Source: Desulfatiglandales bacterium
Lineage (GTDB): Bacteria; Desulfobacterota; DSM-4660; Desulfatiglandales; Desulfatiglandaceae
DNA: 64,000 bases
Assembly: GCA_963662465.1 (NCBI GenBank)
Contig: OY759599.1
Span: 2,208,001-2,272,000 of the forward strand
Direction: 5' to 3'
The stretch's first letter is position 1, and every line of letters starts with the position of its first letter. Below the pieces are notes generated by a model. The model was not told the DNA's origin, made no database searches, and was given only the letters and a program-made list of their open reading frames with translations. Positions 1 to 64,000 of this stretch are shown here, one piece after another. The position numbers were made by a program, and so were the translations under genes.

Positions 1-185
1 GCCGATCAATCCATCGCGAATTGGAGGATAAAGGCGTCTTTGTTCAATCCAGGAGCAAACGAATTCTTAAAGAGGAAATGCCGCAAGCCTACAAGAACGT
101 ATTCCAAGTCGTTCGAGTGGTCCATGAAACCGGGCTGGCTCACAAAGTTGCCAGGTTAAGACCGTTGGGCGTTACTAAAGGTTGA
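1..185 (+). CDS. rtcB: RNA ligase RtcB, 3' end (runs off the window)
   Basis: Manual translation from base 3 gives RSIHRELEDKGVFVQSRSKRILKEEMPQAYKNVFQVVRVVHETGLAHKVARLRPLGVTKG*, matching the RtcB C-terminus (EE-x-P-x-AYK ... VARLRPLG-x-x-KG). Not in the ORF track. Confidence 0.85.
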   Translation, partial: RSIHRELEDKGVFVQSRSKRILKEEMPQAYKNVFQVVRVVHETGLAHKVARLRPLGVTKG

Positions 186-424
186 AAGGTCTGTCAGGCA
201 GCCGAAATTTTCTGTCATCATGTTTAAAAGCTATCTTTACTTTTTTGATTCCCTCAGGTCAACCAAAAAAACGACGGACCCTTTCAACGGGGTTCCATCA
301 GCCATTCCAAACGAAGATAGGCAAATTTGCCATGCCCGCAAGATAAGAAATTCTCGGTAACCGGTCAAGGACAACCCTTTTCCACTTGACGCATTCAACG
401 AATTTTCCTATTTTCCCCGTCATC

Positions 425-1234
425 ATGGAAAAAGAAAACAGAACAGCATCCATCATCCTGGCCGCCGGTCGCGGCAGCCGCATGAAAGGCTATGAGGGCA
501 ATAAAACCCTTCTACCGTTGGTTCCCGAAGCTTCACCCTTTTCGGGAAAACAGCCAATCCTGTTTCATATTATTGAAAACCTGCCGCCCGGTCCAAAGGC
601 AGTGATAGTCAACCACAAAAAAGAAGACATCCGCAAGGCGACCCGCCGCCTTGGCATCGCCTATTGCGAACAACCCGTCCTGAACGGTACCGGGGGCGCG
701 CTGCTTTCAGCCACACCTTTCCTGAAAACACGGGACTACCAGCAGGCCATCATCACCATGGGAGACGTGCCTTTTGTGGCGCCGGACACTTATTTAACGA
801 TGCTTAAAGCGCTTGAAATCCATGGTCTGGTGGTCCTGGGCTTTATGCCCAGGGACAAAAAACAATACGGCGTGCTTGAAATCCGGGAAAATCAGGTCCG
901 GAGAATCATTGAATGGAAATACTGGAAACATTATCCGGAAGAAAAACAACGGGCGTTGCCGGTCTGCAATTCAGGGATCTATGCGGCAAAAAAAGAGACC
1001 CTCCTTCATTCCCTTTCAGTCATGGCATCAAAACCCCATGTGGTGCAAAAAGAGGTTGACGGCGTTATCCGCGATCAGGAAGAATTTTTTATCACGGACA
1101 TGGTGGAACATCTGGCCGGGGAAGGACACACCGTTGGATGCATCATCGCCGCCGACGAAAACGAGGTGATGGGAATTGATGATCTTTCCGCCCTTTTAAG
1201 GGCGCAGGAAATATACCGAAGCCGCCCAAATTAA
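425..1234 (+). CDS. Sugar-phosphate nucleotidyltransferase (GlmU N-terminal-like, no acetyltransferase domain)
   Basis: IILAAGRGSRMK, EQPVLNGTGGAL, MGDVP, CNSGIY and EFFITD motifs; ATG 425 preferred over TTG 386. Confidence 0.8.
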   Translation: MEKENRTASIILAAGRGSRMKGYEGNKTLLPLVPEASPFSGKQPILFHIIENLPPGPKAVIVNHKKEDIRKATRRLGIAYCEQPVLNGTGGALLSATPFLKTRDYQQAIITMGDVPFVAPDTYLTMLKALEIHGLVVLGFMPRDKKQYGVLEIRENQVRRIIEWKYWKHYPEEKQRALPVCNSGIYAAKKETLLHSLSVMASKPHVVQKEVDGVIRDQEEFFITDMVEHLAGEGHTVGCIIAADENEVMGIDDLSALLRAQEIYRSRPN

Positions 1235-2268
1235 TCTCCGGACAAGATATGGCCGAGCTTTTCCAGGTCGCCGATGGGCCCGAGGGCGATCAATATGGTG
1301 CCGGCTTCCATTGCAACATTCGAAGATGGGTTAAAACTCATAACGCCCTCTTTGTCCCGAATGGCCACAATAATTACATTCATATCCTGTCGAATGCCCG
1401 AATCCTTTAAACGGACCCCGTTCAACTTGGATTTCTCTCCAACCTTCAACTCCTCCATTTTCAACGCAATGTTCTTATCCTGCATGGCAAAGTCAAAAAA
1501 GTCGGTCACGGCAGGCCTCAAAATCGTGTGAACCATCCTGAGCCCCCCGATCAAATAGGGCATGACCACTTTGTTGGCTCCCGCCCGAATCAACTTTTTT
1601 TCCGTCGCTTCCTGATCCGCCCGGGAAAGAATGAAAAGCCCTGGGTTCATGCCCCTGGCCGACATAGTGATAAAGAGGTTGTCGGCATCGGAAAGGACCA
1701 CCGTAACAAGACCTTTGGCCCGATGAATGCCGGCTTCCACCAGTACATCTTCGCTGGTGGCGTCATCAATGATATAGGGAATGCCGTGACTTCTCAATTT
1801 CTCCTTGGACTGGGGGTCCTGTTCGATCACCATGATGGGGATGCCGTTGGCCATCAGTTCCTGTGCAATCACCATCCCGATCCGCCCATACCCGCATAAA
1901 ATATAATGGTTCTTGATGTTTTTCAATTTTAATCCCAGCTTACGCCTGCCAATGAGATCTCGCACCTGAAATTCGACCATGATCTGTGCGACGATCCCAA
2001 GGGTATAGGCCATGATGCCCATACCCGCAAAAATAAGGAAAACCGTAAAAAGCCTTCCCGGCTCTGAAACCGTCCTCACTTCGCCATATCCTACGGTTGT
2101 AATTGTGATCACCGTCATATAGAGGGCATCCAGCAAAGGCCATCCCTCTATAAAAACATAGCCCACCGTGCCAAAAAAAAGGACCAGAGACAGCAGTAAG
2201 GCGCCCCGAATGATACTCCTGAAACCTTTGCTGGAAATGGCGTTTTCTTCACCCGTATTCTCACCCAC
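1231..2268 (-). CDS. Potassium channel with TrkA-N/TrkA-C (RCK) domains
   Basis: Two TM helices with TTVGYG selectivity filter, CGYGRIG Rossmann motif, C-terminal RCK_C domain. Confidence 0.9.
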   Translation of the reverse strand: MGENTGEENAISSKGFRSIIRGALLLSLVLFFGTVGYVFIEGWPLLDALYMTVITITTVGYGEVRTVSEPGRLFTVFLIFAGMGIMAYTLGIVAQIMVEFQVRDLIGRRKLGLKLKNIKNHYILCGYGRIGMVIAQELMANGIPIMVIEQDPQSKEKLRSHGIPYIIDDATSEDVLVEAGIHRAKGLVTVVLSDADNLFITMSARGMNPGLFILSRADQEATEKKLIRAGANKVVMPYLIGGLRMVHTILRPAVTDFFDFAMQDKNIALKMEELKVGEKSKLNGVRLKDSGIRQDMNVIIVAIRDKEGVMSFNPSSNVAMEAGTILIALGPIGDLEKLGHILSGD

Positions 2269-2270
2269 AT

Positions 2271-3311
2271 TTAAATCCCGGACGATGAACTAACCGCTTC
2301 CACGGTGAACTCACTCAGATCATCGGGAAGTTCAGCAAAAACAATCATGAAAGGAACCGTTGCGCCGGATGCCACATCAATATTTTGCCTTGCCATGCCG
2401 TCACGGTTGTCCGCTGCCTTTGTGATCTCATCCAATGGCAGCGTTTTGAGTTCCTCTTCGCTGAAGGTATTCCCCGCATAGGCGGTTTTAGCAATAACCA
2501 CACTCCCTTTATTGTTCAAGATACTCCCTTTAATCAAAATATAACGCCTGTTTTCCGGGTATTTGTTGCTAACCATCCCACGAATAACAAAGAGGGGGCC
2601 GCTTTTCTCTGAATCAACAAACACCCCGCTCACTGATCCGAACTGAAGAAGGCGGGCGCCGGCATCGGTTGCTTCCTTTTTTTCCGAAGAAGGCTTCACC
2701 AAGGAAAGCAGTGAAGGCGGAATCAAGTCGGCTTTCCACGCAACCACGGCGCCGCCGGCCCCCAAAAAAATGAGAACCAGCGGAATCACCACAGCCATGG
2801 AAAGCTTTGAGGATTTTCTTTTGGAAGACGATTCCCTTAGCAGGTCATCGTCCTTATCCGTATCATCTTCCATCGTATCCATGGAAGGAAAAGTTATAGC
2901 CGGGCGCCGACCCGATTGTTCTTCGTCCAGACCGGCTTCTTTAAATACATCCTCAAGCGCATCATCGGAACCGGTTTTCTCATCCGGACCACTGCGGTCC
3001 ACTTCCCTGAAAACATCCCGGTAAATAACGTCCAGGTCCGATTCCAACCCCAACCCCGTGCCGTTTTCTTTATCCTTTTGGCCGCCCTTTTCAACTTCGG
3101 CAATGACGGCATCCTTCTTTTCCACTGAGGCGGGGTCAAATTCTTCAAAAACGTCGGAAATTTCCACCTTTTCATCGGTTGGCGCAAGCGCCGAAGGGTA
3201 GGCGGTAAAAACATGGCGACATCGCGAGCATCTGACTTTTGTCCCCTCTTCCTTGAGCAAGGATTCATCGAGATTAAATACAGTTCGGCAGCTTTCACAC
3301 TGGATGACCAT
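2271..3311 (-). CDS. Zinc-ribbon (MJ0042-type) membrane protein with DUF3426-like C-terminal domain
   Basis: CESC...KVRCSRC N-terminus, acidic linker, one TM helix, periplasmic domain ending PFMIVF. Confidence 0.75.
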   Translation of the reverse strand: MVIQCESCRTVFNLDESLLKEEGTKVRCSRCRHVFTAYPSALAPTDEKVEISDVFEEFDPASVEKKDAVIAEVEKGGQKDKENGTGLGLESDLDVIYRDVFREVDRSGPDEKTGSDDALEDVFKEAGLDEEQSGRRPAITFPSMDTMEDDTDKDDDLLRESSSKRKSSKLSMAVVIPLVLIFLGAGGAVVAWKADLIPPSLLSLVKPSSEKKEATDAGARLLQFGSVSGVFVDSEKSGPLFVIRGMVSNKYPENRRYILIKGSILNNKGSVVIAKTAYAGNTFSEEELKTLPLDEITKAADNRDGMARQNIDVASGATVPFMIVFAELPDDLSEFTVEAVSSSSGI

Positions 3312-3365
3312 AATACCCTCCCACGTAATGTATTTATCCTGCCTTAAAGCCTATTTAGCGGCCTT

Positions 3366-3893
3366 TTATTTCAAGCGGTAGATCTCAGGTAAATAGCGGT
3401 ATTCTTCATTACAATCAAGTCCGTAACCCACCAGAAAACCATCTTGAATCCGGAATCCGCAATAATCCACAAAAACATCTTTTTCTTTTCGTTCCAGTTT
3501 GTCAATCAGCGCACAGATTTTGAGAGAAGATGCTCCTCTTCGCTCAAATTGTTCTTTTAAATATGAAAGCGTTAACCCGGAATCTACAATGTCCTCAATC
3601 AAAATGACGGGTTTCCCCACAATAGGGATTTCAATATCTTTGGTCAGCCGAACCGATCCGCTGGACTGCATCTGAGAACCATAGCTGGCCGCCCGCACAA
3701 AATCCATTTTGGTAGGGATGCGTATGGCTCGCATTAAATCCGCAAAGAAAAAAATAGCGCCGTTAAGGACTCCGATCAAGACCGGCTCCTCCCCCTCATA
3801 ATCGGAGCTGATCTTTATTGCAAGCTCCAGAACACGCTGCTGAATCGCTTCCTTTGAAATACACAGTTCCCTTTCCAATCTCTCCCCTTTCAA
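3366..3893 (-). CDS. hpt: Hypoxanthine phosphoribosyltransferase
   Basis: GVLNGAIFF, LIEDIVDSGLTL PRPP-binding motif, FLVGYGLD; start codon uncertain (TTG). Confidence 0.93.
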   Translation of the reverse strand: MKGERLERELCISKEAIQQRVLELAIKISSDYEGEEPVLIGVLNGAIFFFADLMRAIRIPTKMDFVRAASYGSQMQSSGSVRLTKDIEIPIVGKPVILIEDIVDSGLTLSYLKEQFERRGASSLKICALIDKLERKEKDVFVDYCGFRIQDGFLVGYGLDCNEEYRYLPEIYRLK

Positions 3894-3914
3894 CGGTTTT
3901 GAAGGTAACCCCTC

Positions 3915-4010
3915 ATGACAAGAGGGTTTGCCACCCCCGCGGCTGAAAATAACATCTACCGCTTTTAAGCTAACAGCTAATCGCTAACGGCTGTATTTTC
4001 ATTGTAAAAC
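3915..4010. repeat. Dispersed ~100 bp intergenic repeat, copy 1 (three GCTAAC(A/G)-type heptamers)
   Basis: Closely matches 9202-9303; internal inverted repeat TGAAAATA...TATTTTCA. Confidence 0.85.
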
Positions 4011-4048
4011 ATATGAAAATACCATGTTTTTGTCAAACAATTGGCGCA

Positions 4049-4480
4049 TCACGACTTTTCGTCTAAAAAAGGCAGCCGTTCCCTTTTTCGGTAGGCAAGG
4101 GCCTGACAGGAAGCAATCAGCGTACCCTTTTCATCGGTAACGTTGATATCATAGGTGGCTGTTTTTTTTGAACGATGTCGTTCTCTGGATTCAGCCCTCA
4201 GTGTGCAATTAAACTCAGCCGGCGCATGGAACGTCACATTCACATTAAGGGCTACGGCCATCCTTCCGTGGGAATTGCATGAAACTTGAAATGCCTCATC
4301 CATCAGTGAAAAAATGGCGGCGCCATGAACCATACCGAAAATGTTGGCGACATCACTTTTGGGCCTCATCTCCACCACGGCGCGACCGGACGACAATTCG
4401 ACCAGTTTTAACCCCAATTTTTCCGCATAACCCTCAGTAGATACCCGCTCCATGATGGCGGATTTCACTTTTTCATCCAT
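4049..4480 (-). CDS. PaaI-family hotdog-fold acyl-CoA thioesterase
   Basis: NIFGMVHGAAIFSLMDEA motif; ATG at 4480. Confidence 0.88.
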   Translation of the reverse strand: MDEKVKSAIMERVSTEGYAEKLGLKLVELSSGRAVVEMRPKSDVANIFGMVHGAAIFSLMDEAFQVSCNSHGRMAVALNVNVTFHAPAEFNCTLRAESRERHRSKKTATYDINVTDEKGTLIASCQALAYRKRERLPFLDEKS

Positions 4481-4482
4481 GG

Positions 4483-6831
4483 TCAATCTTCGCTCCCTTC
4501 TTTTCCAGAAACTCCCGTTTTAGGTAGAGACAAGGCATGCCTTGTCTCTCCCCCCCCCCCCGCGGAAGGAAAAACCACCGTAAACATGCTTCCGCCGGAA
4601 TGGTAACAATCAAGGGGCGTCTTACAATACTTGCACTGTGCAATATCCCCGGGACAAAAATCTTTCTCCTGGGACAAAAACCCGCACCGCGACGAAATCA
4701 TATCAATCTTAAAATTATAGCGCTCAGAAAAAATTTTCATACGTAATAAATCCGCTCCCTTGCCGCCGGCATTGAAATCGAATTCCCGTTTCGATGAATA
4801 ATCCATGGTACTCTGGGTGACCCAGAAGCCTTCAAAGATACGGCGCCGATCATCACCCGTGATCCCCACGCCGTAATCACGGACCACCAATTCCACGCTT
4901 TCTCCAACCGTTTGAACGTTGATCTCGACCTTTCCACCGTCCGGCGTATTCTCGATGGCATTCTTGATGAGCCCGAAAACGATCTTTTCCAAAACCGCCG
5001 CCGGCAAAAAAATGGGCGGAACATCTCCAAGATGGCAAATGAAATCGATATTTCGGCCACAAGATTCTACTTTGACCGTTTCCATTGCATCGGAAACAAA
5101 CCGATCCAGTAGAATTGCCTCCGGATCATCCTGTTTGGGTAGAAAGACGTCGTCAATCCGCTTTCTCAATTTTACGATAGAGACGCCCTCGCCCGTATCT
5201 TCTGCCACAAAGGACTCTAAAACGTCAATACACTCCTCCAGCAATACGGACATCAGATTGTGTGCATCATAGTGTTTCGCCTGCATAATGTCTTCCACTT
5301 CATACTGCAATTGAAGGATGCGGTCCAGATTGCGTCTAGCCCGTTTCATGGTGGGTTCCCAACGCGTCTCCGGCAATGTTGCCAGTCTTTTCCCCAGGAT
5401 ATTCATGGAAGCGCCCAACACTGCTACCGGCGTCTTCAATTCGTGGGAAAGATGATTGATCACCTTGTCCTTGGCCCGGCTCAGACCCGAAACTTCCTTG
5501 TAGGACTCTGTCAGGGCCTTTTTAAACCGTGCGTTTTCAATGGAAAGGGCAACGGTTCCCGAAATGGTATTCAGCACTTCGATATCCGTTTCATCGAAAT
5601 CCCCTCGCTTCTTATTGATGACGCATAACACCCCGATAATCCGGTCGCCGCTTCTTAAAGGGACATCCAGCATGTTTTTGGTTTGAAAACCGGCCTGTGC
5701 ATCCGCCACGGAATAATAATCGGAATCACTGGAAACATTCGTGACCAAAACCGGCTTGCCGGTGCGAATCACTTTGCCGGAGACCCCTTTGTCAGCCGGG
5801 TAACGGACCTCCTTTGCCCTTTTTTCGGTGGCAAGATCGTCATGGGCCGCACTCTTGAAATAGAGTTCGCCGGTTTCTTCATCCAGCAGGATCACCAGTG
5901 CCCCCTCGGCCTCCAGAAGGTTCTTGATTTCCCCACCGATATAGCTCAACAGATGGTCCAAATCAGAATATTCGGGAAGGGCCAGACTGGTACGCAGCAA
6001 TGCTTCGTTATTTCGTTGTATCCGTTTTTCCTGGGAAATATCCCGCAAAAGCGCCAGAAACCCCGAGGGTTTCCCTTCGGTTTCAGCATACACCGCAACA
6101 CTGAAAACCACATCCAGAACCCTGCCGTCCTTTGTGAGGCGCTGGGTTTCCTGGCGCAGGATGACCCGATCCCGCAACAGTTTTTCCCTGCTTTCACTGA
6201 CGGATTGTTCAAGATGGGCGGGAATATAGGGAATTTTTTTCCCCACCAGCTCCGACAAATGCCACCCGAAAGTTTCCGTAAACGCCGGATTCAGATAGGA
6301 AACCCGTCTGTCCAGTGTAAACACCACGATGGGGTACAGCAGAAAGTCAAGGAGGGTTCGAAATCGTCTTTCAGATGCCTCCAGTGCCCTCCGGGTCTTA
6401 AAACGACTGGTGACATCCCTGGCAATGCCGCGAAACCCCACGGTCTTACCATCTTTAGCGACAATCAAATTGGCCGAGAGCTCAATCATTCGGGTCTCAC
6501 CACTCTTGGCCTTGAATTTCCACATGAGATCGGAAAACCCCTTGCCGGTTCGATGAATCCGATTAAAGGTTTCAAGGGCTTTTTTTGCATGGACCGGTCT
6601 CATGAATTTCGAGAAATTCTGAAAGCGTACCTCTTCCGGTGGATATCCCAAAACCCTGCAAAAAGAGTTGTTAAAATAGAGAAAGTTACCCAGAAGATCC
6701 ACCTCGTAAACGCCTTCCTCAATATTTTCAATAAAGGCCTGGTAACGTTCACTGGAGACGCGGTCGCAGGAAACCGGAAGGCTTTCTTCAGAGACACTGC
6801 TTTCATTTTCGATTTTCTCGGAGTTTTTCAT
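4483..6831 (-). CDS. PAS-PAS-GAF sensor histidine kinase
   Basis: Two PAS domains, GAF, SHELKTP H-box, LIKNAIE N-box, VRDYGVG G1 box. Confidence 0.9.
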   Translation of the reverse strand: MKNSEKIENESSVSEESLPVSCDRVSSERYQAFIENIEEGVYEVDLLGNFLYFNNSFCRVLGYPPEEVRFQNFSKFMRPVHAKKALETFNRIHRTGKGFSDLMWKFKAKSGETRMIELSANLIVAKDGKTVGFRGIARDVTSRFKTRRALEASERRFRTLLDFLLYPIVVFTLDRRVSYLNPAFTETFGWHLSELVGKKIPYIPAHLEQSVSESREKLLRDRVILRQETQRLTKDGRVLDVVFSVAVYAETEGKPSGFLALLRDISQEKRIQRNNEALLRTSLALPEYSDLDHLLSYIGGEIKNLLEAEGALVILLDEETGELYFKSAAHDDLATEKRAKEVRYPADKGVSGKVIRTGKPVLVTNVSSDSDYYSVADAQAGFQTKNMLDVPLRSGDRIIGVLCVINKKRGDFDETDIEVLNTISGTVALSIENARFKKALTESYKEVSGLSRAKDKVINHLSHELKTPVAVLGASMNILGKRLATLPETRWEPTMKRARRNLDRILQLQYEVEDIMQAKHYDAHNLMSVLLEECIDVLESFVAEDTGEGVSIVKLRKRIDDVFLPKQDDPEAILLDRFVSDAMETVKVESCGRNIDFICHLGDVPPIFLPAAVLEKIVFGLIKNAIENTPDGGKVEINVQTVGESVELVVRDYGVGITGDDRRRIFEGFWVTQSTMDYSSKREFDFNAGGKGADLLRMKIFSERYNFKIDMISSRCGFLSQEKDFCPGDIAQCKYCKTPLDCYHSGGSMFTVVFPSAGGGGETRHALSLPKTGVSGKEGSED
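4524..4561. repeat. GTAG-type REP-like palindrome followed by a C12 homopolymer, inside the kinase 3' end
   Basis: Perfect 24-bp palindrome AGAGACAAGGCATGCCTTGTCTCT (4526-4549), GTAG at 4524, C run at 4550-4561. Confidence 0.75.
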
Positions 6832-6987
6832 GAAGCCCTGATCTCCTAAATTTTTATCCGTTTTTTTTTGCCTTTTGAAAAATTTCCTTATAGTATAAAA
6901 AAATAAATCTTTTTACAATATTCTACTACAACCTCTTTTTGCACAAAGATTGATTCGCAAAACACGAAAAATAGAGGGACCATTGAG

Positions 6988-7629
6988 ATGACCAAAATCC
7001 AAAAGATACCCAAGGCAACCATCACCCGGCTTTCCATGTACTACCGGCAACTGGAACTGCTGGAGTTTGACGGGTATCGAATGGTTTCCTCTGAGAAAAT
7101 GGCATGGTTATGCCAGATCAATCCGGCGCAAGTGAGAAAAGACCTCGGCTATTTTGGAGAATTCGGCATCAGGGGTGTGGGTTATGATGTCATTGAACTT
7201 CAAACTCAAATTAAGAAAATACTGTCCGTCAATCGAGACTGGAATCTTGGCATTGTCGGGATAGGCAACATGGGATGCGCAATTTTGCTGCACAGAAACC
7301 TGGCTCTCAGAGGCTTCAAGTGTGTCGCGGCATTTGACAATTCCCCGGACAAAATTGGAAACCCGCTTCCCGGGGGGATGAAAATACGGGATATCAAGGA
7401 ATTGAAAACAGCCATCAGGGATCTGGACATTGAAATCGGCGTGATCACCACCCCGGTTTCCGAGGCCCAGAAGGCAGCGGATCTCTTGCTGGATGGCCAT
7501 GTGAACGCTATTTTGAATTTCGCGCCCACCCGCATCAAGGTACCCGACTGCTGCCTGGTTGAAAATATCGAATTTACGGTTATCCTGGACATCCTGGCTT
7601 ACAAACTCCATCAGAAAATGGCCGCTTAA
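6988..7629 (+). CDS. rex: Redox-sensing transcriptional repressor Rex
   Basis: IPKATITRLSMY, QVRKDLGYFGEFGIRGVGY, GIGNMG, ILNFAP. Confidence 0.95.
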   Translation: MTKIQKIPKATITRLSMYYRQLELLEFDGYRMVSSEKMAWLCQINPAQVRKDLGYFGEFGIRGVGYDVIELQTQIKKILSVNRDWNLGIVGIGNMGCAILLHRNLALRGFKCVAAFDNSPDKIGNPLPGGMKIRDIKELKTAIRDLDIEIGVITTPVSEAQKAADLLLDGHVNAILNFAPTRIKVPDCCLVENIEFTVILDILAYKLHQKMAA

Positions 7630-7677
7630 GGCTTAGGAAATAACAATGGTTAATAAAAAAACAGGGAGGAAAAATTT

Positions 7678-8760
7678 GTGAAAAAACTAATGGTAATCAT
7701 CATCGGACTTTTTTCCGTCGCCCTCTGGGTAAACGTAGCTTTCTGCCAAAACGATGTGGGACCCAGAATGGTGGTCGAGGAACGGGAATTCGATTTTAAA
7801 GAGGTCAAAGAGGGAACAACCCTGGAACATGCCTTTATAATCCGCAACAAAGGCAATGAACCCCTTGAAATCATCAGCGTCAGACCCGGCTGAGGCTGTG
7901 CGGTGGCCAATTTTGACAAGGCCATTCCTCCGGGTGAGGAAGGAAAGATAACGCTTAAGGTCAGAACCAAAGGATATCAGGGAATGATTCGCAAGGCTGC
8001 CAGGGTCAAAACCAACGACCCAGCCAACCAAAATGTGGTGCTGGTGGTCAAAGCCATCGTCAAAACCCCCATTTATGTATCTTCCCGGTATGTTCGGTTT
8101 TCCGGCAAGGGGGATCGGGAGATCGGAAAAACCATTAAAATCCGTGGGGAACTGGATAAGCCCCTGAATCTCACGGTGGCTGATTTCACCCTTAAAGACA
8201 AGCTGAAATACACCATTGAAACCATTCTGAAGGAAAAAGAATACCAGATTCAGTTCGCATATCTACCCACCATCAAAGAAAATTTCAACGGAATCCTGAA
8301 AATCAAAACCGACTATCCGGAAATGCCGGAGATTACCATTGTGATTCATGGCCAATTTAACCAAACCCGCCCCCCTGGAAATGCCGGATTACAAAACATG
8401 AAAAAGAGGGCGCCGGCAAAGCCCCCAACCGTCATTAAGGCGCCTATTTACGTTTCTTCTCGCTATATCCGACTTTACGGGAAAAAAAATGAGGAAATCA
8501 GCAAGGTTGCGGAAGTACATGCAAAACTGGATAAGCCCTTGAATCTCACGGTGGCTGATTTCACCCTTAAAGACAAGCTGAAATACACCATTGAAACCAT
8601 GGAAAATGGGAAAAAGTACCAAATAAAATTTACGACCTTACCGGGCGTCAATCACAAGTACAATGGTATTTTGAAATTGAAAACCAATTATCCGGAGATG
8701 CCGGCAATCACCTTCGTCATTCATGGTCGATTCATGGAAAGCAAAGATAATGTCCAATAG
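7678..8760 (+). CDS. Secreted DUF1573-like Ig-domain protein, candidate selenoprotein (UGA 7891-7893, 360 aa)
   Basis: ORFs 7678-7893 and 7903-8760 share a frame. Read-through gives signal peptide + [50 protein letters not shown], with U at the first Cys of the family CGC motif. Confidence 0.8.
7903..7941 (+). promoter_or_regulatory. Candidate SECIS region for UGA 7891
   Basis: Stem GTGGCC/GGCCAT (7903-7925) with a weak upper stem and G at 7915; second hairpin TTCCTC-CGGGT-GAGGAA (7925-7941). Confidence 0.4.
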
Positions 8761-9205
8761 TCCACAAAAAGTGGTTGAAATTTTTACGGATGGCGCCTGC
8801 AGCGGCAATCCGGGGCCGGGAGGGTACGGCGCCCTGCTTAAATGCGGCCCAACGACAAAAGAGATTTCGGGCTGTGAACCGGACACCACCAACAACCGTA
8901 TGGAGATGATGGCCGTCATTGAGGCCCTTCGCCGGCTCAAGCGTCCGTGCCGTATCATTCTGACAACGGATTCTCAATATGTCATGAAGGGAATGACCCA
9001 GTGGATTCATGGCTGGATCAAGAAAAACTGGATGAATTCCCAGAAAAAGCCCGTCCTGAACAAGGACCTTTGGGAGGAAATGCTGCAGTTGAGCAAGCCT
9101 CATCAGATCCAATGGAAATGGGTCAGAGGACACCAGGGACATACTGAGAATGAACGTTGCGATTATCTGGCCACAGAGGCCCTTAAAAAATGCAAACCTT
9201 TATGA
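8750..9205 (+). CDS. rnhA: Ribonuclease HI
   Basis: [42 protein letters not shown]. Confidence 0.97.
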
Positions 9206-9303
9206 CAAGGGATTTGCCGCTCCCGCGAATGAAAATAACATCTACCGCTTTTAAGCTAACAGCTAACGGCTAACGGCTAACAGCTGTATTTTCATGGTAA
9301 AAC
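9202..9303. repeat. Dispersed ~100 bp intergenic repeat, copy 2 (four heptamers), overlapping the rnhA stop codon
   Basis: Matches 3915-4010 with one extra heptamer. Confidence 0.85.
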
Positions 9304-9325
9304 GCATTGATACGGAGCTTCCAAG

Positions 9326-10432
9326 ATGAAATGCCCCAAATGCAACTACATCAGTTTCGATTTCAACCGGACCTGTCCGAAATGCGGGAACGATAACACA
9401 GAGGAACAGGCCCGGTTGAACCTGTCTCCCAATAAACCAAATCCACCCTTCTTTCTAGCCGCTCTTATTGGGGTACAGGATTCTCCAAATTACGAAATCT
9501 CCGCCAACGAAAATGACATTGCTTTTCCCGGGACACCCCACGAAGAGTTTGATGCACAGGAATTGTTGATTGCCCTTGACGACCTGCAAACGGATGAGTC
9601 CAAACCGGATGTTCTGGAACCGCTGGACAGCGGGGAAAATGAAATTTTATTTGAGCTGGATCCAACAGAGGACTCCCCAACCACCGAGAAGCCGTTAGAC
9701 GAAATAGAGTTTTTCAGCGCCGAAAATACACCGGAAGATCCGAATGATGAGGAATTGTTGCTGACTCTGGACGATTTCCCGGAAAATGAATCCACTTCGG
9801 ATACTTTGGCGTCAAGTCAACCCAAAGAAGAGGAAATTGCCTTTGAACTGGATGATCCATTTGAACCGGTAAACCCACCTGTCGAAAAAGGCACTCTCAA
9901 TAAATTTGACGACATCCAGACGGATGAACAAGATGTTTTCCTGGAAGAAGTTCCCGAGCCAAGCAATGAAGTGGATCTTTTCCTGGAAGAGGACGTCCCG
10001 ATCATAGAGATACGGGAAGACGAAGCAGAACTTTCCAGCGATCAGAATATGCCGGAAGAATTGGATGCTCAGGATTTATTGCTAACCTTTGATGACCTCA
10101 CGGAAGATGATGTTACAACTGATCCCCTGACGTCAAGTCAACCCAAAGAAAAGGAAATCGCCTTTGAACTGGATGATCCATTTGAACCGGAGAGCCTACC
10201 TGCCGAAAAAGACAAAGATGCCTTTGAAGAGAAGGGATTCTGGAATTCCGACGAAATAGAAAAACAAATGGCTGCCTTTGGCCTTGAAGAAACCGATGAA
10301 AAAAAAGCGGATATCGCTCAGAAAGAAACGGTTGACGAAAAAAAGAACGATGATTTTTTTCTAGAGTTGGATCTGGAACCTTTGGATCTTGAATTGCCTT
10401 TCGAAGATACGGAGAAAAATCCTCAGCCTTGA
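9326..10432 (+). CDS. Hypothetical protein: N-terminal double CxxC zinc ribbon and highly acidic repetitive tail
   Basis: MKCPKC...TCPKC; D/E-rich; SSQPKE(E/K)EIAFELDDPFEP occurs twice. Confidence 0.8.
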   Translation: MKCPKCNYISFDFNRTCPKCGNDNTEEQARLNLSPNKPNPPFFLAALIGVQDSPNYEISANENDIAFPGTPHEEFDAQELLIALDDLQTDESKPDVLEPLDSGENEILFELDPTEDSPTTEKPLDEIEFFSAENTPEDPNDEELLLTLDDFPENESTSDTLASSQPKEEEIAFELDDPFEPVNPPVEKGTLNKFDDIQTDEQDVFLEEVPEPSNEVDLFLEEDVPIIEIREDEAELSSDQNMPEELDAQDLLLTFDDLTEDDVTTDPLTSSQPKEKEIAFELDDPFEPESLPAEKDKDAFEEKGFWNSDEIEKQMAAFGLEETDEKKADIAQKETVDEKKNDDFFLELDLEPLDLELPFEDTEKNPQP

Positions 10433-10500
10433 TCATCGTTCCAGCCATCCTGCGCAGGTCATTCCCCCTGTCCCCTGACAACTGCCCCCTGTGAACGGAT

Positions 10501-11139
10501 TTAAGACATCAAAACTGCTCGGACCGGCGCCCCCTCCCCTCCCCCGATTTTCAGGGGAAAACAGTACAGGGCATATTTGCCGACAGGAACCCCCTTCAGA
10601 TTAATACCTTCCAGGATCAAAATGTCGTTTCCAAGAATTTGCCGGTGTACAAAAGAGTCCGTGCTGCCATACTTTTCGATACTGATGTAATCGATCCCAA
10701 CCAGCCCAACCCGTTTACGGACGCACCAATCCGCTCCCTCCGGCGAGAGATAAACGAAGTCCTCTTGAAAAATTCCATTTTCAATGCGGCCCGTTGTTGA
10801 ATTTTGGGTTTTAAAAAGGATCGCCTCCCCGGACCGGACCTTCACCTTTTCCAGTTCCCGAACTGCAATTGACGTGGCGCTTCCAATGGGGACCACATGG
10901 GCCGAAAGAATGAATTTTTCAACGGGAAATTGGTCAATGGTTTTCCCGTCTGAAAAAAAATGCGACGGCGCATCCAGGTGCGTACCGGCGTGGGCGCTCA
11001 TGGTAATTTCGGAAAGATTACAATCATCCCCGCCTTGAATGGTTTGCACCATTTTTCGTTGATACGGGGTATCTCCGGGATAATTGATGGATTCAACACC
11101 CAGCAAAACGGATATGTCGTAGAATTTTTTGTGTGTCAT
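10501..11139 (-). CDS. Cyclase-family metal-dependent hydrolase (KynB/arylformamidase-like)
   Basis: HAGTHLDAPSHF, VGIDYISIE, GGEGAPVRAVL. Confidence 0.88.
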   Translation of the reverse strand: MTHKKFYDISVLLGVESINYPGDTPYQRKMVQTIQGGDDCNLSEITMSAHAGTHLDAPSHFFSDGKTIDQFPVEKFILSAHVVPIGSATSIAVRELEKVKVRSGEAILFKTQNSTTGRIENGIFQEDFVYLSPEGADWCVRKRVGLVGIDYISIEKYGSTDSFVHRQILGNDILILEGINLKGVPVGKYALYCFPLKIGGGEGAPVRAVLMS

Positions 11140-11388
11140 CCGTCATTTCCTTGATTCAAATTTCGAGAGAAACCGGCATTTATCCTGCCACTTTTGAGAT
11201 GTCGCTTCATTTCAGGAGGTTTCGAAAGATACTCGCTGTATGATAGCCTTTGGCTCCGTATTTGACAACCACGAAAAAGTCAACATTGATTTAGTCGTTA
11301 TTAGCTTGTTTCTATTTAGTAAAAATATTATCGTATTGAAACTGCCTTACAGCCTGCCCCCGCAACCCAAAAGAAAGGACTTTAAAAA

Positions 11389-12261
11389 ATGAAACCACTT
11401 GCGGCATGTGCTCCGTGTGTTCTGGAATGGACCTTTGGGAGAACGGCATCTTCGATGGGTGAAAACGAAAGTATTGAATTGATGCGGACCCTGTTAGGGG
11501 TATTGCATAATGAATTCAAGGTAAATCAAAACTTAGGTTTCATTGCAAAGAGGCTCCTCGATGCGGTCAATCCCCAAATATTGGATGCCGCCGTTCTTTA
11601 TGATGAGATCAAGAAGAACACCAATCTCGCTGTAAAAGCATTGTTGCCCGCTGCCAGGCAATTTGTCCAAACAGGTAAAACACCGCAAGAACGTTTCGAG
11701 AGGGCGTGTTGCCTCGCATCAACGGGCAATGTTTCACCTCTCGCCGCACCCTCCGGAGTTCTCGAATTTTCCGATGCGGAAGGGTTGATGTCGGGAAGCG
11801 GTCCCTTCCCCATCGTAACAGACGATGTGTATGAAGCCGCCCGAAACAAAAAACGGGTGTTGTTCCTTTGCGATAACGCCGGGGAAATTGGTTTTGATTC
11901 CCTGCTCATAGAGCAACTCAAAACCATGGGGAGTACTGTTACCCTCGTCCTCAAGGAGGCGCCTTTTTTTGAAGATGCCACCCTTCAAGATGCCGTTTAC
12001 TTCGGTCTCGACAAGCTGAGCGACCGTATGCTGAGCGTCAAAACCCTTTTCATCCCCGGTGAGGAGGCCCCATCCGTGCTGGATGAAGCCTATCAGGAAA
12101 GTGATCTGGTGATCGCAAAAGGCACTTTCAATGTTGAGTCTCTTTACGGGGAAACCTTTGGAAAACCCGTCATTTTTATGCTGAAGGCCAAATGCGGGCC
12201 CCTTTCAAAAAAATTTGGCGTTGATCAGGGGAGTTTTATCGTCAGGCTTGAAAACGGTTAG
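11389..12261 (+). CDS. DUF89/ARMT1-like damage-control phosphatase
   Basis: N-terminal CxxC, LCDNAGEIGFD, VIAKGxxN-x-ESL, LKAKC. Confidence 0.82.
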   Translation: MKPLAACAPCVLEWTFGRTASSMGENESIELMRTLLGVLHNEFKVNQNLGFIAKRLLDAVNPQILDAAVLYDEIKKNTNLAVKALLPAARQFVQTGKTPQERFERACCLASTGNVSPLAAPSGVLEFSDAEGLMSGSGPFPIVTDDVYEAARNKKRVLFLCDNAGEIGFDSLLIEQLKTMGSTVTLVLKEAPFFEDATLQDAVYFGLDKLSDRMLSVKTLFIPGEEAPSVLDEAYQESDLVIAKGTFNVESLYGETFGKPVIFMLKAKCGPLSKKFGVDQGSFIVRLENG

Positions 12262-12329
12262 CGTATGAGACGAAGAGGCGCTAACATGTGGGAACAGACA
12301 AAACGGAAGCGCTGGAATGGCCAACCGCC

Positions 12330-12465
12330 CTTTCATGGCGAAAGGGGAAAACCGAAGCGCTGCATGCACGATTCGTCATAGGCGCAGACGGCGCTGCTTC
12401 CGTGGTCCGCAGATCCATATTCCCTGATCTGAAGGTTCGTTTTTCGGGTCCCATCCGGGAATCAC
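12330..12465 (+). pseudogene. Internal fragment of a geranylgeranyl-reductase-type FAD oxidoreductase
   Basis: ALHARFVIGADGAASVVRRSIFP (IGADG motif) without the N-terminal GxGxxG or the C-terminus; bounds approximate. Confidence 0.6.
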
Positions 12466-13052
12466 AGCCCCGGGCATGGGGATATATATAGCCGCGTATT
12501 AAAGTAGATAGATATACCTTCGATGCTATCCTTAATAATCATACTGAATAGCTCTTCAGCAGTGTAGGTGCTTCTTCCGTAATATTGGGACAAATCGTCA
12601 GTGTAGAATTGAATATTTGCCATCTCTGTGATGAGGTGTACACTGGACGGTAAATCTGGTAACAACGCCCTGAGTGCGACTGAATGGACATACTGATTCC
12701 ATTTAAAAACAATATCCATCGCATACTTAATCACTTCGGGAGTAATGGCAATGGATGGGATAACGATTTCTGCGCCGCTTGTGTCTAAGACAACGATGTT
12801 TGTGTCTTCAATCTGCTCCCTGAGTAAAAGTTTAAGCGCTGCTCCGAACCAATCCTCAGTCGTTGCACGGATGGTAATGGTATAGCTGTCTTCATTTATT
12901 ACCGGCTCATTGATCTGGACCCTGTCGTCCAGACCGATAGCGTAAATCAGCTTATTGTAGGCGACCCACTCTGGGGGACTCAGTGCGCTTGCGTGAGAAA
13001 ACATACCAAGGATTGCTACCGAAATGAGGGCCAAACAAAATCTCTTTTTCAT
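12462..13052 (-). CDS. Secreted hypothetical protein
   Basis: Signal peptide (MKKRFCLALISVAILGMFSHASA), GAGG RBS, 196 aa; no family recognised. Confidence 0.75.
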   Translation of the reverse strand: MKKRFCLALISVAILGMFSHASALSPPEWVAYNKLIYAIGLDDRVQINEPVINEDSYTITIRATTEDWFGAALKLLLREQIEDTNIVVLDTSGAEIVIPSIAITPEVIKYAMDIVFKWNQYVHSVALRALLPDLPSSVHLITEMANIQFYTDDLSQYYGRSTYTAEELFSMIIKDSIEGISIYFNTRLYISPCPGL

Positions 13053-13303
13053 ATCTACACCTCTTTGTTCTGTGTTATGGGGCTAGATCAGCCAAAGGGG
13101 ACCACGAAACTTAAAAAAACAATACCATGGGCAACCATATCGCACAAGCCATTTATCAGCGCTATCGCATGAAATAATATTAAAAAGTCTCCGTGGTTGT
13201 TTATGATCGGAAAGGCAGGGTACTATACGCTTGTTTTTCACTTGGTGGGTATGGTATTTTTCAAAAAAACAAGGATATTTCATTCCCCAATGGAGGTAAA
13301 AAT

Positions 13304-14221
13304 ATGCGTTTAGTTACAAGATCAGATTTTGATGGCCTCGGATGTGCGGCCGTTCTAAAGGAAGTGGGCAAGATTGACGACATCAAATTCGTACACCCCA
13401 AAGACATTCAAGACGGCATCATAGAAATCACTTCGAAAGATATCTTGGCCAACATACCCTACGTACCGGGCTGCGGGATCTGGTTCGACCACCACTCAAG
13501 CGAACACGAACGTAAGGCATTCGGTGACTTCGAAGGAGACAGCGATCCCTCGGCTCCCAGTGCTGCCCGGGTGATCTACAACTTCTACGGTGGATACGAC
13601 AAGCTGAAAAATGACCATCTGAACAATCTGGTCCAGGCAGTGGACAAGGCCGATTCGGCACAATTTACCAGGGAGGAGATTCTCGATCCCACTGGATGGG
13701 TACTCCTATCTTTTGTAATGGACCCCCGCACCGGTTTGGGTCGATACAGAGATTACCGAATCAGCAACTATGCCCTCATGATGGACATGATCGACTATTG
13801 CCGAGAGAAGACCGACAAGGAGATTCTCGATATCTCTGACATCAAAGAGCGAACCGACCGCTATTTCGAACAGGACAAACTGTTCCGCGAAATGCTGCTC
13901 AAAAACAGCACAAAGCACGAATCAGTGGTGCTGGTTGACCTACGCAATCAGGAGGAAATATATACAGGAAACCGCTTTCTGCTATACAGCCTCTTTCCTG
14001 AGCAGAACATTTCAATGCAGGTCATGTGGGGATTTAAGCGTCAGAATATCGTGATTACCTGTGGTTACAGCATCATCAACAGAAGCGCTACCGTGGATGT
14101 GGGATCCTTGATGCTGAAGCATGGAGGCGGCGGGCACCACAAAGTAGGAACCTGTCAGATACCTGTAGAAAAAGCGGACGAAGTAATTCAGGAAATCCTG
14201 GAAACGCTGAACAACGAGTGA
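13304..14221 (+). CDS. DHH-family phosphoesterase (exopolyphosphatase-like/nanoRNase)
   Basis: MRLVTRSDFDG, WFDHHSSE, GGGGHHKVGTCQ; GGAGG RBS before ATG 13304. Confidence 0.88.
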   Translation: MRLVTRSDFDGLGCAAVLKEVGKIDDIKFVHPKDIQDGIIEITSKDILANIPYVPGCGIWFDHHSSEHERKAFGDFEGDSDPSAPSAARVIYNFYGGYDKLKNDHLNNLVQAVDKADSAQFTREEILDPTGWVLLSFVMDPRTGLGRYRDYRISNYALMMDMIDYCREKTDKEILDISDIKERTDRYFEQDKLFREMLLKNSTKHESVVLVDLRNQEEIYTGNRFLLYSLFPEQNISMQVMWGFKRQNIVITCGYSIINRSATVDVGSLMLKHGGGGHHKVGTCQIPVEKADEVIQEILETLNNE

Positions 14222-14312
14222 TCGTAAAGAAAAGGCTTGACCCGGCAGAATTCGGTGCATTCGTCATAAAGAATCGTATGTATTCGGAGCCCAACGATCC
14301 CATAGAATCAAT

Positions 14313-14416
14313 GTCAGGTAATCCCGCGTGTGGACATGTGGGATTTTGAACGTTCATGGGGGTTGGCGTGGAAATCGAAATTTCGCGGTAAAAACGTGAA
14401 CGCGGGACAACCTGAC
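14313..14416. repeat. Small element with 17-bp imperfect terminal inverted repeats
   Basis: GTCAGGTAATCCCGCGT ... ACGCGGGACAACCTGAC (15/17). Confidence 0.6.
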
Positions 14417-14450
14417 CTACGGACGATACGACTTTTCCCCTCCTGGAAAG

Positions 14451-14505
14451 TTTTCACGTTAATCCGTGATGGGCCAAAGGGGCTCATCGCGGATTAACGT
14501 GAAAA
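14451..14505. repeat. 25-bp-stem hairpin
   Basis: TTTTCACGTTAATCCGTGATGGGCC-AAAGG-GGCTCATCGCGGATTAACGTGAAAA; the two deviations are G-U pairs on the + strand. Confidence 0.8.
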
Positions 14506-14528
14506 TCGCTACTGACTTCGCTTTCGCA

Positions 14529-14676
14529 CTCGTTCCCATGCTCTCCGTGGGAACGGTTTTCGGACGCTCTGCGTCCCGGTTTGGACCCCTAAGAAATGGG
14601 CCTGTAGCGGTTCAAAAGACGAATTGTCGGACGCGGAGCGTCCAAGGTAGGTTCCCACGCAGAGCATGGGAACCAG
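14529..14676. repeat. REP-doublet (REPIN)/MITE-like nested palindrome
   Basis: Arms CTCGTTCCCATGCTCTCCGTGGGAAC..GGACGCTCTGCGTCC and GGACGCGGAGCGTCC..GTTCCCACGCAGAGCATGGGAACCAG are mutually inverted, and each contains its own hairpins. Confidence 0.8.
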
Positions 14677-14862
14677 CCCGATCCGAAACTTCGGGAGCTG
14701 CTGGAGACGATCATCCCTGAAAACAATATGTTTGAAGATTTTGAGGTGGTCCACGATTTTCCCGGCATCGGCAGAAAAAAGATGCTGTTAAACGCCCGTA
14801 AAGTGAAGGGCGCAGTGAAGGAAAAGACGTTGATTTTGCCGGCCATGGAAGAGGTTGCGTGA
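14677..14862 (+). pseudogene. 3' remnant of a PAS-domain gene (type ending CheB/CheR fusion proteins)
   Basis: Manual translation PDPKLRELLETIIPENNMFEDFEVVHDFPGIGRKKMLLNARKVKGAVKEKTLILPAMEEVA*; no 5' part; begins at the palindrome edge. Confidence 0.65.
14789..14862 (+). repeat. Direct repeat A1 (74 bp)
   Basis: 72/74 identical to 15632-15705. Confidence 0.95.
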
Positions 14863-14931
14863 GGGGGTTGCAAAACTGAGGCAGGCCCACAAAATAGAGA
14901 CCATCGGCAGGTTATATTTTCCGGCAGCGGT

Positions 14932-15192
14932 ATGGAGGCAAAAATGACAAAATTACTCAGAGAAGCATTTACCATGGCATCAGAAAGATATAATAGTCAG
15001 CAGGACAGGCTTGCATGTCTTATGATTGAGAATATGGACAGACTTTATGAACTTCTGGAAGAAGAGGCGGATGAACGAAATTTTGATGTTTGTGTCATTG
15101 AAGCTGTCAGCTCAGAAAAAATACGGAAACTGTTCGGAAAGGTAGCGGAAAAATACAGTTCCCAGAACTTAACTGAGATGAAGATAAAATGA
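14932..15192 (+). CDS. Putative antitoxin
   Basis: Small acidic protein; MTKLLREAFTMAS..QQDRLA resembles antitoxins found upstream of RelE/ParE toxins; ATGA overlap with next gene; true start may be the second ATG (GGAGG upstream). Confidence 0.55.
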   Translation: MEAKMTKLLREAFTMASERYNSQQDRLACLMIENMDRLYELLEEEADERNFDVCVIEAVSSEKIRKLFGKVAEKYSSQNLTEMKIK

Positions 15193-15644
15193 AACGTATC
15201 CTTATTACCGACAGTTTTCGCAGGATTCTGAAAAAACACAGAAAGCACTTTAAGGAACAGGATATTGTGCTTAATATGAGGGAGTTTGTCCGTATCGGTT
15301 TCAGAAAAGGCGAAAGCAGACTGAAAACATTTATATCAGAAGGTGTTACAATTGAAATTGTCAAACTTCGCATCCGTCTTGCTCAGTCAGTAGGGCGTTA
15401 TCTTCTCGCAATCATAGACGGAAATGAACATATCCCGTTTTTTATTGATTTGAAAACAGGATATTATGGAAAGAATCTGAGTTTTGAGACAAATAAAAGA
15501 GTGGTTTCAATGCTGGAAAAGGCACTTGAAAATGCGATGACCGATTATTTGGAACATACGGAAGGAAACCTGAAAGCAGAAGAATATCTGATTGAGCAGG
15601 AATCAGATGAACTATCTGAGCAACGGACAACTAAACGCCCGTAA
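15189..15644 (+). CDS. Putative toxin, possibly divergent RelE/ParE fold
   Basis: Basic N-terminus MKRILITDSFRRILKK, KLRIRL..GRYLL; coupled to upstream gene; AT-rich; stop codon lies inside repeat A2. Confidence 0.5.
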   Translation: MKRILITDSFRRILKKHRKHFKEQDIVLNMREFVRIGFRKGESRLKTFISEGVTIEIVKLRIRLAQSVGRYLLAIIDGNEHIPFFIDLKTGYYGKNLSFETNKRVVSMLEKALENAMTDYLEHTEGNLKAEEYLIEQESDELSEQRTTKRP

Positions 15645-15705
15645 AGTGAAGGGCGCAGTGGAGGAAAAGACGTTGATTTTGCCGGCCATGGAAGAGGTTG
15701 GGTGA
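15632..15705 (+). repeat. Direct repeat A2 (orphan copy of the gene 3' end)
   Basis: 72/74 identical to 14789-14862. Confidence 0.95.
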
Positions 15706-15762
15706 TGGATTTCCAAAGATGTCTCACGCAAAGGCGCAAAGAGTCGACAAAGGAGTTGGATC

Positions 15763-17853
15763 ATGAAAGAAACCGGGGAGAGCAGCCCTGAAACCACCAA
15801 CCTGCGAAAGCGAGCCGAGAAGTTCCCGCACAAACCCCTTTCCGACCTAAAGGAATTGTCCCCGGAAGAGCTCAAGGGGTTGATCGAGGCGTTGCGCATC
15901 CACCAGGTGGAGCTGGAAATGCAGGGGGAGGATCTGCGTCGGTCCCATGGGGAACTGGAAGACGCCCGCAATCGGTATCGGGAGCTGTACGATTTTGCGC
16001 CGGTGGGATACCTCACCGTCAGTGAAAAGGGGATGATTCAGGCGGCAAATCTTTCTGCCGCCACCTTGCTGGGGGTGGGCCGGAGTACCCTTGTGGGGAT
16101 ACCGTTTTCCGGTTTTGTGGCCAAAAGCGACCAGGATATTTTCTATCTCCATAGAACGATGCTTCTGGAGACCCGGGAAAAACAAACCTGTGAATTGAGA
16201 CTCGTGAAAAAGGATGGCCGGGAATTCTATGCCCAACTGGAATGCATCGTGGTGGCGCGTAACGGCGAAAAACCCATCAGCATCTTCAGCGTTTTCAGGG
16301 ATATTTCAAAGCGAAAAAAAGCCGAAAAAGCGCTTTCGGTCAGCGAGAAACGCCACCGCATGATGATCGAGAACATGAGCAGCGGTGTGGCGGTTTATGA
16401 GACGAAGGATAATGGGGCCTCCTTTGTTTTCAAGGATTTCAATCCGGCGGCGGAGCGCATCAGTCATATCAGCCGAGAAAAAGTGATCGGCAGGGAGCTT
16501 CTGGAACTTTTTCCCAATATGGATCGGTTCGGACTGGTGGACGTCCTTAAGCGGGTATGGAAGACCGGGCAAAATGAAAGGCTTCAGGCCGGGTATTATG
16601 GTGATGATCAGCGCCGGGGATGGCGGGATAATCGCATCTACAAACTCCCCTCCGGGGAGGTAGTAGCCATCTATGATGATGTGACGAAAGAAAAAGAGGC
16701 GGAAGAAAAACTGCAAAAAAGCGAAGCGAAATACCGAGACCTGGTGGAGAACATTAATGATATTATCTATGCCGTTAATGTGGACGGGGTCATCACCTAC
16801 ATCAGCCCCACCGTGAAGGGGCTTTTGGGGTATCAGCCCGCGCAAATGGTCGGCAAAAACATTCTGGAATTCATGTATCAGGATTGTTGGGATGAGGTGC
16901 GACAGGATTTGAAAAAGATGGCGGTGTCGGGGTGTTCAGAACCCAAAACATGTCGCATGGTCACCCGGAAAAGCGACGTGGTCTGGGTCAGGAATTCCAT
17001 ACGCCCAATGGCTCAAAACGGCGCCATAATCGGTGCTCAGGGGACGTTAACGGATATTACCGAATCGAAAAAACTGGAGGAGGAACTCAGGCAGGCCCAC
17101 AAGATGGAGGCCATCGGCAAACTGGCAGGCGGCATCGCCCATGAGTTCAACAACGTCCTGGGCATCATTTTGGGAAACGCCGAACTGGCGCTCGATGATG
17201 TGCCGGACTGGAATCCGGCCAGGGAGTCCTTAAGTGAAATTCGGGTCGCATCTCTCAGGGCCAAGGCAGTGGTGCAGCAAATTCTCAGTTTTGCCCAAAA
17301 AACCATGACGGGCTTAAAACCCGTGGAGATGACCGAAATTATCAGGGAATCTCTCAAACTGATGCGCGCGGCAGTGCCGGCCACCATTGAAATCCGGCAG
17401 GAGTTGCCTTCAGAACCCCGGATGATCCTGGGGCATCCGGACGAAATCCGTCAGATCCTGATGAACCTTTGCACCAATGCCGCGGACGCCATGAAAGAGA
17501 GGGGTGGGGTCCTTGAGGTGAGCCTCCGGAATGAAGAATTGAGAGTGAAGAATGATACCCTGGGTCTGGCGCCGGGCAGCTATACCAAGCTGACCGTGAA
17601 AGACAACGGGAACGGCATCCCCCGCGAGATCTTGAAAAAGATTTTTGACCCCTATTTTACCACCAAGGACGTGGGCCAGGGAACCGGGATGGGACTGGCC
17701 GTGGTGCAGGGACTTGTCAAGAAATGCCATGGCGCCATCGACATCCGAAGCCCCATGGGCCGGGGAACGGTTGTGGATGTTTTTTTCCCGAATTTGATAA
17801 TATCTGAAACAAAGGAGCCGGAACATGCAAAAAACCGGGAAGACGAACCTTAA
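15763..17853 (+). CDS. Multi-PAS sensor histidine kinase
   Basis: Coiled coil HQVELEMQ, three PAS domains, GGIAHEFNN, FDPYFTTK, GTGMGL. Confidence 0.92.
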   Translation: MKETGESSPETTNLRKRAEKFPHKPLSDLKELSPEELKGLIEALRIHQVELEMQGEDLRRSHGELEDARNRYRELYDFAPVGYLTVSEKGMIQAANLSAATLLGVGRSTLVGIPFSGFVAKSDQDIFYLHRTMLLETREKQTCELRLVKKDGREFYAQLECIVVARNGEKPISIFSVFRDISKRKKAEKALSVSEKRHRMMIENMSSGVAVYETKDNGASFVFKDFNPAAERISHISREKVIGRELLELFPNMDRFGLVDVLKRVWKTGQNERLQAGYYGDDQRRGWRDNRIYKLPSGEVVAIYDDVTKEKEAEEKLQKSEAKYRDLVENINDIIYAVNVDGVITYISPTVKGLLGYQPAQMVGKNILEFMYQDCWDEVRQDLKKMAVSGCSEPKTCRMVTRKSDVVWVRNSIRPMAQNGAIIGAQGTLTDITESKKLEEELRQAHKMEAIGKLAGGIAHEFNNVLGIILGNAELALDDVPDWNPARESLSEIRVASLRAKAVVQQILSFAQKTMTGLKPVEMTEIIRESLKLMRAAVPATIEIRQELPSEPRMILGHPDEIRQILMNLCTNAADAMKERGGVLEVSLRNEELRVKNDTLGLAPGSYTKLTVKDNGNGIPREILKKIFDPYFTTKDVGQGTGMGLAVVQGLVKKCHGAIDIRSPMGRGTVVDVFFPNLIISETKEPEHAKNREDEP

Positions 17854-19906
17854 ATCCACCGACCTGCGAAGGCGGGCCGAGGAATTCCTACACAAAACCC
17901 CTTCAGACATGAAGGCGATGACCGCCGAAGACCTAAAGAGCTTGATCGAGGAGTTGCAGGTCCACCAGGTGGAGCTGGAAATGCAGGGAGACGAACTGCG
18001 AAAATCCCATCTGGAATTGGAGGAGTCCCGCGATCGGTATCTGGATCTCTATGATTTTGCACCGGTGGGATATTTCACCGTCAGTGAAAAGGGGATGATC
18101 CTGGAGGCGAATCTTACGGCTGCCACCCTGTTGGGAGTGGCGCGGAGCACCCTTGTGGGCATGCTGTTTTCCGGGTTTATTGCGGAAGAAGATAAGGACC
18201 TTTTCTATTTTCATCGGCGGAAGCTGCTGGAGAGTCGGGATCGAGAGCGCTACGAATTGAAATTCGTAAAAAAGGATGGCCCGGAATTCTACGCCGGACT
18301 GGAATGCGTTTATGTGGAAAAGCCCGAGCAGGAATTGAAGGGCTTTCGCATTTCCCTGATCGACATCGATGAACGGAAAAATGCGGAAATGGCCCTGACT
18401 GAATCCGAATGGCAAAAAACCTTGATCCTTAATTCCACCACCGCAAGGATTTTCTTCGTGGATAAAGGGTTGACGGTAAAATGGGGCAACCGGGTGGCCC
18501 GTGAATTGGCGGGTCTTTCGGCAACGGAACTTGAGGGAAAGTCTTGCTATGAAATCTGGCAGGGACGTGATACCCCTTGCGAAAAATGTCCGGTATTGAG
18601 CGCCATTGAAACGGGGGAACCCATGGAAGGTGAAATGACGGATCCCAATGGGACCTATTGGTATATGAGGGCCTATCCCGTATTTGGAGATGACGGTAAG
18701 CTTCTGGGCATATCGGAGGTCTCACATGATATCACAAAGCAAAAAGACCTTGAGGCGCAACTCCGGCAGTCCCAAAAGATGGAGGCCATGGGAAGTCTGG
18801 TCGGCGGCATTGCCCATGATTTCAACAATATTCTGGCCGTTATCCTGGGAAATGCGGAACTGGCCGTCGATGACGTGCCCCCCTTAAATCCCGCGAGCCT
18901 ATGTTTAAAGGAAATCCGCATCGCCGCCATCCGGGCGAAAGAAATGGTTCAGCAACTGCTGGCCTTCAGCCGCAAGAGCGGCCAGACGAACAACCCTCTG
19001 GATATAGCGCCCATCATTCGGGACTCCATAAAAATGCTTCGTTCCGCCATCCCCACCAGCGTGGTTTTCAAAGAGCACATTGCGGAAGACCCCTGCGTCG
19101 TTCTGGCGGATGCCGCTCAGATCAACCAGATCATGATGAACTTGGTGACCAACGCGGCACATGCCATGCCTGAAGAAAAAGGCCTTGTGGAAGTGACCCT
19201 TGAAAACCGATTTTTTCGGAAAGAAACGCCATGTTTTAACTGGGTACTGCCCCCCGGATACTACGCGAGGCTGAGCGTGAGGGATACGGGCGAAGGCATG
19301 GATCCCAGTCTTATGGATCGGATCTTCGACCCCTATTTTACCACCAAGGAAGTGGGCAAGGGGACGGGCATGGGTCTTTCGGTGGTACACGGCATCGTAA
19401 AGCAACACGGGGGCGGCATAAGAGTTGAGAGCGAACCGGGGAAGGGAACGCTCTTTGAGGTTTATTTTCCTGCGGTGAAAAAGCCCATTATGGAAGAAAA
19501 AGAGCCCGAGGGAGATATGAGCGGGGGTTCCGAGAACATCCTGTTTGTGGATGATGACGCTGCCATCGTGAACCTGAACCACAAGCGCCTGGAACGGCTG
19601 GGGTACAGGGTGAACAGTACCCGGAAGCCCGAAGAAGCTCTGAAATGGTTCAAGGCCGACCCGGAGGGGTTCGACCTGGTGATCACGGACATGACCATGC
19701 CGGGGATCACCGGGGACAGACTGGCCATGGAGATCCTGGAAATCCGGCCCCATATGCCAATTATCCTCTGTACCGGCTACAGCGGGAGGATGTCCGCAAC
19801 GGAAGCGGAGGCCATGGGAGTGCGCAAATATCTTGAAAAGCCCTTCAGCGCCGGAGAAATAGCATCGGCCATTCGAGAGGTTTTGGAGGAGAAGGCGGGA
19901 TGCTGA
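17825..19906 (+). CDS. PAS hybrid histidine kinase/response regulator
   Basis: N-terminus paralogous to the preceding gene; GGIAHDFNN; receiver domain ILFVDDD..VITDMTMP..EKPF. Confidence 0.93.
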   Translation: MQKTGKTNLKSTDLRRRAEEFLHKTPSDMKAMTAEDLKSLIEELQVHQVELEMQGDELRKSHLELEESRDRYLDLYDFAPVGYFTVSEKGMILEANLTAATLLGVARSTLVGMLFSGFIAEEDKDLFYFHRRKLLESRDRERYELKFVKKDGPEFYAGLECVYVEKPEQELKGFRISLIDIDERKNAEMALTESEWQKTLILNSTTARIFFVDKGLTVKWGNRVARELAGLSATELEGKSCYEIWQGRDTPCEKCPVLSAIETGEPMEGEMTDPNGTYWYMRAYPVFGDDGKLLGISEVSHDITKQKDLEAQLRQSQKMEAMGSLVGGIAHDFNNILAVILGNAELAVDDVPPLNPASLCLKEIRIAAIRAKEMVQQLLAFSRKSGQTNNPLDIAPIIRDSIKMLRSAIPTSVVFKEHIAEDPCVVLADAAQINQIMMNLVTNAAHAMPEEKGLVEVTLENRFFRKETPCFNWVLPPGYYARLSVRDTGEGMDPSLMDRIFDPYFTTKEVGKGTGMGLSVVHGIVKQHGGGIRVESEPGKGTLFEVYFPAVKKPIMEEKEPEGDMSGGSENILFVDDDAAIVNLNHKRLERLGYRVNSTRKPEEALKWFKADPEGFDLVITDMTMPGITGDRLAMEILEIRPHMPIILCTGYSGRMSATEAEAMGVRKYLEKPFSAGEIASAIREVLEEKAGC

Positions 19907-20067
19907 ATTCCGCCCCTCATTGCTTCTACTTTCACAACCGGAATGAGGCTTCGATCTGAGTGAATACCATCAAGAAATGAAAGGAGACTGTTAATGCCTT
20001 ATCCAGAAGATCTCAATATCACTGGATCCTGTTGAAGATTTAGAAAAGGGTCTTTAGAGGTGAAAGC

Positions 20068-20226
20068 ATGAGAGAGTCAATAAAGGAGGCAATAGGCGAG
20101 ACTGTTCAGAATTTAATGGACGCCGGTATCAAGACATCTTTTACCGAAAGGGAACTGCGTTCACTTGGCGTCAAAATCCCGGAGGTTCAGGGTCTTGAAC
20201 ACGATTCACAGGATTTATCACGATGA
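20068..20226 (+). pseudogene. Truncated antitoxin-like gene (HigA/HTH type, N-terminal half only)
   Basis: GAGGTG RBS, then MRESIKEAIGETVQNLMDAGIKTSFTERELRSLGVKIPEVQ, cut by the palindrome at 20195 where an HTH would be expected; family recalled from memory. Confidence 0.5.
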
Positions 20227-20353
20227 ACAGGATTAGAAAACGACGTTCGGGCAAGTTCCTTAAAACAAAATGACACTCCTCGTTCTGATTTGTTTGCAGT
20301 TTATCGGTCAGTGGTAATCCTGTCCATCATTTAATCTTTTAAATCGTGTTCAA
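20195..20353. repeat. MITE/REP-like element with ~40-bp imperfect inverted arms
   Basis: TTGAACACGATT..GATGAACAGGATTA / TAATCCTGTCCATC..AATCGTGTTCAA; right end contains the stop codon of the Kef-type gene. Confidence 0.7.
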
Positions 20354-22371
20354 ACAGCGACATTCACCGCCCCCCCCTGACCGGTTCCAAAAAGAACCGA
20401 CATTTCCGCAAGCTTTTCCGGTGACGCCAAAACCACGATGATATCGTTTTCCAGAAACAGGGTATCGGCGTCGGGATCGGAGATAATCTGTTTTTTCCGG
20501 CTGATGGCCAGGAGGGTCACCCCGTATTTTCTCCTTAACTCGATTTCCGAAAGTGTCTTTCCGGCAAAGGGAGAGTCGCCGTGAACCCGCAGGGTACTGA
20601 TCTGCACCTCGGGGAGGTAGGCTTGCAGGTCGCAGGCCGAGGGGGTGTTCTTGGCGAGGCTTCGAAGCATGCCGTATCCATCGGCTCGCAACTCCCCCAC
20701 GAAGCGTTCAATTTCATCTCTGGGGATGAGATATTTGGTCAGAACCCTGGAAAAAATTTCCACAGAGGTCTCCAGTTCTTCGGGGATCACTTCGTTCGCC
20801 CCCAGTTCGTAGAGATGCGGCATTTCCTGAACAAAACGGGTTCGGGTGATAATGTGGATATTGGGATTCAGATGTCTGGCCATGACCGTAATCCGCTGGG
20901 TCGCCGCGGGATCGACGATGACCAGCACAATGACCCTGGCGGTTTTAATTTGCGCATGGGCAAGAACCTCTTCCTGGCCCGCATCGCCGTAAAAGATGGG
21001 CTCCCCCTTCTTCTTTTCCACCCGCACCGTTTCAGGATTCATCTCAATAATCACATAGGGAATTTTTGCCAGCTGCGCCGTTCGGGCGACATTCCGCCCC
21101 ATAACCCCGAAACCCACGACGATCAGATGGTTTTTGAGATTCCCTTCTTTACCGGTATCGGTTAACGCCTGAAACGGGTAAAGCCCCGTTCGAAGCTTCC
21201 CAGGCATGGGCAGACGGGAAAAAAATCCGGATATTTCATGTCCGTAGGAAATAATGAAGGGGGTTGCCGCCATGGTCAGAACGGAGACGGACAAAAACAA
21301 CTGAAAGGCCTCTCCATCCAGAAGCCCGTATTTGAGCCCCGTTTCCGACAGGATAAATGAAAATTCCCCCACCTGGCCGAGCTCCAGCCCCACCAGGGCG
21401 GCGGTGCGAAAGGGGAGGCCCAGGCTGAGCGCCGCAACGGTTGCCAAAAAGGACTTTACAAAAATCACCGCCAGGGTCAGCAAAAACACCAGTATCGGGT
21501 TGGCCAACAGAAACCGGATATCCAGGAGCATGCCGATGGAGAGGAAAAAGAAACTGGTGAAAATATCCCGAAAGGGAAGAATATTCCCCAGGGCCTGATG
21601 GCTGTAGGGAGATTCGGAGATGGTCAGCCCCGCCATGAACGCGCCCAGGGCCAGGGATAGATGCATACTGTGGGTCAGCCAGGCCACGGCCAGGCATAGG
21701 AATACGATGGTCAGCAAAAAGAGTTCCCGACTTCGAGTCCGGGCCATATAATAGAGTATTTTCGGGACCACCCATTGAGACCCCACGATAACCATCACAA
21801 TAATGCCGACGGCCTGGACCGCCAGAAGCGGCAGGGATAGCCCCGATCCTTCGGCGCTTCCCGCCAGCATAGGGGTAAAGATGATCATAGGGACAATGAT
21901 GATGTCCTGAAAAATGAGGATGCCGAGAATGGTTTGTCCATGGGGGCTTTCCATTTCGGCCCGTTCCTGCAGCAGCTTCAACACAATGGCGGTACTGCTG
22001 AGCGATATGAGAAAACCCGCGAAAACAGCGCCGCCAAAAGTCTGATGAGCCTGTGTGAGGAGTCCCCATACAACCGCAATGGTCAACAGCACCTGGGCCG
22101 CGCCGCCCAGCAGCACCGCCCGCTTGATGCGAATGAGATCCTTGATGGAAAACTCCATGCCGATGGTAAAGAGGAGCATCACCACCCCGATTTCCGCCAG
22201 GACTTTGACTTCTTTATCGGCGGTAATCAACCCCAGTCCGTGGGGGCCCGCCAGCAAACCGGATACCAGAAACCCGACGATGGCCGGAATCCGCAGTCGG
22301 TGACAGATGAACAGCACCGCCATGGAGAGTCCAAACAAAATAATGATGTCTTTAAAAAGCGGTATTTCCAT
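20350..22371 (-). CDS. CPA2/Kef-type cation:proton antiporter with TrkA-N and TrkA-C domains
   Basis: Many TM helices, LAEIGVVMLLFTIGMEFS, SLSSTAIV, QVGEFSF, VGFGVMG. Confidence 0.92.
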   Translation of the reverse strand: MEIPLFKDIIILFGLSMAVLFICHRLRIPAIVGFLVSGLLAGPHGLGLITADKEVKVLAEIGVVMLLFTIGMEFSIKDLIRIKRAVLLGGAAQVLLTIAVVWGLLTQAHQTFGGAVFAGFLISLSSTAIVLKLLQERAEMESPHGQTILGILIFQDIIIVPMIIFTPMLAGSAEGSGLSLPLLAVQAVGIIVMVIVGSQWVVPKILYYMARTRSRELFLLTIVFLCLAVAWLTHSMHLSLALGAFMAGLTISESPYSHQALGNILPFRDIFTSFFFLSIGMLLDIRFLLANPILVFLLTLAVIFVKSFLATVAALSLGLPFRTAALVGLELGQVGEFSFILSETGLKYGLLDGEAFQLFLSVSVLTMAATPFIISYGHEISGFFSRLPMPGKLRTGLYPFQALTDTGKEGNLKNHLIVVGFGVMGRNVARTAQLAKIPYVIIEMNPETVRVEKKKGEPIFYGDAGQEEVLAHAQIKTARVIVLVIVDPAATQRITVMARHLNPNIHIITRTRFVQEMPHLYELGANEVIPEELETSVEIFSRVLTKYLIPRDEIERFVGELRADGYGMLRSLAKNTPSACDLQAYLPEVQISTLRVHGDSPFAGKTLSEIELRRKYGVTLLAISRKKQIISDPDADTLFLENDIIVVLASPEKLAEMSVLFGTGQGGAVNVAV

Positions 22372-22499
22372 GGGGCGATCATATGGGAATGCGGTCTTTG
22401 TGTCAATCCGTGCGAGGGGGAAATAATGTTTTCATATTCTTGGGTATTTTGATAGACTTCAAAAAATGTCTTGGCTGGAGAGGCGATATAGAGGATTTT

Positions 22500-24485
22500 A
22501 TGATGGTCGGAAAACCTATCTGCGAAGAATTGGAACAAAGGGTCAAGGAATTGGAGCATGAAGCGTTTGAACGTAGGGGAGTCGAAGAGGCGCTGCGGGA
22601 AAGCGAAGCAAAATACAGGAGAGTTTCCGATAACTCACCTGCCGTCCTCTACCAGTTCATGATGACGTCGGATGGCGCCTTCAGTTTCCCCTATGTGAGC
22701 GATGTGGTGGATGCCACAATGGGCATCAGCGCTGAAGAGATCATGAAGGATGCATCAAATATGTTTGACGGGGTGCATCCCGAGGACCAAAAATTATTTC
22801 AAGAAAGCATCAGGAAATCCGCCGAATCTCTTGCATCCTTCCCCGTAACATTCCGCTACATGAAAGATGGGGAAGTGATATGGATGGAAGCGCGTGGAAC
22901 GCCTTCGCTCCTGGCGGACGGCGGCATTCTCTGGGACGGGTTTTTACTGGATGTCACTGAACGCAAACAGATGCAGGAAGCGTTGCGGGAAAGTGAAAAA
23001 AAGTATCGTTCAATGATGGAATCCATGCATGACCCCGTGTACATCTGTTCTCCGGATTACCATGTGGAATATATGAACGCGGCCATGGTTAAACGGATTG
23101 GTCGCAATGCCGTGGGGGAGCTTTGCTATAAAGCGTTAAACGAACTGGACCATAAATGTCCGTGGTGTGTTTACGATAAAGTGCAGAAGGGTGAGAATTG
23201 CGTGACGGAAATTTTCAGTTTGAAGGACGACCGTACTTACAGCATTTCTCATTCCCCTGTTCATCATTTGGATGGGTCCGTTTCAAAACTATCCATTTAC
23301 CGGGATATTACTGAAATAAAGGCCATTGAACAACAACTTCAACAATCCCGGAAAATGGAGGCCATCGCAACCCTGGCCGGGGGGGTCGCCCATCAGTTCA
23401 ACAACGCGCTCTCCGCCATTACCGGCTATACCGAATTACTTGAGATGAATTACCCTCAGGATGAGACGATCGTAGCCTATGCCGGGACCATGAAGCAGGC
23501 CGCCCATCGCATGGCCCACCTCACCCATCAGTTGCTTTCCTATGCCAGGGGAGGGAAATATATGCCGCTGCCCATATCCCTGAGCAGGTTCGTTGAAGAT
23601 ACCCTACCCTTGATTCGACATACCCTGAAACCGGGTATCCGCCTGGAAACCGACTTTCCGCCGGATGTTATGAATGTGGTGGCTGATAAAACCCAGATGC
23701 AGCTGGTCCTTTCCGCCATCGTGGCCAATTCCAATGAGGCCGTCGATGAGCCGGGTCGGATCAGGATTTCTCTAAGAAACATAGTGGTTGAAGGGGATTC
23801 CAGAAAGGATCATCCGGATCTTAAACCCGGTCCTTATGTCTGCCTTTCCATTGAAGATGATGGAAAAGGGATGGATAAGGAGACCCGAGACCGAATATTT
23901 GAGCCCTTCTTCACCACCCATTTTATCGGTCGAGGACTTGGAATGCCGGCGGCCTACGGTATTGTCAAGAATCACCATGGCGCCATCGCCGTTGACTCGG
24001 AATTGGGGAAGTGGACCCTCGTCAAACTCTATCTTCCCGCCATTGGGAAGATGGAACCGGCGGCGGAGGAAGTTGTTTCAGGGCCCGAGGCGGCGCCTGC
24101 CGAAGGAGAAGGCACCATCCTGGTGATTGAGGATGAAGCGCCTTTGTTGAAGATGAACAGGTGGATACTGGAGAAACTCGGTTATCGGGTCCTTGAAGCC
24201 ATGACCGGGGAGGCGGCGCTTGCATTGGCCAGAACCTTTGATGGTCGGATCGATCTGGCATTGCTCGACATGAAATTGCCTGATATGTACGGCGACAAAG
24301 TGTATCCGCTTATCATGGAAGCGAGACCAAATTTGAAGGTGATCGTGTGCAGCGGTTACGACATAGACGGTCCTGCCCAGGAGGTCCTTGATGCGGGCGC
24401 TGAAGGCTTCGTCCAGAAACCCTTTTCCATCGCCATACTGGCCGATAAATTAAAGGAGGTGCTGGGCGGGATTTCTTTTGCATAA
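22500..24485 (+). CDS. PAS hybrid histidine kinase/response regulator
   Basis: Two PAS domains, GGVAHQFNN, FEPFFTT, receiver domain LLDMKLPD; GAGG RBS before ATG 22500. Confidence 0.9.
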   Translation: MMVGKPICEELEQRVKELEHEAFERRGVEEALRESEAKYRRVSDNSPAVLYQFMMTSDGAFSFPYVSDVVDATMGISAEEIMKDASNMFDGVHPEDQKLFQESIRKSAESLASFPVTFRYMKDGEVIWMEARGTPSLLADGGILWDGFLLDVTERKQMQEALRESEKKYRSMMESMHDPVYICSPDYHVEYMNAAMVKRIGRNAVGELCYKALNELDHKCPWCVYDKVQKGENCVTEIFSLKDDRTYSISHSPVHHLDGSVSKLSIYRDITEIKAIEQQLQQSRKMEAIATLAGGVAHQFNNALSAITGYTELLEMNYPQDETIVAYAGTMKQAAHRMAHLTHQLLSYARGGKYMPLPISLSRFVEDTLPLIRHTLKPGIRLETDFPPDVMNVVADKTQMQLVLSAIVANSNEAVDEPGRIRISLRNIVVEGDSRKDHPDLKPGPYVCLSIEDDGKGMDKETRDRIFEPFFTTHFIGRGLGMPAAYGIVKNHHGAIAVDSELGKWTLVKLYLPAIGKMEPAAEEVVSGPEAAPAEGEGTILVIEDEAPLLKMNRWILEKLGYRVLEAMTGEAALALARTFDGRIDLALLDMKLPDMYGDKVYPLIMEARPNLKVIVCSGYDIDGPAQEVLDAGAEGFVQKPFSIAILADKLKEVLGGISFA

Positions 24486-24532
24486 ATATCGTTCGTCAAA
24501 ACACTACACCGTGAATAAAGGAAGGAAAAACT

Positions 24533-25345
24533 ATGGAATCAATTTTAGCTCAAATAAAAGAAATTCTGACTATTTATGGAATCCGCATCATCGCGGCCCT
24601 GGCCATATTCGTGATCGGTCGATGGGTTAGCAAGGGTATTCGAAACCTGATTCATCGCATCATGACAAGAAGCAAGGTGGACAAAACGCTCATTTCATTT
24701 GTCTGCAGCCTGTCCTATGTGGCCATGCTGGCGTTCGTGATCGTTGCCGCCCTCAGCAAATTGGGCATCGAAACCACTTCGATCATTGCCGTCATGGGCG
24801 CCGCGGGCCTGGCCATTGGTCTGGCCCTGAAAGGATCACTGTCCAATTTTGCCGCCGGCGTACTGATGATTATCTTCCGCCCTTTCAAAGTCGGAGAGTA
24901 TATCGAGGGAGGGGGAACCGCAGGCACGGTGGAAGAGATTCAGATCTTCAGCACGCAGCTCAAAAGCGCGGACAACAAAACCATTATCGTTCCCAACGCC
25001 AAGCTGCTCGACAGCACTATCATCAATTACTCGGCCAAGGGAACCCGTCGTGTGGATATGACATTCGGCATCGGCTATGACGACGATATCGATAAGGCGC
25101 GATCCGTCATTCGAGAAATCATTGATAAAGACGAACGGGTGATGAAAGATAAGGACATAATGGTGGTCGTTTCCGCCCTGGCCGACAGCAGCGTGAACTT
25201 CACGGTTCGGGTCTGGACGAAATCGAGCGACTACTGGGGGGTTTTCGTCGATACCACTGAGGCCGTCAAGAAACGGTTCGACGCTGAAAGCATCAGCATC
25301 CCCTACCCCCAGCAGGACGTTCACCTTTACGAGCATAAATCATAG
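24533..25345 (+). CDS. mscS: Small-conductance mechanosensitive channel
   Basis: GAAGLAIGLAL.GSLSNFAAG, RPFKVGE, SIPYPQQDV. Confidence 0.93.
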   Translation: MESILAQIKEILTIYGIRIIAALAIFVIGRWVSKGIRNLIHRIMTRSKVDKTLISFVCSLSYVAMLAFVIVAALSKLGIETTSIIAVMGAAGLAIGLALKGSLSNFAAGVLMIIFRPFKVGEYIEGGGTAGTVEEIQIFSTQLKSADNKTIIVPNAKLLDSTIINYSAKGTRRVDMTFGIGYDDDIDKARSVIREIIDKDERVMKDKDIMVVVSALADSSVNFTVRVWTKSSDYWGVFVDTTEAVKKRFDAESISIPYPQQDVHLYEHKS

Positions 25346-25349
25346 CGTT

Positions 25350-26162
25350 TCAAAGGTATTCCCGCCGCAGTTGCGCCACGATGTCGTCGGTCAATTTTTC
25401 GCGCTTTCGAAGTTCGGCAAATTTATCCAGGAGATCATCCACCGACAGGTGCGCCTTTTCACTGGCTGGGATATCGTCGATGATTCGCCCCTGGTGCATC
25501 ATAACGGTCCTGTTTCCCAGTTCAATGGCCTGCTGCATGCTGTGGGTCACCATGATGGTCGTTAATTTGCCCGCCTCGATGAATCGGCGGGTCAATGCAA
25601 TCACCTGAGCGCTTGATTTGGGATCAAGGGCCGCAGTGTGTTCATCCAGGAGAAGGACCTTGGGTTTCCGGATCACCGCCATGAGCAGGGTCAGGGCCTG
25701 ACGCTGCCCACCGGACAGGGTTCCGATAACATCTTCCAGGCGCGTCTCCAGCTGCATTTCCAGGAGCGCCACTTCCTTTTTAAAGCGGACCATCATCTCT
25801 TTGTTGAGGCTGACCCGGGGGTAATGTCCGCAGCCCCTCAGGATCGCCATCAAAAGGTTTTCGGCAATGGTCATCCCGGGCGCCGTGCCGGTATAGGGAT
25901 TCTGGAAAACGCGGGAGATAGACCCGGCCCGCTTGAAATCCCGCTGAAAAGTAACATCTTTTCCGTCCACGACAATGCTCCCGGAATCCGGGAAAAACGT
26001 GCCTGCCACCGCATTCAAAAGGGTGGATTTACCAGACCCGTTGGTGCCGATGATGGTGACAAAATCGCCTTTTTGCACATGAAGCGCGATGCCTCTCAAA
26101 GCATAGACCTCATTGGGGGTCCCAGCATTGAATCTCTTGTGAAAATCGCTGATCCGTATCAT
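25350..26162 (-). CDS. ABC transporter ATP-binding protein
   Basis: GTNGSGKST, LSGGQRQ, LLLDEHTAALDP. Confidence 0.95.
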   Translation of the reverse strand: MIRISDFHKRFNAGTPNEVYALRGIALHVQKGDFVTIIGTNGSGKSTLLNAVAGTFFPDSGSIVVDGKDVTFQRDFKRAGSISRVFQNPYTGTAPGMTIAENLLMAILRGCGHYPRVSLNKEMMVRFKKEVALLEMQLETRLEDVIGTLSGGQRQALTLLMAVIRKPKVLLLDEHTAALDPKSSAQVIALTRRFIEAGKLTTIMVTHSMQQAIELGNRTVMMHQGRIIDDIPASEKAHLSVDDLLDKFAELRKREKLTDDIVAQLRREYL

Positions 26163-26742
26163 GGCTTTCCCTCTATCCGTGCGGCCCGACCGTGGATACA
26201 GGTGGCATCAGCCAGAAGATCGTTCGGCAGGGAAATCCCCAGCTCCCTTGCCACATCCAGGTTCAAACCAAAGGTCATTTTCCGGTAACGTTCAAAGGGA
26301 ATTTTTGCCGGGTCCTCCCCTTTCAGTATCCGGTCCACCAGACGCGCCGCCTGCATGCCGCTCATGGCATAATCATAACCGAGGGTCGCCAAAGCGCCAT
26401 CCGACAAGCGCTCCACGTCGCTCATGAATATGGGAATTTTCCCGGATCGGGCGGCTTTGACCACCGATTCAAAAGCCGAATAAACAATGTTGTCGGGCGC
26501 CAGCACAAAGGCGTCAATCCCCCGGTTCACCAGGGAACGGGCCGCCTCGTACACCTCGGATGAACCGGTAATGGCGGCCCCCACGACGGTTATATGACCG
26601 GATGCGGCCGCAGCCTTTTTCAGGTTCTCCACATTGAACACGGAATTGGCATGGGCGGGATCCCATATGGTTCCGATGGTAATCGTTCCCGGAACGAGCC
26701 TGCGAACAATCTCAAGGGTCTTTTCCATGGGGACCCACCCAT
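26159..26742 (-). pseudogene. 3' part of the IS-disrupted ABC permease/substrate-binding fusion gene
   Basis: Removing the IS and one target copy restores ...NVTGVYGWVPMEKTLEIV... in frame. Confidence 0.9.
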
Positions 26743-26884
26743 CAGAGTTCCTGGTAAATGACCTTTACGCAACTTAACTGTTTGAAATCGTTATACTGGA
26801 GCTTCTCATAATTTCGTGTGCATTTCAGATTTTAGTGCAGCGTAACTAGCTGAAAATATTAGGTGGGGCAAAATATTTTTTTTA

Positions 26885-26913
26885 TTGACAAATGAAAACT
26901 GAAAAATTATCTT
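26885..26913 (+). promoter_or_regulatory. Sigma70-type promoter of the transposase
   Basis: TTGACA-17 nt-TATCTT; predicted +1 coincides with ATG 26920. Confidence 0.6.
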
Positions 26914-26919
26914 CAGACC

Positions 26920-29187
26920 ATGATTGTCAAAACAGAAAAAATTAGCGACCTATCCATATGGACCGAGCGGGATTGGAAGGAAAAAATCACTGTTACGGTT
27001 TATCATGAGTATCGTCCTGTCGTCAGTTTCGATCCTGGGAAGATAAATGATAGGAGACTCGCTGCCGTACAACTTGTCGAGCTTGGTTATTGTAAAAACC
27101 GGGTTGCCGGTAAAATCTGTGGGTTTCACCGCAATACGGTTGGCAAACTGCTTCGCACCAAAAGACTTTTAGGTGTTGAGGCCATATTTGAGGACAACCG
27201 TGGTCCCAAGGCTCCCTGGAAATATATTGGCAGCATTCGCAAAACCATCAAAAAACTTATCCGCGAGAATCCTGACTGGACTGACCAGCAGATTGCAAAT
27301 GCCGCGGAAAAGCAAACTGAAACGACTATTTCGAGAAGTGCTGTAGCTCGTATCAGAACCGCGGACCAAGATGCAGAAACTGAAAAGCCTACAAAGCATG
27401 ACTTGGAGCAACTGGCTAAAATTGCGGATAGTATTGATTTGAAGCAACACGACGAGCGACAGCTTTCTTTCAACTTTGAGGCTGATTCTGAGTTCAAAAA
27501 GAAGGTAGATGAATTTGCTGATGAGGATACACCCAAGCCACAAACCGATACAGATAAAGTATTCCTGGATTATCTTCAACAGGGACAACGCAATGTCTTT
27601 GCCGGCATGCTTCTTCACCATCTGTTTTTAGATCATATCAACTTCCCAAATGCCTTTGATTTGCCTTCTTATTCCAATAATATGTATGATAATTATGAAG
27701 TGATGGAAACTGTCCTTTTCGGGTTGAACATCGGGTTGCCATCTATCGAATCCCATAAGCTGGTCAACAGTAGGGACATGGGGCTTTTGCTGGGACGAAC
27801 CAGTTCCCCCGATGAGACCACTATTCGGTTGCGTTTAAAACAGATGGCCGAGTTCAAGCCCTCAGAGAGCCTGATAGATTATTTCGCAAACCTGTTTCTA
27901 TCGTTGGGGTTCATCAACCCAGAGGTGTTTTTTATCGATGGGCACTTCCTTCCCTATTATGGACTGAAAGTTCTATCCAAAGGCTACCATACCGTGAGAC
28001 GAATTGTCATGAAAGGAAACGAGATTTATGTTGTCAGCGACCTTGACGGGAAGCCTTTCTTTTCAATTACCGAAGGGTGTGATATCGATTTCAGGCCGAT
28101 CATCATAAGAGCGGCCGACAAGATAATCAGCCTGGGTGTCGACCGCCCCATTGTGGTTTTTGATCGCGGTGGTTATGGTGTTCACTTTTTCAGTCAATTA
28201 TCGAAAAGGGCTGACTTTATTACGTGGGCCAGGTATGTGAAAAAAGATGAATTGAAAGACTTGGAATATACGAGCTGCTTGATGTTTAATGGGAAAAGAT
28301 ATCTCATTGCCGAGAAAACAAAACTGATTCGTGAATCGATTTCTACAGCTGCCAAAGAAGGCCGAACAGAGGCAACTTCGACAGAAGTACGTATGGTTGT
28401 TTTCAAGGAATTGGACAAGGATAGACCTGTGGCAATATATACCAGCAATCATCAAAAGCCTGCTCCTGATATTGCCGCATATATGCTTTCACGATGGGGA
28501 GAGTCTGAAAACTTTTTCAAAGAGATGATGTCCCTGTACAACTTCAATTATCATCCCGGTTATGATCTTAAAGAACTTGAAGAACAGCCTCTTGTAGATA
28601 ATCCTGAGGTAAAAACAATCAAAAAAACGATCAAGGGAATTAAACAAAAGATGGGGCAATTGGCGCTTGCAAAACAACAAACAGAGTCCAAAATAGAAGC
28701 ACGAAAAGATCTTCGTCTTAAAAAAAAGCTAAACACGCTCCAGGAAGAGATAGAGAAATACGACAAAGAGCTTGACGGTTTTCAGGCAGCCTTAAAAGAA
28801 ATGCCTGACAAAGTATCGATAATTGAAGTGCTGAAAGGCAGACCAATGAACAAGGCAGATCTGGAGAAAAAGAAGCTCTACGACCTGATACAAATGATTG
28901 CCTTTCACTCACGCGAGCATCTGGTTGGCCTGTTCCGTTCATGTTATGATGATCCGCGGGATGTGAAACAGATCCTGACAAAGGTCACAAAACTCCCTGG
29001 TTATGTGAAATTAGTCGGGAAAACACTTGTTGTGCTTTTAGATTGGATAGAGGACAAAAAGCATCGGAAGGCAGCAACAAGATTTTGCCATCTGATAAAC
29101 ACTATGTCGCCCAAATTGAGAGGTCGCATGGAGTTCGACCTTTATTTTCGCATCTCCTCAATCCCTCAAGTGGGTTATTGCTGTTAA
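26920..29187 (+). CDS. Large DDE transposase (755 aa)
   Basis: N-terminal HTH-like segments; FFIDGH, VFDRGGY and SRWGESENFFK motifs; coiled-coil insert; sole long ORF between the IRs. Confidence 0.88.
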   Translation: MIVKTEKISDLSIWTERDWKEKITVTVYHEYRPVVSFDPGKINDRRLAAVQLVELGYCKNRVAGKICGFHRNTVGKLLRTKRLLGVEAIFEDNRGPKAPWKYIGSIRKTIKKLIRENPDWTDQQIANAAEKQTETTISRSAVARIRTADQDAETEKPTKHDLEQLAKIADSIDLKQHDERQLSFNFEADSEFKKKVDEFADEDTPKPQTDTDKVFLDYLQQGQRNVFAGMLLHHLFLDHINFPNAFDLPSYSNNMYDNYEVMETVLFGLNIGLPSIESHKLVNSRDMGLLLGRTSSPDETTIRLRLKQMAEFKPSESLIDYFANLFLSLGFINPEVFFIDGHFLPYYGLKVLSKGYHTVRRIVMKGNEIYVVSDLDGKPFFSITEGCDIDFRPIIIRAADKIISLGVDRPIVVFDRGGYGVHFFSQLSKRADFITWARYVKKDELKDLEYTSCLMFNGKRYLIAEKTKLIRESISTAAKEGRTEATSTEVRMVVFKELDKDRPVAIYTSNHQKPAPDIAAYMLSRWGESENFFKEMMSLYNFNYHPGYDLKELEEQPLVDNPEVKTIKKTIKGIKQKMGQLALAKQQTESKIEARKDLRLKKKLNTLQEEIEKYDKELDGFQAALKEMPDKVSIIEVLKGRPMNKADLEKKKLYDLIQMIAFHSREHLVGLFRSCYDDPRDVKQILTKVTKLPGYVKLVGKTLVVLLDWIEDKKHRKAATRFCHLINTMSPKLRGRMEFDLYFRISSIPQVGYCC

Positions 29188-29241
29188 AGCCTTGCTCATC
29201 GTTTCAGCCATCCTACGCAGGGTATCGTGTTTCGACCACAT

Positions 29242-29267
29242 GTAGGGGCGAAAAATCTTTCGCCCTA
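29242..29267. repeat. GTAG-type REP-like hairpin within the IS right end
   Basis: GTAGGGGCGAAAAATCTTTCGCCCTA. Confidence 0.55.
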
Positions 29268-29356
29268 ATGGCCGAAACAATGATCAAGGCCGCTGTTGAA
29301 CTAAATGCACAATTTGAATTGAGAAAAAACGTCATTTACTATGATGTCTGACCCAT

Positions 29357-30692
29357 ACACGCCGGTCACATTTTGAAGATGCGCCGTTTCCGATTCCCCG
29401 GCCCCGATGAGAAACGGATTTGCCACCGTGGCAAACACCACGGGGCGGTCCTTCACCTTGTTGATGGCGGCCTGGGTACATGCCGTGGAAATGGGAACCA
29501 CAATATCCACATTCCGCTGCAGGAACTTGTCCAGAATCGTATTGACCGTCGCAAGATCGCCATTGGCGTTTTCAAGCATGATCTCAAAGTGGTTGTCCTT
29601 CTCGTAGCCCAACTGCGCCATCTCTTTGACAAAGCTGTCGCGGGTGATATTCAGCAATCCATGATCCACCACCTGAACAATCCCGATGGTGGTTGTCCGT
29701 GAATGATCCGACGGCCCCTGCATATGGCTCCTGAAAACTACCAAACCGAGAAGGATGATCCCCATGCCCACCAGGCCCAGGGTGATCCTCCGGGTGGTAA
29801 AGAGGGCTGTAATCCTTGCAAACATGTTACGAGTGCCCCCGATCCGTTTTGAAACCACGAGGGTCGCCAGCACAAAGGCGGCCGTCAGGAGTTTGAGATC
29901 AATGGGATTCATCCCCATGTAGAGCGCCGCGGCAATCATCAACCTGAAGATCACCGAACCGAGAATCACACTCAGAACGATGGCAAACATGGAACGCATT
30001 CTCAGAACGGCTTCGCCGATAATGACCGAAGCAAGGCCGATAACGATGGTCCCAATCCCCATGCCGATGTCCGCAAATCCTTGATATTGCGCAATCAGAC
30101 CACCGGACACCCCCACCAGGCCATTGGCCAGGGCCACACCGAACACCGTCATCCGGTTTACATGTATCCCCGCCGCCGCGGCCATGTCCGAATTGTTGCC
30201 GGTCACCCGCATGGCAACCCCCATGTCGGTCTTGAGAAAGAGCGACATCCCCCACCAGAACAGCGCCATGATGATCAGTAGCGCCAGTGTGATCCATGCC
30301 TCCTCGTGAAAACCCGGGTTTATGCTTTCAATCCAGGTAAAGAGGGTGATCCGGTTGAGAAGGGGGATATTGGACCGGCCCATGACATGCAGGTTGATGG
30401 AATAAAGACCGGTCATGACCAGAATTCCGGCCAACAACCCGTTGATCTTGAGGCGGGTATGGATGAGCGCCGTGATGCTTCCGGCGGCGGCGCCCGCCCC
30501 AAAAGCCGCCAGGAGCGCCACAAAGGGGTTGACGCCCGACACCATCAGAACGGCCGCTACAGCAGCCCCGGTGGTAAAGCTGCCGTCCACCGTAATATCC
30601 GGGAAATCATGCACCCGGAAGGTGAGAAACACCCCCATGGTCATGAAGCCGTAAAGAAATCCGAGGTTAAGGGCGCCGATCCAGAGTTCCAT
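29357..30692 (-). pseudogene. 5' part of the IS-disrupted ABC permease/substrate-binding fusion gene
   Basis: MELWIGALNLG..FPDITVDGSF permease followed by IGIVQVVDHGLL..PVVFATV binding domain; reconstructed gene is 639 aa. Confidence 0.9.
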
Positions 30693-31917
30693 TCGTTTCT
30701 CCCACTTCCATCTCCACCACGCCCACGACCCCGTTTTTGAAAAGGCTGCGACCCATGAGATGCTGAATTCCGAGGGGTTCAAACTCAGTCAATATGCGCA
30801 GGATCTCATGTTCAAAACCGGCCGGATCAGTGCTGAAAAGCCCCTTGCCGAAGAGACCCGCATGCACATGGAAATCCTGCCCCCTGGGGATGCATGACTG
30901 CATGGATCGGGGTAGAAGCCCCCTCTCCCTCACCGCAATTCCCACACCCGCAACCACATGGTGGATAAAGGCCGGTTCCACCGGTAGATCCATCCAGTCA
31001 TGGATGTGGGCAGGGCTAAAAATATCTTCTCCCGCCCCGGTCTGAAGGTCGCTTATGGGAACCCGCTTGAGATGCATCCCCCATATCCCCCTGCTCTCCC
31101 CCAGGAACACCAAGCCCAGAAGAGGGGCATCTGAAATTTGGAAAAGGGCCTTGATCAGGTTATCCAGAGACGCCCCGCAGTCCGCGCCCTCAAAGGCTGC
31201 CACATGGCGGTATGCTCCCTGGAAAGTGAGTCCATTTAAAAACCGGTATGGAATAGGCGGGTTCCCTTTTGACCAGAGCATGAAGTCCACGGCCGCTTGT
31301 TTAACCGCCGGATAGAAAAAGAAATTGTGATCAATCACCATAGCCTCGCCGAAGAGGTCCTTGAAATGATCCCATTGCCGGCCAAGGCTTCCCAGTCCCA
31401 AACCGAACTTCATGTGGCAAGACTGAACCGTGGCCACGTCCCCCGCTTCATAGGCGGCATAGATCAACCCCTTCGGGTCTCCCAGAAGGTTCATTGAACC
31501 CGGGGACCCTTCTTTTTCCAGACAGTTGAAGCGAATGCCGCAGATGTTTTTTGAAACCGGTTCTGAATCTTTTACGTCATCCCGAACCGTCAGGGCAGCT
31601 TCCTCCCGGGTCGCAACAATGCGAAAAAGCGTATCCAGACCGCTCATCTTCAGCAAATCCTGAACATCCGGCTGAACATGGGCCATGATAATCTGCCCCC
31701 CCACCCGCATGAGTTTTTTCTGAGCCGTCAAAAAAACGCGGATGCCCGCGCTGCTCATATAGTTGACCCCTTCCAGGTCCGCACCGATAATCCGTTCACC
31801 GGCGGCCAGAAGCGCATCCAGCTTCCGACCGATTTCTCCGGCGCTCATGGCATCTATACGGCCCTTCAAGATCAGCCATCCAAGACCGAAACTCTCTTCA
31901 TTGGTGCATTCAAGCAT
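30667..31917 (-). CDS. STAS (anti-sigma antagonist) domain fused to an unrecognised ~300 aa domain
   Basis: LKGRIDA..DLEGVNYMSSAGIRVFL..LKMSGLD. Confidence 0.8.
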   Translation of the reverse strand: MLECTNEESFGLGWLILKGRIDAMSAGEIGRKLDALLAAGERIIGADLEGVNYMSSAGIRVFLTAQKKLMRVGGQIIMAHVQPDVQDLLKMSGLDTLFRIVATREEAALTVRDDVKDSEPVSKNICGIRFNCLEKEGSPGSMNLLGDPKGLIYAAYEAGDVATVQSCHMKFGLGLGSLGRQWDHFKDLFGEAMVIDHNFFFYPAVKQAAVDFMLWSKGNPPIPYRFLNGLTFQGAYRHVAAFEGADCGASLDNLIKALFQISDAPLLGLVFLGESRGIWGMHLKRVPISDLQTGAGEDIFSPAHIHDWMDLPVEPAFIHHVVAGVGIAVRERGLLPRSMQSCIPRGQDFHVHAGLFGKGLFSTDPAGFEHEILRILTEFEPLGIQHLMGRSLFKNGVVGVVEMEVGETNGTLDRRP

Positions 31918-32104
31918 CCTTGCTTCCTTCCGCTAAGGCTTTCCGGGTTTTGCAATCTCGCCTATTCGTCCTCGGACTTGACTTGAACAAAATTACCGGT
32001 CCCCTGCCATATAGCGCAAACCCGCAGGCGGATCAAGTCTTTGACGCTGACAGCCTTGATATTTTATCCTGAAAGGCAAATTTGTTTCATTAACCCAACA
32101 TACG

Positions 32105-32146
32105 AAAAAACGGCCGTCCTTAATAAAAAAGACGGCCGTTCTTTTA
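32105..32146. terminator. Probable intrinsic terminator of htpG
   Basis: AAAAAA-CGGCCGTC..GACGGCCG-TTCTTTT just past the htpG stop. Confidence 0.7.
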
Positions 32147-32168
32147 AATGGAGATGTATGGTTCGGGA

Positions 32169-34097
32169 TTAAAAAGCGCCGACCAGCAATTGACCCACCT
32201 GTTTGTTGAAACGGGAGGGGTTGTCGATTTTCCCGCCCTCGCCGATCACCGCCATGTCAAACAGCAACTGGCTGTAATCTTTCAGTTTGGGATCATCCTT
32301 GTCGGCTTCAAATATTTCCTTCATTTTTGTAATGGCCGGGTGATCCGCGTTCAACTCCAGCACCCGTTTGGCGTCGGGAGCGGTATTTCCGGTGGCCTTC
32401 ATGATCTTTTCCATGTAGGCGCTCATATCTTCCGCATCGCTGGAGAGACACGCCACGGAATCCTTGAGCCGCGTTGAGGGGCGCACTTCCTTGATCTTTT
32501 CATCCAGCTGACCTTTGATGAATTCAAACAGGGAATTGAGGTCTTTCTTTTTTTCTTCCGTTTTTTCATCATCAATCTTCAAATCCCCTTTTTCAGCACT
32601 CTTGAGGGGTTTTTTGTCATATTCGGTCAGAGCCTGGACCACCCATTCATCGATGGGGTCCGTCATGAGCAGCACTTCATAGTCCTTTGCCTTTAACGCT
32701 TCCAGGTGGGGACTGTTAATGAGGGTGGAAATGTTCTCCCCGGTCATATAATAGATCCCTTCCTGCTCCGGCTTCATGTTAACCACGTACTCTTTAAGCG
32801 ACACATACTTGCCGTCGGACTTGGTGGTTTTGTAGCGTGCCAGATCCGCAATCTTGTCCTTGTTGTCCCAGTCCGAATGGATGCCCTCTTTGAGCACCAT
32901 GCCGAAGGCCTCAAAGAATTTTTCGTAAGTCTCCTTGTCCATTTCCCCGAGATGGTTCAGCACATTTTTGATGATGTTCTTTCGAATGTTTCGAACCATC
33001 TTGTCCTGCTGCAAAATTTCCCGGCTGACATTCAGGTTCAAATCCATGGCATCCACAACACCCTTGATAAACCGCAGGTATTCGGGGATCAGGTCCTTAC
33101 AGTTTTCCATAATGAACACCCGACGGGAAAAGAGCCGGATGCCGTGCTTTCGTTCAACCGTGAAGAAATCAAAGGGCGCCTTTTCAGGAACAAACAACAG
33201 CATGGTATATTCCACCACCCCTTCCAGTTTCACGTGGATATGGGACAGGGGATCATTCCAGTCATGGCTGATGTGCTTGTAAAACTCCTTGTACTCCTCT
33301 TCCGTGATCTCGGATTTACTCCGGGTCCAGATGGCCTTCATGGAATTAAGGGTTTCATCCTCCCGCACTTTCCGGGTGGTGGAAAGGGGTTTTCCATCCG
33401 TGCCCTTAAGCTGCTCGGCCTCGGGAATGGGTTCGGATTTTTCCACCTCCATAAGAATGGGATAGCGAACAAAGTCCGAATGCTTCTTCACGGTCTCACG
33501 AATCACCCATTCATCCGTATAATCGTCATCGGCTTTCTCTTCGGGGTCTTTCAGCTCAAGGAGGATAGTAGTCCCCCGTCCCTCTTTCTCAACTTCTTCG
33601 ATGGTGTAAGAACCATCCCCCGTGGATTCCCACCGGGCCGCAGTATCCGAACCCGCGGCCTTTGTAATCAGGGTCACCTTATTGGCCACGATAAAGGCGC
33701 TGTAGAAACCAACTCCGAATTTCCCAATAAGATCAGGGGCCAGGGCATCCCCTTTCGTTGAATTTTTAAGGGCCTCCACGAATGCGGATGTCCCGCTTTT
33801 GGCGATGGTGCCGATATTCTCCATGACCTCCTCATAGGTCATGCCGACACCGTTATCCGAGATTTCGAGGGTCTTTTTTTCCTTATTGGGGGTAACCCGG
33901 ATAAAAAAATCGGCGTCGTCACCCAGGATCTCCGCATCGGTCTGGGCTTTAAAGCGCAGCCGGTCGATGGCATCCGATGAATTGGAGATCAATTCCCTCA
34001 GAAATATATCCCGGTTGGAATATAAAGAATTGATAATAAGATTGAGAATCTGCTGAATTTCCGTCTTGAATTGATGGGTCTCTTGTTTTCCTGTCAT
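32169..34097 (-). CDS. htpG: Chaperone HtpG (Hsp90)
   Basis: [42 protein letters not shown] before ATG 34097. Confidence 0.97.
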
Positions 34098-34147
34098 ATT
34101 ATCTCCTCGCTGCCGGTTTGATTTCATCTTCCAAAATTTACCCCTAT

Positions 34148-34176
34148 AACATGGGCTCAAATTTCTCGTTGTCAAG
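34148..34176 (-). promoter_or_regulatory. Candidate sigma32-like heat-shock promoter
   Basis: Minus strand CTTGAC-N15-CCCATGT resembles the CTTGAA/CCCCAT consensus and lies upstream of htpG. Confidence 0.5.
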
Positions 34177-34323
34177 ATCTTCCGGAAGACTCTGAAGGGC
34201 AGTCGTCGCTTTCCTCGCCGCATCGGTGGATTTTTTCCTTGACAGACCCGTGCCATCAAGGGGAAACCAGGGGCGATAGGTGTGAATTTTCCATTCTACC
34301 AAAACCGTGGAGGTTACTTCGAC

Positions 34324-35136
34324 ATGATCGGTGTTTTTGATTCAGGATTTGGCGGGCTCACCATTTTGAGTGCATTTTTAAAACTGCTTCCAGACTATGA
34401 TTATCTCTATCTGGGCGACAGCGCCCGCACGCCCTATGGCAACAAAAGTCAGGACGTCATCTATACCTACACCCGCCAGGCGGTGAATTTTCTGTTCAGC
34501 AAAGGGTGTACCCTGGTGATCCTCGCCTGCAATACGGCCTCAACCAAGGCCCTTCGCAGAATTCAGCGGGAGTGGCTTCCGGCAAACTATCCAAACCGTC
34601 GTGTTCTGGGCGTTGTCATTCCCCTGGCCGAATCCGCCGTTCTGTCCGCACGCCGCGGCCGCATCGGCGTCATCGGAACCCAGGCCACCATCGAATCAAA
34701 GGTCTACGAGGAAGAACTGCGAAAGCTTGGAACGGGACTCAAGATTTACGGGCAGGCCTGTCCCCTTCTGGTCCCTCTGGTGGAGGAAGGTTGGGCGGGA
34801 AAACCGGAATCCAACATGATTCTCAAAAAATATCTACTCCGCATGAAACGCAACAACATCGATACCCTCATCCTGGGATGCACCCACTACCGGTTTTTGG
34901 AAAAGGACATCTCCCGAATCATGGGAAAAAACTGCCGGGTATTGAACGGCCCCGAAATCATTGCGGAGAAACTCAAGGATTACTTGAGGAGACACCCTGA
35001 AATTGAAACCCGGATTCCTAAAAACAGCGTTGTCGCCTATTGCACCACCGATGACCCCGAACGATTCAGGGTATTTGGCGAGAAATTCCTGAACCGGCAC
35101 ATCCCATCCGTTGAGCGGGTGATAATGGCGCAATAA
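34324..35136 (+). CDS. murI: Glutamate racemase
   Basis: IGVFDSGFGGLT, ACNTAS, LGCTHY. Confidence 0.96.
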   Translation: MIGVFDSGFGGLTILSAFLKLLPDYDYLYLGDSARTPYGNKSQDVIYTYTRQAVNFLFSKGCTLVILACNTASTKALRRIQREWLPANYPNRRVLGVVIPLAESAVLSARRGRIGVIGTQATIESKVYEEELRKLGTGLKIYGQACPLLVPLVEEGWAGKPESNMILKKYLLRMKRNNIDTLILGCTHYRFLEKDISRIMGKNCRVLNGPEIIAEKLKDYLRRHPEIETRIPKNSVVAYCTTDDPERFRVFGEKFLNRHIPSVERVIMAQ

Positions 35137-35257
35137 ACCGGAAAAAAACAAGCCCCCGGGGGTTGCTATTTATGCTCTGGAATGATATTTGGGTTTGATG
35201 ACGACGTAAAATACCATAAACAGCATTGCCTTGACAAAACCCCCAGGGAGAAAGCAA

Positions 35258-35623
35258 ATGACCGAAAACATTCCAGAACAAATCAACTTTACCTTCAACA
35301 AACAAAGCCTGTGCCGAGAGGAGTCCGTTACGGACCTCAGGGTAGGGTCCATCAGGTGCCTTAGACCCATCAATCCGGACGGAACCGACGACGAAAAACG
35401 GATGACCGTCTTCATGGGACATACCCAGCTCCACTCGCCCCAGGGGCTTGTTCCCCTTCAAGCGCCATTGCAGGCAACAACCCTGGAACAGGCCATCGAC
35501 GAATTTCCCATTGCCATGAAAAAAGCCCTTGAAGAGATGCTGGCAAGGGCGCAACAAATGCAGGCCCAACAACAAGCCGCGCAAAAACAAAATGAGTCCC
35601 GCATCATCACGCCCGGAAGATAG
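35258..35623 (+). CDS. Conserved hypothetical cytoplasmic protein
   Basis: GGGAG RBS; REESVTDLRVGSI..SRIITPGR. Confidence 0.75.
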   Translation: MTENIPEQINFTFNKQSLCREESVTDLRVGSIRCLRPINPDGTDDEKRMTVFMGHTQLHSPQGLVPLQAPLQATTLEQAIDEFPIAMKKALEEMLARAQQMQAQQQAAQKQNESRIITPGR

Positions 35624-35628
35624 CCTTC

Positions 35629-36000
35629 TTGCCCTCTCAATATAACATTTTTGAACACGAATTGCCGGGCGGTTTTAAAGTGTTTGCCGGAAAAACCGAT
35701 GTGGACAACGATCATCTCAGCATCAAACTGGCAAAACCCAATGACTTCTGGTTCCATGTGCGGGGAATGCCAGGCAGCCACGTGGTACTGAGGGCCAGCG
35801 CGGAAAAAGAACCCGATCGCGAAACCTTGAAACGCGCCGCCGCCGTAGCCGCCTATTACAGCAAGGCGCGTAACGGCGGCGTCGTACCGGTCTCATGCAC
35901 CCGGGCCCGGTATGTCACAAAGCCCAGAGGGGCCAAACCGGGTCTGGTTCAAATTCGGAAAGAATCCACCTTGAAAGTGCGCCCTTCCCTGCCTGAATGA
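35629..36000 (+). CDS. NFACT RNA-binding domain protein (DUF814)
   Basis: GK...ND.LS, DFWFHVRGMPGSHVV, AAAVAAYYSK, KPRGAKPG. Confidence 0.88.
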   Translation: MPSQYNIFEHELPGGFKVFAGKTDVDNDHLSIKLAKPNDFWFHVRGMPGSHVVLRASAEKEPDRETLKRAAAVAAYYSKARNGGVVPVSCTRARYVTKPRGAKPGLVQIRKESTLKVRPSLPE

Positions 36001-36018
36001 CAGCGCTTCACCCAGACA

Positions 36019-37470
36019 TTACATCCCCGTATCAAATTCCAACAGCAGACCCTTGTCGATGGTGACGTCCCCCACCGGAAGGGGTTCGTCCATCCCTTTC
36101 AGGTAGACCATGACCTCATATTTCCCCGGGGAAACCGGAAAAGCCTTCCACAAGGGATAATCGTTGTCCCATCTCCGACGCACCTGAAGGACTTTGTCCC
36201 GGTTTTCTGAATCGATCAAGTCAAAACCGGTCATGGGCTGGTCGTTTTTCTTGATCTGGATACCGCTGTCAATGGTCAAAACCGTTTCCGAATTGGCCTT
36301 TATTGCCATACCCCGTGCCAGAATCGCCGGCGCAGGCATGGTTTTGTAGTGGTATTCAAAAGCATATGTACCGGGAGGCAGGGGTTTGGTGGTAAAGAAG
36401 TAGTAATCGTTGTTCTTGCCGGGCGTCATCAATACGAATTTTCCGTCGGCGCTGCGCAAAGTCACGGAACCGGCCGGAATACGCTTGAGGCCGTCGGAGA
36501 CATTAAACACCAGGGCGCCCAATTGAAGATCCGTTGTTTCACCCCCATTGATGGTGACGGAAATGGGGCCGATTTCAGAAGGTTTTTTGTAATTGGCGTT
36601 GGCGTATCCTAAATTGACATCATATTCACCGGCCGGTAGGGGATGGGTGCTGTCTGCCTTGGGATTCTCGGCGGTTTTAAGGGTCTTATTGTCTGTTTTC
36701 CTGACAATCCGAATACAAGCGAGACTTTTCTCCCCACCCGGGGGATAAGTCACCCGTAGTTTGCCCAGACCTGTTTTGGCTTTTTTCCGGGTGGTTCGGG
36801 CTTTCTCAACTTCCACCTTTTTCACCACTTCCCGCTGCATACTTTGAAATGCGGAAGACAGATCCCCGGCATTGCCGGCACTGTAATAAACACCACCGCC
36901 CGCTTCAGCAAGACAGGAAAGCTGTTCTTTCTCCTGAGCACTCACATCAAACCCGACCACATGCAGAATAAACTTGATCCCTGTTTTCTTAAGTTCACGC
37001 ACGACCCCGCAGGGATCCGGGTTGCAGGTTTCCAATCCGTCGCTTACAAGAATAATGGTCGTTTCGTTTTCTTTGGATTTAAGCGCTTTAACAACCAATT
37101 TGATGGAATCGGCAATGGGGGTTTTGCCTTTGGGATTGATAGCGCTGACTTTTTCGAGAAGCAAGGCGCGATCATTGCCGCCCGCTGGGATAATGATCTC
37201 AATATCGTCACAACGCCCTTTCCAGCGATGACCATAGACAGTCAAACCCAGCCTGACTTCTTCGGGAAGTGAAGGGACCAGTTCCTTAAGCACCTTTTTA
37301 GCCGCCTCTATCTTGGCTTCGCCTCCGGCCTTGCCCCACATAGAGCCCGAACCATCGAGAATAATCATCACCTCGGGAAAATTGGCGGTTGCAGCCCGAG
37401 CCGGCAGACTGAAAGCACAAACAACAAAAAACAACAAAATGGAAACCCAATAAGCACGTCGCATAATCAT
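36019..37470 (-). CDS. Secreted VWA-domain protein
   Basis: Signal peptide, LDGSGSM MIDAS motif, GKTPIA, VSDGLETC. Confidence 0.88.
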   Translation of the reverse strand: MIMRRAYWVSILLFFVVCAFSLPARAATANFPEVMIILDGSGSMWGKAGGEAKIEAAKKVLKELVPSLPEEVRLGLTVYGHRWKGRCDDIEIIIPAGGNDRALLLEKVSAINPKGKTPIADSIKLVVKALKSKENETTIILVSDGLETCNPDPCGVVRELKKTGIKFILHVVGFDVSAQEKEQLSCLAEAGGGVYYSAGNAGDLSSAFQSMQREVVKKVEVEKARTTRKKAKTGLGKLRVTYPPGGEKSLACIRIVRKTDNKTLKTAENPKADSTHPLPAGEYDVNLGYANANYKKPSEIGPISVTINGGETTDLQLGALVFNVSDGLKRIPAGSVTLRSADGKFVLMTPGKNNDYYFFTTKPLPPGTYAFEYHYKTMPAPAILARGMAIKANSETVLTIDSGIQIKKNDQPMTGFDLIDSENRDKVLQVRRRWDNDYPLWKAFPVSPGKYEVMVYLKGMDEPLPVGDVTIDKGLLLEFDTGM

Positions 37471-37523
37471 CCTCCTTGCAATAAAATTTATAACAATTTC
37501 AAATTATTAACAAATAAAACAAC

Positions 37524-38336
37524 TCAGGCGCGTTCCGAAAACCAATCAATCAGTTCCCGCGAAATACTGATTCTGGGTGGAATGCGGGGAAGGTCATCCG
37601 GCGCAAACCAGTCCGCATGGGAAATTTCCACGCCGTCCGCCCGTATTTCGCCACCCGCATATTCCGCCGTGAATCCCACCATGAGAGAATCAGGAAACGG
37701 CCAGGGCTGGCTTCCGAAATAGCGAATATTTTTAACCGAAATGCTCACCTCTTCCAGCACTTCCCTTCTAACGCAGTCTTCAAGGGTTTCACCCGGTTCC
37801 ACAAATCCCGCCAGGACACTGTAAAAAGACTCGGGGAATCGGGGTGAATGGCCCAGAAGGATTTTTCCCTCCCTGACAACGGCGACGATAATCGCCGGAG
37901 AAAGCCGCGGATAATTGACCAGCCCACATTCCGGACAAATTTTAGCCCGTTCGCCTTCCTTATCCTTTGTGGGGTTTCCGCATTTGCCGCAGTATTCATG
38001 GTTCCGATGCCAGGCCAACAAATGCCCCGCCAACCCTGCCGCCTGAACGTTATCCACATCAAACCGTTGAAAAACCTGACGCAGTTCCATGGACGAAAAG
38101 GCTTCAGGGATCGGCGCATCGCCGCTCAATTCCGACGCATAGCAGGGCTGATCATTCAGCATGCCGAAAAAGCGTTGCCCGCGGGGAAAAAATGCGGTTT
38201 TTTCCAAATCCGGTGTTTGCGGTATACGGGCATCGTCGCCTTCCCGCATCACCAGAAAACGTTGTTTCTTAAACAAAAACCAGAGAGCGTTTTCAGGCGG
38301 TTTGAGGGGCGGTTTCGCCGTAGATGCAAAAGTCAT
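37524..38336 (-). CDS. nudC: NAD(H) diphosphatase
   Basis: CGKCG..CPEC zinc site, Nudix box GFVEPGETLEDCVRREVLEE, SQPWPFP. Confidence 0.95.
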   Translation of the reverse strand: MTFASTAKPPLKPPENALWFLFKKQRFLVMREGDDARIPQTPDLEKTAFFPRGQRFFGMLNDQPCYASELSGDAPIPEAFSSMELRQVFQRFDVDNVQAAGLAGHLLAWHRNHEYCGKCGNPTKDKEGERAKICPECGLVNYPRLSPAIIVAVVREGKILLGHSPRFPESFYSVLAGFVEPGETLEDCVRREVLEEVSISVKNIRYFGSQPWPFPDSLMVGFTAEYAGGEIRADGVEISHADWFAPDDLPRIPPRISISRELIDWFSERA

Positions 38337-38551
38337 GGGATATATCTCCTTTGAGTTGAATCGGCGTCGCACATATTGACCCGTATTTCCATAACCGATA
38401 GCAGGCTATGGCCCAGCTGTCAAGAATGAGGCGCCTTACTTCGCTAGCCATACCCATTGACCTTTGGCTTTAACGCCTTATATTGTTGCGAGCAATCGGG
38501 CTCTCCCAGAGCCCGTTTTTTTTACGTTGTGATTGAGGCTATTTTAGGAAA

Positions 38552-40138
38552 ATGGATAAACGACACAAACTGGAAGTGGATCGGCGGCGCAATTTCGGCA
38601 TTATCAGTCACCCGGATGCCGGCAAGACAACCCTTACGGAAAAACTGCTGCTCTTTGGCGGCGCCATTCAGCAGGCCGGCGCCATCAAGGCCAGAAAAGC
38701 CACGCGACATGCCACCAGCGACTGGATGCGAATTGAACAGGAAAGGGGCATCTCCGTTACCACCAGCGCCATGAAATTCAACTACCGGAATTTCGAGATC
38801 AACCTGCTGGACACCCCCGGACACCAGGACTTTTCCGAAGATACCTATCGCGTGCTGACGGCCGTGGACAGCGCCCTGATGGTCATTGACAGCGCCAAGG
38901 GCGTGGAACCCCAGACGGAAAAGCTCATGGAAGTGTGCCGCATGCGCAACACACCCATCATCACCTTTATCAACAAACTGGACAGGGAGGGACTGCCTCC
39001 GCTGGATCTGTTGAGCGACATTGAAGAAAAACTTCAAATCGAGTGCGTTCCCCTGTCATGGCCCATCGGAATGGGAAAACGCTTTAAAGGGGTTTACAAT
39101 CGGCATCATCTGGGGCTTCATCTCTTTACGCCGGGACAATCCAGCGCGCCCCGGGAAGGCATCATGATAGAGGATCTCGCCGATCCCCGTCTCGACCAGT
39201 TGCTTGGCAGTCAGGCAAAGGACCTGCGTGAAGATGTGGAATTGCTGGATGGCGCCGCCAATCCCTTTGATATGGGCCACTATCTGAAAGGAAATCAGAC
39301 GCCCGTTTTCTTTGGCAGCGCCGTTAACAACTTCGGCGTAAAGGAATTGCTGAACGCCTTTGTTGAAATGTCGCCGCCGCCGAGGCCCCGCGCCACCCTG
39401 ACCCGGGACGTATCCCCCTACGAATCCGCCTTTTCAGGCTTTGTTTTCAAAATCCAAGCGAACATGGACATGGCCCATCGGGACCGCATCGCCTTTTTGC
39501 GCGTGTGTTCCGGCACCTTCACCCGGGGAATGAAAGTCGTTCACCATCGCATCGGCAAGGAAATTGCCATTGCCAATGCCACTATATTCATGGCCCAGGC
39601 CCGGGAAAATGTTCAGGAAGCCTATCCCGGAGACATCATCGGCATCCATAACCACGGCACCATCAAAATCGGGGACACATTTACTGAAAAGGAACCCCTG
39701 AAGTTCACCGGCATTCCCAACTTCGCCCCGGAACACTTCCGGCGCGTCCGCCTGAAAAATCCAATGAAATCCAAGCAGTTGCAGAAAGGCCTGCACCAAT
39801 TGGCGGAAGAGGGCGCTACCCAGGTGTTCCGCCCCTTGGGCACCAGCGACTACATTCTGGGGGCGGTGGGCGTCCTTCAATTCGATGTCACGGCCAATCG
39901 CCTGAAACAGGAATATGGGGCGGATACGGTTTATGAACCCATGGGCCTGGCGGTTGCGCGCTGGGTGAGCTGCACGGACTCCAAACGCTTCAGGGATTTC
40001 CAGCAGGAAAATACGGCATACCTGGCCCTGGATGCGGAAGATCAACTGACCTTCCTGGGGCCCAGCCAGTGGCGATTGGAACATGTGATGGAACAATGGC
40101 CGGAGGTGGAATTCAAGAAAACCAGGGAGTATAATTAG
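38552..40138 (+). CDS. prfC: Peptide chain release factor 3
   Basis: [40 protein letters not shown]. Confidence 0.98.
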
Positions 40139-40283
40139 TGCCTGAACGAAAAAGCCGTTCAGGCACGGTTTTAAGTTTTAGGTTTTAAGTTTTAAGTGAA
40201 AAAACGAAACCATATCATCTAGTTGTAAATCTCTAACGAAAATTGGAAAACGATATTTAGAGGTTTTCGTTCAGGCACTAATT
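40133..40283. mobile_element. MITE-like element with perfect 20-bp terminal inverted repeats
   Basis: AATTAGTGCCTGAACGAAAA / TTTTCGTTCAGGCACTAATT; internal TTTTA(A/G)G heptamers; left end contains the prfC TAG. Confidence 0.75.
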
Positions 40284-40297
40284 GAAAGAAACGATTA

Positions 40298-40382
40298 CTA
40301 TGGCGCTGCAATGCGATCCGCCAAGGTGCCCACCGCGACGGCAAAATAATTGGATCGGTTCCATTTCAGGATCACGCGGTAA
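40298..40382 (-). repeat. Direct repeat B1: orphan allele of the lytic transglycosylase 3' end
   Basis: 40300-40382 is 77/83 identical to 41131-41213; encodes YRVILKWNRSNYFAVAVGTLADRIAAP*. Confidence 0.95.
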
Positions 40383-40394
40383 ACAGGAGGACTT

Positions 40395-40703
40395 ATGCTC
40401 AACCTACAATTAAAAGTGCCGGCGGAAACTGCGCGCCGGCTGAAAAAAGTTCTGGAATATACTCAAAACCAAGAAACCTTTGCGGAAAATATCATCGCAT
40501 ATCAGATTGCCGAAATGAAGAAAGGCAACTTGAACATGAGGCTTGATCTAAAGCAGTTTGAGGAAAAATACCAGATGAACTCAGAAATATTTTACCGTGA
40601 ATTTGTGCAAGGGAAGCTGGAAGACACTGAAGACTATATGGTATGGGCCGGACTTTACGAGATGTTGGAGAAGAATAAAACGCGGCTCCAGGAATTGGTA
40701 TGA
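40395..40703 (+). CDS. Putative antitoxin (TumA-like)
   Basis: LKQFEEKYQMNSEIFY..G..ED..DYMVWAGLY; AGGAGG RBS; ATGA overlap with next gene. Confidence 0.7.
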   Translation: MLNLQLKVPAETARRLKKVLEYTQNQETFAENIIAYQIAEMKKGNLNMRLDLKQFEEKYQMNSEIFYREFVQGKLEDTEDYMVWAGLYEMLEKNKTRLQELV

Positions 40704-41080
40704 TCGAAACCTATTTCTTTCAGATCGAAGCGATTCTAAAGGAGTTTCCCTCGATTCGTTTCTATACTCTCAGGAAAAAGATCTACAACATCAACCAGGG
40801 ATTTCTCAGTGGTTCGATTGTATTTCAAAATGGTCACCTCCTGGATTTCGCTGAAGTCAAAGATGTCGAAGTCCTTGCAAAAATAAAATACCGCTACCAG
40901 TATATGAACGAACGTCAGGAAGTCATTTTCCGATACGACAATGCGCCGCATCACCGACACCTCAAGACGTTTCCTCATCACAAGCATCTTTCCGATGGCA
41001 TTGAAGAGAGTGAAGAGCCTGCGCTATTTGATGTATTGTTGGAGATCGCCCAACGAGAACGGACCAATCCCTTACCATAA
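40700..41080 (+). CDS. Putative toxin, DUF6516/TumE-like
   Basis: KYRYQY..IFRYDNAPHH..TFPHHKH. Confidence 0.78.
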   Translation: MIETYFFQIEAILKEFPSIRFYTLRKKIYNINQGFLSGSIVFQNGHLLDFAEVKDVEVLAKIKYRYQYMNERQEVIFRYDNAPHHRHLKTFPHHKHLSDGIEESEEPALFDVLLEIAQRERTNPLP

Positions 41081-41128
41081 GCCGTGAAACTGGGGCAGCA
41101 ACAACCCGACAATGCGCCTTGAGCTTTT

Positions 41129-42175
41129 TCATGGCGCCGCAATGCGATCCGCCAAGGAACCCACCGCAACAGCAAAATAATTGGATCGGTTCCATTTAAG
41201 GATCACGCGGTAATTGGGATATGCCAGGTATGTGGGACCGCCGGTTTTGTTGGGTCGCACCAGATATGCCGACAAAGCCGGTTTTCCAGCAACACCATTT
41301 CCCGAAACACCCAGTTGCCGCCACTCTTTGAGGGTTTTCCGGGTTCCCGCATCCACCAGTTCTGTTTTGAACCCCGCGGGTAAAGAAACTTCCCCTCCCC
41401 ATCCCTGATCTTTTCTCCAGCCGGATCTTGACAGATAATTGGCGGCGGAAGCCAAGGCATCCGGCAGATTATCCCATATATCCCTTCGACCGTCGCCGTC
41501 ATAATCCACGGCATACGTCACAAAGGATGACGGCATGAACTGGACCTGTCCCATGGCGCCGGCCCAGGAACCATCCATATCTTCCGGAGAAATATGACCC
41601 TCTTCCAGAATTTTGAGGGCTCTGATGAGTTCAGACCTGAAAAAGGCGCTGCGCCGGCCATCATAGGCCAGCGTCGCCAGAGATGCGATCACCGGATATC
41701 CACCTGTAATTTTTCCATATCGGGTTTCAATTCCCCACAGGGCGACAATGTACTGGGGCTCAACGCCGTATTGATCGGATATTTTTTTCAGAAGATTCCG
41801 ATGTTCGTCGTACAACCGTCGCCCATCCCAAACGGTTTTTCCGGAAACAACCCGATCCAGGTATTCCTCCAGCGTGAGTTTGAATTCAGGCTGGGAACGA
41901 TCCAGTTCGATGATGCGAGGAATGGGCTTTACATCATGAAACGCCTGATCCAGAATTTTCTGGGAAACCCCGGCAGCGCGCGCTTCTTTGCAGACCCCTT
42001 CCAGCCATTCTTGAAAAGACGGTTTCTCCACTGCACGGACCTGGCTGACGTTTATAAACAAAACAAGGATCAGCATAATCACAACAGCCACCCACGGAAA
42101 TCCAGTTAAACCCTGATTCCGGACTTTCCATAACAACGCGTCCAACATCCTGAATATACTGACCCTGTTGCTCAT
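41129..42175 (-). CDS. Lytic murein transglycosylase (MltB family)
   Basis: DRSQPEF, ALWGIETRYG, GSWAGAMGQVQFMPSS, ASAANYL. Confidence 0.93.
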   Translation of the reverse strand: MSNRVSIFRMLDALLWKVRNQGLTGFPWVAVVIMLILVLFINVSQVRAVEKPSFQEWLEGVCKEARAAGVSQKILDQAFHDVKPIPRIIELDRSQPEFKLTLEEYLDRVVSGKTVWDGRRLYDEHRNLLKKISDQYGVEPQYIVALWGIETRYGKITGGYPVIASLATLAYDGRRSAFFRSELIRALKILEEGHISPEDMDGSWAGAMGQVQFMPSSFVTYAVDYDGDGRRDIWDNLPDALASAANYLSRSGWRKDQGWGGEVSLPAGFKTELVDAGTRKTLKEWRQLGVSGNGVAGKPALSAYLVRPNKTGGPTYLAYPNYRVILKWNRSNYFAVAVGSLADRIAAP

Positions 42176-42433
42176 TTTTTCTCCTTTGGCTCATTTGATG
42201 GGGGAGAATATCATATTTTCGGCAAAAAACAACCTCGCGCAACAAAATAAATCCGGACCAACATCAAGGGCATGAAGATACGAATTTGTATGATAATTCA
42301 TTACAACAAACATTATTGTAATGCGTCACTTCATTTGCAGACCGCATGATGCCATGTCCATTTCAAGCATAACTTTTAATTTATATTAAAATTCCTGATA
42401 CTTACAATAATTACCGGTGACGTTGCGGTGGTA

Positions 42434-42449
42434 CGGCACAGACCTTGCT
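42434..42449 (+). promoter_or_regulatory. Sigma54 (-24/-12) promoter of amtB
   Basis: CGGCACAGACCTTGCT has GG-N10-GC spacing; upstream palindrome CATTACAA-N9-TTGTAATG (42299-42323) is a possible activator site. Confidence 0.75.
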
Positions 42450-42513
42450 CTGGTGTATGCTCGAATCAAAACCGCAGTGGTGAAAATTTTTTTCTAATTT
42501 TAAGGAGCCTATC

Positions 42514-43851
42514 ATGCTTAAAAAATCGACTGTTCTTTTTTTGTTGTTCGCTGTTTTTGGCCTGAGCCGGGTCTGGGCTGGTGATGAACCGCCCACGCCC
42601 ATTACCAACAAAGAAGCCATTGCCCTGGTTCAAACCCATGCGGATTATGTATGGACCCTGGTAGCGGCGGCCCTGGTATTTTTCATGCAAGCCGGATTTG
42701 CCATGGTGGAAGCGGGTTTTACCCGCGCCAAGAACGCCATCAATATCATGATGAAAAACCTCATGGACTTTTCCATGGGAACCCTGGCCTTCTGGGCCAT
42801 CGGTTTCGGTTTGATGTTCGGCGCTTCCGCATCGGGCTGGATAGGTACATCCGGGTTTTTTCTGAGCGACTTCACCATGGGAGGCGACCCATGGGTGCTG
42901 GCTTTCTGGATGTTCCAGGTGGTGTTTGCCGCAACAGCCGCCACCATTGTCTCCGGCGCCATGGCCGAAAGAACCAAATTTTCAAGCTATATGGTCTACA
43001 GTGTTATAATCTGTGGTATTATCTATCCGATTTTCGGCGGCTGGGCCTGGGGAGGTCTTTTTCACGGGGGCGGATGGCTGGAAAAACTGGGGTTCATTGA
43101 TTTTGCGGGATCTACCGTCGTTCACTCTGTGGGCGGTTGGGCAGCTCTGGCGGGCGCCATTGTTCTGGGACCACGAATCGGTAAATACGCCAAAGACGGG
43201 AAAGTTCGCCCCATTTTGGGACATAACCTTCCTCTCGCGGCCCTGGGCGTTTTCATCCTCTGGATGGGATGGTTCGGATTCAACCCCGGCTCCACCACGG
43301 CCGCCAACAAGGACATTGCCATGATATTCGTGAACACCAACCTGGCGGCGGCGGCCGGTGCAGTTCTGGCCATGTTCACCAGTTGGATGAGAATCGGGAA
43401 ACCGGATATCGGCATGAGCTTAAACGGCGCTCTGGCGGGTCTTGTGGCCATCACGGCGGGTTGTGCCAACGTGACGCCGCTCAGTGCCGTGATCATCGGT
43501 TCCATCGCCGGCATCATCGTGGTTTTCGCGGTCTTCTTTTTCGACAAAATCAAAGTGGACGATCCAGTGGGCGCCGTCTCCGTCCACGGCGTCAACGGTG
43601 CATGGGGCACCCTGGCGGCGGGCCTGTTCAACATCGGCGGCACATCAGGCAAAATCGTTGGGGTGCAGCTCTTAGGAATCGGAACCTGTTTCCTTTGGAC
43701 CTTCGGCACGGCTTTCATCCTCTTTAAAATTATCGACAAAACCATCGGTTTGAGGGTCTCCCCGGAAGAGGAAAGAGACGGTCTGGATTACGCGGAACAC
43801 GGCGGCAACGCATACCCGGACTTTGAAGTCTCATCCTATGTGCAGAAGTAG
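42514..43851 (+). CDS. amtB: Ammonium transporter
   Basis: FFMQAGFAMVEAG, DFAGSTVVH, GWFGFNPGS, DDPVGAVSVHG. Confidence 0.97.
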   Translation: MLKKSTVLFLLFAVFGLSRVWAGDEPPTPITNKEAIALVQTHADYVWTLVAAALVFFMQAGFAMVEAGFTRAKNAINIMMKNLMDFSMGTLAFWAIGFGLMFGASASGWIGTSGFFLSDFTMGGDPWVLAFWMFQVVFAATAATIVSGAMAERTKFSSYMVYSVIICGIIYPIFGGWAWGGLFHGGGWLEKLGFIDFAGSTVVHSVGGWAALAGAIVLGPRIGKYAKDGKVRPILGHNLPLAALGVFILWMGWFGFNPGSTTAANKDIAMIFVNTNLAAAAGAVLAMFTSWMRIGKPDIGMSLNGALAGLVAITAGCANVTPLSAVIIGSIAGIIVVFAVFFFDKIKVDDPVGAVSVHGVNGAWGTLAAGLFNIGGTSGKIVGVQLLGIGTCFLWTFGTAFILFKIIDKTIGLRVSPEEERDGLDYAEHGGNAYPDFEVSSYVQK

Positions 43852-43950
43852 TAAAAGCGGAAATGTTAGCAAAAAGTTTTAAAAACAACAATTTTTGAAG
43901 GACCTATCACAATTTTGAATGGTTAAAACCAAAACCCAAGGAGGAAAGAA

Positions 43951-44793
43951 ATGAAACGGAAAATGATCAAACTTTTATCAACCCTATTGCTTTTGGCCCT
44001 CGCCTTTGTCCCCTGGAACGCCTTTGGCGCGGAAGAAAAACCCCTTCCCGGAGAAGGCACAATCGCCGCGGAACTGGACAAGGTGGTGGATGAAGACCGG
44101 CCCGAACTTTCGGCGGATGTGGCATTCATGAGCCAGTACATCTGGCGGGGTTACGGACTGAGCAAAGACAGTCTCGTGATTCAACCTTCAATAACCGCCG
44201 GTTTTAAAGGATTCGCACTGAACCTCTGGGGAAACCTGGATACGGACAACGAAACCTACGATGGATCCAAATGGAATGAGACGGACATGACCTTTTCCTA
44301 CGGCCACAGTTTCGGGATCGTGGGCCTGGAAGCCGGGTATATCTACTACGCCCTGGATGGACTGGATGACTCCAAGGAATTCTACCTCAGTGCGGGCGTG
44401 GACGTTATTCTGGCGCCCACCCTGACCGTTTACCGGGAAGTCAGCACACTACAGGGATGGTATATCAACCTGGGGCTTTCCCATTCATTTGAACTGCCCT
44501 ATGAGATGAGCCTCGACCTGGGCGCCACATTTGCCTACTACAAATCCGACAACGACAACATGCTGGATTATAACGACGATAATTTGCCCACCGGTGACCG
44601 GTTCAGCGGACTTCATGACGGCTTGCTGTCAGTGGGATTAGCCATCCCCTTCTACAAATATTTTACGGTAACGCCATCCATTGCCTGGGCATTTCCTCTG
44701 TCGAGCTCCGCCAGTAATGAGATGTCGGCTTTGAGCCTGGACGGAAGGTCAAATCACCTTCTGGGCGGCGTCACCCTTTCCATGGCTTTCTAA
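43951..44793 (+). CDS. Outer-membrane beta-barrel protein (TorF/Gcw_chp-like)
   Basis: Signal peptide, SQYIWRGY, ETDMTFSY, C-terminal Phe. Confidence 0.7.
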   Translation: MKRKMIKLLSTLLLLALAFVPWNAFGAEEKPLPGEGTIAAELDKVVDEDRPELSADVAFMSQYIWRGYGLSKDSLVIQPSITAGFKGFALNLWGNLDTDNETYDGSKWNETDMTFSYGHSFGIVGLEAGYIYYALDGLDDSKEFYLSAGVDVILAPTLTVYREVSTLQGWYINLGLSHSFELPYEMSLDLGATFAYYKSDNDNMLDYNDDNLPTGDRFSGLHDGLLSVGLAIPFYKYFTVTPSIAWAFPLSSSASNEMSALSLDGRSNHLLGGVTLSMAF

Positions 44794-44995
44794 TGTAAAT
44801 AACATTGACCCGGTTTAACAGTTGAGTTCTCCCTGGCATCTCTTCTCCTCCAAAAAGAAGAGACGTCAGGGGGGGCTCCCCCCTTTCCAACCCAGCCATC
44901 CCCACCATGAAAATGGCTTCGATGTAAAGCCTTTGCATTCCGTTTCCCTTTGGATTAGGTTAAGAACGCTAATTTACAGGAGGCACTCCCGACTC

Positions 44996-46606
44996 ATGAT
45001 CAGAATCCAACATATCACGCTGGCCTTTGACCACGACCCCGCCGCCCTTCAAAGGGCGGTGCTGGATAAGCTGAACATCCCGGAAAAAGAACTGCTGCGC
45101 TTCCGGATCATTCGAAAATCCATTGATGCACGCAAAAAAAACCGGATCATGGCCGTCTATTCCGTGGATGCGCAGGTCGAAAATGAATCCCTTGTTCTCT
45201 CCCGGCATACTGCGGACCGCAATATCAGCATGACACCGGATCTTCGTTACCATGCGCCGATACCCGTCCGATCAAAAAGAATTTCACCTGTGGTGGTGGG
45301 AACCGGCCCGTGCGGACTTTTCGCCGGATTGATACTGGCGGAAGCCGGGTTGTGTCCCATCATGATAGAGCGGGGAAAGAGCGTTGAATCGCGTGTTCAA
45401 GATGTTCGCAGATTTTGGGAAAAAGGACTGTTCAACCCTGAATCCAATGTGCCTTTCGGCGAAGGGGGCGCAGGAACCTTTTCAGACGGAAAGCTGACCA
45501 CCCAGATCCGGGATGGAAAAAATCGCATTCGAAAAGTCCTGTCGGAACTGGTCAAGGCTGGGGCGCCCGAAGAAATTCTCTATGCGGCAAAACCTCACGT
45601 GGGCACGGACAACCTGATCAGGGTGGTCCGGAACCTTCGGAAAACCATTCTGGCCCTGGGCGGACAGGTTCGGTTTGAAACGAAGCTGACGGATATACGG
45701 GTGAAAAGAGGAAGTGTGGTTGAGGCTATCTTCAACCATGGCGAGACGATCCACACGGATACCCTGGTGCTGGCCCTGGGACACAGCGCCCGGGACACCT
45801 TTTGCATGCTCCATGAACAAAACATTCCCATGGCGCCGAAAGCCTTTTCCATGGGGGTGCGCATCGAGCATCCCCAGACATTGATCGACCAGGCCCAATA
45901 TGGCCCATTTGCCTCCCATCCCGGGCTGGGACCATCGGACTACCGGCTGGTTTACCGCTGTCCCAATGGCCGGGCCGCCTACACCTTCTGCATGTGCCCC
46001 GGCGGCCGGGTGATCGGCGCATCGCCTGAGGCGGGGAGCATCGTCGTAAACGGCATGAGCCTGTACGCCCGCAACAGCCCCAACGCCAACAGCGCCCTGC
46101 TGGTGAGCGTGAATCCAGCCGACTTTGGCGACAACAGCCCCCTTTCGGGCATTTCTTTCCAACGACGATGGGAACAAAAAGCCTTTGAAATGGGCGGCGG
46201 CAACTATTTTGCCCCGGTCCAACGGGTGGAAGATTTTCTATCAGGGAGGCCGTCGGTTTCAATGGGGCAGGTAACCCCCAGCTATGCACCGGGGACAACC
46301 CCAGGGGATTTGACGCCATGCCTGCCGGACTTTGTCGCCGAGACCCTTCGTTCAGCCATCCCCGGGCTGAACCGGAAACTCAGGGGGTTTGCCATGGCCG
46401 ACGCCATCCTGACCGCCGTCGAAACAGGGAGTTCGTCTCCAATCAGAATTCTTAGGGGCAAGACGTTTCAGAGCCCCGGTGTTTTAGGGTTGTACCCCAC
46501 CGGAGAAGGAGCCGGTTACGCGGGGGGCATCATCTCCTCAGCCGTTGACGGCATTCGGGTGGCGGAAGCGATTATTGAGGGAAATTTTGGAAAACCGTTA
46601 GTATAA
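44996..46606 (+). CDS. Uncharacterised FAD-dependent oxidoreductase
   Basis: VVGTGPCGLFA, GEGGAGTFSDGKL, TFCMCPGG, GEGAGYAGGI. Confidence 0.88.
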   Translation: MIRIQHITLAFDHDPAALQRAVLDKLNIPEKELLRFRIIRKSIDARKKNRIMAVYSVDAQVENESLVLSRHTADRNISMTPDLRYHAPIPVRSKRISPVVVGTGPCGLFAGLILAEAGLCPIMIERGKSVESRVQDVRRFWEKGLFNPESNVPFGEGGAGTFSDGKLTTQIRDGKNRIRKVLSELVKAGAPEEILYAAKPHVGTDNLIRVVRNLRKTILALGGQVRFETKLTDIRVKRGSVVEAIFNHGETIHTDTLVLALGHSARDTFCMLHEQNIPMAPKAFSMGVRIEHPQTLIDQAQYGPFASHPGLGPSDYRLVYRCPNGRAAYTFCMCPGGRVIGASPEAGSIVVNGMSLYARNSPNANSALLVSVNPADFGDNSPLSGISFQRRWEQKAFEMGGGNYFAPVQRVEDFLSGRPSVSMGQVTPSYAPGTTPGDLTPCLPDFVAETLRSAIPGLNRKLRGFAMADAILTAVETGSSSPIRILRGKTFQSPGVLGLYPTGEGAGYAGGIISSAVDGIRVAEAIIEGNFGKPLV

Positions 46607-46618
46607 ACTGAGACCTGT

Positions 46619-48037
46619 GTGCCTATGCGCCAATCCATTCAAGAATTTGTCAATGCCATCCTTCTCCTCCAGGCGCCCCTGTCGCTCCTTTTGCTCGGCC
46701 TGATTCTCATGCTCCTGTGCGTCCTTGTTTACCGGGTTTTCCGGAAACAAGGGTCTCAAGACCTCATGGAACTGCAAAACCGCCTTGACCGCATGGACGA
46801 TGGTCTTCAAAGGCTTCTGACGGTCTTCAAGGAAGAAAGCACCCAAAACCGCAATGAGTCGTCCCATCAGGCCCGTCTGGATCGCGAAGAAATGGGAAAT
46901 GGGCTTCGTCGCATAACGGACGGAATTCTTCAACGGATGACCGAAAATGCGGGGATGCAGAAAGACCAACTGGATTCTTTTGCCCGGCAATTGGTGGCGT
47001 TAACCCGGCTCAACGAGGAAAAATCAGAAGCCGTTCGGAATACCATCGATGTTCAGTTGCGCTCTCTAAGGGAAGAAAACAATCTTAAACTCGAAAACAT
47101 ACGGGAAACCGTCGACGAAAAACTTCACAGCACTCTCGAAAAGCGGGTGGGAGAATCCTTCAGGCAGGTCAGCGAGCGCCTGGAACAGGTCTACAGGGGC
47201 CTCGGGGAAATGCAACACCTGGCAACCGGCGTGGGGGACCTGAAGCGGGTTCTCACCAACGTGCGCGCACGCGGCATCTGGGGAGAAGTTCGTCTCGCCG
47301 CCATACTGGAACAAATCATGACGCCGGATCAATACGACACAAATGTCGCCACTGTGAAGAACAGCCGCGAACGGGTGGAATTCGCCCTTCGACTGCCCGG
47401 CCAGAGAGAGGATCCAAACCAGGTAGTGTGGCTCCCCATCGATGCCAAATTCCCCCAGGAGGACTACCAGCACCTGCTGGATGCTCAGGAACGCGCCGAC
47501 AAAGAGAGCGCCGATCGGTATCTGAAACAACTGGAAATACGGATTAAAACCGAGGCGAAAGCCATCAAGGAAAAGTATGTGGCGCCGCCCCACACAACGG
47601 ATTTCGCCATTCTATTTCTTCCCATTGAAGGGCTCTATGCGGAAGTATTGCGCATACCCGGCCTGTGCGATACGCTTCAGCGGGAGTACCGTATTGTGGT
47701 AACCGGTCCCACCACCCTTTCAGCACTGCTCAACAGCCTCCAGATCGGATTTCGCACCCTGGCCATCGAGAAGCGATCCAGCCAGGTATGGGAACTTCTG
47801 GGGACCCTCAAAACCGAGTTCGGTCGGTTTGGAGACGCCTTGGCCAAGACCAAGAAAAAACTGCAAGAAGCCGGCAACACCATCGACCAGGCGGAAGTAC
47901 GCAGCCGGGTCATTTCAAGAAAGCTTTCAAAGGTGGAGGAGATCTCGCCGACTGCCCTTGCGCCGACCCGGCAAGGGAATGATTTACCGGAATGCCATCG
48001 ACCATTATGTCTGACAGATTTCCAGAAGAAGCCATGA
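46619..48037 (+). CDS. rmuC: DNA recombination protein RmuC
   Basis: TM + coiled coil, RGIWGE, PIDAKFP, FLPIEGLYAE, GPTTL. Confidence 0.93.
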   Translation: MPMRQSIQEFVNAILLLQAPLSLLLLGLILMLLCVLVYRVFRKQGSQDLMELQNRLDRMDDGLQRLLTVFKEESTQNRNESSHQARLDREEMGNGLRRITDGILQRMTENAGMQKDQLDSFARQLVALTRLNEEKSEAVRNTIDVQLRSLREENNLKLENIRETVDEKLHSTLEKRVGESFRQVSERLEQVYRGLGEMQHLATGVGDLKRVLTNVRARGIWGEVRLAAILEQIMTPDQYDTNVATVKNSRERVEFALRLPGQREDPNQVVWLPIDAKFPQEDYQHLLDAQERADKESADRYLKQLEIRIKTEAKAIKEKYVAPPHTTDFAILFLPIEGLYAEVLRIPGLCDTLQREYRIVVTGPTTLSALLNSLQIGFRTLAIEKRSSQVWELLGTLKTEFGRFGDALAKTKKKLQEAGNTIDQAEVRSRVISRKLSKVEEISPTALAPTRQGNDLPECHRPLCLTDFQKKP

Positions 48038-48427
48038 AGGTAACTATGTCTTTTTTGACATAGTGCAAGTTCACAACAAAACCAAATATCAACCTTTCCC
48101 GGATCCTTAATTTACGGTAACTGAAGCTTTTTAAAAGACGACGTTTGCGGCAACTTTTTGGCCCTGGCCAAGCAAATTAATGCTGCGAGATTCGAATCAA
48201 TTATCTTAACATTTCAATGTCTTTTTAACCGCACATCATTGCCGGGAAGCAACCTTTTTTCAAATGGATCAAGCAGAACCCCAGGATAAAAACCTTCTTG
48301 GAGACCAGCTGGAATGCTGCAATAACCCAACTATGGATAGCAGCGGTCGCTATGCCCTGTCTGACATATTATAACCCCATCTGAGCATGTTTAACAGATT
48401 TTTATAAAAAAAATGCTATTTTTCCTC

Positions 48428-48470
48428 TTGACACAAAATTCACCTAATGGTATTAAGTAACCCTCGGTTA
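48428..48470 (+). promoter_or_regulatory. Sigma70-type promoter with adjacent palindromic operator candidate
   Basis: TTGACA-17 nt-TATTAA with TGn extension, then TAACC-CTC-GGTTA over the predicted start site. Confidence 0.55.
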
Positions 48471-48735
48471 GGGAAAAAATAAAAAAACACAAGATATATA
48501 TAACAAATACTTAATGGCCCTAATGTGGATATGTTTATAATTCATTCGTTTTTGATATACCGATTATTGGTTTTTTAAATTTGCGTTATTTGTTTCTTTC
48601 ATCATTTAGGAAGTGTTTTCTTTAAACATATCTTTAGTTTTATTAGGATGATAAAGACAACACATTTCAATTATATATCTTACCTATTGATTTTTTAAGG
48701 TAATGTTTTTTGAGGGTTTCTAAGGTCATCAAGAA

Positions 48736-49407
48736 ATGCCAGGCAAGGTTCAAAAGACGAATACAAAAGAGCGCATTATTGATTCTGCAAGGGAACTGTT
48801 TGCTGAAAAGGGATATCAGCAAACAACGGTAGTGGATATTTCCAAAAAGGCAGGTCTTTCAGAGGCGGCGCTTTATGAATATTTTCAGGGAAAGGAAGGC
48901 CTTTTGCTCACCATCCCCGACCTGTGGGTATCTCAGTTACTGAATGATCTTGACGGACAGCTATTTGGCATTAAGGGCGCTTCAAATAAATTAAGGAAGT
49001 TTTTGTGGTGGTATCTTCACAAGGTGGAGGAATCCCCGCTGGATGCCAAGATCGTTTATCTGTTCCTTAAAACGAACGCCAACTTCATGAAAACAGAAGT
49101 GTATAGCAATGTGAAGGCGCTCTATGGAAACTTGATTGATATTTTTGAAGAAGGACGGTGTGAAGGTGAAATGAAGCCGGACCTCAATCCCTATTTCGCC
49201 AGGGATATTCTCATCGGGACCATGGAACATATGGTTACCCGCTGGCTTTTGAAAGAGAGGACTTATTCACTGTTTGAAAATCTGGAAGAAGTTTTCGAGT
49301 TAATGCTGGATGCGTTTAAAGCCGCCGGCGAGACGTCGTCGGTGGAAAAAGGTAAAAGTGGCGCGAATAGATTAGGGAGACCTGATGATGAAAATAAACA
49401 GGATTGA
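48736..49407 (+). CDS. TetR/AcrR-family regulator
   Basis: IIDSARELFAEKGY..TTVVDISKKAGLSEAALYEYF. Confidence 0.93.
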   Translation: MPGKVQKTNTKERIIDSARELFAEKGYQQTTVVDISKKAGLSEAALYEYFQGKEGLLLTIPDLWVSQLLNDLDGQLFGIKGASNKLRKFLWWYLHKVEESPLDAKIVYLFLKTNANFMKTEVYSNVKALYGNLIDIFEEGRCEGEMKPDLNPYFARDILIGTMEHMVTRWLLKERTYSLFENLEEVFELMLDAFKAAGETSSVEKGKSGANRLGRPDDENKQD

Positions 49408-49804
49408 TCATATATGTATTGCGGTCAAGGATTTGGAGGCGGCCAAGAAGGTCTGGGAGCCCATGTTGGGTAAATCAGGTCCTGATGATGCCTATGTTGA
49501 TGAACTTGAAAAGATCAATGTGGCCAGATACTATGTCGGTGAAGTCGGATTTGAGTTGATGGAATCGACGACCCCTGATGCAGACGTGGCAAAGTTCATT
49601 GCCAAGAACGGTGAGGGGATCATGCTCATCAGTTTTAATGTGGACAACACCAGAAAGGCCATTGATGAACTGAAGGCGAAGGACTATCCGTTTATTCCGG
49701 ATTCAAGAGGCGAACTTGCAAGACCTTTTCGGGATTGCGAATTCGCTTTTATACACCCCAAAAAACTAAATGGCGTTCTGACCGAACTTATCGATGATAA
49801 ATAG
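49385..49804 (+). CDS. VOC-family protein (methylmalonyl-CoA epimerase-like), copy 1
   Basis: IDHICIAVKDL, FELME, FIHPK..GVLTEL. Confidence 0.88.
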   Translation: MMKINRIDHICIAVKDLEAAKKVWEPMLGKSGPDDAYVDELEKINVARYYVGEVGFELMESTTPDADVAKFIAKNGEGIMLISFNVDNTRKAIDELKAKDYPFIPDSRGELARPFRDCEFAFIHPKKLNGVLTELIDDK

Positions 49805-49854
49805 GACGAGTTTAAGCATGGTTTTTCGGCGGGATATTTATATAGGGGGAAGAA

Positions 49855-51894
49855 ATGAGATACGCGGAAACAGGGTTTAATTTAGAAGTCGATTTGACTC
49901 TGGGCAATATTGAGCGGGTAGAAACAGACCCGGAAATAACCAGACTTCATCTGGGTGGCAATGGCAGTGCCGCTAGAATTATATGGGACAGAGTGAGTCC
50001 GGAGACCGATGCCTTTTCTCCTGATAATCTGCTCATATTCAGCGCGGGCCTCTTTGACGGTACGCCTATACCAGCAGCCAACCGAACGATGGTCGATACC
50101 ATTTCTCCCCAGACGAACATGTGGTCTAATTCGATTTTTGGCGGTTATTTTGGGCCGGAACTCAAACATGCCGGCTACGATAAGATCGTCATTAAAGGCA
50201 AAGCCGAAGATCTGGTATATTTATGGATACACAATGACAAAGTGGAAATACGGGATGCCTCTCACCTCAAGGGGGTAGGCGCTCAGGCGACCGCACATGC
50301 CATTAAAGATGAATTAGGCGATCGTAACATTCAAGTGGCCGCCATCGGTCTTGCCGGCGAAAACAGGCTTTTGATGGCCTCCATAGAACACTACAACGCC
50401 GCCGCAGCGCGTGGCGTCGGGTCGGTTATGGGGGATAAGCGGCTCAAGGCCATAGCCGTGCGCGGCACAAAAGATTTTCAGGTTGCCGAGCCCGAAGAGC
50501 TGTTCAAATTATGTCTTAAGCACTATCAGGATATCCATGAAAGTCCCTTTAACGGGGACCTCATGGCAATCGAATGGAACGATGCCTGGCACCATAACAA
50601 TTTTGCCTGGGGCAATGCACGCACACGGAGAAGAGACTTCTGGACCCAGGAGCAGGAAGACCGGTGGAAGGAATACACGCTGAAAATCCGTGACCGGTTA
50701 CAGGGCTGCTATAATTGTCCCAAAAACTGCCACCTCGTGGTCAAACCACCCGGACGGCAAAGGTACATCTTAAAATGCTTCGGAAAAGGCACCTGGCATA
50801 TGGCGGCTTTCGAAGAGCTTCCATTTACCTTTGACATACTGGCCTTAAGCCAGGAGTACGGCGTCGATAGCTATGCGGCGCCGCAAACCATCGCTTTCGC
50901 CATCGAACTTTACGAAGCAGGCATTTTAACGGACAAGGAGCTGCCTGATTTTCCGGAAAAATCCGCCGACAGGTTTTACTATCTTCTTGAAAAGCTTGTC
51001 CGGAGGGAAGGGATCGGGGATGTCCTGGCCAATGGCGTCTATCGGGCCGCCCGTGAGATCGGCAACGGCGCCGAAGAATATGATCATAACACCATGAAAA
51101 AATTTGAGCAGATACCGCTCAAGCTGGGAAGAGTGAATTATCCGTATTACCTCATGTACTGCACCAGCGACAAGATGGCCATTAATCAAACTGAGGGCTC
51201 TTTTCCGCAGGACCCCATTAAAGACCTTAAGGAGAGACAGGAATTCGCCGATGGTTGGATGTCGGCGCCAGTGAGGTTCAAAAAATTCTTCATGGAATGG
51301 GAACCGCGCTCACATCAGTCATTTGAAGCGGCCATTAACATTTGCGATTGGAACGAAACCATGCACTACATGGATGACGCCCTTGGCATTTGCGCCTTCT
51401 GTTCATCATTCAGGGGTCAGTTCGGCGGCGGCTCAGCCTATAACATCTATAATGTACCTCATTTTATCAAACTGGCGACCGGGATCGAAATGGATTCCGA
51501 CGACTTGTGGCAAGTCACCAGAAGAAGCCGCAATCTTGTGAGGGCCATCAATATCAGCAGAGGATTGAAAAGAGCCGACGAGAAGCCACCCGCGGACCAC
51601 TGGATAAAAAGGGAGCCGGAAAACGAGCAGAAACTTCTTGACGGCTACTACAAATTCAAGGGCTGGACCAACGAAGGCGTTCCCACAAAACAGACTTTGG
51701 ATAAATTGGGCTTAAGCGATGTCGCGGATGAACTCATCCGACGGGGACACCTTAAAGGCGATGAAGATATTTGCTATACGGATCAATCCTGTTACTCAGA
51801 AGATAGACCTAGACCAAAAAATAGTGCGGAAGCGCTGAAGTTCCGTAAGGCCAAGAATTTCACTCTAACTGAGTATATTGACAAGAATAAATAG
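49855..51894 (+). CDS. bamB: Tungstopterin AOR-family protein, class II benzoyl-CoA reductase BamB-like (divergent)
   Basis: MRYAETG start, WGNARTRRRDFW, CYNCPKNC, LKCF, YYLMYCT, MHYMDDALG; followed by bamC-I-like genes. Confidence 0.85.
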   Translation: MRYAETGFNLEVDLTLGNIERVETDPEITRLHLGGNGSAARIIWDRVSPETDAFSPDNLLIFSAGLFDGTPIPAANRTMVDTISPQTNMWSNSIFGGYFGPELKHAGYDKIVIKGKAEDLVYLWIHNDKVEIRDASHLKGVGAQATAHAIKDELGDRNIQVAAIGLAGENRLLMASIEHYNAAAARGVGSVMGDKRLKAIAVRGTKDFQVAEPEELFKLCLKHYQDIHESPFNGDLMAIEWNDAWHHNNFAWGNARTRRRDFWTQEQEDRWKEYTLKIRDRLQGCYNCPKNCHLVVKPPGRQRYILKCFGKGTWHMAAFEELPFTFDILALSQEYGVDSYAAPQTIAFAIELYEAGILTDKELPDFPEKSADRFYYLLEKLVRREGIGDVLANGVYRAAREIGNGAEEYDHNTMKKFEQIPLKLGRVNYPYYLMYCTSDKMAINQTEGSFPQDPIKDLKERQEFADGWMSAPVRFKKFFMEWEPRSHQSFEAAINICDWNETMHYMDDALGICAFCSSFRGQFGGGSAYNIYNVPHFIKLATGIEMDSDDLWQVTRRSRNLVRAINISRGLKRADEKPPADHWIKREPENEQKLLDGYYKFKGWTNEGVPTKQTLDKLGLSDVADELIRRGHLKGDEDICYTDQSCYSEDRPRPKNSAEALKFRKAKNFTLTEYIDKNK

Positions 51895-51902
51895 TCCGAG
51901 AG

Positions 51903-52469
51903 GTGAAAAGAGCAATGGGTAAACCGGTAAAAAAAATAATTAAAGAAATAAAAGTAGACTTAAGCAAATGCAACGGTTGCCGCGCCTGTGAGCAAGCCTG
52001 TGCTGCATTTCACGCCGTACCGAAATACAGTTGCTTCAACCCGGCCCGCTCTCGGATCAAGGTGGTCATCGATGAAAGAAACGATCAATGGGTGCCGGTT
52101 CGCGCCGGCGGCTATACGCAGGCCGAATGCAGCGGCCGGAGCCATTATGTGATCGCGGGCAAGGAGTATTCGGAATGCGCTCTATGTCCGGCGTCCTGCC
52201 CATCGAGGGATTGGTTCAAGGAACCTGATTCGGGTCTTCCTCTCAAATGCGACATGTGTGAAGATGTACCCCCGCTTTCGGAACCCATGTGTGTACAGAT
52301 GTGCGCTCGTGATTGCTTGACCTATTCGGAAAGGGAAGTGTTTGTGGACGAGGAAGAAACGCAGGAAGCAGAAAATGTAATAGAGTTAAAGACGGCCTAC
52401 GAGGCACTCGTGAAGAAACACGGGCAAAAAAAAGTCGTGGATACTTTTTCTCGATTATCACAGCGCTAA
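51903..52469 (+). CDS. bamC: Ferredoxin-like Fe-S subunit BamC
   Basis: CNGCRACEQAC, CALCPASCPSRDWFKEPDSGLPLKCDMC; start may be ATG 51915. Confidence 0.88.
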   Translation: MKRAMGKPVKKIIKEIKVDLSKCNGCRACEQACAAFHAVPKYSCFNPARSRIKVVIDERNDQWVPVRAGGYTQAECSGRSHYVIAGKEYSECALCPASCPSRDWFKEPDSGLPLKCDMCEDVPPLSEPMCVQMCARDCLTYSEREVFVDEEETQEAENVIELKTAYEALVKKHGQKKVVDTFSRLSQR

Positions 52470-52477
52470 GAAGAAAA

Positions 52478-52571
52478 AGTTATCAGTTATCAGTTATCAG
52501 TAACAGCCTATTGATATTAATTTCAAAATCACCTCCAGTCCTGACAACTGACAGCTGAAAACTGACAACTG
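52478..52571. repeat. Inverted heptamer arrays between bamC and bamD
   Basis: (AGTTATC)x3 ... CTGACAA-like x4; the arms are complementary with G-U pairs or mismatches. Confidence 0.75.
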
Positions 52572-52598
52572 CTGTACAAAAGCGGAGGCTAAAAAAGA

Positions 52599-53759
52599 GT
52601 GGAGACTGTAGCACCCTTAGAAGAGGTATTGGATCTCATAAAAGAGACCGGTGGTGAATCTTTCAGGTATTGCTATCAATGCGGCTTGTGCGATGTTGTC
52701 TGTCCGTGGAATCGGGTTCGAGACTTCAGTATGCGCAAGCTGATCCGGCAGGCCAATTTCGGGTTGACTGAGATAGAAACAGAAGAGATCTGGCGTTGTA
52801 CGACCTGCGGAAGATGCAAGCAGAGTTGCCCCCGGGGTGTCAATCAGATAGAAGTCGGGGTATCCTCACGCAGAATTGCCACGGAATTCGGTGTATTTCC
52901 TACATCCGTACGTCCGGTGCGCGGTGTAAGTTCCAGCCTGCTCGGCGAAGGCAATCCCTTGAGTGAAGACCGAAAGAATCGAGCGGATTGGGCCAAAGGT
53001 CTGTCCGTAAACACCTTCACTAAGGGGATGGAGATTTTGTATTTCCCCGGCTGCTACCCCAGCTATGACCCCAGATTGAAGAAAGTAGCTGCCGCCACGG
53101 TGAAGATCCTTAAAAAGGCAGGGGTCGATTTCGGGATACTGGGAACCAAAGAGAACTGTTGTGGTGAAAGCATCCGCAAGACCGGCGATGAGGAATGTTT
53201 CAATCGTTTGGCCAGGGAAAATATCAAAACGTTTATCGACAATGGCGTCAAGAAAATCCTTGTTTCTTCCCCGCATTGCTACCACACCTTCAAGAACGAG
53301 TATCCCGAGTTTATGGTACACTTTGAAGTGGTTCATATGAGCCAGTATATATTCGAGCTCATCAATGCGGGCAAACTTGAACTCACCAAGAGCTATGACA
53401 AGAAAATTACCTACCATGATCCCTGTTACCTGGGTCGTCATAACGGCATTTTTGACGAACCCCGGGAGACTTTAAAAGGGATATCCGGTTTGGAACTGGT
53501 TGAAATGCCTGATTCGCGTGAAGACAGCCTCTGCTGCGGCGGGGGTGGCGGCAGGATTTGGATGGAAACACCCAAAGGAGAGAGATTCTCCGATCTCAGA
53601 GTGGAACAGGCCAGGGGCGTTGGCGCAGAGGTGCTGGTGACAGCCTGTCCGTATTGCATCACCCATTTTGAGGATAGCCGCTTAGCCCTGGAAGATTCGG
53701 ACACCGGCGCAGGTGTTGAGGTTAAGGACATCACGGAAATTATCCAGGAAGTGATTTAG
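52599..53759 (+). CDS. bamD: HdrD-like Fe-S protein with CCG domains, BamD
   Basis: CYQCGLCDVVCP, CTTCGRC, ENCCG, YHDPCYLGRHN, CCGGGGG. Confidence 0.88.
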   Translation: METVAPLEEVLDLIKETGGESFRYCYQCGLCDVVCPWNRVRDFSMRKLIRQANFGLTEIETEEIWRCTTCGRCKQSCPRGVNQIEVGVSSRRIATEFGVFPTSVRPVRGVSSSLLGEGNPLSEDRKNRADWAKGLSVNTFTKGMEILYFPGCYPSYDPRLKKVAAATVKILKKAGVDFGILGTKENCCGESIRKTGDEECFNRLARENIKTFIDNGVKKILVSSPHCYHTFKNEYPEFMVHFEVVHMSQYIFELINAGKLELTKSYDKKITYHDPCYLGRHNGIFDEPRETLKGISGLELVEMPDSREDSLCCGGGGGRIWMETPKGERFSDLRVEQARGVGAEVLVTACPYCITHFEDSRLALEDSDTGAGVEVKDITEIIQEVI

Positions 53760-53794
53760 GGAATCCATAAAACCAAAATTAAGGACGGAAAGAA

Positions 53795-56700
53795 GTGGAA
53801 AAAGAATTGGTTGAAGGACAGTTTGCTAATCGTCCCGTAGACGGTAATTTTGGAGACGTGATGGTTGTCGGTGGCGGCATCAGCGGCATTCAGGCCTCAC
53901 TTGACCTGGCGGATACGGGCTTTAGGGTGTATCTGGTTGATAAAGCACCGGCCATCGGTGGAAAGATGTCCCAACTGGACAAGACCTTTCCCACAAATGA
54001 CTGCTCCATGTGTATTGAGTCGCCAAAATTTATTGAATGCAGCAGACATCCCAATATAGAGATTCTGACATACACTGAAGTTGAGCGTATAAAAGGAAAG
54101 CCCGGAGACTTCAAGGTCACCCTGACCAAAAAGCCAAGATACATCATAGAAGAAAGATGCACCGGTTGTACGAGTTGTGTTGAGGTTTGCCCGGTCAAGG
54201 TCCCGGATGAATACAATCAAAACCTTTCTTTGAATAAGGCCATCCACATCTACTTTTCTCAGGCCGTTCCGCTGATTACTTATGTGGACCCGAATACCTG
54301 CCTTTATCTCCAGGATGAAAAATGCAACATCTGTATCGGTGTCTGTCAAAATAAAGCGATCGATCTTAACCAAAAGGAAGAGACGATCCAAATAGAGGTG
54401 GGCGCTATCATCATGGCGCCGGGGTTTGAGGTATTTAACCCAAAACTTCGGAATGACTATGGCTACGGCATCATGGAAAATGTGGTGACCAGCCTGGACT
54501 TTGAACGGATACTTTGTTCCACCGGCCCCTATGAGGGGGAGATAAGACGGCCTTCCGACAAAAAACATCCGAAGAAAATCGCCTGGATTCAGTGCGTGGG
54601 ATCCCGGCAAGTCATTGAGGGCGGGAACAGCTATTGTTCCGGCGTATGCTGCGCGTATACGCAAAAACAGGTGATCCTGGCAAAGGATCATGAAGAGGAT
54701 CTTGAAGCTAAGATTTTCCATAACGATATTCGTGCATTCGGCAAGGATTTCGAGCGGTTTTATCAGCGTGCGGAAAACCTGCAAGGCGTTGAATTTATCA
54801 GAAGCTATGTCGTGGTCAGCAAAGAGGACCCGGAAACAAAAAATGTCTCCATAAGATATTCGACGACGGATGGCGGCGTTAAGGAAGAAGAATTTGAACT
54901 CGTTGTATTATCCGTGGGGTTAAACCCGCCCAAGGATGCGGAAGCATTGGCGAACCAGTTTGGCATTGAGCTTGACGAACACGGGTTCTGCAAATCCAAT
55001 CCGCTAAATCCCATTGAGACCACGCGGCCGGGAATTTTTGTCAGCGGCGCGTTTCAGGGGCCCATCGATATTCCCGAGTCAGTCATGGGCGCCAGTGGGG
55101 CCGATGCCCTCTGCAGTCAGCTGTTGGCGTACCGCCGCGGAGATCTTGCCATAGACCGGGTCTATCCGCCGGAGAGGGATGTATCCCAGGAGGCGCCCCG
55201 TGTGGGGGTTTTTGTATGCCATTGCGGCGCCAATATCGGCAGGGTGGTGGATGTGCCGGCGGTTGTAGCGTATGCGGCCGGTCTTCCAAATGTGGTGCAT
55301 GCCCAGGAGAGCCTTTTTGCCTGCTCCACGGACAATGCCAAGCAGATATCGGGTCAGATACGGGAAAAAGGACTCAACCGGGTGGTGGTAGCCGCCTGCA
55401 CGCCAAGAACCCATGAGCCGTTATTCAGGGATACCTGCCGTGAAGGGGGTATCAACCAATACTTCTATGAAATGGCCAATATCAGAGAACACTGCGCCTG
55501 GGTGCATTCCAAGGATCCGGAGAACGCCACCCGGAAAGCCAAGGAGATCGTTCATATGTCCGTGGCCCGGGCTTCGCTTTTGGCTCCCCTCAAGGAATAT
55601 GAGCTGCCGGTGAACAAAACAGCATTGGTGGTCGGCGGCGGGCTTGCCGGCATGACCAGTGCGCTCAGCATGGCCAAACAGGGATTTCAAGTTCAGCTGC
55701 TGGAAAAGGATAAGGCGCTGGGAGGCATGGCGCGAAGAATTCATACCACCCTGGAAGGGATGGATGTTCAGGCTTTCTTAAAAGACATGATCAAAAAGAT
55801 ATATCAACATCCTTTGATCCGGATCACCCATAATGCGACCATCACGAATGTGATGGGATATGTGGGCAACTTCGTCACCACGGTAAAGAGCGACGGACGG
55901 GTCAAAGACATTAAGCATGGCGCCGCCATTCTTGCCACGGGGGCGGTGGAATACAAACCCACCGAGTACCTTTACGGAGAAAACGATCAGGTGCTGACCC
56001 AGCTGGAGCTGGAAGCGCGGATCAGCCAAAAAGATGGAGCGCTGAGCCAAACCGGCAGTCTGGTCATGATTCAATGCGTCGGGTGCCGAAACGAGGACAG
56101 AAATTACTGTTCCCGCATCTGTTGCAGCCACGCCATAAAGAATGCCATGAACCTGAAAGCGCTGAATCCCAAAATGAACATCTACATTCTCTTTAGAGAC
56201 ATGAGAACCTATGGGTATCGGGAAGATTATTATCGTGAGGCCGCCGATAAGGGCGTGAAATTTATCCGCTGGGAATCGGATGCGGGGCCCGAAGTGGAAC
56301 CAACCACCGAGGGCGGTAAAAACATATTAAGAGTGACGGTGCCGGACCCCATCCTGGGCCAACGATTGGAACTGGATGCGGATATCCTGACACTCTCAGC
56401 CGCGGTAATTCCATCTGAAGACAGTACGGAAGTGGCGCGGCTGTTCAAGGTGGCCATGAATCCGGACGGTTTCTTTCAGGAAGCCCATGTAAAATTAAGG
56501 CCGGTAGATTTTGCGGCCGAGGGGGTATTTTTGTGCGGTACCGCGCATTACCCCAAGCATATCACGGAGAGCATCACCCAGGCATATGGCGCGGCGGGTC
56601 GAGCGGTCACTATCCTGACCAAGGATTCGGTGACGGCCTCGGGCGCTGTCTGCGAGGTCGATGAAAGCGCATGCGAATCGTGCGGGGCATGTATATCCGT

Positions 56701-56872
56701 TTGTAACTATGGCGCCATAGAATTTCACGAAACAGAAAAAGGCAAGAAGGCCAAGGTGAATCCGGTTCTCTGTAAAGGGGACGGTCTTTGCAACACGGTG
56801 TGTCCGGCGAGGGCAATTTCTTTGAAACACTTTACCGATGATGAGATCTTTTGCCAGATTGATGCGGCCTAG
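53795..56872 (+). CDS. bamE: HdrA-like flavoprotein BamE
   Basis: Two GGGxxG FAD domains, LDKTFPTNDC, IQCVGSR/IQCVGCR, GVFVCHCG, ferredoxin motifs. Confidence 0.9.
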   Translation: MEKELVEGQFANRPVDGNFGDVMVVGGGISGIQASLDLADTGFRVYLVDKAPAIGGKMSQLDKTFPTNDCSMCIESPKFIECSRHPNIEILTYTEVERIKGKPGDFKVTLTKKPRYIIEERCTGCTSCVEVCPVKVPDEYNQNLSLNKAIHIYFSQAVPLITYVDPNTCLYLQDEKCNICIGVCQNKAIDLNQKEETIQIEVGAIIMAPGFEVFNPKLRNDYGYGIMENVVTSLDFERILCSTGPYEGEIRRPSDKKHPKKIAWIQCVGSRQVIEGGNSYCSGVCCAYTQKQVILAKDHEEDLEAKIFHNDIRAFGKDFERFYQRAENLQGVEFIRSYVVVSKEDPETKNVSIRYSTTDGGVKEEEFELVVLSVGLNPPKDAEALANQFGIELDEHGFCKSNPLNPIETTRPGIFVSGAFQGPIDIPESVMGASGADALCSQLLAYRRGDLAIDRVYPPERDVSQEAPRVGVFVCHCGANIGRVVDVPAVVAYAAGLPNVVHAQESLFACSTDNAKQISGQIREKGLNRVVVAACTPRTHEPLFRDTCREGGINQYFYEMANIREHCAWVHSKDPENATRKAKEIVHMSVARASLLAPLKEYELPVNKTALVVGGGLAGMTSALSMAKQGFQVQLLEKDKALGGMARRIHTTLEGMDVQAFLKDMIKKIYQHPLIRITHNATITNVMGYVGNFVTTVKSDGRVKDIKHGAAILATGAVEYKPTEYLYGENDQVLTQLELEARISQKDGALSQTGSLVMIQCVGCRNEDRNYCSRICCSHAIKNAMNLKALNPKMNIYILFRDMRTYGYREDYYREAADKGVKFIRWESDAGPEVEPTTEGGKNILRVTVPDPILGQRLELDADILTLSAAVIPSEDSTEVARLFKVAMNPDGFFQEAHVKLRPVDFAAEGVFLCGTAHYPKHITESITQAYGAAGRAVTILTKDSVTASGAVCEVDESACESCGACISVCNYGAIEFHETEKGKKAKVNPVLCKGDGLCNTVCPARAISLKHFTDDEIFCQIDAA

Positions 56873-56886
56873 AAGGAGTAAAAAAA

Positions 56887-57654
56887 ATGGGTAGAGGACT
56901 GGAATTTAAACCCAGCATCTTAGGGTTTTTATGCAACTGGTGAGGATACTCCGCTGCTGATTTGGCTGGAGTTTCCAGACTACAATATGCGTCAGATATT
57001 AAGATTATTCGTGTCATGTGTACCGGCAGGGTCGACTTGTCATTTATCTTCCGAGCGCTTTTGAATGGTAAGGACGGCGTATTGATCGGCGGATGCCATC
57101 TCGGTGAATGCCATTATGTGACCCAGGGAAATTATGGTGCGTTCAGTACGCTTTACATCGGAAGAAAACTCCTCGAAACCATCGGGCTTAACCCCGAGAG
57201 GTTAAGGCTCGAGTACATTGCCGCCTCCGAGGGGAGCCGGTACGCCGAGGTGATGAATGACTTTTCTTCGAAGGTGAGGGAATTGGGACCTCTCGGTAAG
57301 GGTGAGGGGATGGATGGAACCGTTTTAAGGCGAAAACTTGAAGTGGTTTATAATTTAGTCCCATACATAAAACTCGTGGAAAGAGAGCGGTTGCGCGTGC
57401 CGGTAAAATCAGTCGAGGCGTACAAGGCGTTTTTCACGGGTGATGAATTTGATAAAATATTCCAGGAGTTGGTTGCGGATAAGATGGAAATGGGCCAAAT
57501 GATGGCGATCCTTCGAGAAAAACCTTGTTCAGCCAAAGAGATTTCTGAAATTTTAGGGGTAACGCCGGGTGAAGCGTCCAATCAGCTGAAACGCTCCGCG
57601 AGGCAGGGATTTGTCGAATTTGATGAAAGCCATATGCGCTTTTGTGTTGCATAG
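56887..57654 (+). CDS. bamF: MvhD-like selenoprotein BamF (Sec at codon 19, UGA 56941-56943)
   Basis: AGGAG RBS + MGRGLEFKPSILGFLCNW-U-GYSAADLAG..RVMCTGRVD..GGCHLGECHY; U occupies the Cys of the MvhD CNWC motif; the ORF track starts too late. Confidence 0.92.
56948..56972 (+). promoter_or_regulatory. SECIS element of bamF
   Basis: ACTCCG-(CT bulge)-GCT-[GATTT loop]-GGC-TGGAGT; loop G is 16 nt after the UGA. Confidence 0.7.
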
Positions 57655-57708
57655 GGCGATCACCCTTCCAGCAAGCTTGGAAAATAAAGAAGAGTTAGGA
57701 CAGCAGCT

Positions 57709-58161
57709 ATGGATAATGGTAAAATCGAGAAGATTATAGATGGATATCCGAGTGACCCGAGTTCACTGATTCAGGTATTGATCGATATTCAGAGCGAACT
57801 TCGATGGCTTCCCAAGGAAGCATTAAAGTTGGTCAGTCAGAAACTTAACGTACCCATGAACCGGATACAGCACATTATCACCTTTTATAAGGCGTTCAGT
57901 ATCGTGCCCAAAGGACGCCATGAAATTCATGTGTGTACCGGGACCGCCTGTCATGTGCGCGGGGCGACGCGTGTTCTGGATGCAGTTGAAGCGTATACCG
58001 GAATCTGCCCCGGCGAGACGGACGAGAATTTAAAGTACAGCCTTGATACCGTGAGTTGTGTCGGTTGCTGTGCCCTGGGACCGGTGGTGGTCGTTGATGG
58101 CGAATATCATGGCAATATGGGATCGGCAAAGGCCGAAGAAGTGTTGAAAAACTACGAGTAA
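57709..58161 (+). CDS. bamG: NuoE-like subunit BamG
   Basis: VCTGTACHVRG, SCVGCCALGP. Confidence 0.9.
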   Translation: MDNGKIEKIIDGYPSDPSSLIQVLIDIQSELRWLPKEALKLVSQKLNVPMNRIQHIITFYKAFSIVPKGRHEIHVCTGTACHVRGATRVLDAVEAYTGICPGETDENLKYSLDTVSCVGCCALGPVVVVDGEYHGNMGSAKAEEVLKNYE

Positions 58162-58170
58162 GGAAGAATT

Positions 58171-60096
58171 ATGCCAAGGATAAATTCACCCGCTGAATTG
58201 GAAGAATTCAGGAAGGACATTATATCAAGAAGGGATCCCAACACGCCTTGTATTGCTGTATGTACCGGAACGGGCTGCCTTGCTCTCGGTGCGGGCAAAG
58301 TGGTCGCCGCTCTCAAGGAGGAAATCGAAAAACAGGGTCTCGATACCCAGATTGTGGACATGAGGGAGACCGGCTGTCCCGGCTTTTGTGAAAGAGGTCC
58401 CATTGTTGTGATCTATCCTGAGGAGACATGTTATCTTCAGGTGCAACCGGACGATGCAGAGGAGATTATTTCCGAGACCATTGTTGGGAAAAAGGTCATT
58501 GACAGATTGCTCTATGTGGATCCCGAAAGCGGCAAGACCATCGCCCGAGAATCTGAGATCCCATTTTACAAGAATCAGATGCGGCGCTTGATCGGCAATA
58601 ATATCAAAATCAACCCCAAGAGCCTCGAAGACTATCTGGCTGTGGGTGGGTATTCCGCATTATCAAAAGCCCTTGCTCAGGAGACGCCTGAGCAGGTGGT
58701 GGAACTTGTGAAAAGCTCCGGATTGAGAGGGCGGGGCGGCGCGGGATTTCCCACCGGGCTGAAGTGGGGGTTTGCACGGGCTAGTTCTGAAAAGACCAAG
58801 TATGTGATCGTCAATGCCGATGAGGGCGATCCCGGCGCCTTTATGGACAGGGCGCTGCTTGAGGGAAATCCCTTTGCTGTCCTTGAAGGCCTGATCATCG
58901 GCGGGTATGCCATCGGCGCCGGCGAGGGGTATCTTTATGTCCGGCAGGAATACCCCCTGGCCGTGGAAAATGTAACCCTTGCCATCAAGCAGGCCGAGGA
59001 ATATGGATTAATCGGAAAAAATATCCTGGGTTCGGGATTCGATTTCAAAGTTACCGTGCATCGGGGCGCCGGTGCTTTTGTTTGCGGTGAGGAGACGGCC
59101 CTTTTGGCGTCTTTGGAGGGAAAACCCGGCGAGCCAAAGCCAAGACCGCCGTTCCCGGCGGCAAAAGGACTTTTCGGCAAACCCACCAATATTAATAATG
59201 TGGAGACCTGGTCCAATATTCCCCTGATTATTAATCATGGGTCTGAATACTTATCGTCCATCGGCACCGAGAACAGTAAAGGCACCAAAATTTTCTCGCT
59301 CGTCGGGAAGGTAACGAATACCGGCCTTGTGGAAGTTCCCATGGGTATTACCCTGAGAGATATTATATTCAAGATCGGCGGCGGTGTTCCCGGAGGCAAG
59401 AAATTCAAGGCCGTTCAGACCGGTGGGCCGTCAGGCGGTTGTATCCCTGAAGAATCCTTGGATATCAAAGTCGACTTTGATGAATTGGCCAAGGTCGGCG
59501 CGATTATGGGGTCCGGCGGAATGATCGTCATGGATGAAGATACCTGTATGATAGATGTCGCCAAGTATTTTCTTAAATTTTTATCCGGTGAATCGTGCGG
59601 TAAATGCTCTCCTTGCCGTGAGGGCATCACACACATGCTTTCAATCCTGACGAGAATCAGTGAAGGCAAGGGGCGAGAGGGTGATATCGAGTTGCTGGAA
59701 GAGCTCGCTCTATCCACTAAGAGTGCATCCCTTTGCGCCCTGGGCGGGAGCGCGCCGAATCCGGTTCTGAGTACCATACGCTATTTCAGGGATGAGTATG
59801 AAGCCCATATCAGGGACAAGAGATGCCCGGCGTTTGCTTGCAAGGCCCTGATTTCTTACTACATTGATCCGGAAAAGTGCAAGGCTTGTATGATTTGCGG
59901 TCGAAAATGCCCCGCCGGCGCCATTGACGGCGCTAAAAAGAAGATCCATATTATTGACCAGGATAAATGCACAAAATGTGGTACATGTTATGAGGTTTGT
60001 CCCTCGCGCTTTGGTGCGGTAACAAGGCTGTCCGGCGAACCTGTTCCGGATCCTATCCCTGAAGAAGAAAGAGCTATCGTAGGAAAGAGCAAATAA
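58171..60096 (+). CDS. bamH: NuoF-like NADH/FMN-binding subunit BamH
   Basis: GLRGRGGAGFPTG, NADEGDPG, GAFVCGEETAL, ESCGKCSPCREG. Confidence 0.92.
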   Translation: MPRINSPAELEEFRKDIISRRDPNTPCIAVCTGTGCLALGAGKVVAALKEEIEKQGLDTQIVDMRETGCPGFCERGPIVVIYPEETCYLQVQPDDAEEIISETIVGKKVIDRLLYVDPESGKTIARESEIPFYKNQMRRLIGNNIKINPKSLEDYLAVGGYSALSKALAQETPEQVVELVKSSGLRGRGGAGFPTGLKWGFARASSEKTKYVIVNADEGDPGAFMDRALLEGNPFAVLEGLIIGGYAIGAGEGYLYVRQEYPLAVENVTLAIKQAEEYGLIGKNILGSGFDFKVTVHRGAGAFVCGEETALLASLEGKPGEPKPRPPFPAAKGLFGKPTNINNVETWSNIPLIINHGSEYLSSIGTENSKGTKIFSLVGKVTNTGLVEVPMGITLRDIIFKIGGGVPGGKKFKAVQTGGPSGGCIPEESLDIKVDFDELAKVGAIMGSGGMIVMDEDTCMIDVAKYFLKFLSGESCGKCSPCREGITHMLSILTRISEGKGREGDIELLEELALSTKSASLCALGGSAPNPVLSTIRYFRDEYEAHIRDKRCPAFACKALISYYIDPEKCKACMICGRKCPAGAIDGAKKKIHIIDQDKCTKCGTCYEVCPSRFGAVTRLSGEPVPDPIPEEERAIVGKSK

Positions 60097-60097
60097 A

Positions 60098-60730
60098 ATG
60101 AGCAAAATTCATTTACAGATCGATGGAAGAGAAGTCGAAGCGGAAGAAGGGATGACCATCCTGGAAGCTGCCCGTAGTGTGGGGATCAATATTCCGACCC
60201 TTTGTTATCACGAGCTGTTGGAACCCTATGGGGCTTGCCGAATTTGCGTGGTTGAAGTGGAAGCCGGCGGCAGAAAAGGTCTTGCCGCAGCTTGCGTTCG
60301 TCCGGTAGACCAAAACATGGTCGTCATTACTCGAAATGAACAAATCAATGGCATACGCAAAATATTGATAGAGCAGTTTCTGGCTCATGCGCCGGATTCC
60401 GAAATCCTGTTGAAATTGGGTGAAGAGTACGGCGCCGATAAGGATCGATTTGAAAAACAGTCCACTTTCTGCATTCTGTGCGGCCTTTGTGTGAGATATT
60501 GTGCTGAGGTTAAAAAGAAAAACGCCATCGGGTTTTTTGACAGAGGCTCAACCCGGGAAATAAAATTCATTCCTGAGATTGCCGCCAAGGCGTGTAAAGA
60601 TTGCAAAGAATGTTTTCCGCTCTGCCCGACATCGTATCTGCAGGCTGCTTATCATTTGACCGAAGCGCTCGCGTTTCCTTCAACTCCTTTTGAAAAAGGA
60701 AAAGTGTTTGATGAAAATAAACAAGATTGA
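60098..60730 (+). CDS. bamI: NuoG N-terminal-like Fe-S subunit BamI
   Basis: IPTLCYH..GACRICVVE, CILCGLCVRYC, CKDCKECFPLCP. Confidence 0.88.
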   Translation: MSKIHLQIDGREVEAEEGMTILEAARSVGINIPTLCYHELLEPYGACRICVVEVEAGGRKGLAAACVRPVDQNMVVITRNEQINGIRKILIEQFLAHAPDSEILLKLGEEYGADKDRFEKQSTFCILCGLCVRYCAEVKKKNAIGFFDRGSTREIKFIPEIAAKACKDCKECFPLCPTSYLQAAYHLTEALAFPSTPFEKGKVFDENKQD

Positions 60731-61139
60731 TCATATGTGTATTGCGGTTAAGGATCTGGAGGCAGCCAAGAAGGTCTGGGAGCCCATGTTGGGCAAGTCA
60801 GGTCCTGATGACGCCTATGTCAGTGAACCTGAGAAGATCAATGTGGCCAGATACTGGATCGGCGAGGTCGGATTTGAGTTGATGGAATCAACCTCTCCCG
60901 ATGGAGACGTGGCAAAGTTCATCGCCAAAAACGGTGAGGGCGTGATGCTCGTAACGTTTAACGTGGACAACACCCGAAAGGCCATTGATGAACTGAAAGC
61001 GAACTATCCGTTCATTCCGGATTCAAAAGGCGAGGTTGCAAGACCTTTTCGGGACTGCGAATTTGCCTTTATACATCCCAAAAAACTAAATGGCGTTCTG
61101 ACCGAGCTGATTGATTATAAATGGGACGAATTCAAATAA
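60711..61139 (+). CDS. VOC-family protein (methylmalonyl-CoA epimerase-like), copy 2
   Basis: Near-identical protein to 49385-49804. Confidence 0.88.
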   Translation: MKINKIDHMCIAVKDLEAAKKVWEPMLGKSGPDDAYVSEPEKINVARYWIGEVGFELMESTSPDGDVAKFIAKNGEGVMLVTFNVDNTRKAIDELKANYPFIPDSKGEVARPFRDCEFAFIHPKKLNGVLTELIDYKWDEFK

Positions 61140-61212
61140 AAATAAGACAATAACGCCTGACAGTTTGATAGCTAAAAAAATAGTGAAAAGTAAGTAAGGA
61201 AAAAGACGAAAA

Positions 61213-61542
61213 ATGAAAACCAAAGCGATCAAACTGAAAGGCTTTCAAAAAAAATATCTACGAGGTCTCGCCCACAACACAAAACCCGTTGTCTTTATCG
61301 GCCAGAAAGGGATCACCGAGACCTTAAATCGTTCCATAGACGATGCCTTGACCGCCCATGAATTGATCAAGGTGAAATATATCGATTTTAAGGAAAAAGA
61401 GAAAAAAACAGAGTTTGCCGGGATTATCGAAAAAACCCATCACTGCGAAATGGCGGGGATGATTGGACACACCGCCATATTTTACCGCCAACACCCGGAC
61501 GAAGAAAAGCGAAAGATTGCCGTTCCATCGAGAGAGTCGTGA
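61213..61542 (+). CDS. yhbY: YhbY/CRM-domain RNA-binding protein
   Basis: YLRGLAH..KPVVFIGQKG..HELIKVK..IGHTAIFYR. Confidence 0.92.
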   Translation: MKTKAIKLKGFQKKYLRGLAHNTKPVVFIGQKGITETLNRSIDDALTAHELIKVKYIDFKEKEKKTEFAGIIEKTHHCEMAGMIGHTAIFYRQHPDEEKRKIAVPSRES

Positions 61543-61759
61543 AGGCCTTTTTCCATTTACGGGGAACATCCTCTAAAAAACTGAACATCTCCTCCTGATA
61601 TTGCCGTCCTTTTCCAAACTTATCTGAAAACTGCTAATGGGTATGTTTTTTTGTGACCAAATCCGACGGTCAGGTGTATATCCCTCAACGTCAACGGGAT
61701 GGTTCTGATTCTTACGCATAGCCCTGTCGCACACTTTTTTTGGAGAAAGGAGTTTTATC

Positions 61760-63619
61760 ATGAAAAAAACACACCCTAAAATGTCTAAACTGCTGATCTT
61801 TGCCGCAATGATACTGGCTTTCGCGGCCCCTTCCCTGGGCCAGGTTCCAGAAAAGGTCTTTGCACCCTACGTGGATGTATTGCTCTATCCAGCCTTTTCC
61901 ATAAACGACGCCTTTGATGAAACCGGGCAGCCTTACTTCACCCTGGCGTTCATCACCAGCGATGCCGACTGTAAACCCGCGTGGGGCGGGGTCGTCTCTC
62001 TCGACGACAACCATTTCATGGATGAAGTCACCGCCATAAGGCAGAAAGGCGGGGATGTCATTATCTCATTCGGCGGCGCCAACGGCACGGAACTGGCCAT
62101 GTGCCATAGCGATCCCAGCGTCCTTCAGGCCGCCTATCAGTCGGTCATTGACAAATACCGGGTCACCTGGGTGGACTTTGACATTGAGGGGTGGGCCGTT
62201 GCCGACAGACCCTCCATTGATCTCAGGAATAAGGCCATTAAAGGCTTGCAGGCGGCAAATCCCGAGCTAAGAGTGGCTTTCTGTTTGCCGGTTCTGCCAT
62301 CGGGGCTGACCCCGGATGGAATTTATGTGCTGGAAAATGCCCGGGCCAACGACGTCAGGGTGGATGTCGTCAATGTGATGGCCATGGATTATGGCGATTG
62401 GGCGGCGCCCAATCCGGAAGGAAACATGGGGCAGTATGCCATTGATGCAACTTATAACACCTATCAGCAGGCCCTTGGTTTGGGCCTTGCCCCCTTAATG
62501 GGCATTACACCCATGATCGGCCAGAATGATGTGCCCTCCGAGCGCTTTTATCTGTCGGATGCCCAAGAAGTGCTGTCCTGGGCTGAATCCACAAACTGGG
62601 TCACCATGCTCTCCATGTGGTCCGCCAACCGGGACAACGGCCATTGCGCCGACAAGGCCTGGGCCGATCCTACCTGCACCGGTTTGAATCAGGAAGACTT
62701 TGCCTTCACCGATATTTTTGCCCAATTTACCAGCGGCGGCGGCAACATCAGCCCTCAAATAACCATGCGATCCCCGATGGAAGGAGACATCTTCGATCCC
62801 GGCGACACCATCGTCCTTTCCGCTGATGCAACGGACAGCGACGGAACCGTTGTTCAAGTGGAATTCTTCGCCGGCGATGTATCCCTCGGCGTGGACCTGG
62901 AGTTCCCCTACGAACTTTCATGGGAAAACGTTTCCAAAGGGGTCTATACCATCACCGCAGCGGCAACCGACAACCTGGGCGCCACGGGTCGATCCACTGC
63001 CATTGAGATTACCGTGGGCGGAGGAACTTCACCTTCCACATGGGATCCATCGGCAATCTACACAGCCGGCGATGAAGTCTGTCACAACGGAATCACCTGG
63101 CAGGCCAAATGGTGGACCCGGGGTGAAGAACCCGGCACGACGGGCCAGTGGGGCGTATGGAAAGAAATGGGCTGGTGCGACGGCAATATCGCCCCCACAG
63201 TCGCCGTCACCTCGCCTTCGGAAGGAACGATGTTCGAGTCCGGCGACACGGTAGCGCTTTCAGCCGATGCAAGGGATTCCGATGGAACCGTTATCCAGGT
63301 GGCGTTCTTCGCTGACGGCGTATCCCTCGGCGTAGACCTGGATTCTCCCTATGCGCTTTCATGGGAAGATGTTCCCAAAGGCGTCTATGCCATCACCGCC
63401 GCGGCAACCGATAACCAGGGCGCCACAAGTCAATCCTCCGCCATTCAGATCACCGTGGGCAAAACCGTCGTTCCCGCATCCCCCTGGAGTGCATCGGAAA
63501 TCTACGTGGGCGGCGATAAAGTCTCCCACAACGGAAGACTGTGGCAGGCTAAATGGTGGACCCGGGGTGAAGAACCGGGGACAACCGGACAATGGGGGGT
63601 ATGGGAAGCACTAAGCTGA
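61760..63619 (+). CDS. Secreted GH18 chitinase with two (Ig-like + CBM5/12) modules
   Basis: Signal peptide, FAPYVD, ISFGGA, DFDIE (DxDxE), NVMAMDYG; WQAKWWTRGEEPG twice. Confidence 0.92.
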   Translation: MKKTHPKMSKLLIFAAMILAFAAPSLGQVPEKVFAPYVDVLLYPAFSINDAFDETGQPYFTLAFITSDADCKPAWGGVVSLDDNHFMDEVTAIRQKGGDVIISFGGANGTELAMCHSDPSVLQAAYQSVIDKYRVTWVDFDIEGWAVADRPSIDLRNKAIKGLQAANPELRVAFCLPVLPSGLTPDGIYVLENARANDVRVDVVNVMAMDYGDWAAPNPEGNMGQYAIDATYNTYQQALGLGLAPLMGITPMIGQNDVPSERFYLSDAQEVLSWAESTNWVTMLSMWSANRDNGHCADKAWADPTCTGLNQEDFAFTDIFAQFTSGGGNISPQITMRSPMEGDIFDPGDTIVLSADATDSDGTVVQVEFFAGDVSLGVDLEFPYELSWENVSKGVYTITAAATDNLGATGRSTAIEITVGGGTSPSTWDPSAIYTAGDEVCHNGITWQAKWWTRGEEPGTTGQWGVWKEMGWCDGNIAPTVAVTSPSEGTMFESGDTVALSADARDSDGTVIQVAFFADGVSLGVDLDSPYALSWEDVPKGVYAITAAATDNQGATSQSSAIQITVGKTVVPASPWSASEIYVGGDKVSHNGRLWQAKWWTRGEEPGTTGQWGVWEALS

Positions 63620-63630
63620 TCGTTCCGGAT

Positions 63631-63660
63631 AAAAGCATCCCATCATATGGGATGCTTTTC
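63631..63660 (+). terminator. Intrinsic terminator after the chitinase gene
   Basis: AAAAGCATCCCAT-CAT-ATGGGATGCTTTT. Confidence 0.8.
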
Positions 63661-63719
63661 GCCTCTTTACTATCCATTCAAACAAGTCTGGAAAATCTCT
63701 CTCGAATAATCGTTCAGCT

Positions 63720-63841
63720 GCTGTTGTTCCGTCGAATCTCATCAAAGCAAAGTTCTGAAATTCGGGCCTTTACAATCCCACTTAACATTGTTAGTTTTTC
63801 GAACCGGCTTCTGATCCGCGAGATGCCGATGGAAAAACAGC
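63720..63841. repeat. Long imperfect intergenic hairpin
   Basis: GCTGTTGTTCCGTCGAATCTC-ATCA-AAGC-GTTC-GAAA pairs with TTTC-GAAC-GCTT-TGAT-GAGATGCCGATGGAAAAACAGC; loop about 35 nt. Confidence 0.55.
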
Positions 63842-63893
63842 CGGTACGCTTAAACAGACAACCCCAGCAACTTGTAAAAATGAAGGAGACCTT

Positions 63894-64000
63894 ATGGCGC
63901 TACCCGAAAAAAACACGGAAGTCCCATTAAACGACATCCAAATAATCTGTCAAGAGTATGGCTTGTTGGATCTCTGGAAAAAAATCGAAAATGACCCGCC
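63894..64000 (+). CDS. Start of a hypothetical protein (runs off the window)
   Basis: AAGGAG RBS + MALPEKNTEVPLNDIQIICQEYGLLDLWKKIENDP, open to the window end. Confidence 0.55.
   Translation, partial: MALPEKNTEVPLNDIQIICQEYGLLDLWKKIENDP

Follow-up and report, generated by a model that had tools for sequence, protein, structure and literature searches.

BamB-I is the tungsten-dependent, ATP-independent benzoyl-CoA reductase of strict anaerobes, which converts benzoyl-CoA into cyclohexa-1,5-diene-1-carbonyl-CoA, and a BamGHI-containing complex was reportedly purified from Desulfosarcina cetonica (Anselmann and colleagues, 2019). Syntrophus aciditrophicus, a narrow benzoate/cyclohexane-carboxylate specialist, makes benzoate from crotonate. 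Among regulators, FadR/YsiA of Bacillus subtilis is released by acyl-CoA and MbdR of Azoarcus sp. CIB by 3-methylbenzoyl-CoA; MbdR provides a precedent for a TetR protein governing a specialised benzoyl-CoA-analogue reductase. Against this background we analysed a bam cluster in a 64-kb stretch of DNA from a Desulfatiglandales bacterium, referred to below as the window.

The cluster has the order tetR-VOC-bamBCDEFGHI-VOC, on the + strand throughout and with all frames open (Table 1). Frames and Pfam domains, which are as expected in all 11 genes, bear out the gene order, the intact frames and the selenocysteine in bamF described in an initial annotation of this DNA. The set of eight Bam subunits is full and each is intact, the holo-complex neighbours BamC, BamD/E/F (HdrD/HdrA/MvhD-like) and BamG/H/I (NuoE/F/G-like) adjoining bamB, and they share order, domains, W-ligand Cys, Fe-S Cys, proton-donor His and Sec in BamF with the Geobacter metallireducens complex Bam[(BC)2DEFGHI]2 (BamBC structure 4Z3W-4Z40); unlike that system, the window cluster has TetR control and flanking VOC genes. 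The 11 genes read as one intact operon, and its product is very probably a class II aryl-CoA reductase, complete and self-contained: a tungsten/selenium enzyme that bifurcates electrons and works without ATP.

Table 1. Features of the bam cluster, in window coordinates.
Feature	Position	Strand	Basis
Predicted promoter with overlapping TetR operator	48428..48458	+	sequence reading and palindrome search
TetR-family repressor, FadR/YsiA-like	48736..49407	+	Pfam TetR_N and TetR_C_4
VOC protein 1, methylmalonyl-CoA-epimerase-like, distinct Bam-linked subfamily	49385..49804	+	Pfam Glyoxalase_4
BamB, tungsten-pterin catalytic subunit, 'BamB2' clade, 679 aa	49855..51894	+	4z3w_A match, tree, AlphaFold model
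BamC, [4Fe-4S] polyferredoxin partner of BamB	51903..52469	+	194.6 bits to 4z3w_E
BamD, HdrBC/HdrD-like high-potential exit subunit	52599..53759	+	Pfam CCG and Fer4
BamE, fused double HdrA-like bifurcating flavoprotein	53795..56872	+	domains
BamF, MvhD-like adaptor, selenocysteine, C-terminal winged-helix part	56887..57654	+	domains, in-frame TGA
BamG, NuoE/HydC-like [2Fe-2S] subunit	57709..58161	+	Pfam
BamH, NuoF/HydB-like FMN/NAD(H) subunit, C-terminal 2x[4Fe-4S] domain	58171..60096	+	Pfam
BamI, short NuoG/HydA-like Fe-S subunit	60098..60730	+	Pfam
VOC protein 2, 87.5% identical to VOC 1	60690..61139	+	Pfam, pairwise identity

Aligned with G. metallireducens BamB (PDB 4z3w_A; query 1-634, chain 1-651; 759 bits, E 4e-227), window BamB shows 52% identity across the fold, and its AlphaFold model superposes with TM 0.85/0.88. 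The W-ligand Cys (window Cys308, first base 50776, for Cys322), the proton-donor His (His246 for His260) and 'EG.FPQ' are kept, as the initial annotation had proposed. The fold is of the AOR family, and a Cys of the protein binds the tungsten. C285, C288 and C292 form the CxxCxxxC motif of the [4Fe-4S] ligands, with C513 as the distal Cys; these 3+1 Cys do not vary in 33/33 aligned BamBs, all types included, and neither do the W-ligand Cys, the proton-donor His or 'EG.FPQ'. Every difference listed in that annotation is also seen against the solved chain: the loop ahead of the proton-donor His lacks 10 residues, QEMKVHDEKWH is replaced by AIEWNDAWH and SSFPLKPPY by SSFRGQFGGGSAY, and a C-terminal tail of ~45 residues lies beyond the alignment end; window BamB further has an RGQFGG insertion. 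An excerpt of a 2025 review (PMC12096430) names Glu251, His255 and Glu257 as invariant Zn/proton-relay residues. In window BamB the Glu251 region is deleted, His255 is Trp and Glu257 is Asp, so that, compared with G. metallireducens BamB, it is without three of the four relay residues given as invariant in that excerpt.

In a BamB tree of 101 rows, the window protein does not nest in the clade of canonical, biochemically studied enzymes. A long-loop lineage (37 rows, support 99) includes a copy ~80% identical to G. metallireducens BamB; a short-loop lineage (62/101 rows, support 100) holds window BamB, inside a sub-clade of 17 rows (support 100) that we call window-type. The initial annotation had taken the shorter loop as a mark of a different substrate. 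However, the loop and the RGQFGG insertion are common to the entire short-loop lineage, and a short-loop BamB is the sole BamB in two of the five genomes checked; in one of these, G408, bamB-I is complete and a ring hydrolase scores above its family cut-off. Since the traits are lineage-wide and the lineage can supply a sole BamB, neither points to a new substrate. That part of the different-substrate reading falls away, while paralogy and separate regulation, considered below, stand in its favour.

The features peculiar to the sub-clade lie elsewhere. Canonical and window-type BamBs are fixed differently at 43 columns, and those among them that are also unlike other short-loop BamBs cluster in three places (G. 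metallireducens numbering): H255W, D256N, E257D and T261H; L326G, Y328W and T329H, just after W-ligand Cys322; and G452S, E453D, N456A and T458N. Relative to G. metallireducens BamB, the window protein has new His at 261 and 329 and Gly at 326. The tail, 'ICY.DQSCY...RKAE.FTLTEY', is kept in 17/17 window-clade proteins and in window BamB is modelled at pLDDT 84-95 up to residue 660. To judge from the alignment, this clade has a remodelled proton relay and remodelled surroundings of the W-ligand Cys. The same signature motifs and tail occur in Desulfobacula toluolica Tol2 'BamB2' (CCK82299, 87-88% identity) and 'Aor8' (CCK82301, ~79-81%) and in S. aciditrophicus ABC78737 (78%), all within the sub-clade and annotated only as paralogs or uncharacterised aldehyde:ferredoxin oxidoreductases; we found no functional test of these three proteins in the literature. 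Excerpted text of a D. multivorans paper (PMC5109826) takes Tol2 BamB1, not BamB2, as canonical. A Desulfobacula protein (P0169, 81% identical, all signature motifs) bears the database name 'Tungsten-dependent 2-aminobenzoyl-CoA reductase large subunit', which we take as no more than a lead; a literature search for the origin of the '2-aminobenzoyl-CoA' reductase name returned no paper.

Window BamB is an extra paralog, as the initial annotation supposed. The source genome also encodes a canonical BamB in a bamBCDEF set (1266 bits to 4z3w_A, Zn/proton-relay motif identical) and a third, long-loop BamB (1014 bits) in which His255 to Thr is the only relay change. Likewise, a long-loop BamB accompanies the window-type protein in 5/5 other genomes, and in the six genomes looked at the window-type clade is never the sole BamB. 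Second long-loop paralogs (Gmet_1802, D. multivorans BamB1 and this third BamB of the source genome, at 7.95 Mb) are also extra to a canonical BamB but, unlike window BamB, belong to the long-loop lineage and are 64-67% identical to the canonical protein. Adjacent to the window cluster there are no dch, had or oah genes. This absence had been noted in the initial annotation; the genes are equally missing beside the genome's two other bamB sets, so it does not single out the window cluster. The genome has a single had-oah-dch set (C1:4.7528-4.7559 Mb). In every genome checked a single ring hydrolase exceeds the cut-off, which weighs against the analogue substrate considered below.

Upstream of tetR, a predicted promoter (-35 TTGACA, 48428-48433; 17-nt spacer; -10 TATTAA, 48451-48456) is overlapped by a 17-bp palindrome, ACCTAATGGTATTAAGT (48442-48458), which contains the -10 box. 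TTGAC and the palindrome core are invariant in eight aligned promoters, and the composite precedes 9/12 tetR genes. Scanning genomes of 4.7-7.7 Mb, we found perfect operator 15-mers in four other genomes only at such loci (G403, 1; G404, 1; G606, 2; G401, 2); a control pattern gave 0, 0, 1, 0 and 0 hits. The TetR protein has both TetR_N and TetR_C_4 and scores 100.9 bits against NCBIfam FadR (cut-off 200). Its best solved relatives are FadR/YsiA (1vi0, 3whb; ~69 bits, full length); MbdR (4uds) scores 39.6 bits. The window TetR resembles both in fold, C-terminal domain family and a palindromic operator overlapping the promoter, although 69 and 40 bits place it at a distance from them. It probably senses an acyl-CoA. 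A search for RNA runs containing this stretch of DNA gave none. The operon is, we hold with good confidence, under dedicated TetR control, in agreement with the separate regulation initially proposed, and a FadR-like TetR with a putative 17-bp operator over the -10 box of a bam operon is new.

The flanking VOC genes say less than was first thought. VOC 1 and VOC 2 score 80.9 and 74.1 bits against TIGR03081, below its cut-off of 114.95, and the His of 'GEGIQH/GEGIHH', which we take to be a metal ligand of methylmalonyl-CoA epimerase, is Leu or Ile in 11/11 Bam-linked VOCs (Leu in VOC 1), whereas it is retained in the MCE-like protein that the genome encodes at 4.93 Mb. On both counts we rejected the assignment of these genes as methylmalonyl-CoA epimerase. 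VOC proteins also adjoin other BamB types, and their use as a clue to a special substrate is not borne out. Nor does tetR and VOC linkage define the clade: of the 29 window-type loci whose upstream sequence spans 700 nt or more, 12 have TetR and 7 have VOC.

What distinguishes the sub-clade, a rebuilt W-ligand Cys and proton-relay environment in a protein that accompanies an ordinary BamB in all genomes checked, argues for an analogue of benzoyl-CoA as the most likely substrate. We place this at close to an even chance, and the fuller reading, a class II aryl-CoA reductase that has its own regulation and acts on such an analogue, tentatively at slightly less than even. Our best guess at the substrate is an amino- or hydroxy-substituted benzoyl-CoA, with the reduced product entering the single Dch/Had/Oah route. 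A strong rival, plausible though short of even, is a benzoyl-CoA reductase isoenzyme with the canonical substrate, its own regulation, a TetR sensing benzoyl-CoA, and a different electron input (NADH/ferredoxin through BamGHI). The window set has the genome's only close BamGHI, the next BamH-like copy being 56% identical; the other two would be ferredoxin-fed BamB-F sets, and their BamF has the 2x[4Fe-4S] domain that is usual where BamGHI is missing. The invariant catalytic Cys and His, and the sole short-loop BamB with a full lower pathway in G408, are also consistent with an isoenzyme. So are some neighbours of window-type bamB. In other lineages, genes of the benzoate-CoA-ligase family adjoin bamBC at L025 (568 bits) and L156-158 (510 bits; here an ABC importer of the Liv type is also present, and an adenine-deaminase-like amidohydrolase gene overlaps the bamB start), a setting that we count in favour of the analogue reductase as well. 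An acyl-CoA dehydrogenase lies directly upstream at three loci (L138, L139, L161), pointing to an ordinary alicyclic/benzoyl-CoA route; neighbours in the clade are otherwise heterogeneous. The S. aciditrophicus ortholog is easier to reconcile with benzoyl-CoA or dienoyl-CoA than with an exotic substrate, and the D. cetonica complex may contain a window-type BamB. Against the isoenzyme stand the concentration of clade-specific replacements in the proton relay and next to the W-ligand Cys, the clade's failure to appear as sole BamB in six genomes, and a repressor and operator of its own, unexpected in a housekeeping duplicate. The same ortholog and upstream dehydrogenases could instead indicate a reverse or alicyclic role, aromatising dienoyl-CoA during cyclohexane-carboxylate or crotonate metabolism. 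This is very unlikely: most hosts are complete oxidisers that do not need aromatisation, and, in the excerpt available of an mBio 2022 study (PMC8805022), only one of three bamH genes is expressed on crotonate, at a low level.

The operator suggests a further reading. The genome (8.16 Mb) contains one perfect copy only, located 470 nt upstream of a gene of OYE type whose best solved relative is 2-naphthoyl-CoA reductase, NCR (6qkg; 437.6 bits, versus 239.9 for FadH), a full-length match with the same OYE and FAD/NAD domain architecture. Some 55 nt of promoter and operator align between the bam and OYE loci, as they do in the sister genome G401. Unlike NCR (6QKG), the gene is linked, in a cluster at C1:1.314-1.326 Mb, to the bam operator, a third VOC paralog (82% identical), a split BamE-like/BamF-like module and a GltD-like protein; a hydroxyacyl-CoA dehydrogenase/enoyl-CoA hydratase fusion is also present. 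The BamB2-type complex and this cluster could form one pathway in the genus, a two-stage reduction, wholly independent of ATP, of a bicyclic or otherwise special aryl-CoA, but we think it improbable: co-regulation is deduced from a shared site, and, of five other genomes with window-type BamB, only G401 has the OYE ortholog, so the link is genus-specific and cannot explain the clade's general function. Equally doubtful is its elaboration, that in this Desulfatiglans-like genus one aryl-CoA-sensing TetR would jointly induce the tungsten complex and an NCR-like flavoenzyme with its own BamE/BamF-like bifurcation module, the VOCs acting as isomerases or tautomerases of reduced CoA esters. If true, it would constitute an undescribed ATP-free pathway for full dearomatisation of a bicyclic or amino/hydroxy-substituted aromatic acid. 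In naphthalene degraders an ATP-dependent class I-type reductase performs the step that the tungsten enzyme would take over here.

For the analogue-reducing complex that we favour, homology with the complex of G. metallireducens suggests an electron path. Electrons from NADH and reduced ferredoxin would enter at BamGHI and be relayed by BamF to BamE, whose flavin would bifurcate them; the high-potential electron would exit via BamD, and the low-potential electron would pass via BamC to the tungsten-pterin of BamB, which would reduce the ring of the bound aryl-CoA with His246 as proton donor. The FadR-like TetR, bound at its palindrome, presumably represses the operon until an acyl- or aryl-CoA releases it. 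The selenocysteine codon of bamF (TGA at 56941-56943, context 'CNW-U-GY') is followed immediately 3' by a hairpin (-15.6 kcal/mol, z -1.53). Within the window complex Sec is found in BamF only; BamE has Cys at a position that is a Sec codon in both other BamE genes of the genome.

Strict anaerobes often carry several copies of bamB, and to our knowledge only the canonical BamB type has been studied biochemically so far; the role of the extra copies bears on predicting which aromatic pollutants and natural products communities degrade. The eleven co-directional genes described in the initial annotation were borne out by ORF listing, DNA reading and Pfam, with tetR and the first VOC gene overlapping by 23 nt. 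They make up a genuine, complete and conserved cluster that is class II machinery on every architectural test, its BamC scoring 194.6 bits against the solved BamC. The selenocysteine assigned to bamF also stands: the in-frame TGA lies in the motif CNW-U-GY and recurs at the same place in five related loci and in this genome's two other bamF genes, and the hairpin directly 3' of it (-15.6 kcal/mol, z -1.53) is weak on its own. In bamE, a position that is a Sec codon in the genome's two other copies is Cys in the window gene (motif 'TNDCSMC'), and Cys is found there in all 7 related loci examined whose BamB is of the window type. A relic or pseudogene cluster was considered and rejected, since no frame is disrupted and clade members from different phyla are 78-96% conserved.

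Positions of the operon, its predicted promoter and operator, and other features discussed in the text (L numbers are compared loci; G000:C1 is the contig that holds the window)
Feature	Position	Strand	Remarks
-35 box TTGACA	48428-48433	+	in 700-nt AT-rich spacer before tetR
-10 box TATTAA, 17 nt past TTGACA	inside palindrome ACCTAATGGTATTAAGT, 48442-48458	+	sequence reading
Window operon	48736-61139	+	tetR, VOC (139 aa), bamB, C, D, E, F, G, H, I, second VOC
bamE	53795-56872	+	
bamF	start 56887; TGA 56941-56943	+	
NCR-like cluster	G000:C1:1313958-1325666 (L089 5959-17670)		OYE-type gene, 175-aa unknown, third VOC paralog (82% identical)
bamCDEF, canonical set	L008 11689-17466		
bamCDEF, third set	L009 11308-17025		
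FmdE gene 3' of third set	L009 17028-17732		
Fourth tungsten-enzyme set	G000:C1:2664866-2677916 (L090)	-	
Window-type loci with common upstream set	L018 62-9054; L131 180-9013		
Operon-like window-type loci	L156-158, about 500-12800		
Paralogs with replaced tungsten-ligand Cys	P0025 (protein); L067 from 8031; L061 from 7334		
Interrupted transporter operon	26159-30782		transposase gene 26920-29187
Small ORF with TumE toxin domain	40700-41080		Pfam, 79.5 bits

The window lies within a single 8.16-Mb contig (49.5% G+C) that carries three bamB genes. A second, canonical bamB, which the initial annotation had proposed to look for, is present at 5.07 Mb, scoring 1266 bits against the G. metallireducens BamB structure 4z3w_A and matching its relay motif letter for letter; in a third copy, at 7.95 Mb and with a score of 1014 bits, Thr replaces His255 (G. 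metallireducens numbering throughout), and the window copy scores 759 bits. The canonical and third sets comprise bamBCDEF without bamGHI, with Sec codons in both bamE and bamF, and their BamF proteins bear two extra [4Fe-4S] motifs like those of the BamH C terminus. The bamCDEF genes of these two sets look recently duplicated, with equal ORF sizes and BamF nearly identical over ~215 residues, while the bamB genes differ by about a third. The single had-oah-dch set of the genome, at 4.75 Mb, adjoins none of the three bamB sets; the reported absence of lower-pathway genes beside the window cluster is therefore correct but uninformative about that cluster, since the other two sets are alike in this. 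The fourth tungsten-enzyme set is built around an ordinary AOR-type protein, with BamC-like, BamE-like (52% identical) and BamD-like (49%) partners, an SDR, an amine-oxidase-like flavoprotein, ETF alpha/beta and a membrane HdrD-like protein.

Alignment of the 679-residue window BamB to 4z3w_A confirmed all of the residue-level observations made earlier: the tungsten ligand Cys322 and His260 are kept, ten residues including the Glu251 position are missing before the relay, His255 is replaced by Trp and Glu257 by Asp, SSFPLKPPY contains an RGQFGG-type insertion, and ~45 residues are added C-terminally. A 2025 review (PMC12096430) calls Glu251, His255, Glu257 and His260 invariant zinc and proton-relay residues and names His260 and Glu251 as the sole polar pocket residues; the window protein departs from this invariant relay. 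An AlphaFold model from 33 sequences (mean pLDDT 77, pTM 0.86) has 4z3w_A as its top structural match (TM 0.85/0.88, 52% identity), and its low-confidence loops (232-238, 285-290, 412-423, 441-449 and 514-526) are exactly those that line the cofactor and substrate.

We placed the window BamB in a tree of 101 rows (IQ-TREE quick search, LG+G4, AOR outgroup) built from BamBs of related loci and from proteins, after dropping L091, L092 and L109 (in-frame stop in the extraction), L119 (partial) and eleven exact duplicates; the rows are best matches to the window protein and hence a biased sample. Two deep lineages are separated by loop and insertion: a long-loop lineage (37 rows, SH-aLRT 99) that includes the canonical copy and is marked by GSPQEM..DE.WH and SSFPLKPPY, and a short-loop lineage (62 rows, support 100) with the 10-residue deletion and the RGQFGG insertion. 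The two features on which the initial annotation had laid most stress are thus lineage-wide and do not mark the window gene, which in this tree falls outside the group of the studied enzymes. Within the short-loop lineage, the window clade (17 rows, support 100; sister to a Pelotomaculum isophthalicicum protein) contains a 96% twin from a Desulfatiglandales MAG, D. toluolica Tol2 'BamB2' (CCK82299, its 90% cluster 87% identical to the window protein), S. aciditrophicus ABC78737 (78% identical), and Thermincola and other Bacillota proteins. All of its rows share AIEWNDA[W/F]HH, KC[F/Y]GKGTWH after the tungsten ligand, TSDKMAINQ, and a tail containing ICY.DQSCY and RKAE.FTLTEY. At 43 columns the 30 canonical and the 17 window-type rows are fixed for different residues; of these differences, H255W, D256N, E257D, T261H, L326G, Y328W, T329H, G452S, E453D, N456A, T458N and L537C also set the window type apart from the other short-loop proteins. 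Some short-loop BamB-like paralogs, often directly beside a Cys-bearing copy, have Asn or Ser for the tungsten-ligand Cys ('KNYGKL', 'KSFCKL', 'KSYCKL').

The window clade is patchy in distribution. In a 400-genome sample of the phylum, with two candidates scored per genome, no other genome had a match of at least 75% (best 64%), and a query with the tail, run on 209 genomes of the class, matched two: the present genome and another of the same genus. The window-type BamB is an extra copy in every genome checked, a long-loop BamB being present in all five other genomes with a window-type gene. We surveyed the neighbourhoods of 29 window-type loci that extend at least 700 nt upstream (10 genomic loci, 18 metagenomic loci, three of the latter near-identical, and the window). 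Linkage to tetR and VOC, suggested earlier as a possible mark of the clade, does not define it: TetR occurs at 12 of the 29 loci, VOC at 7 and both at 4, and at one locus a PAS kinase and a sigma-54 activator stand in their place. Among 34 sequences the only recurrent non-Bam neighbours are TetR (12 loci), VOC (7), Liv-type ABC parts (4-5) and benzoate-CoA-ligase-family genes (4, three near-identical). In L025, VOC-bamB-bamC is followed by such a ligase gene (568 bits); L156-158 carry, operon-like, a Liv-type ABC importer, a benzoate-CoA-ligase-family gene (510 bits), a formyltransferase-like gene, a second ligase, a Usp/receiver protein, an adenine-deaminase-like amidohydrolase and then window-type bamB-bamC, with no bamD-I within 10 kb. 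An acyl-CoA dehydrogenase lies directly upstream in L138, L139 and L161, and TRAP transporters, a PaaK-like ligase and OYE genes occur elsewhere. These neighbours fit aromatic or alicyclic CoA-ester metabolism and do not fix the substrate.

Two further arrangements were seen among window-type loci. A bamD-less sub-group, bamB-bamC-bamE (L019-L021, L024, L135, L138, L155, L161, L162, L174), has BamG/H only 51-56% identical to those of the window, and L018 and L131 share an upstream set of a pyridine-nucleotide-disulfide oxidoreductase, a TPP/Fe-S protein, a molybdopterin oxidoreductase, an NrfD-like membrane subunit and FmdE, a gene also found 3' of this genome's third bam set.

Eight aligned promoters all have the same TTGAC and palindrome core, and the promoter-operator composite precedes 9 of 12 tetR genes; of the other three, one gave no match even with 2 mismatches allowed and two offer <100 nt of upstream sequence. 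In four other genomes, perfect CCTAATNNNATTAGG sites are confined to loci of this kind, and a reversed control pattern gave 0, 0, 1, 0 and 0 hits. In G403, G404 and G606 the perfect operator lies solely at the cluster itself, so that no ligase or transporter is revealed as a regulon member there. The window TetR has a YsiA-type C-terminal domain, its best solved relatives being the acyl-CoA-binding FadR/YsiA (~69 bits), with MbdR lower, and only its self hit exceeds 80 bits in the genome, which has no close paralog. TetR bound to the predicted operator would occlude the promoter, and a CoA ester would relieve repression. The operon's own repressor, with its unique 17-bp operator, offers a simple handle: the CoA ester that releases it should therefore reveal the substrate.

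The sole perfect operator in this genome lies at C1:1313958, ~470 nt before an OYE-type gene that, among solved proteins, is closest to 2-naphthoyl-CoA reductase (437.6 bits, versus 239.9 for FadH). Promoter and operator are similar over some 55 nt between the window operon and this NCR-like cluster, and again in the sister genome. In the cluster, BamE has its counterpart in two HdrA-like genes, one for each half, and an MvhD-like domain is fused to the second; a GltD-like gene and a hydroxyacyl-CoA dehydrogenase/enoyl-CoA hydratase fusion are also present. One regulon may combine ring reductases of the tungsten and the flavin kind, as the operator common to a bam and a class III-like reductase cluster suggests. 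An OYE ortholog occurs in just one of five other genomes with a window-type BamB, which makes the operator link peculiar to this genus.

The two window VOC copies are 87.5% identical and, judged from their sequences, belong to a Bam-associated subfamily, members of which also adjoin long-loop and other short-loop bam sets (L032, L072, L084). A true methylmalonyl-CoA epimerase was rejected: the score is below that family's cut-off, and all 11 Bam-linked VOCs have Leu or Ile where the genome's epimerase-like protein and a solved relative have His. Isomerisation or tautomerisation of a reduced CoA ester at its alpha-carbon is a reasonable guess at their role, and no more than that.

We tentatively read the window operon as a separately regulated reductase of a benzoyl-CoA analogue, which we consider to have slightly less than an even chance of being right; our best guess for the analogue is an amino- or hydroxy-substituted benzoyl-CoA. 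The real argument for an altered reaction is the rebuilt surroundings of the tungsten ligand and putative proton path, with two new His, as read from the aligned columns; naming the residues that truly set this well-defined clade apart narrows the question for it. The explanation ranked next, a benzoyl-CoA isoenzyme with NADH input, is a serious rival and somewhat less probable. Among five genomes checked, a short-loop protein is the sole BamB in two, G407 and the Actinomycetota MAG G408, the latter with a full bamB-I set (L030) and a ring hydrolase above cut-off (555 bits).

For the analogue reading, P0169, a Desulfobacula protein 81% identical to the window BamB (from a neighbouring 90% cluster), is named 'Tungsten-dependent 2-aminobenzoyl-CoA reductase large subunit' (UniProt A0A1H2J5D6); our literature search found no paper behind this database name, which is a lead only, and no functional study of the window clade. 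The part of the supplement text of PMC11887813 available to us contained no BamB entries. The deaminase-like gene next to bamB in L156-158 is in line with the 2-aminobenzoyl-CoA name.

Elsewhere in the window, a transposase gene lies between two pieces matching the same ABC substrate-binding family and looks like an insertion into a transporter operon, and a small ORF encodes a TumE toxin domain.
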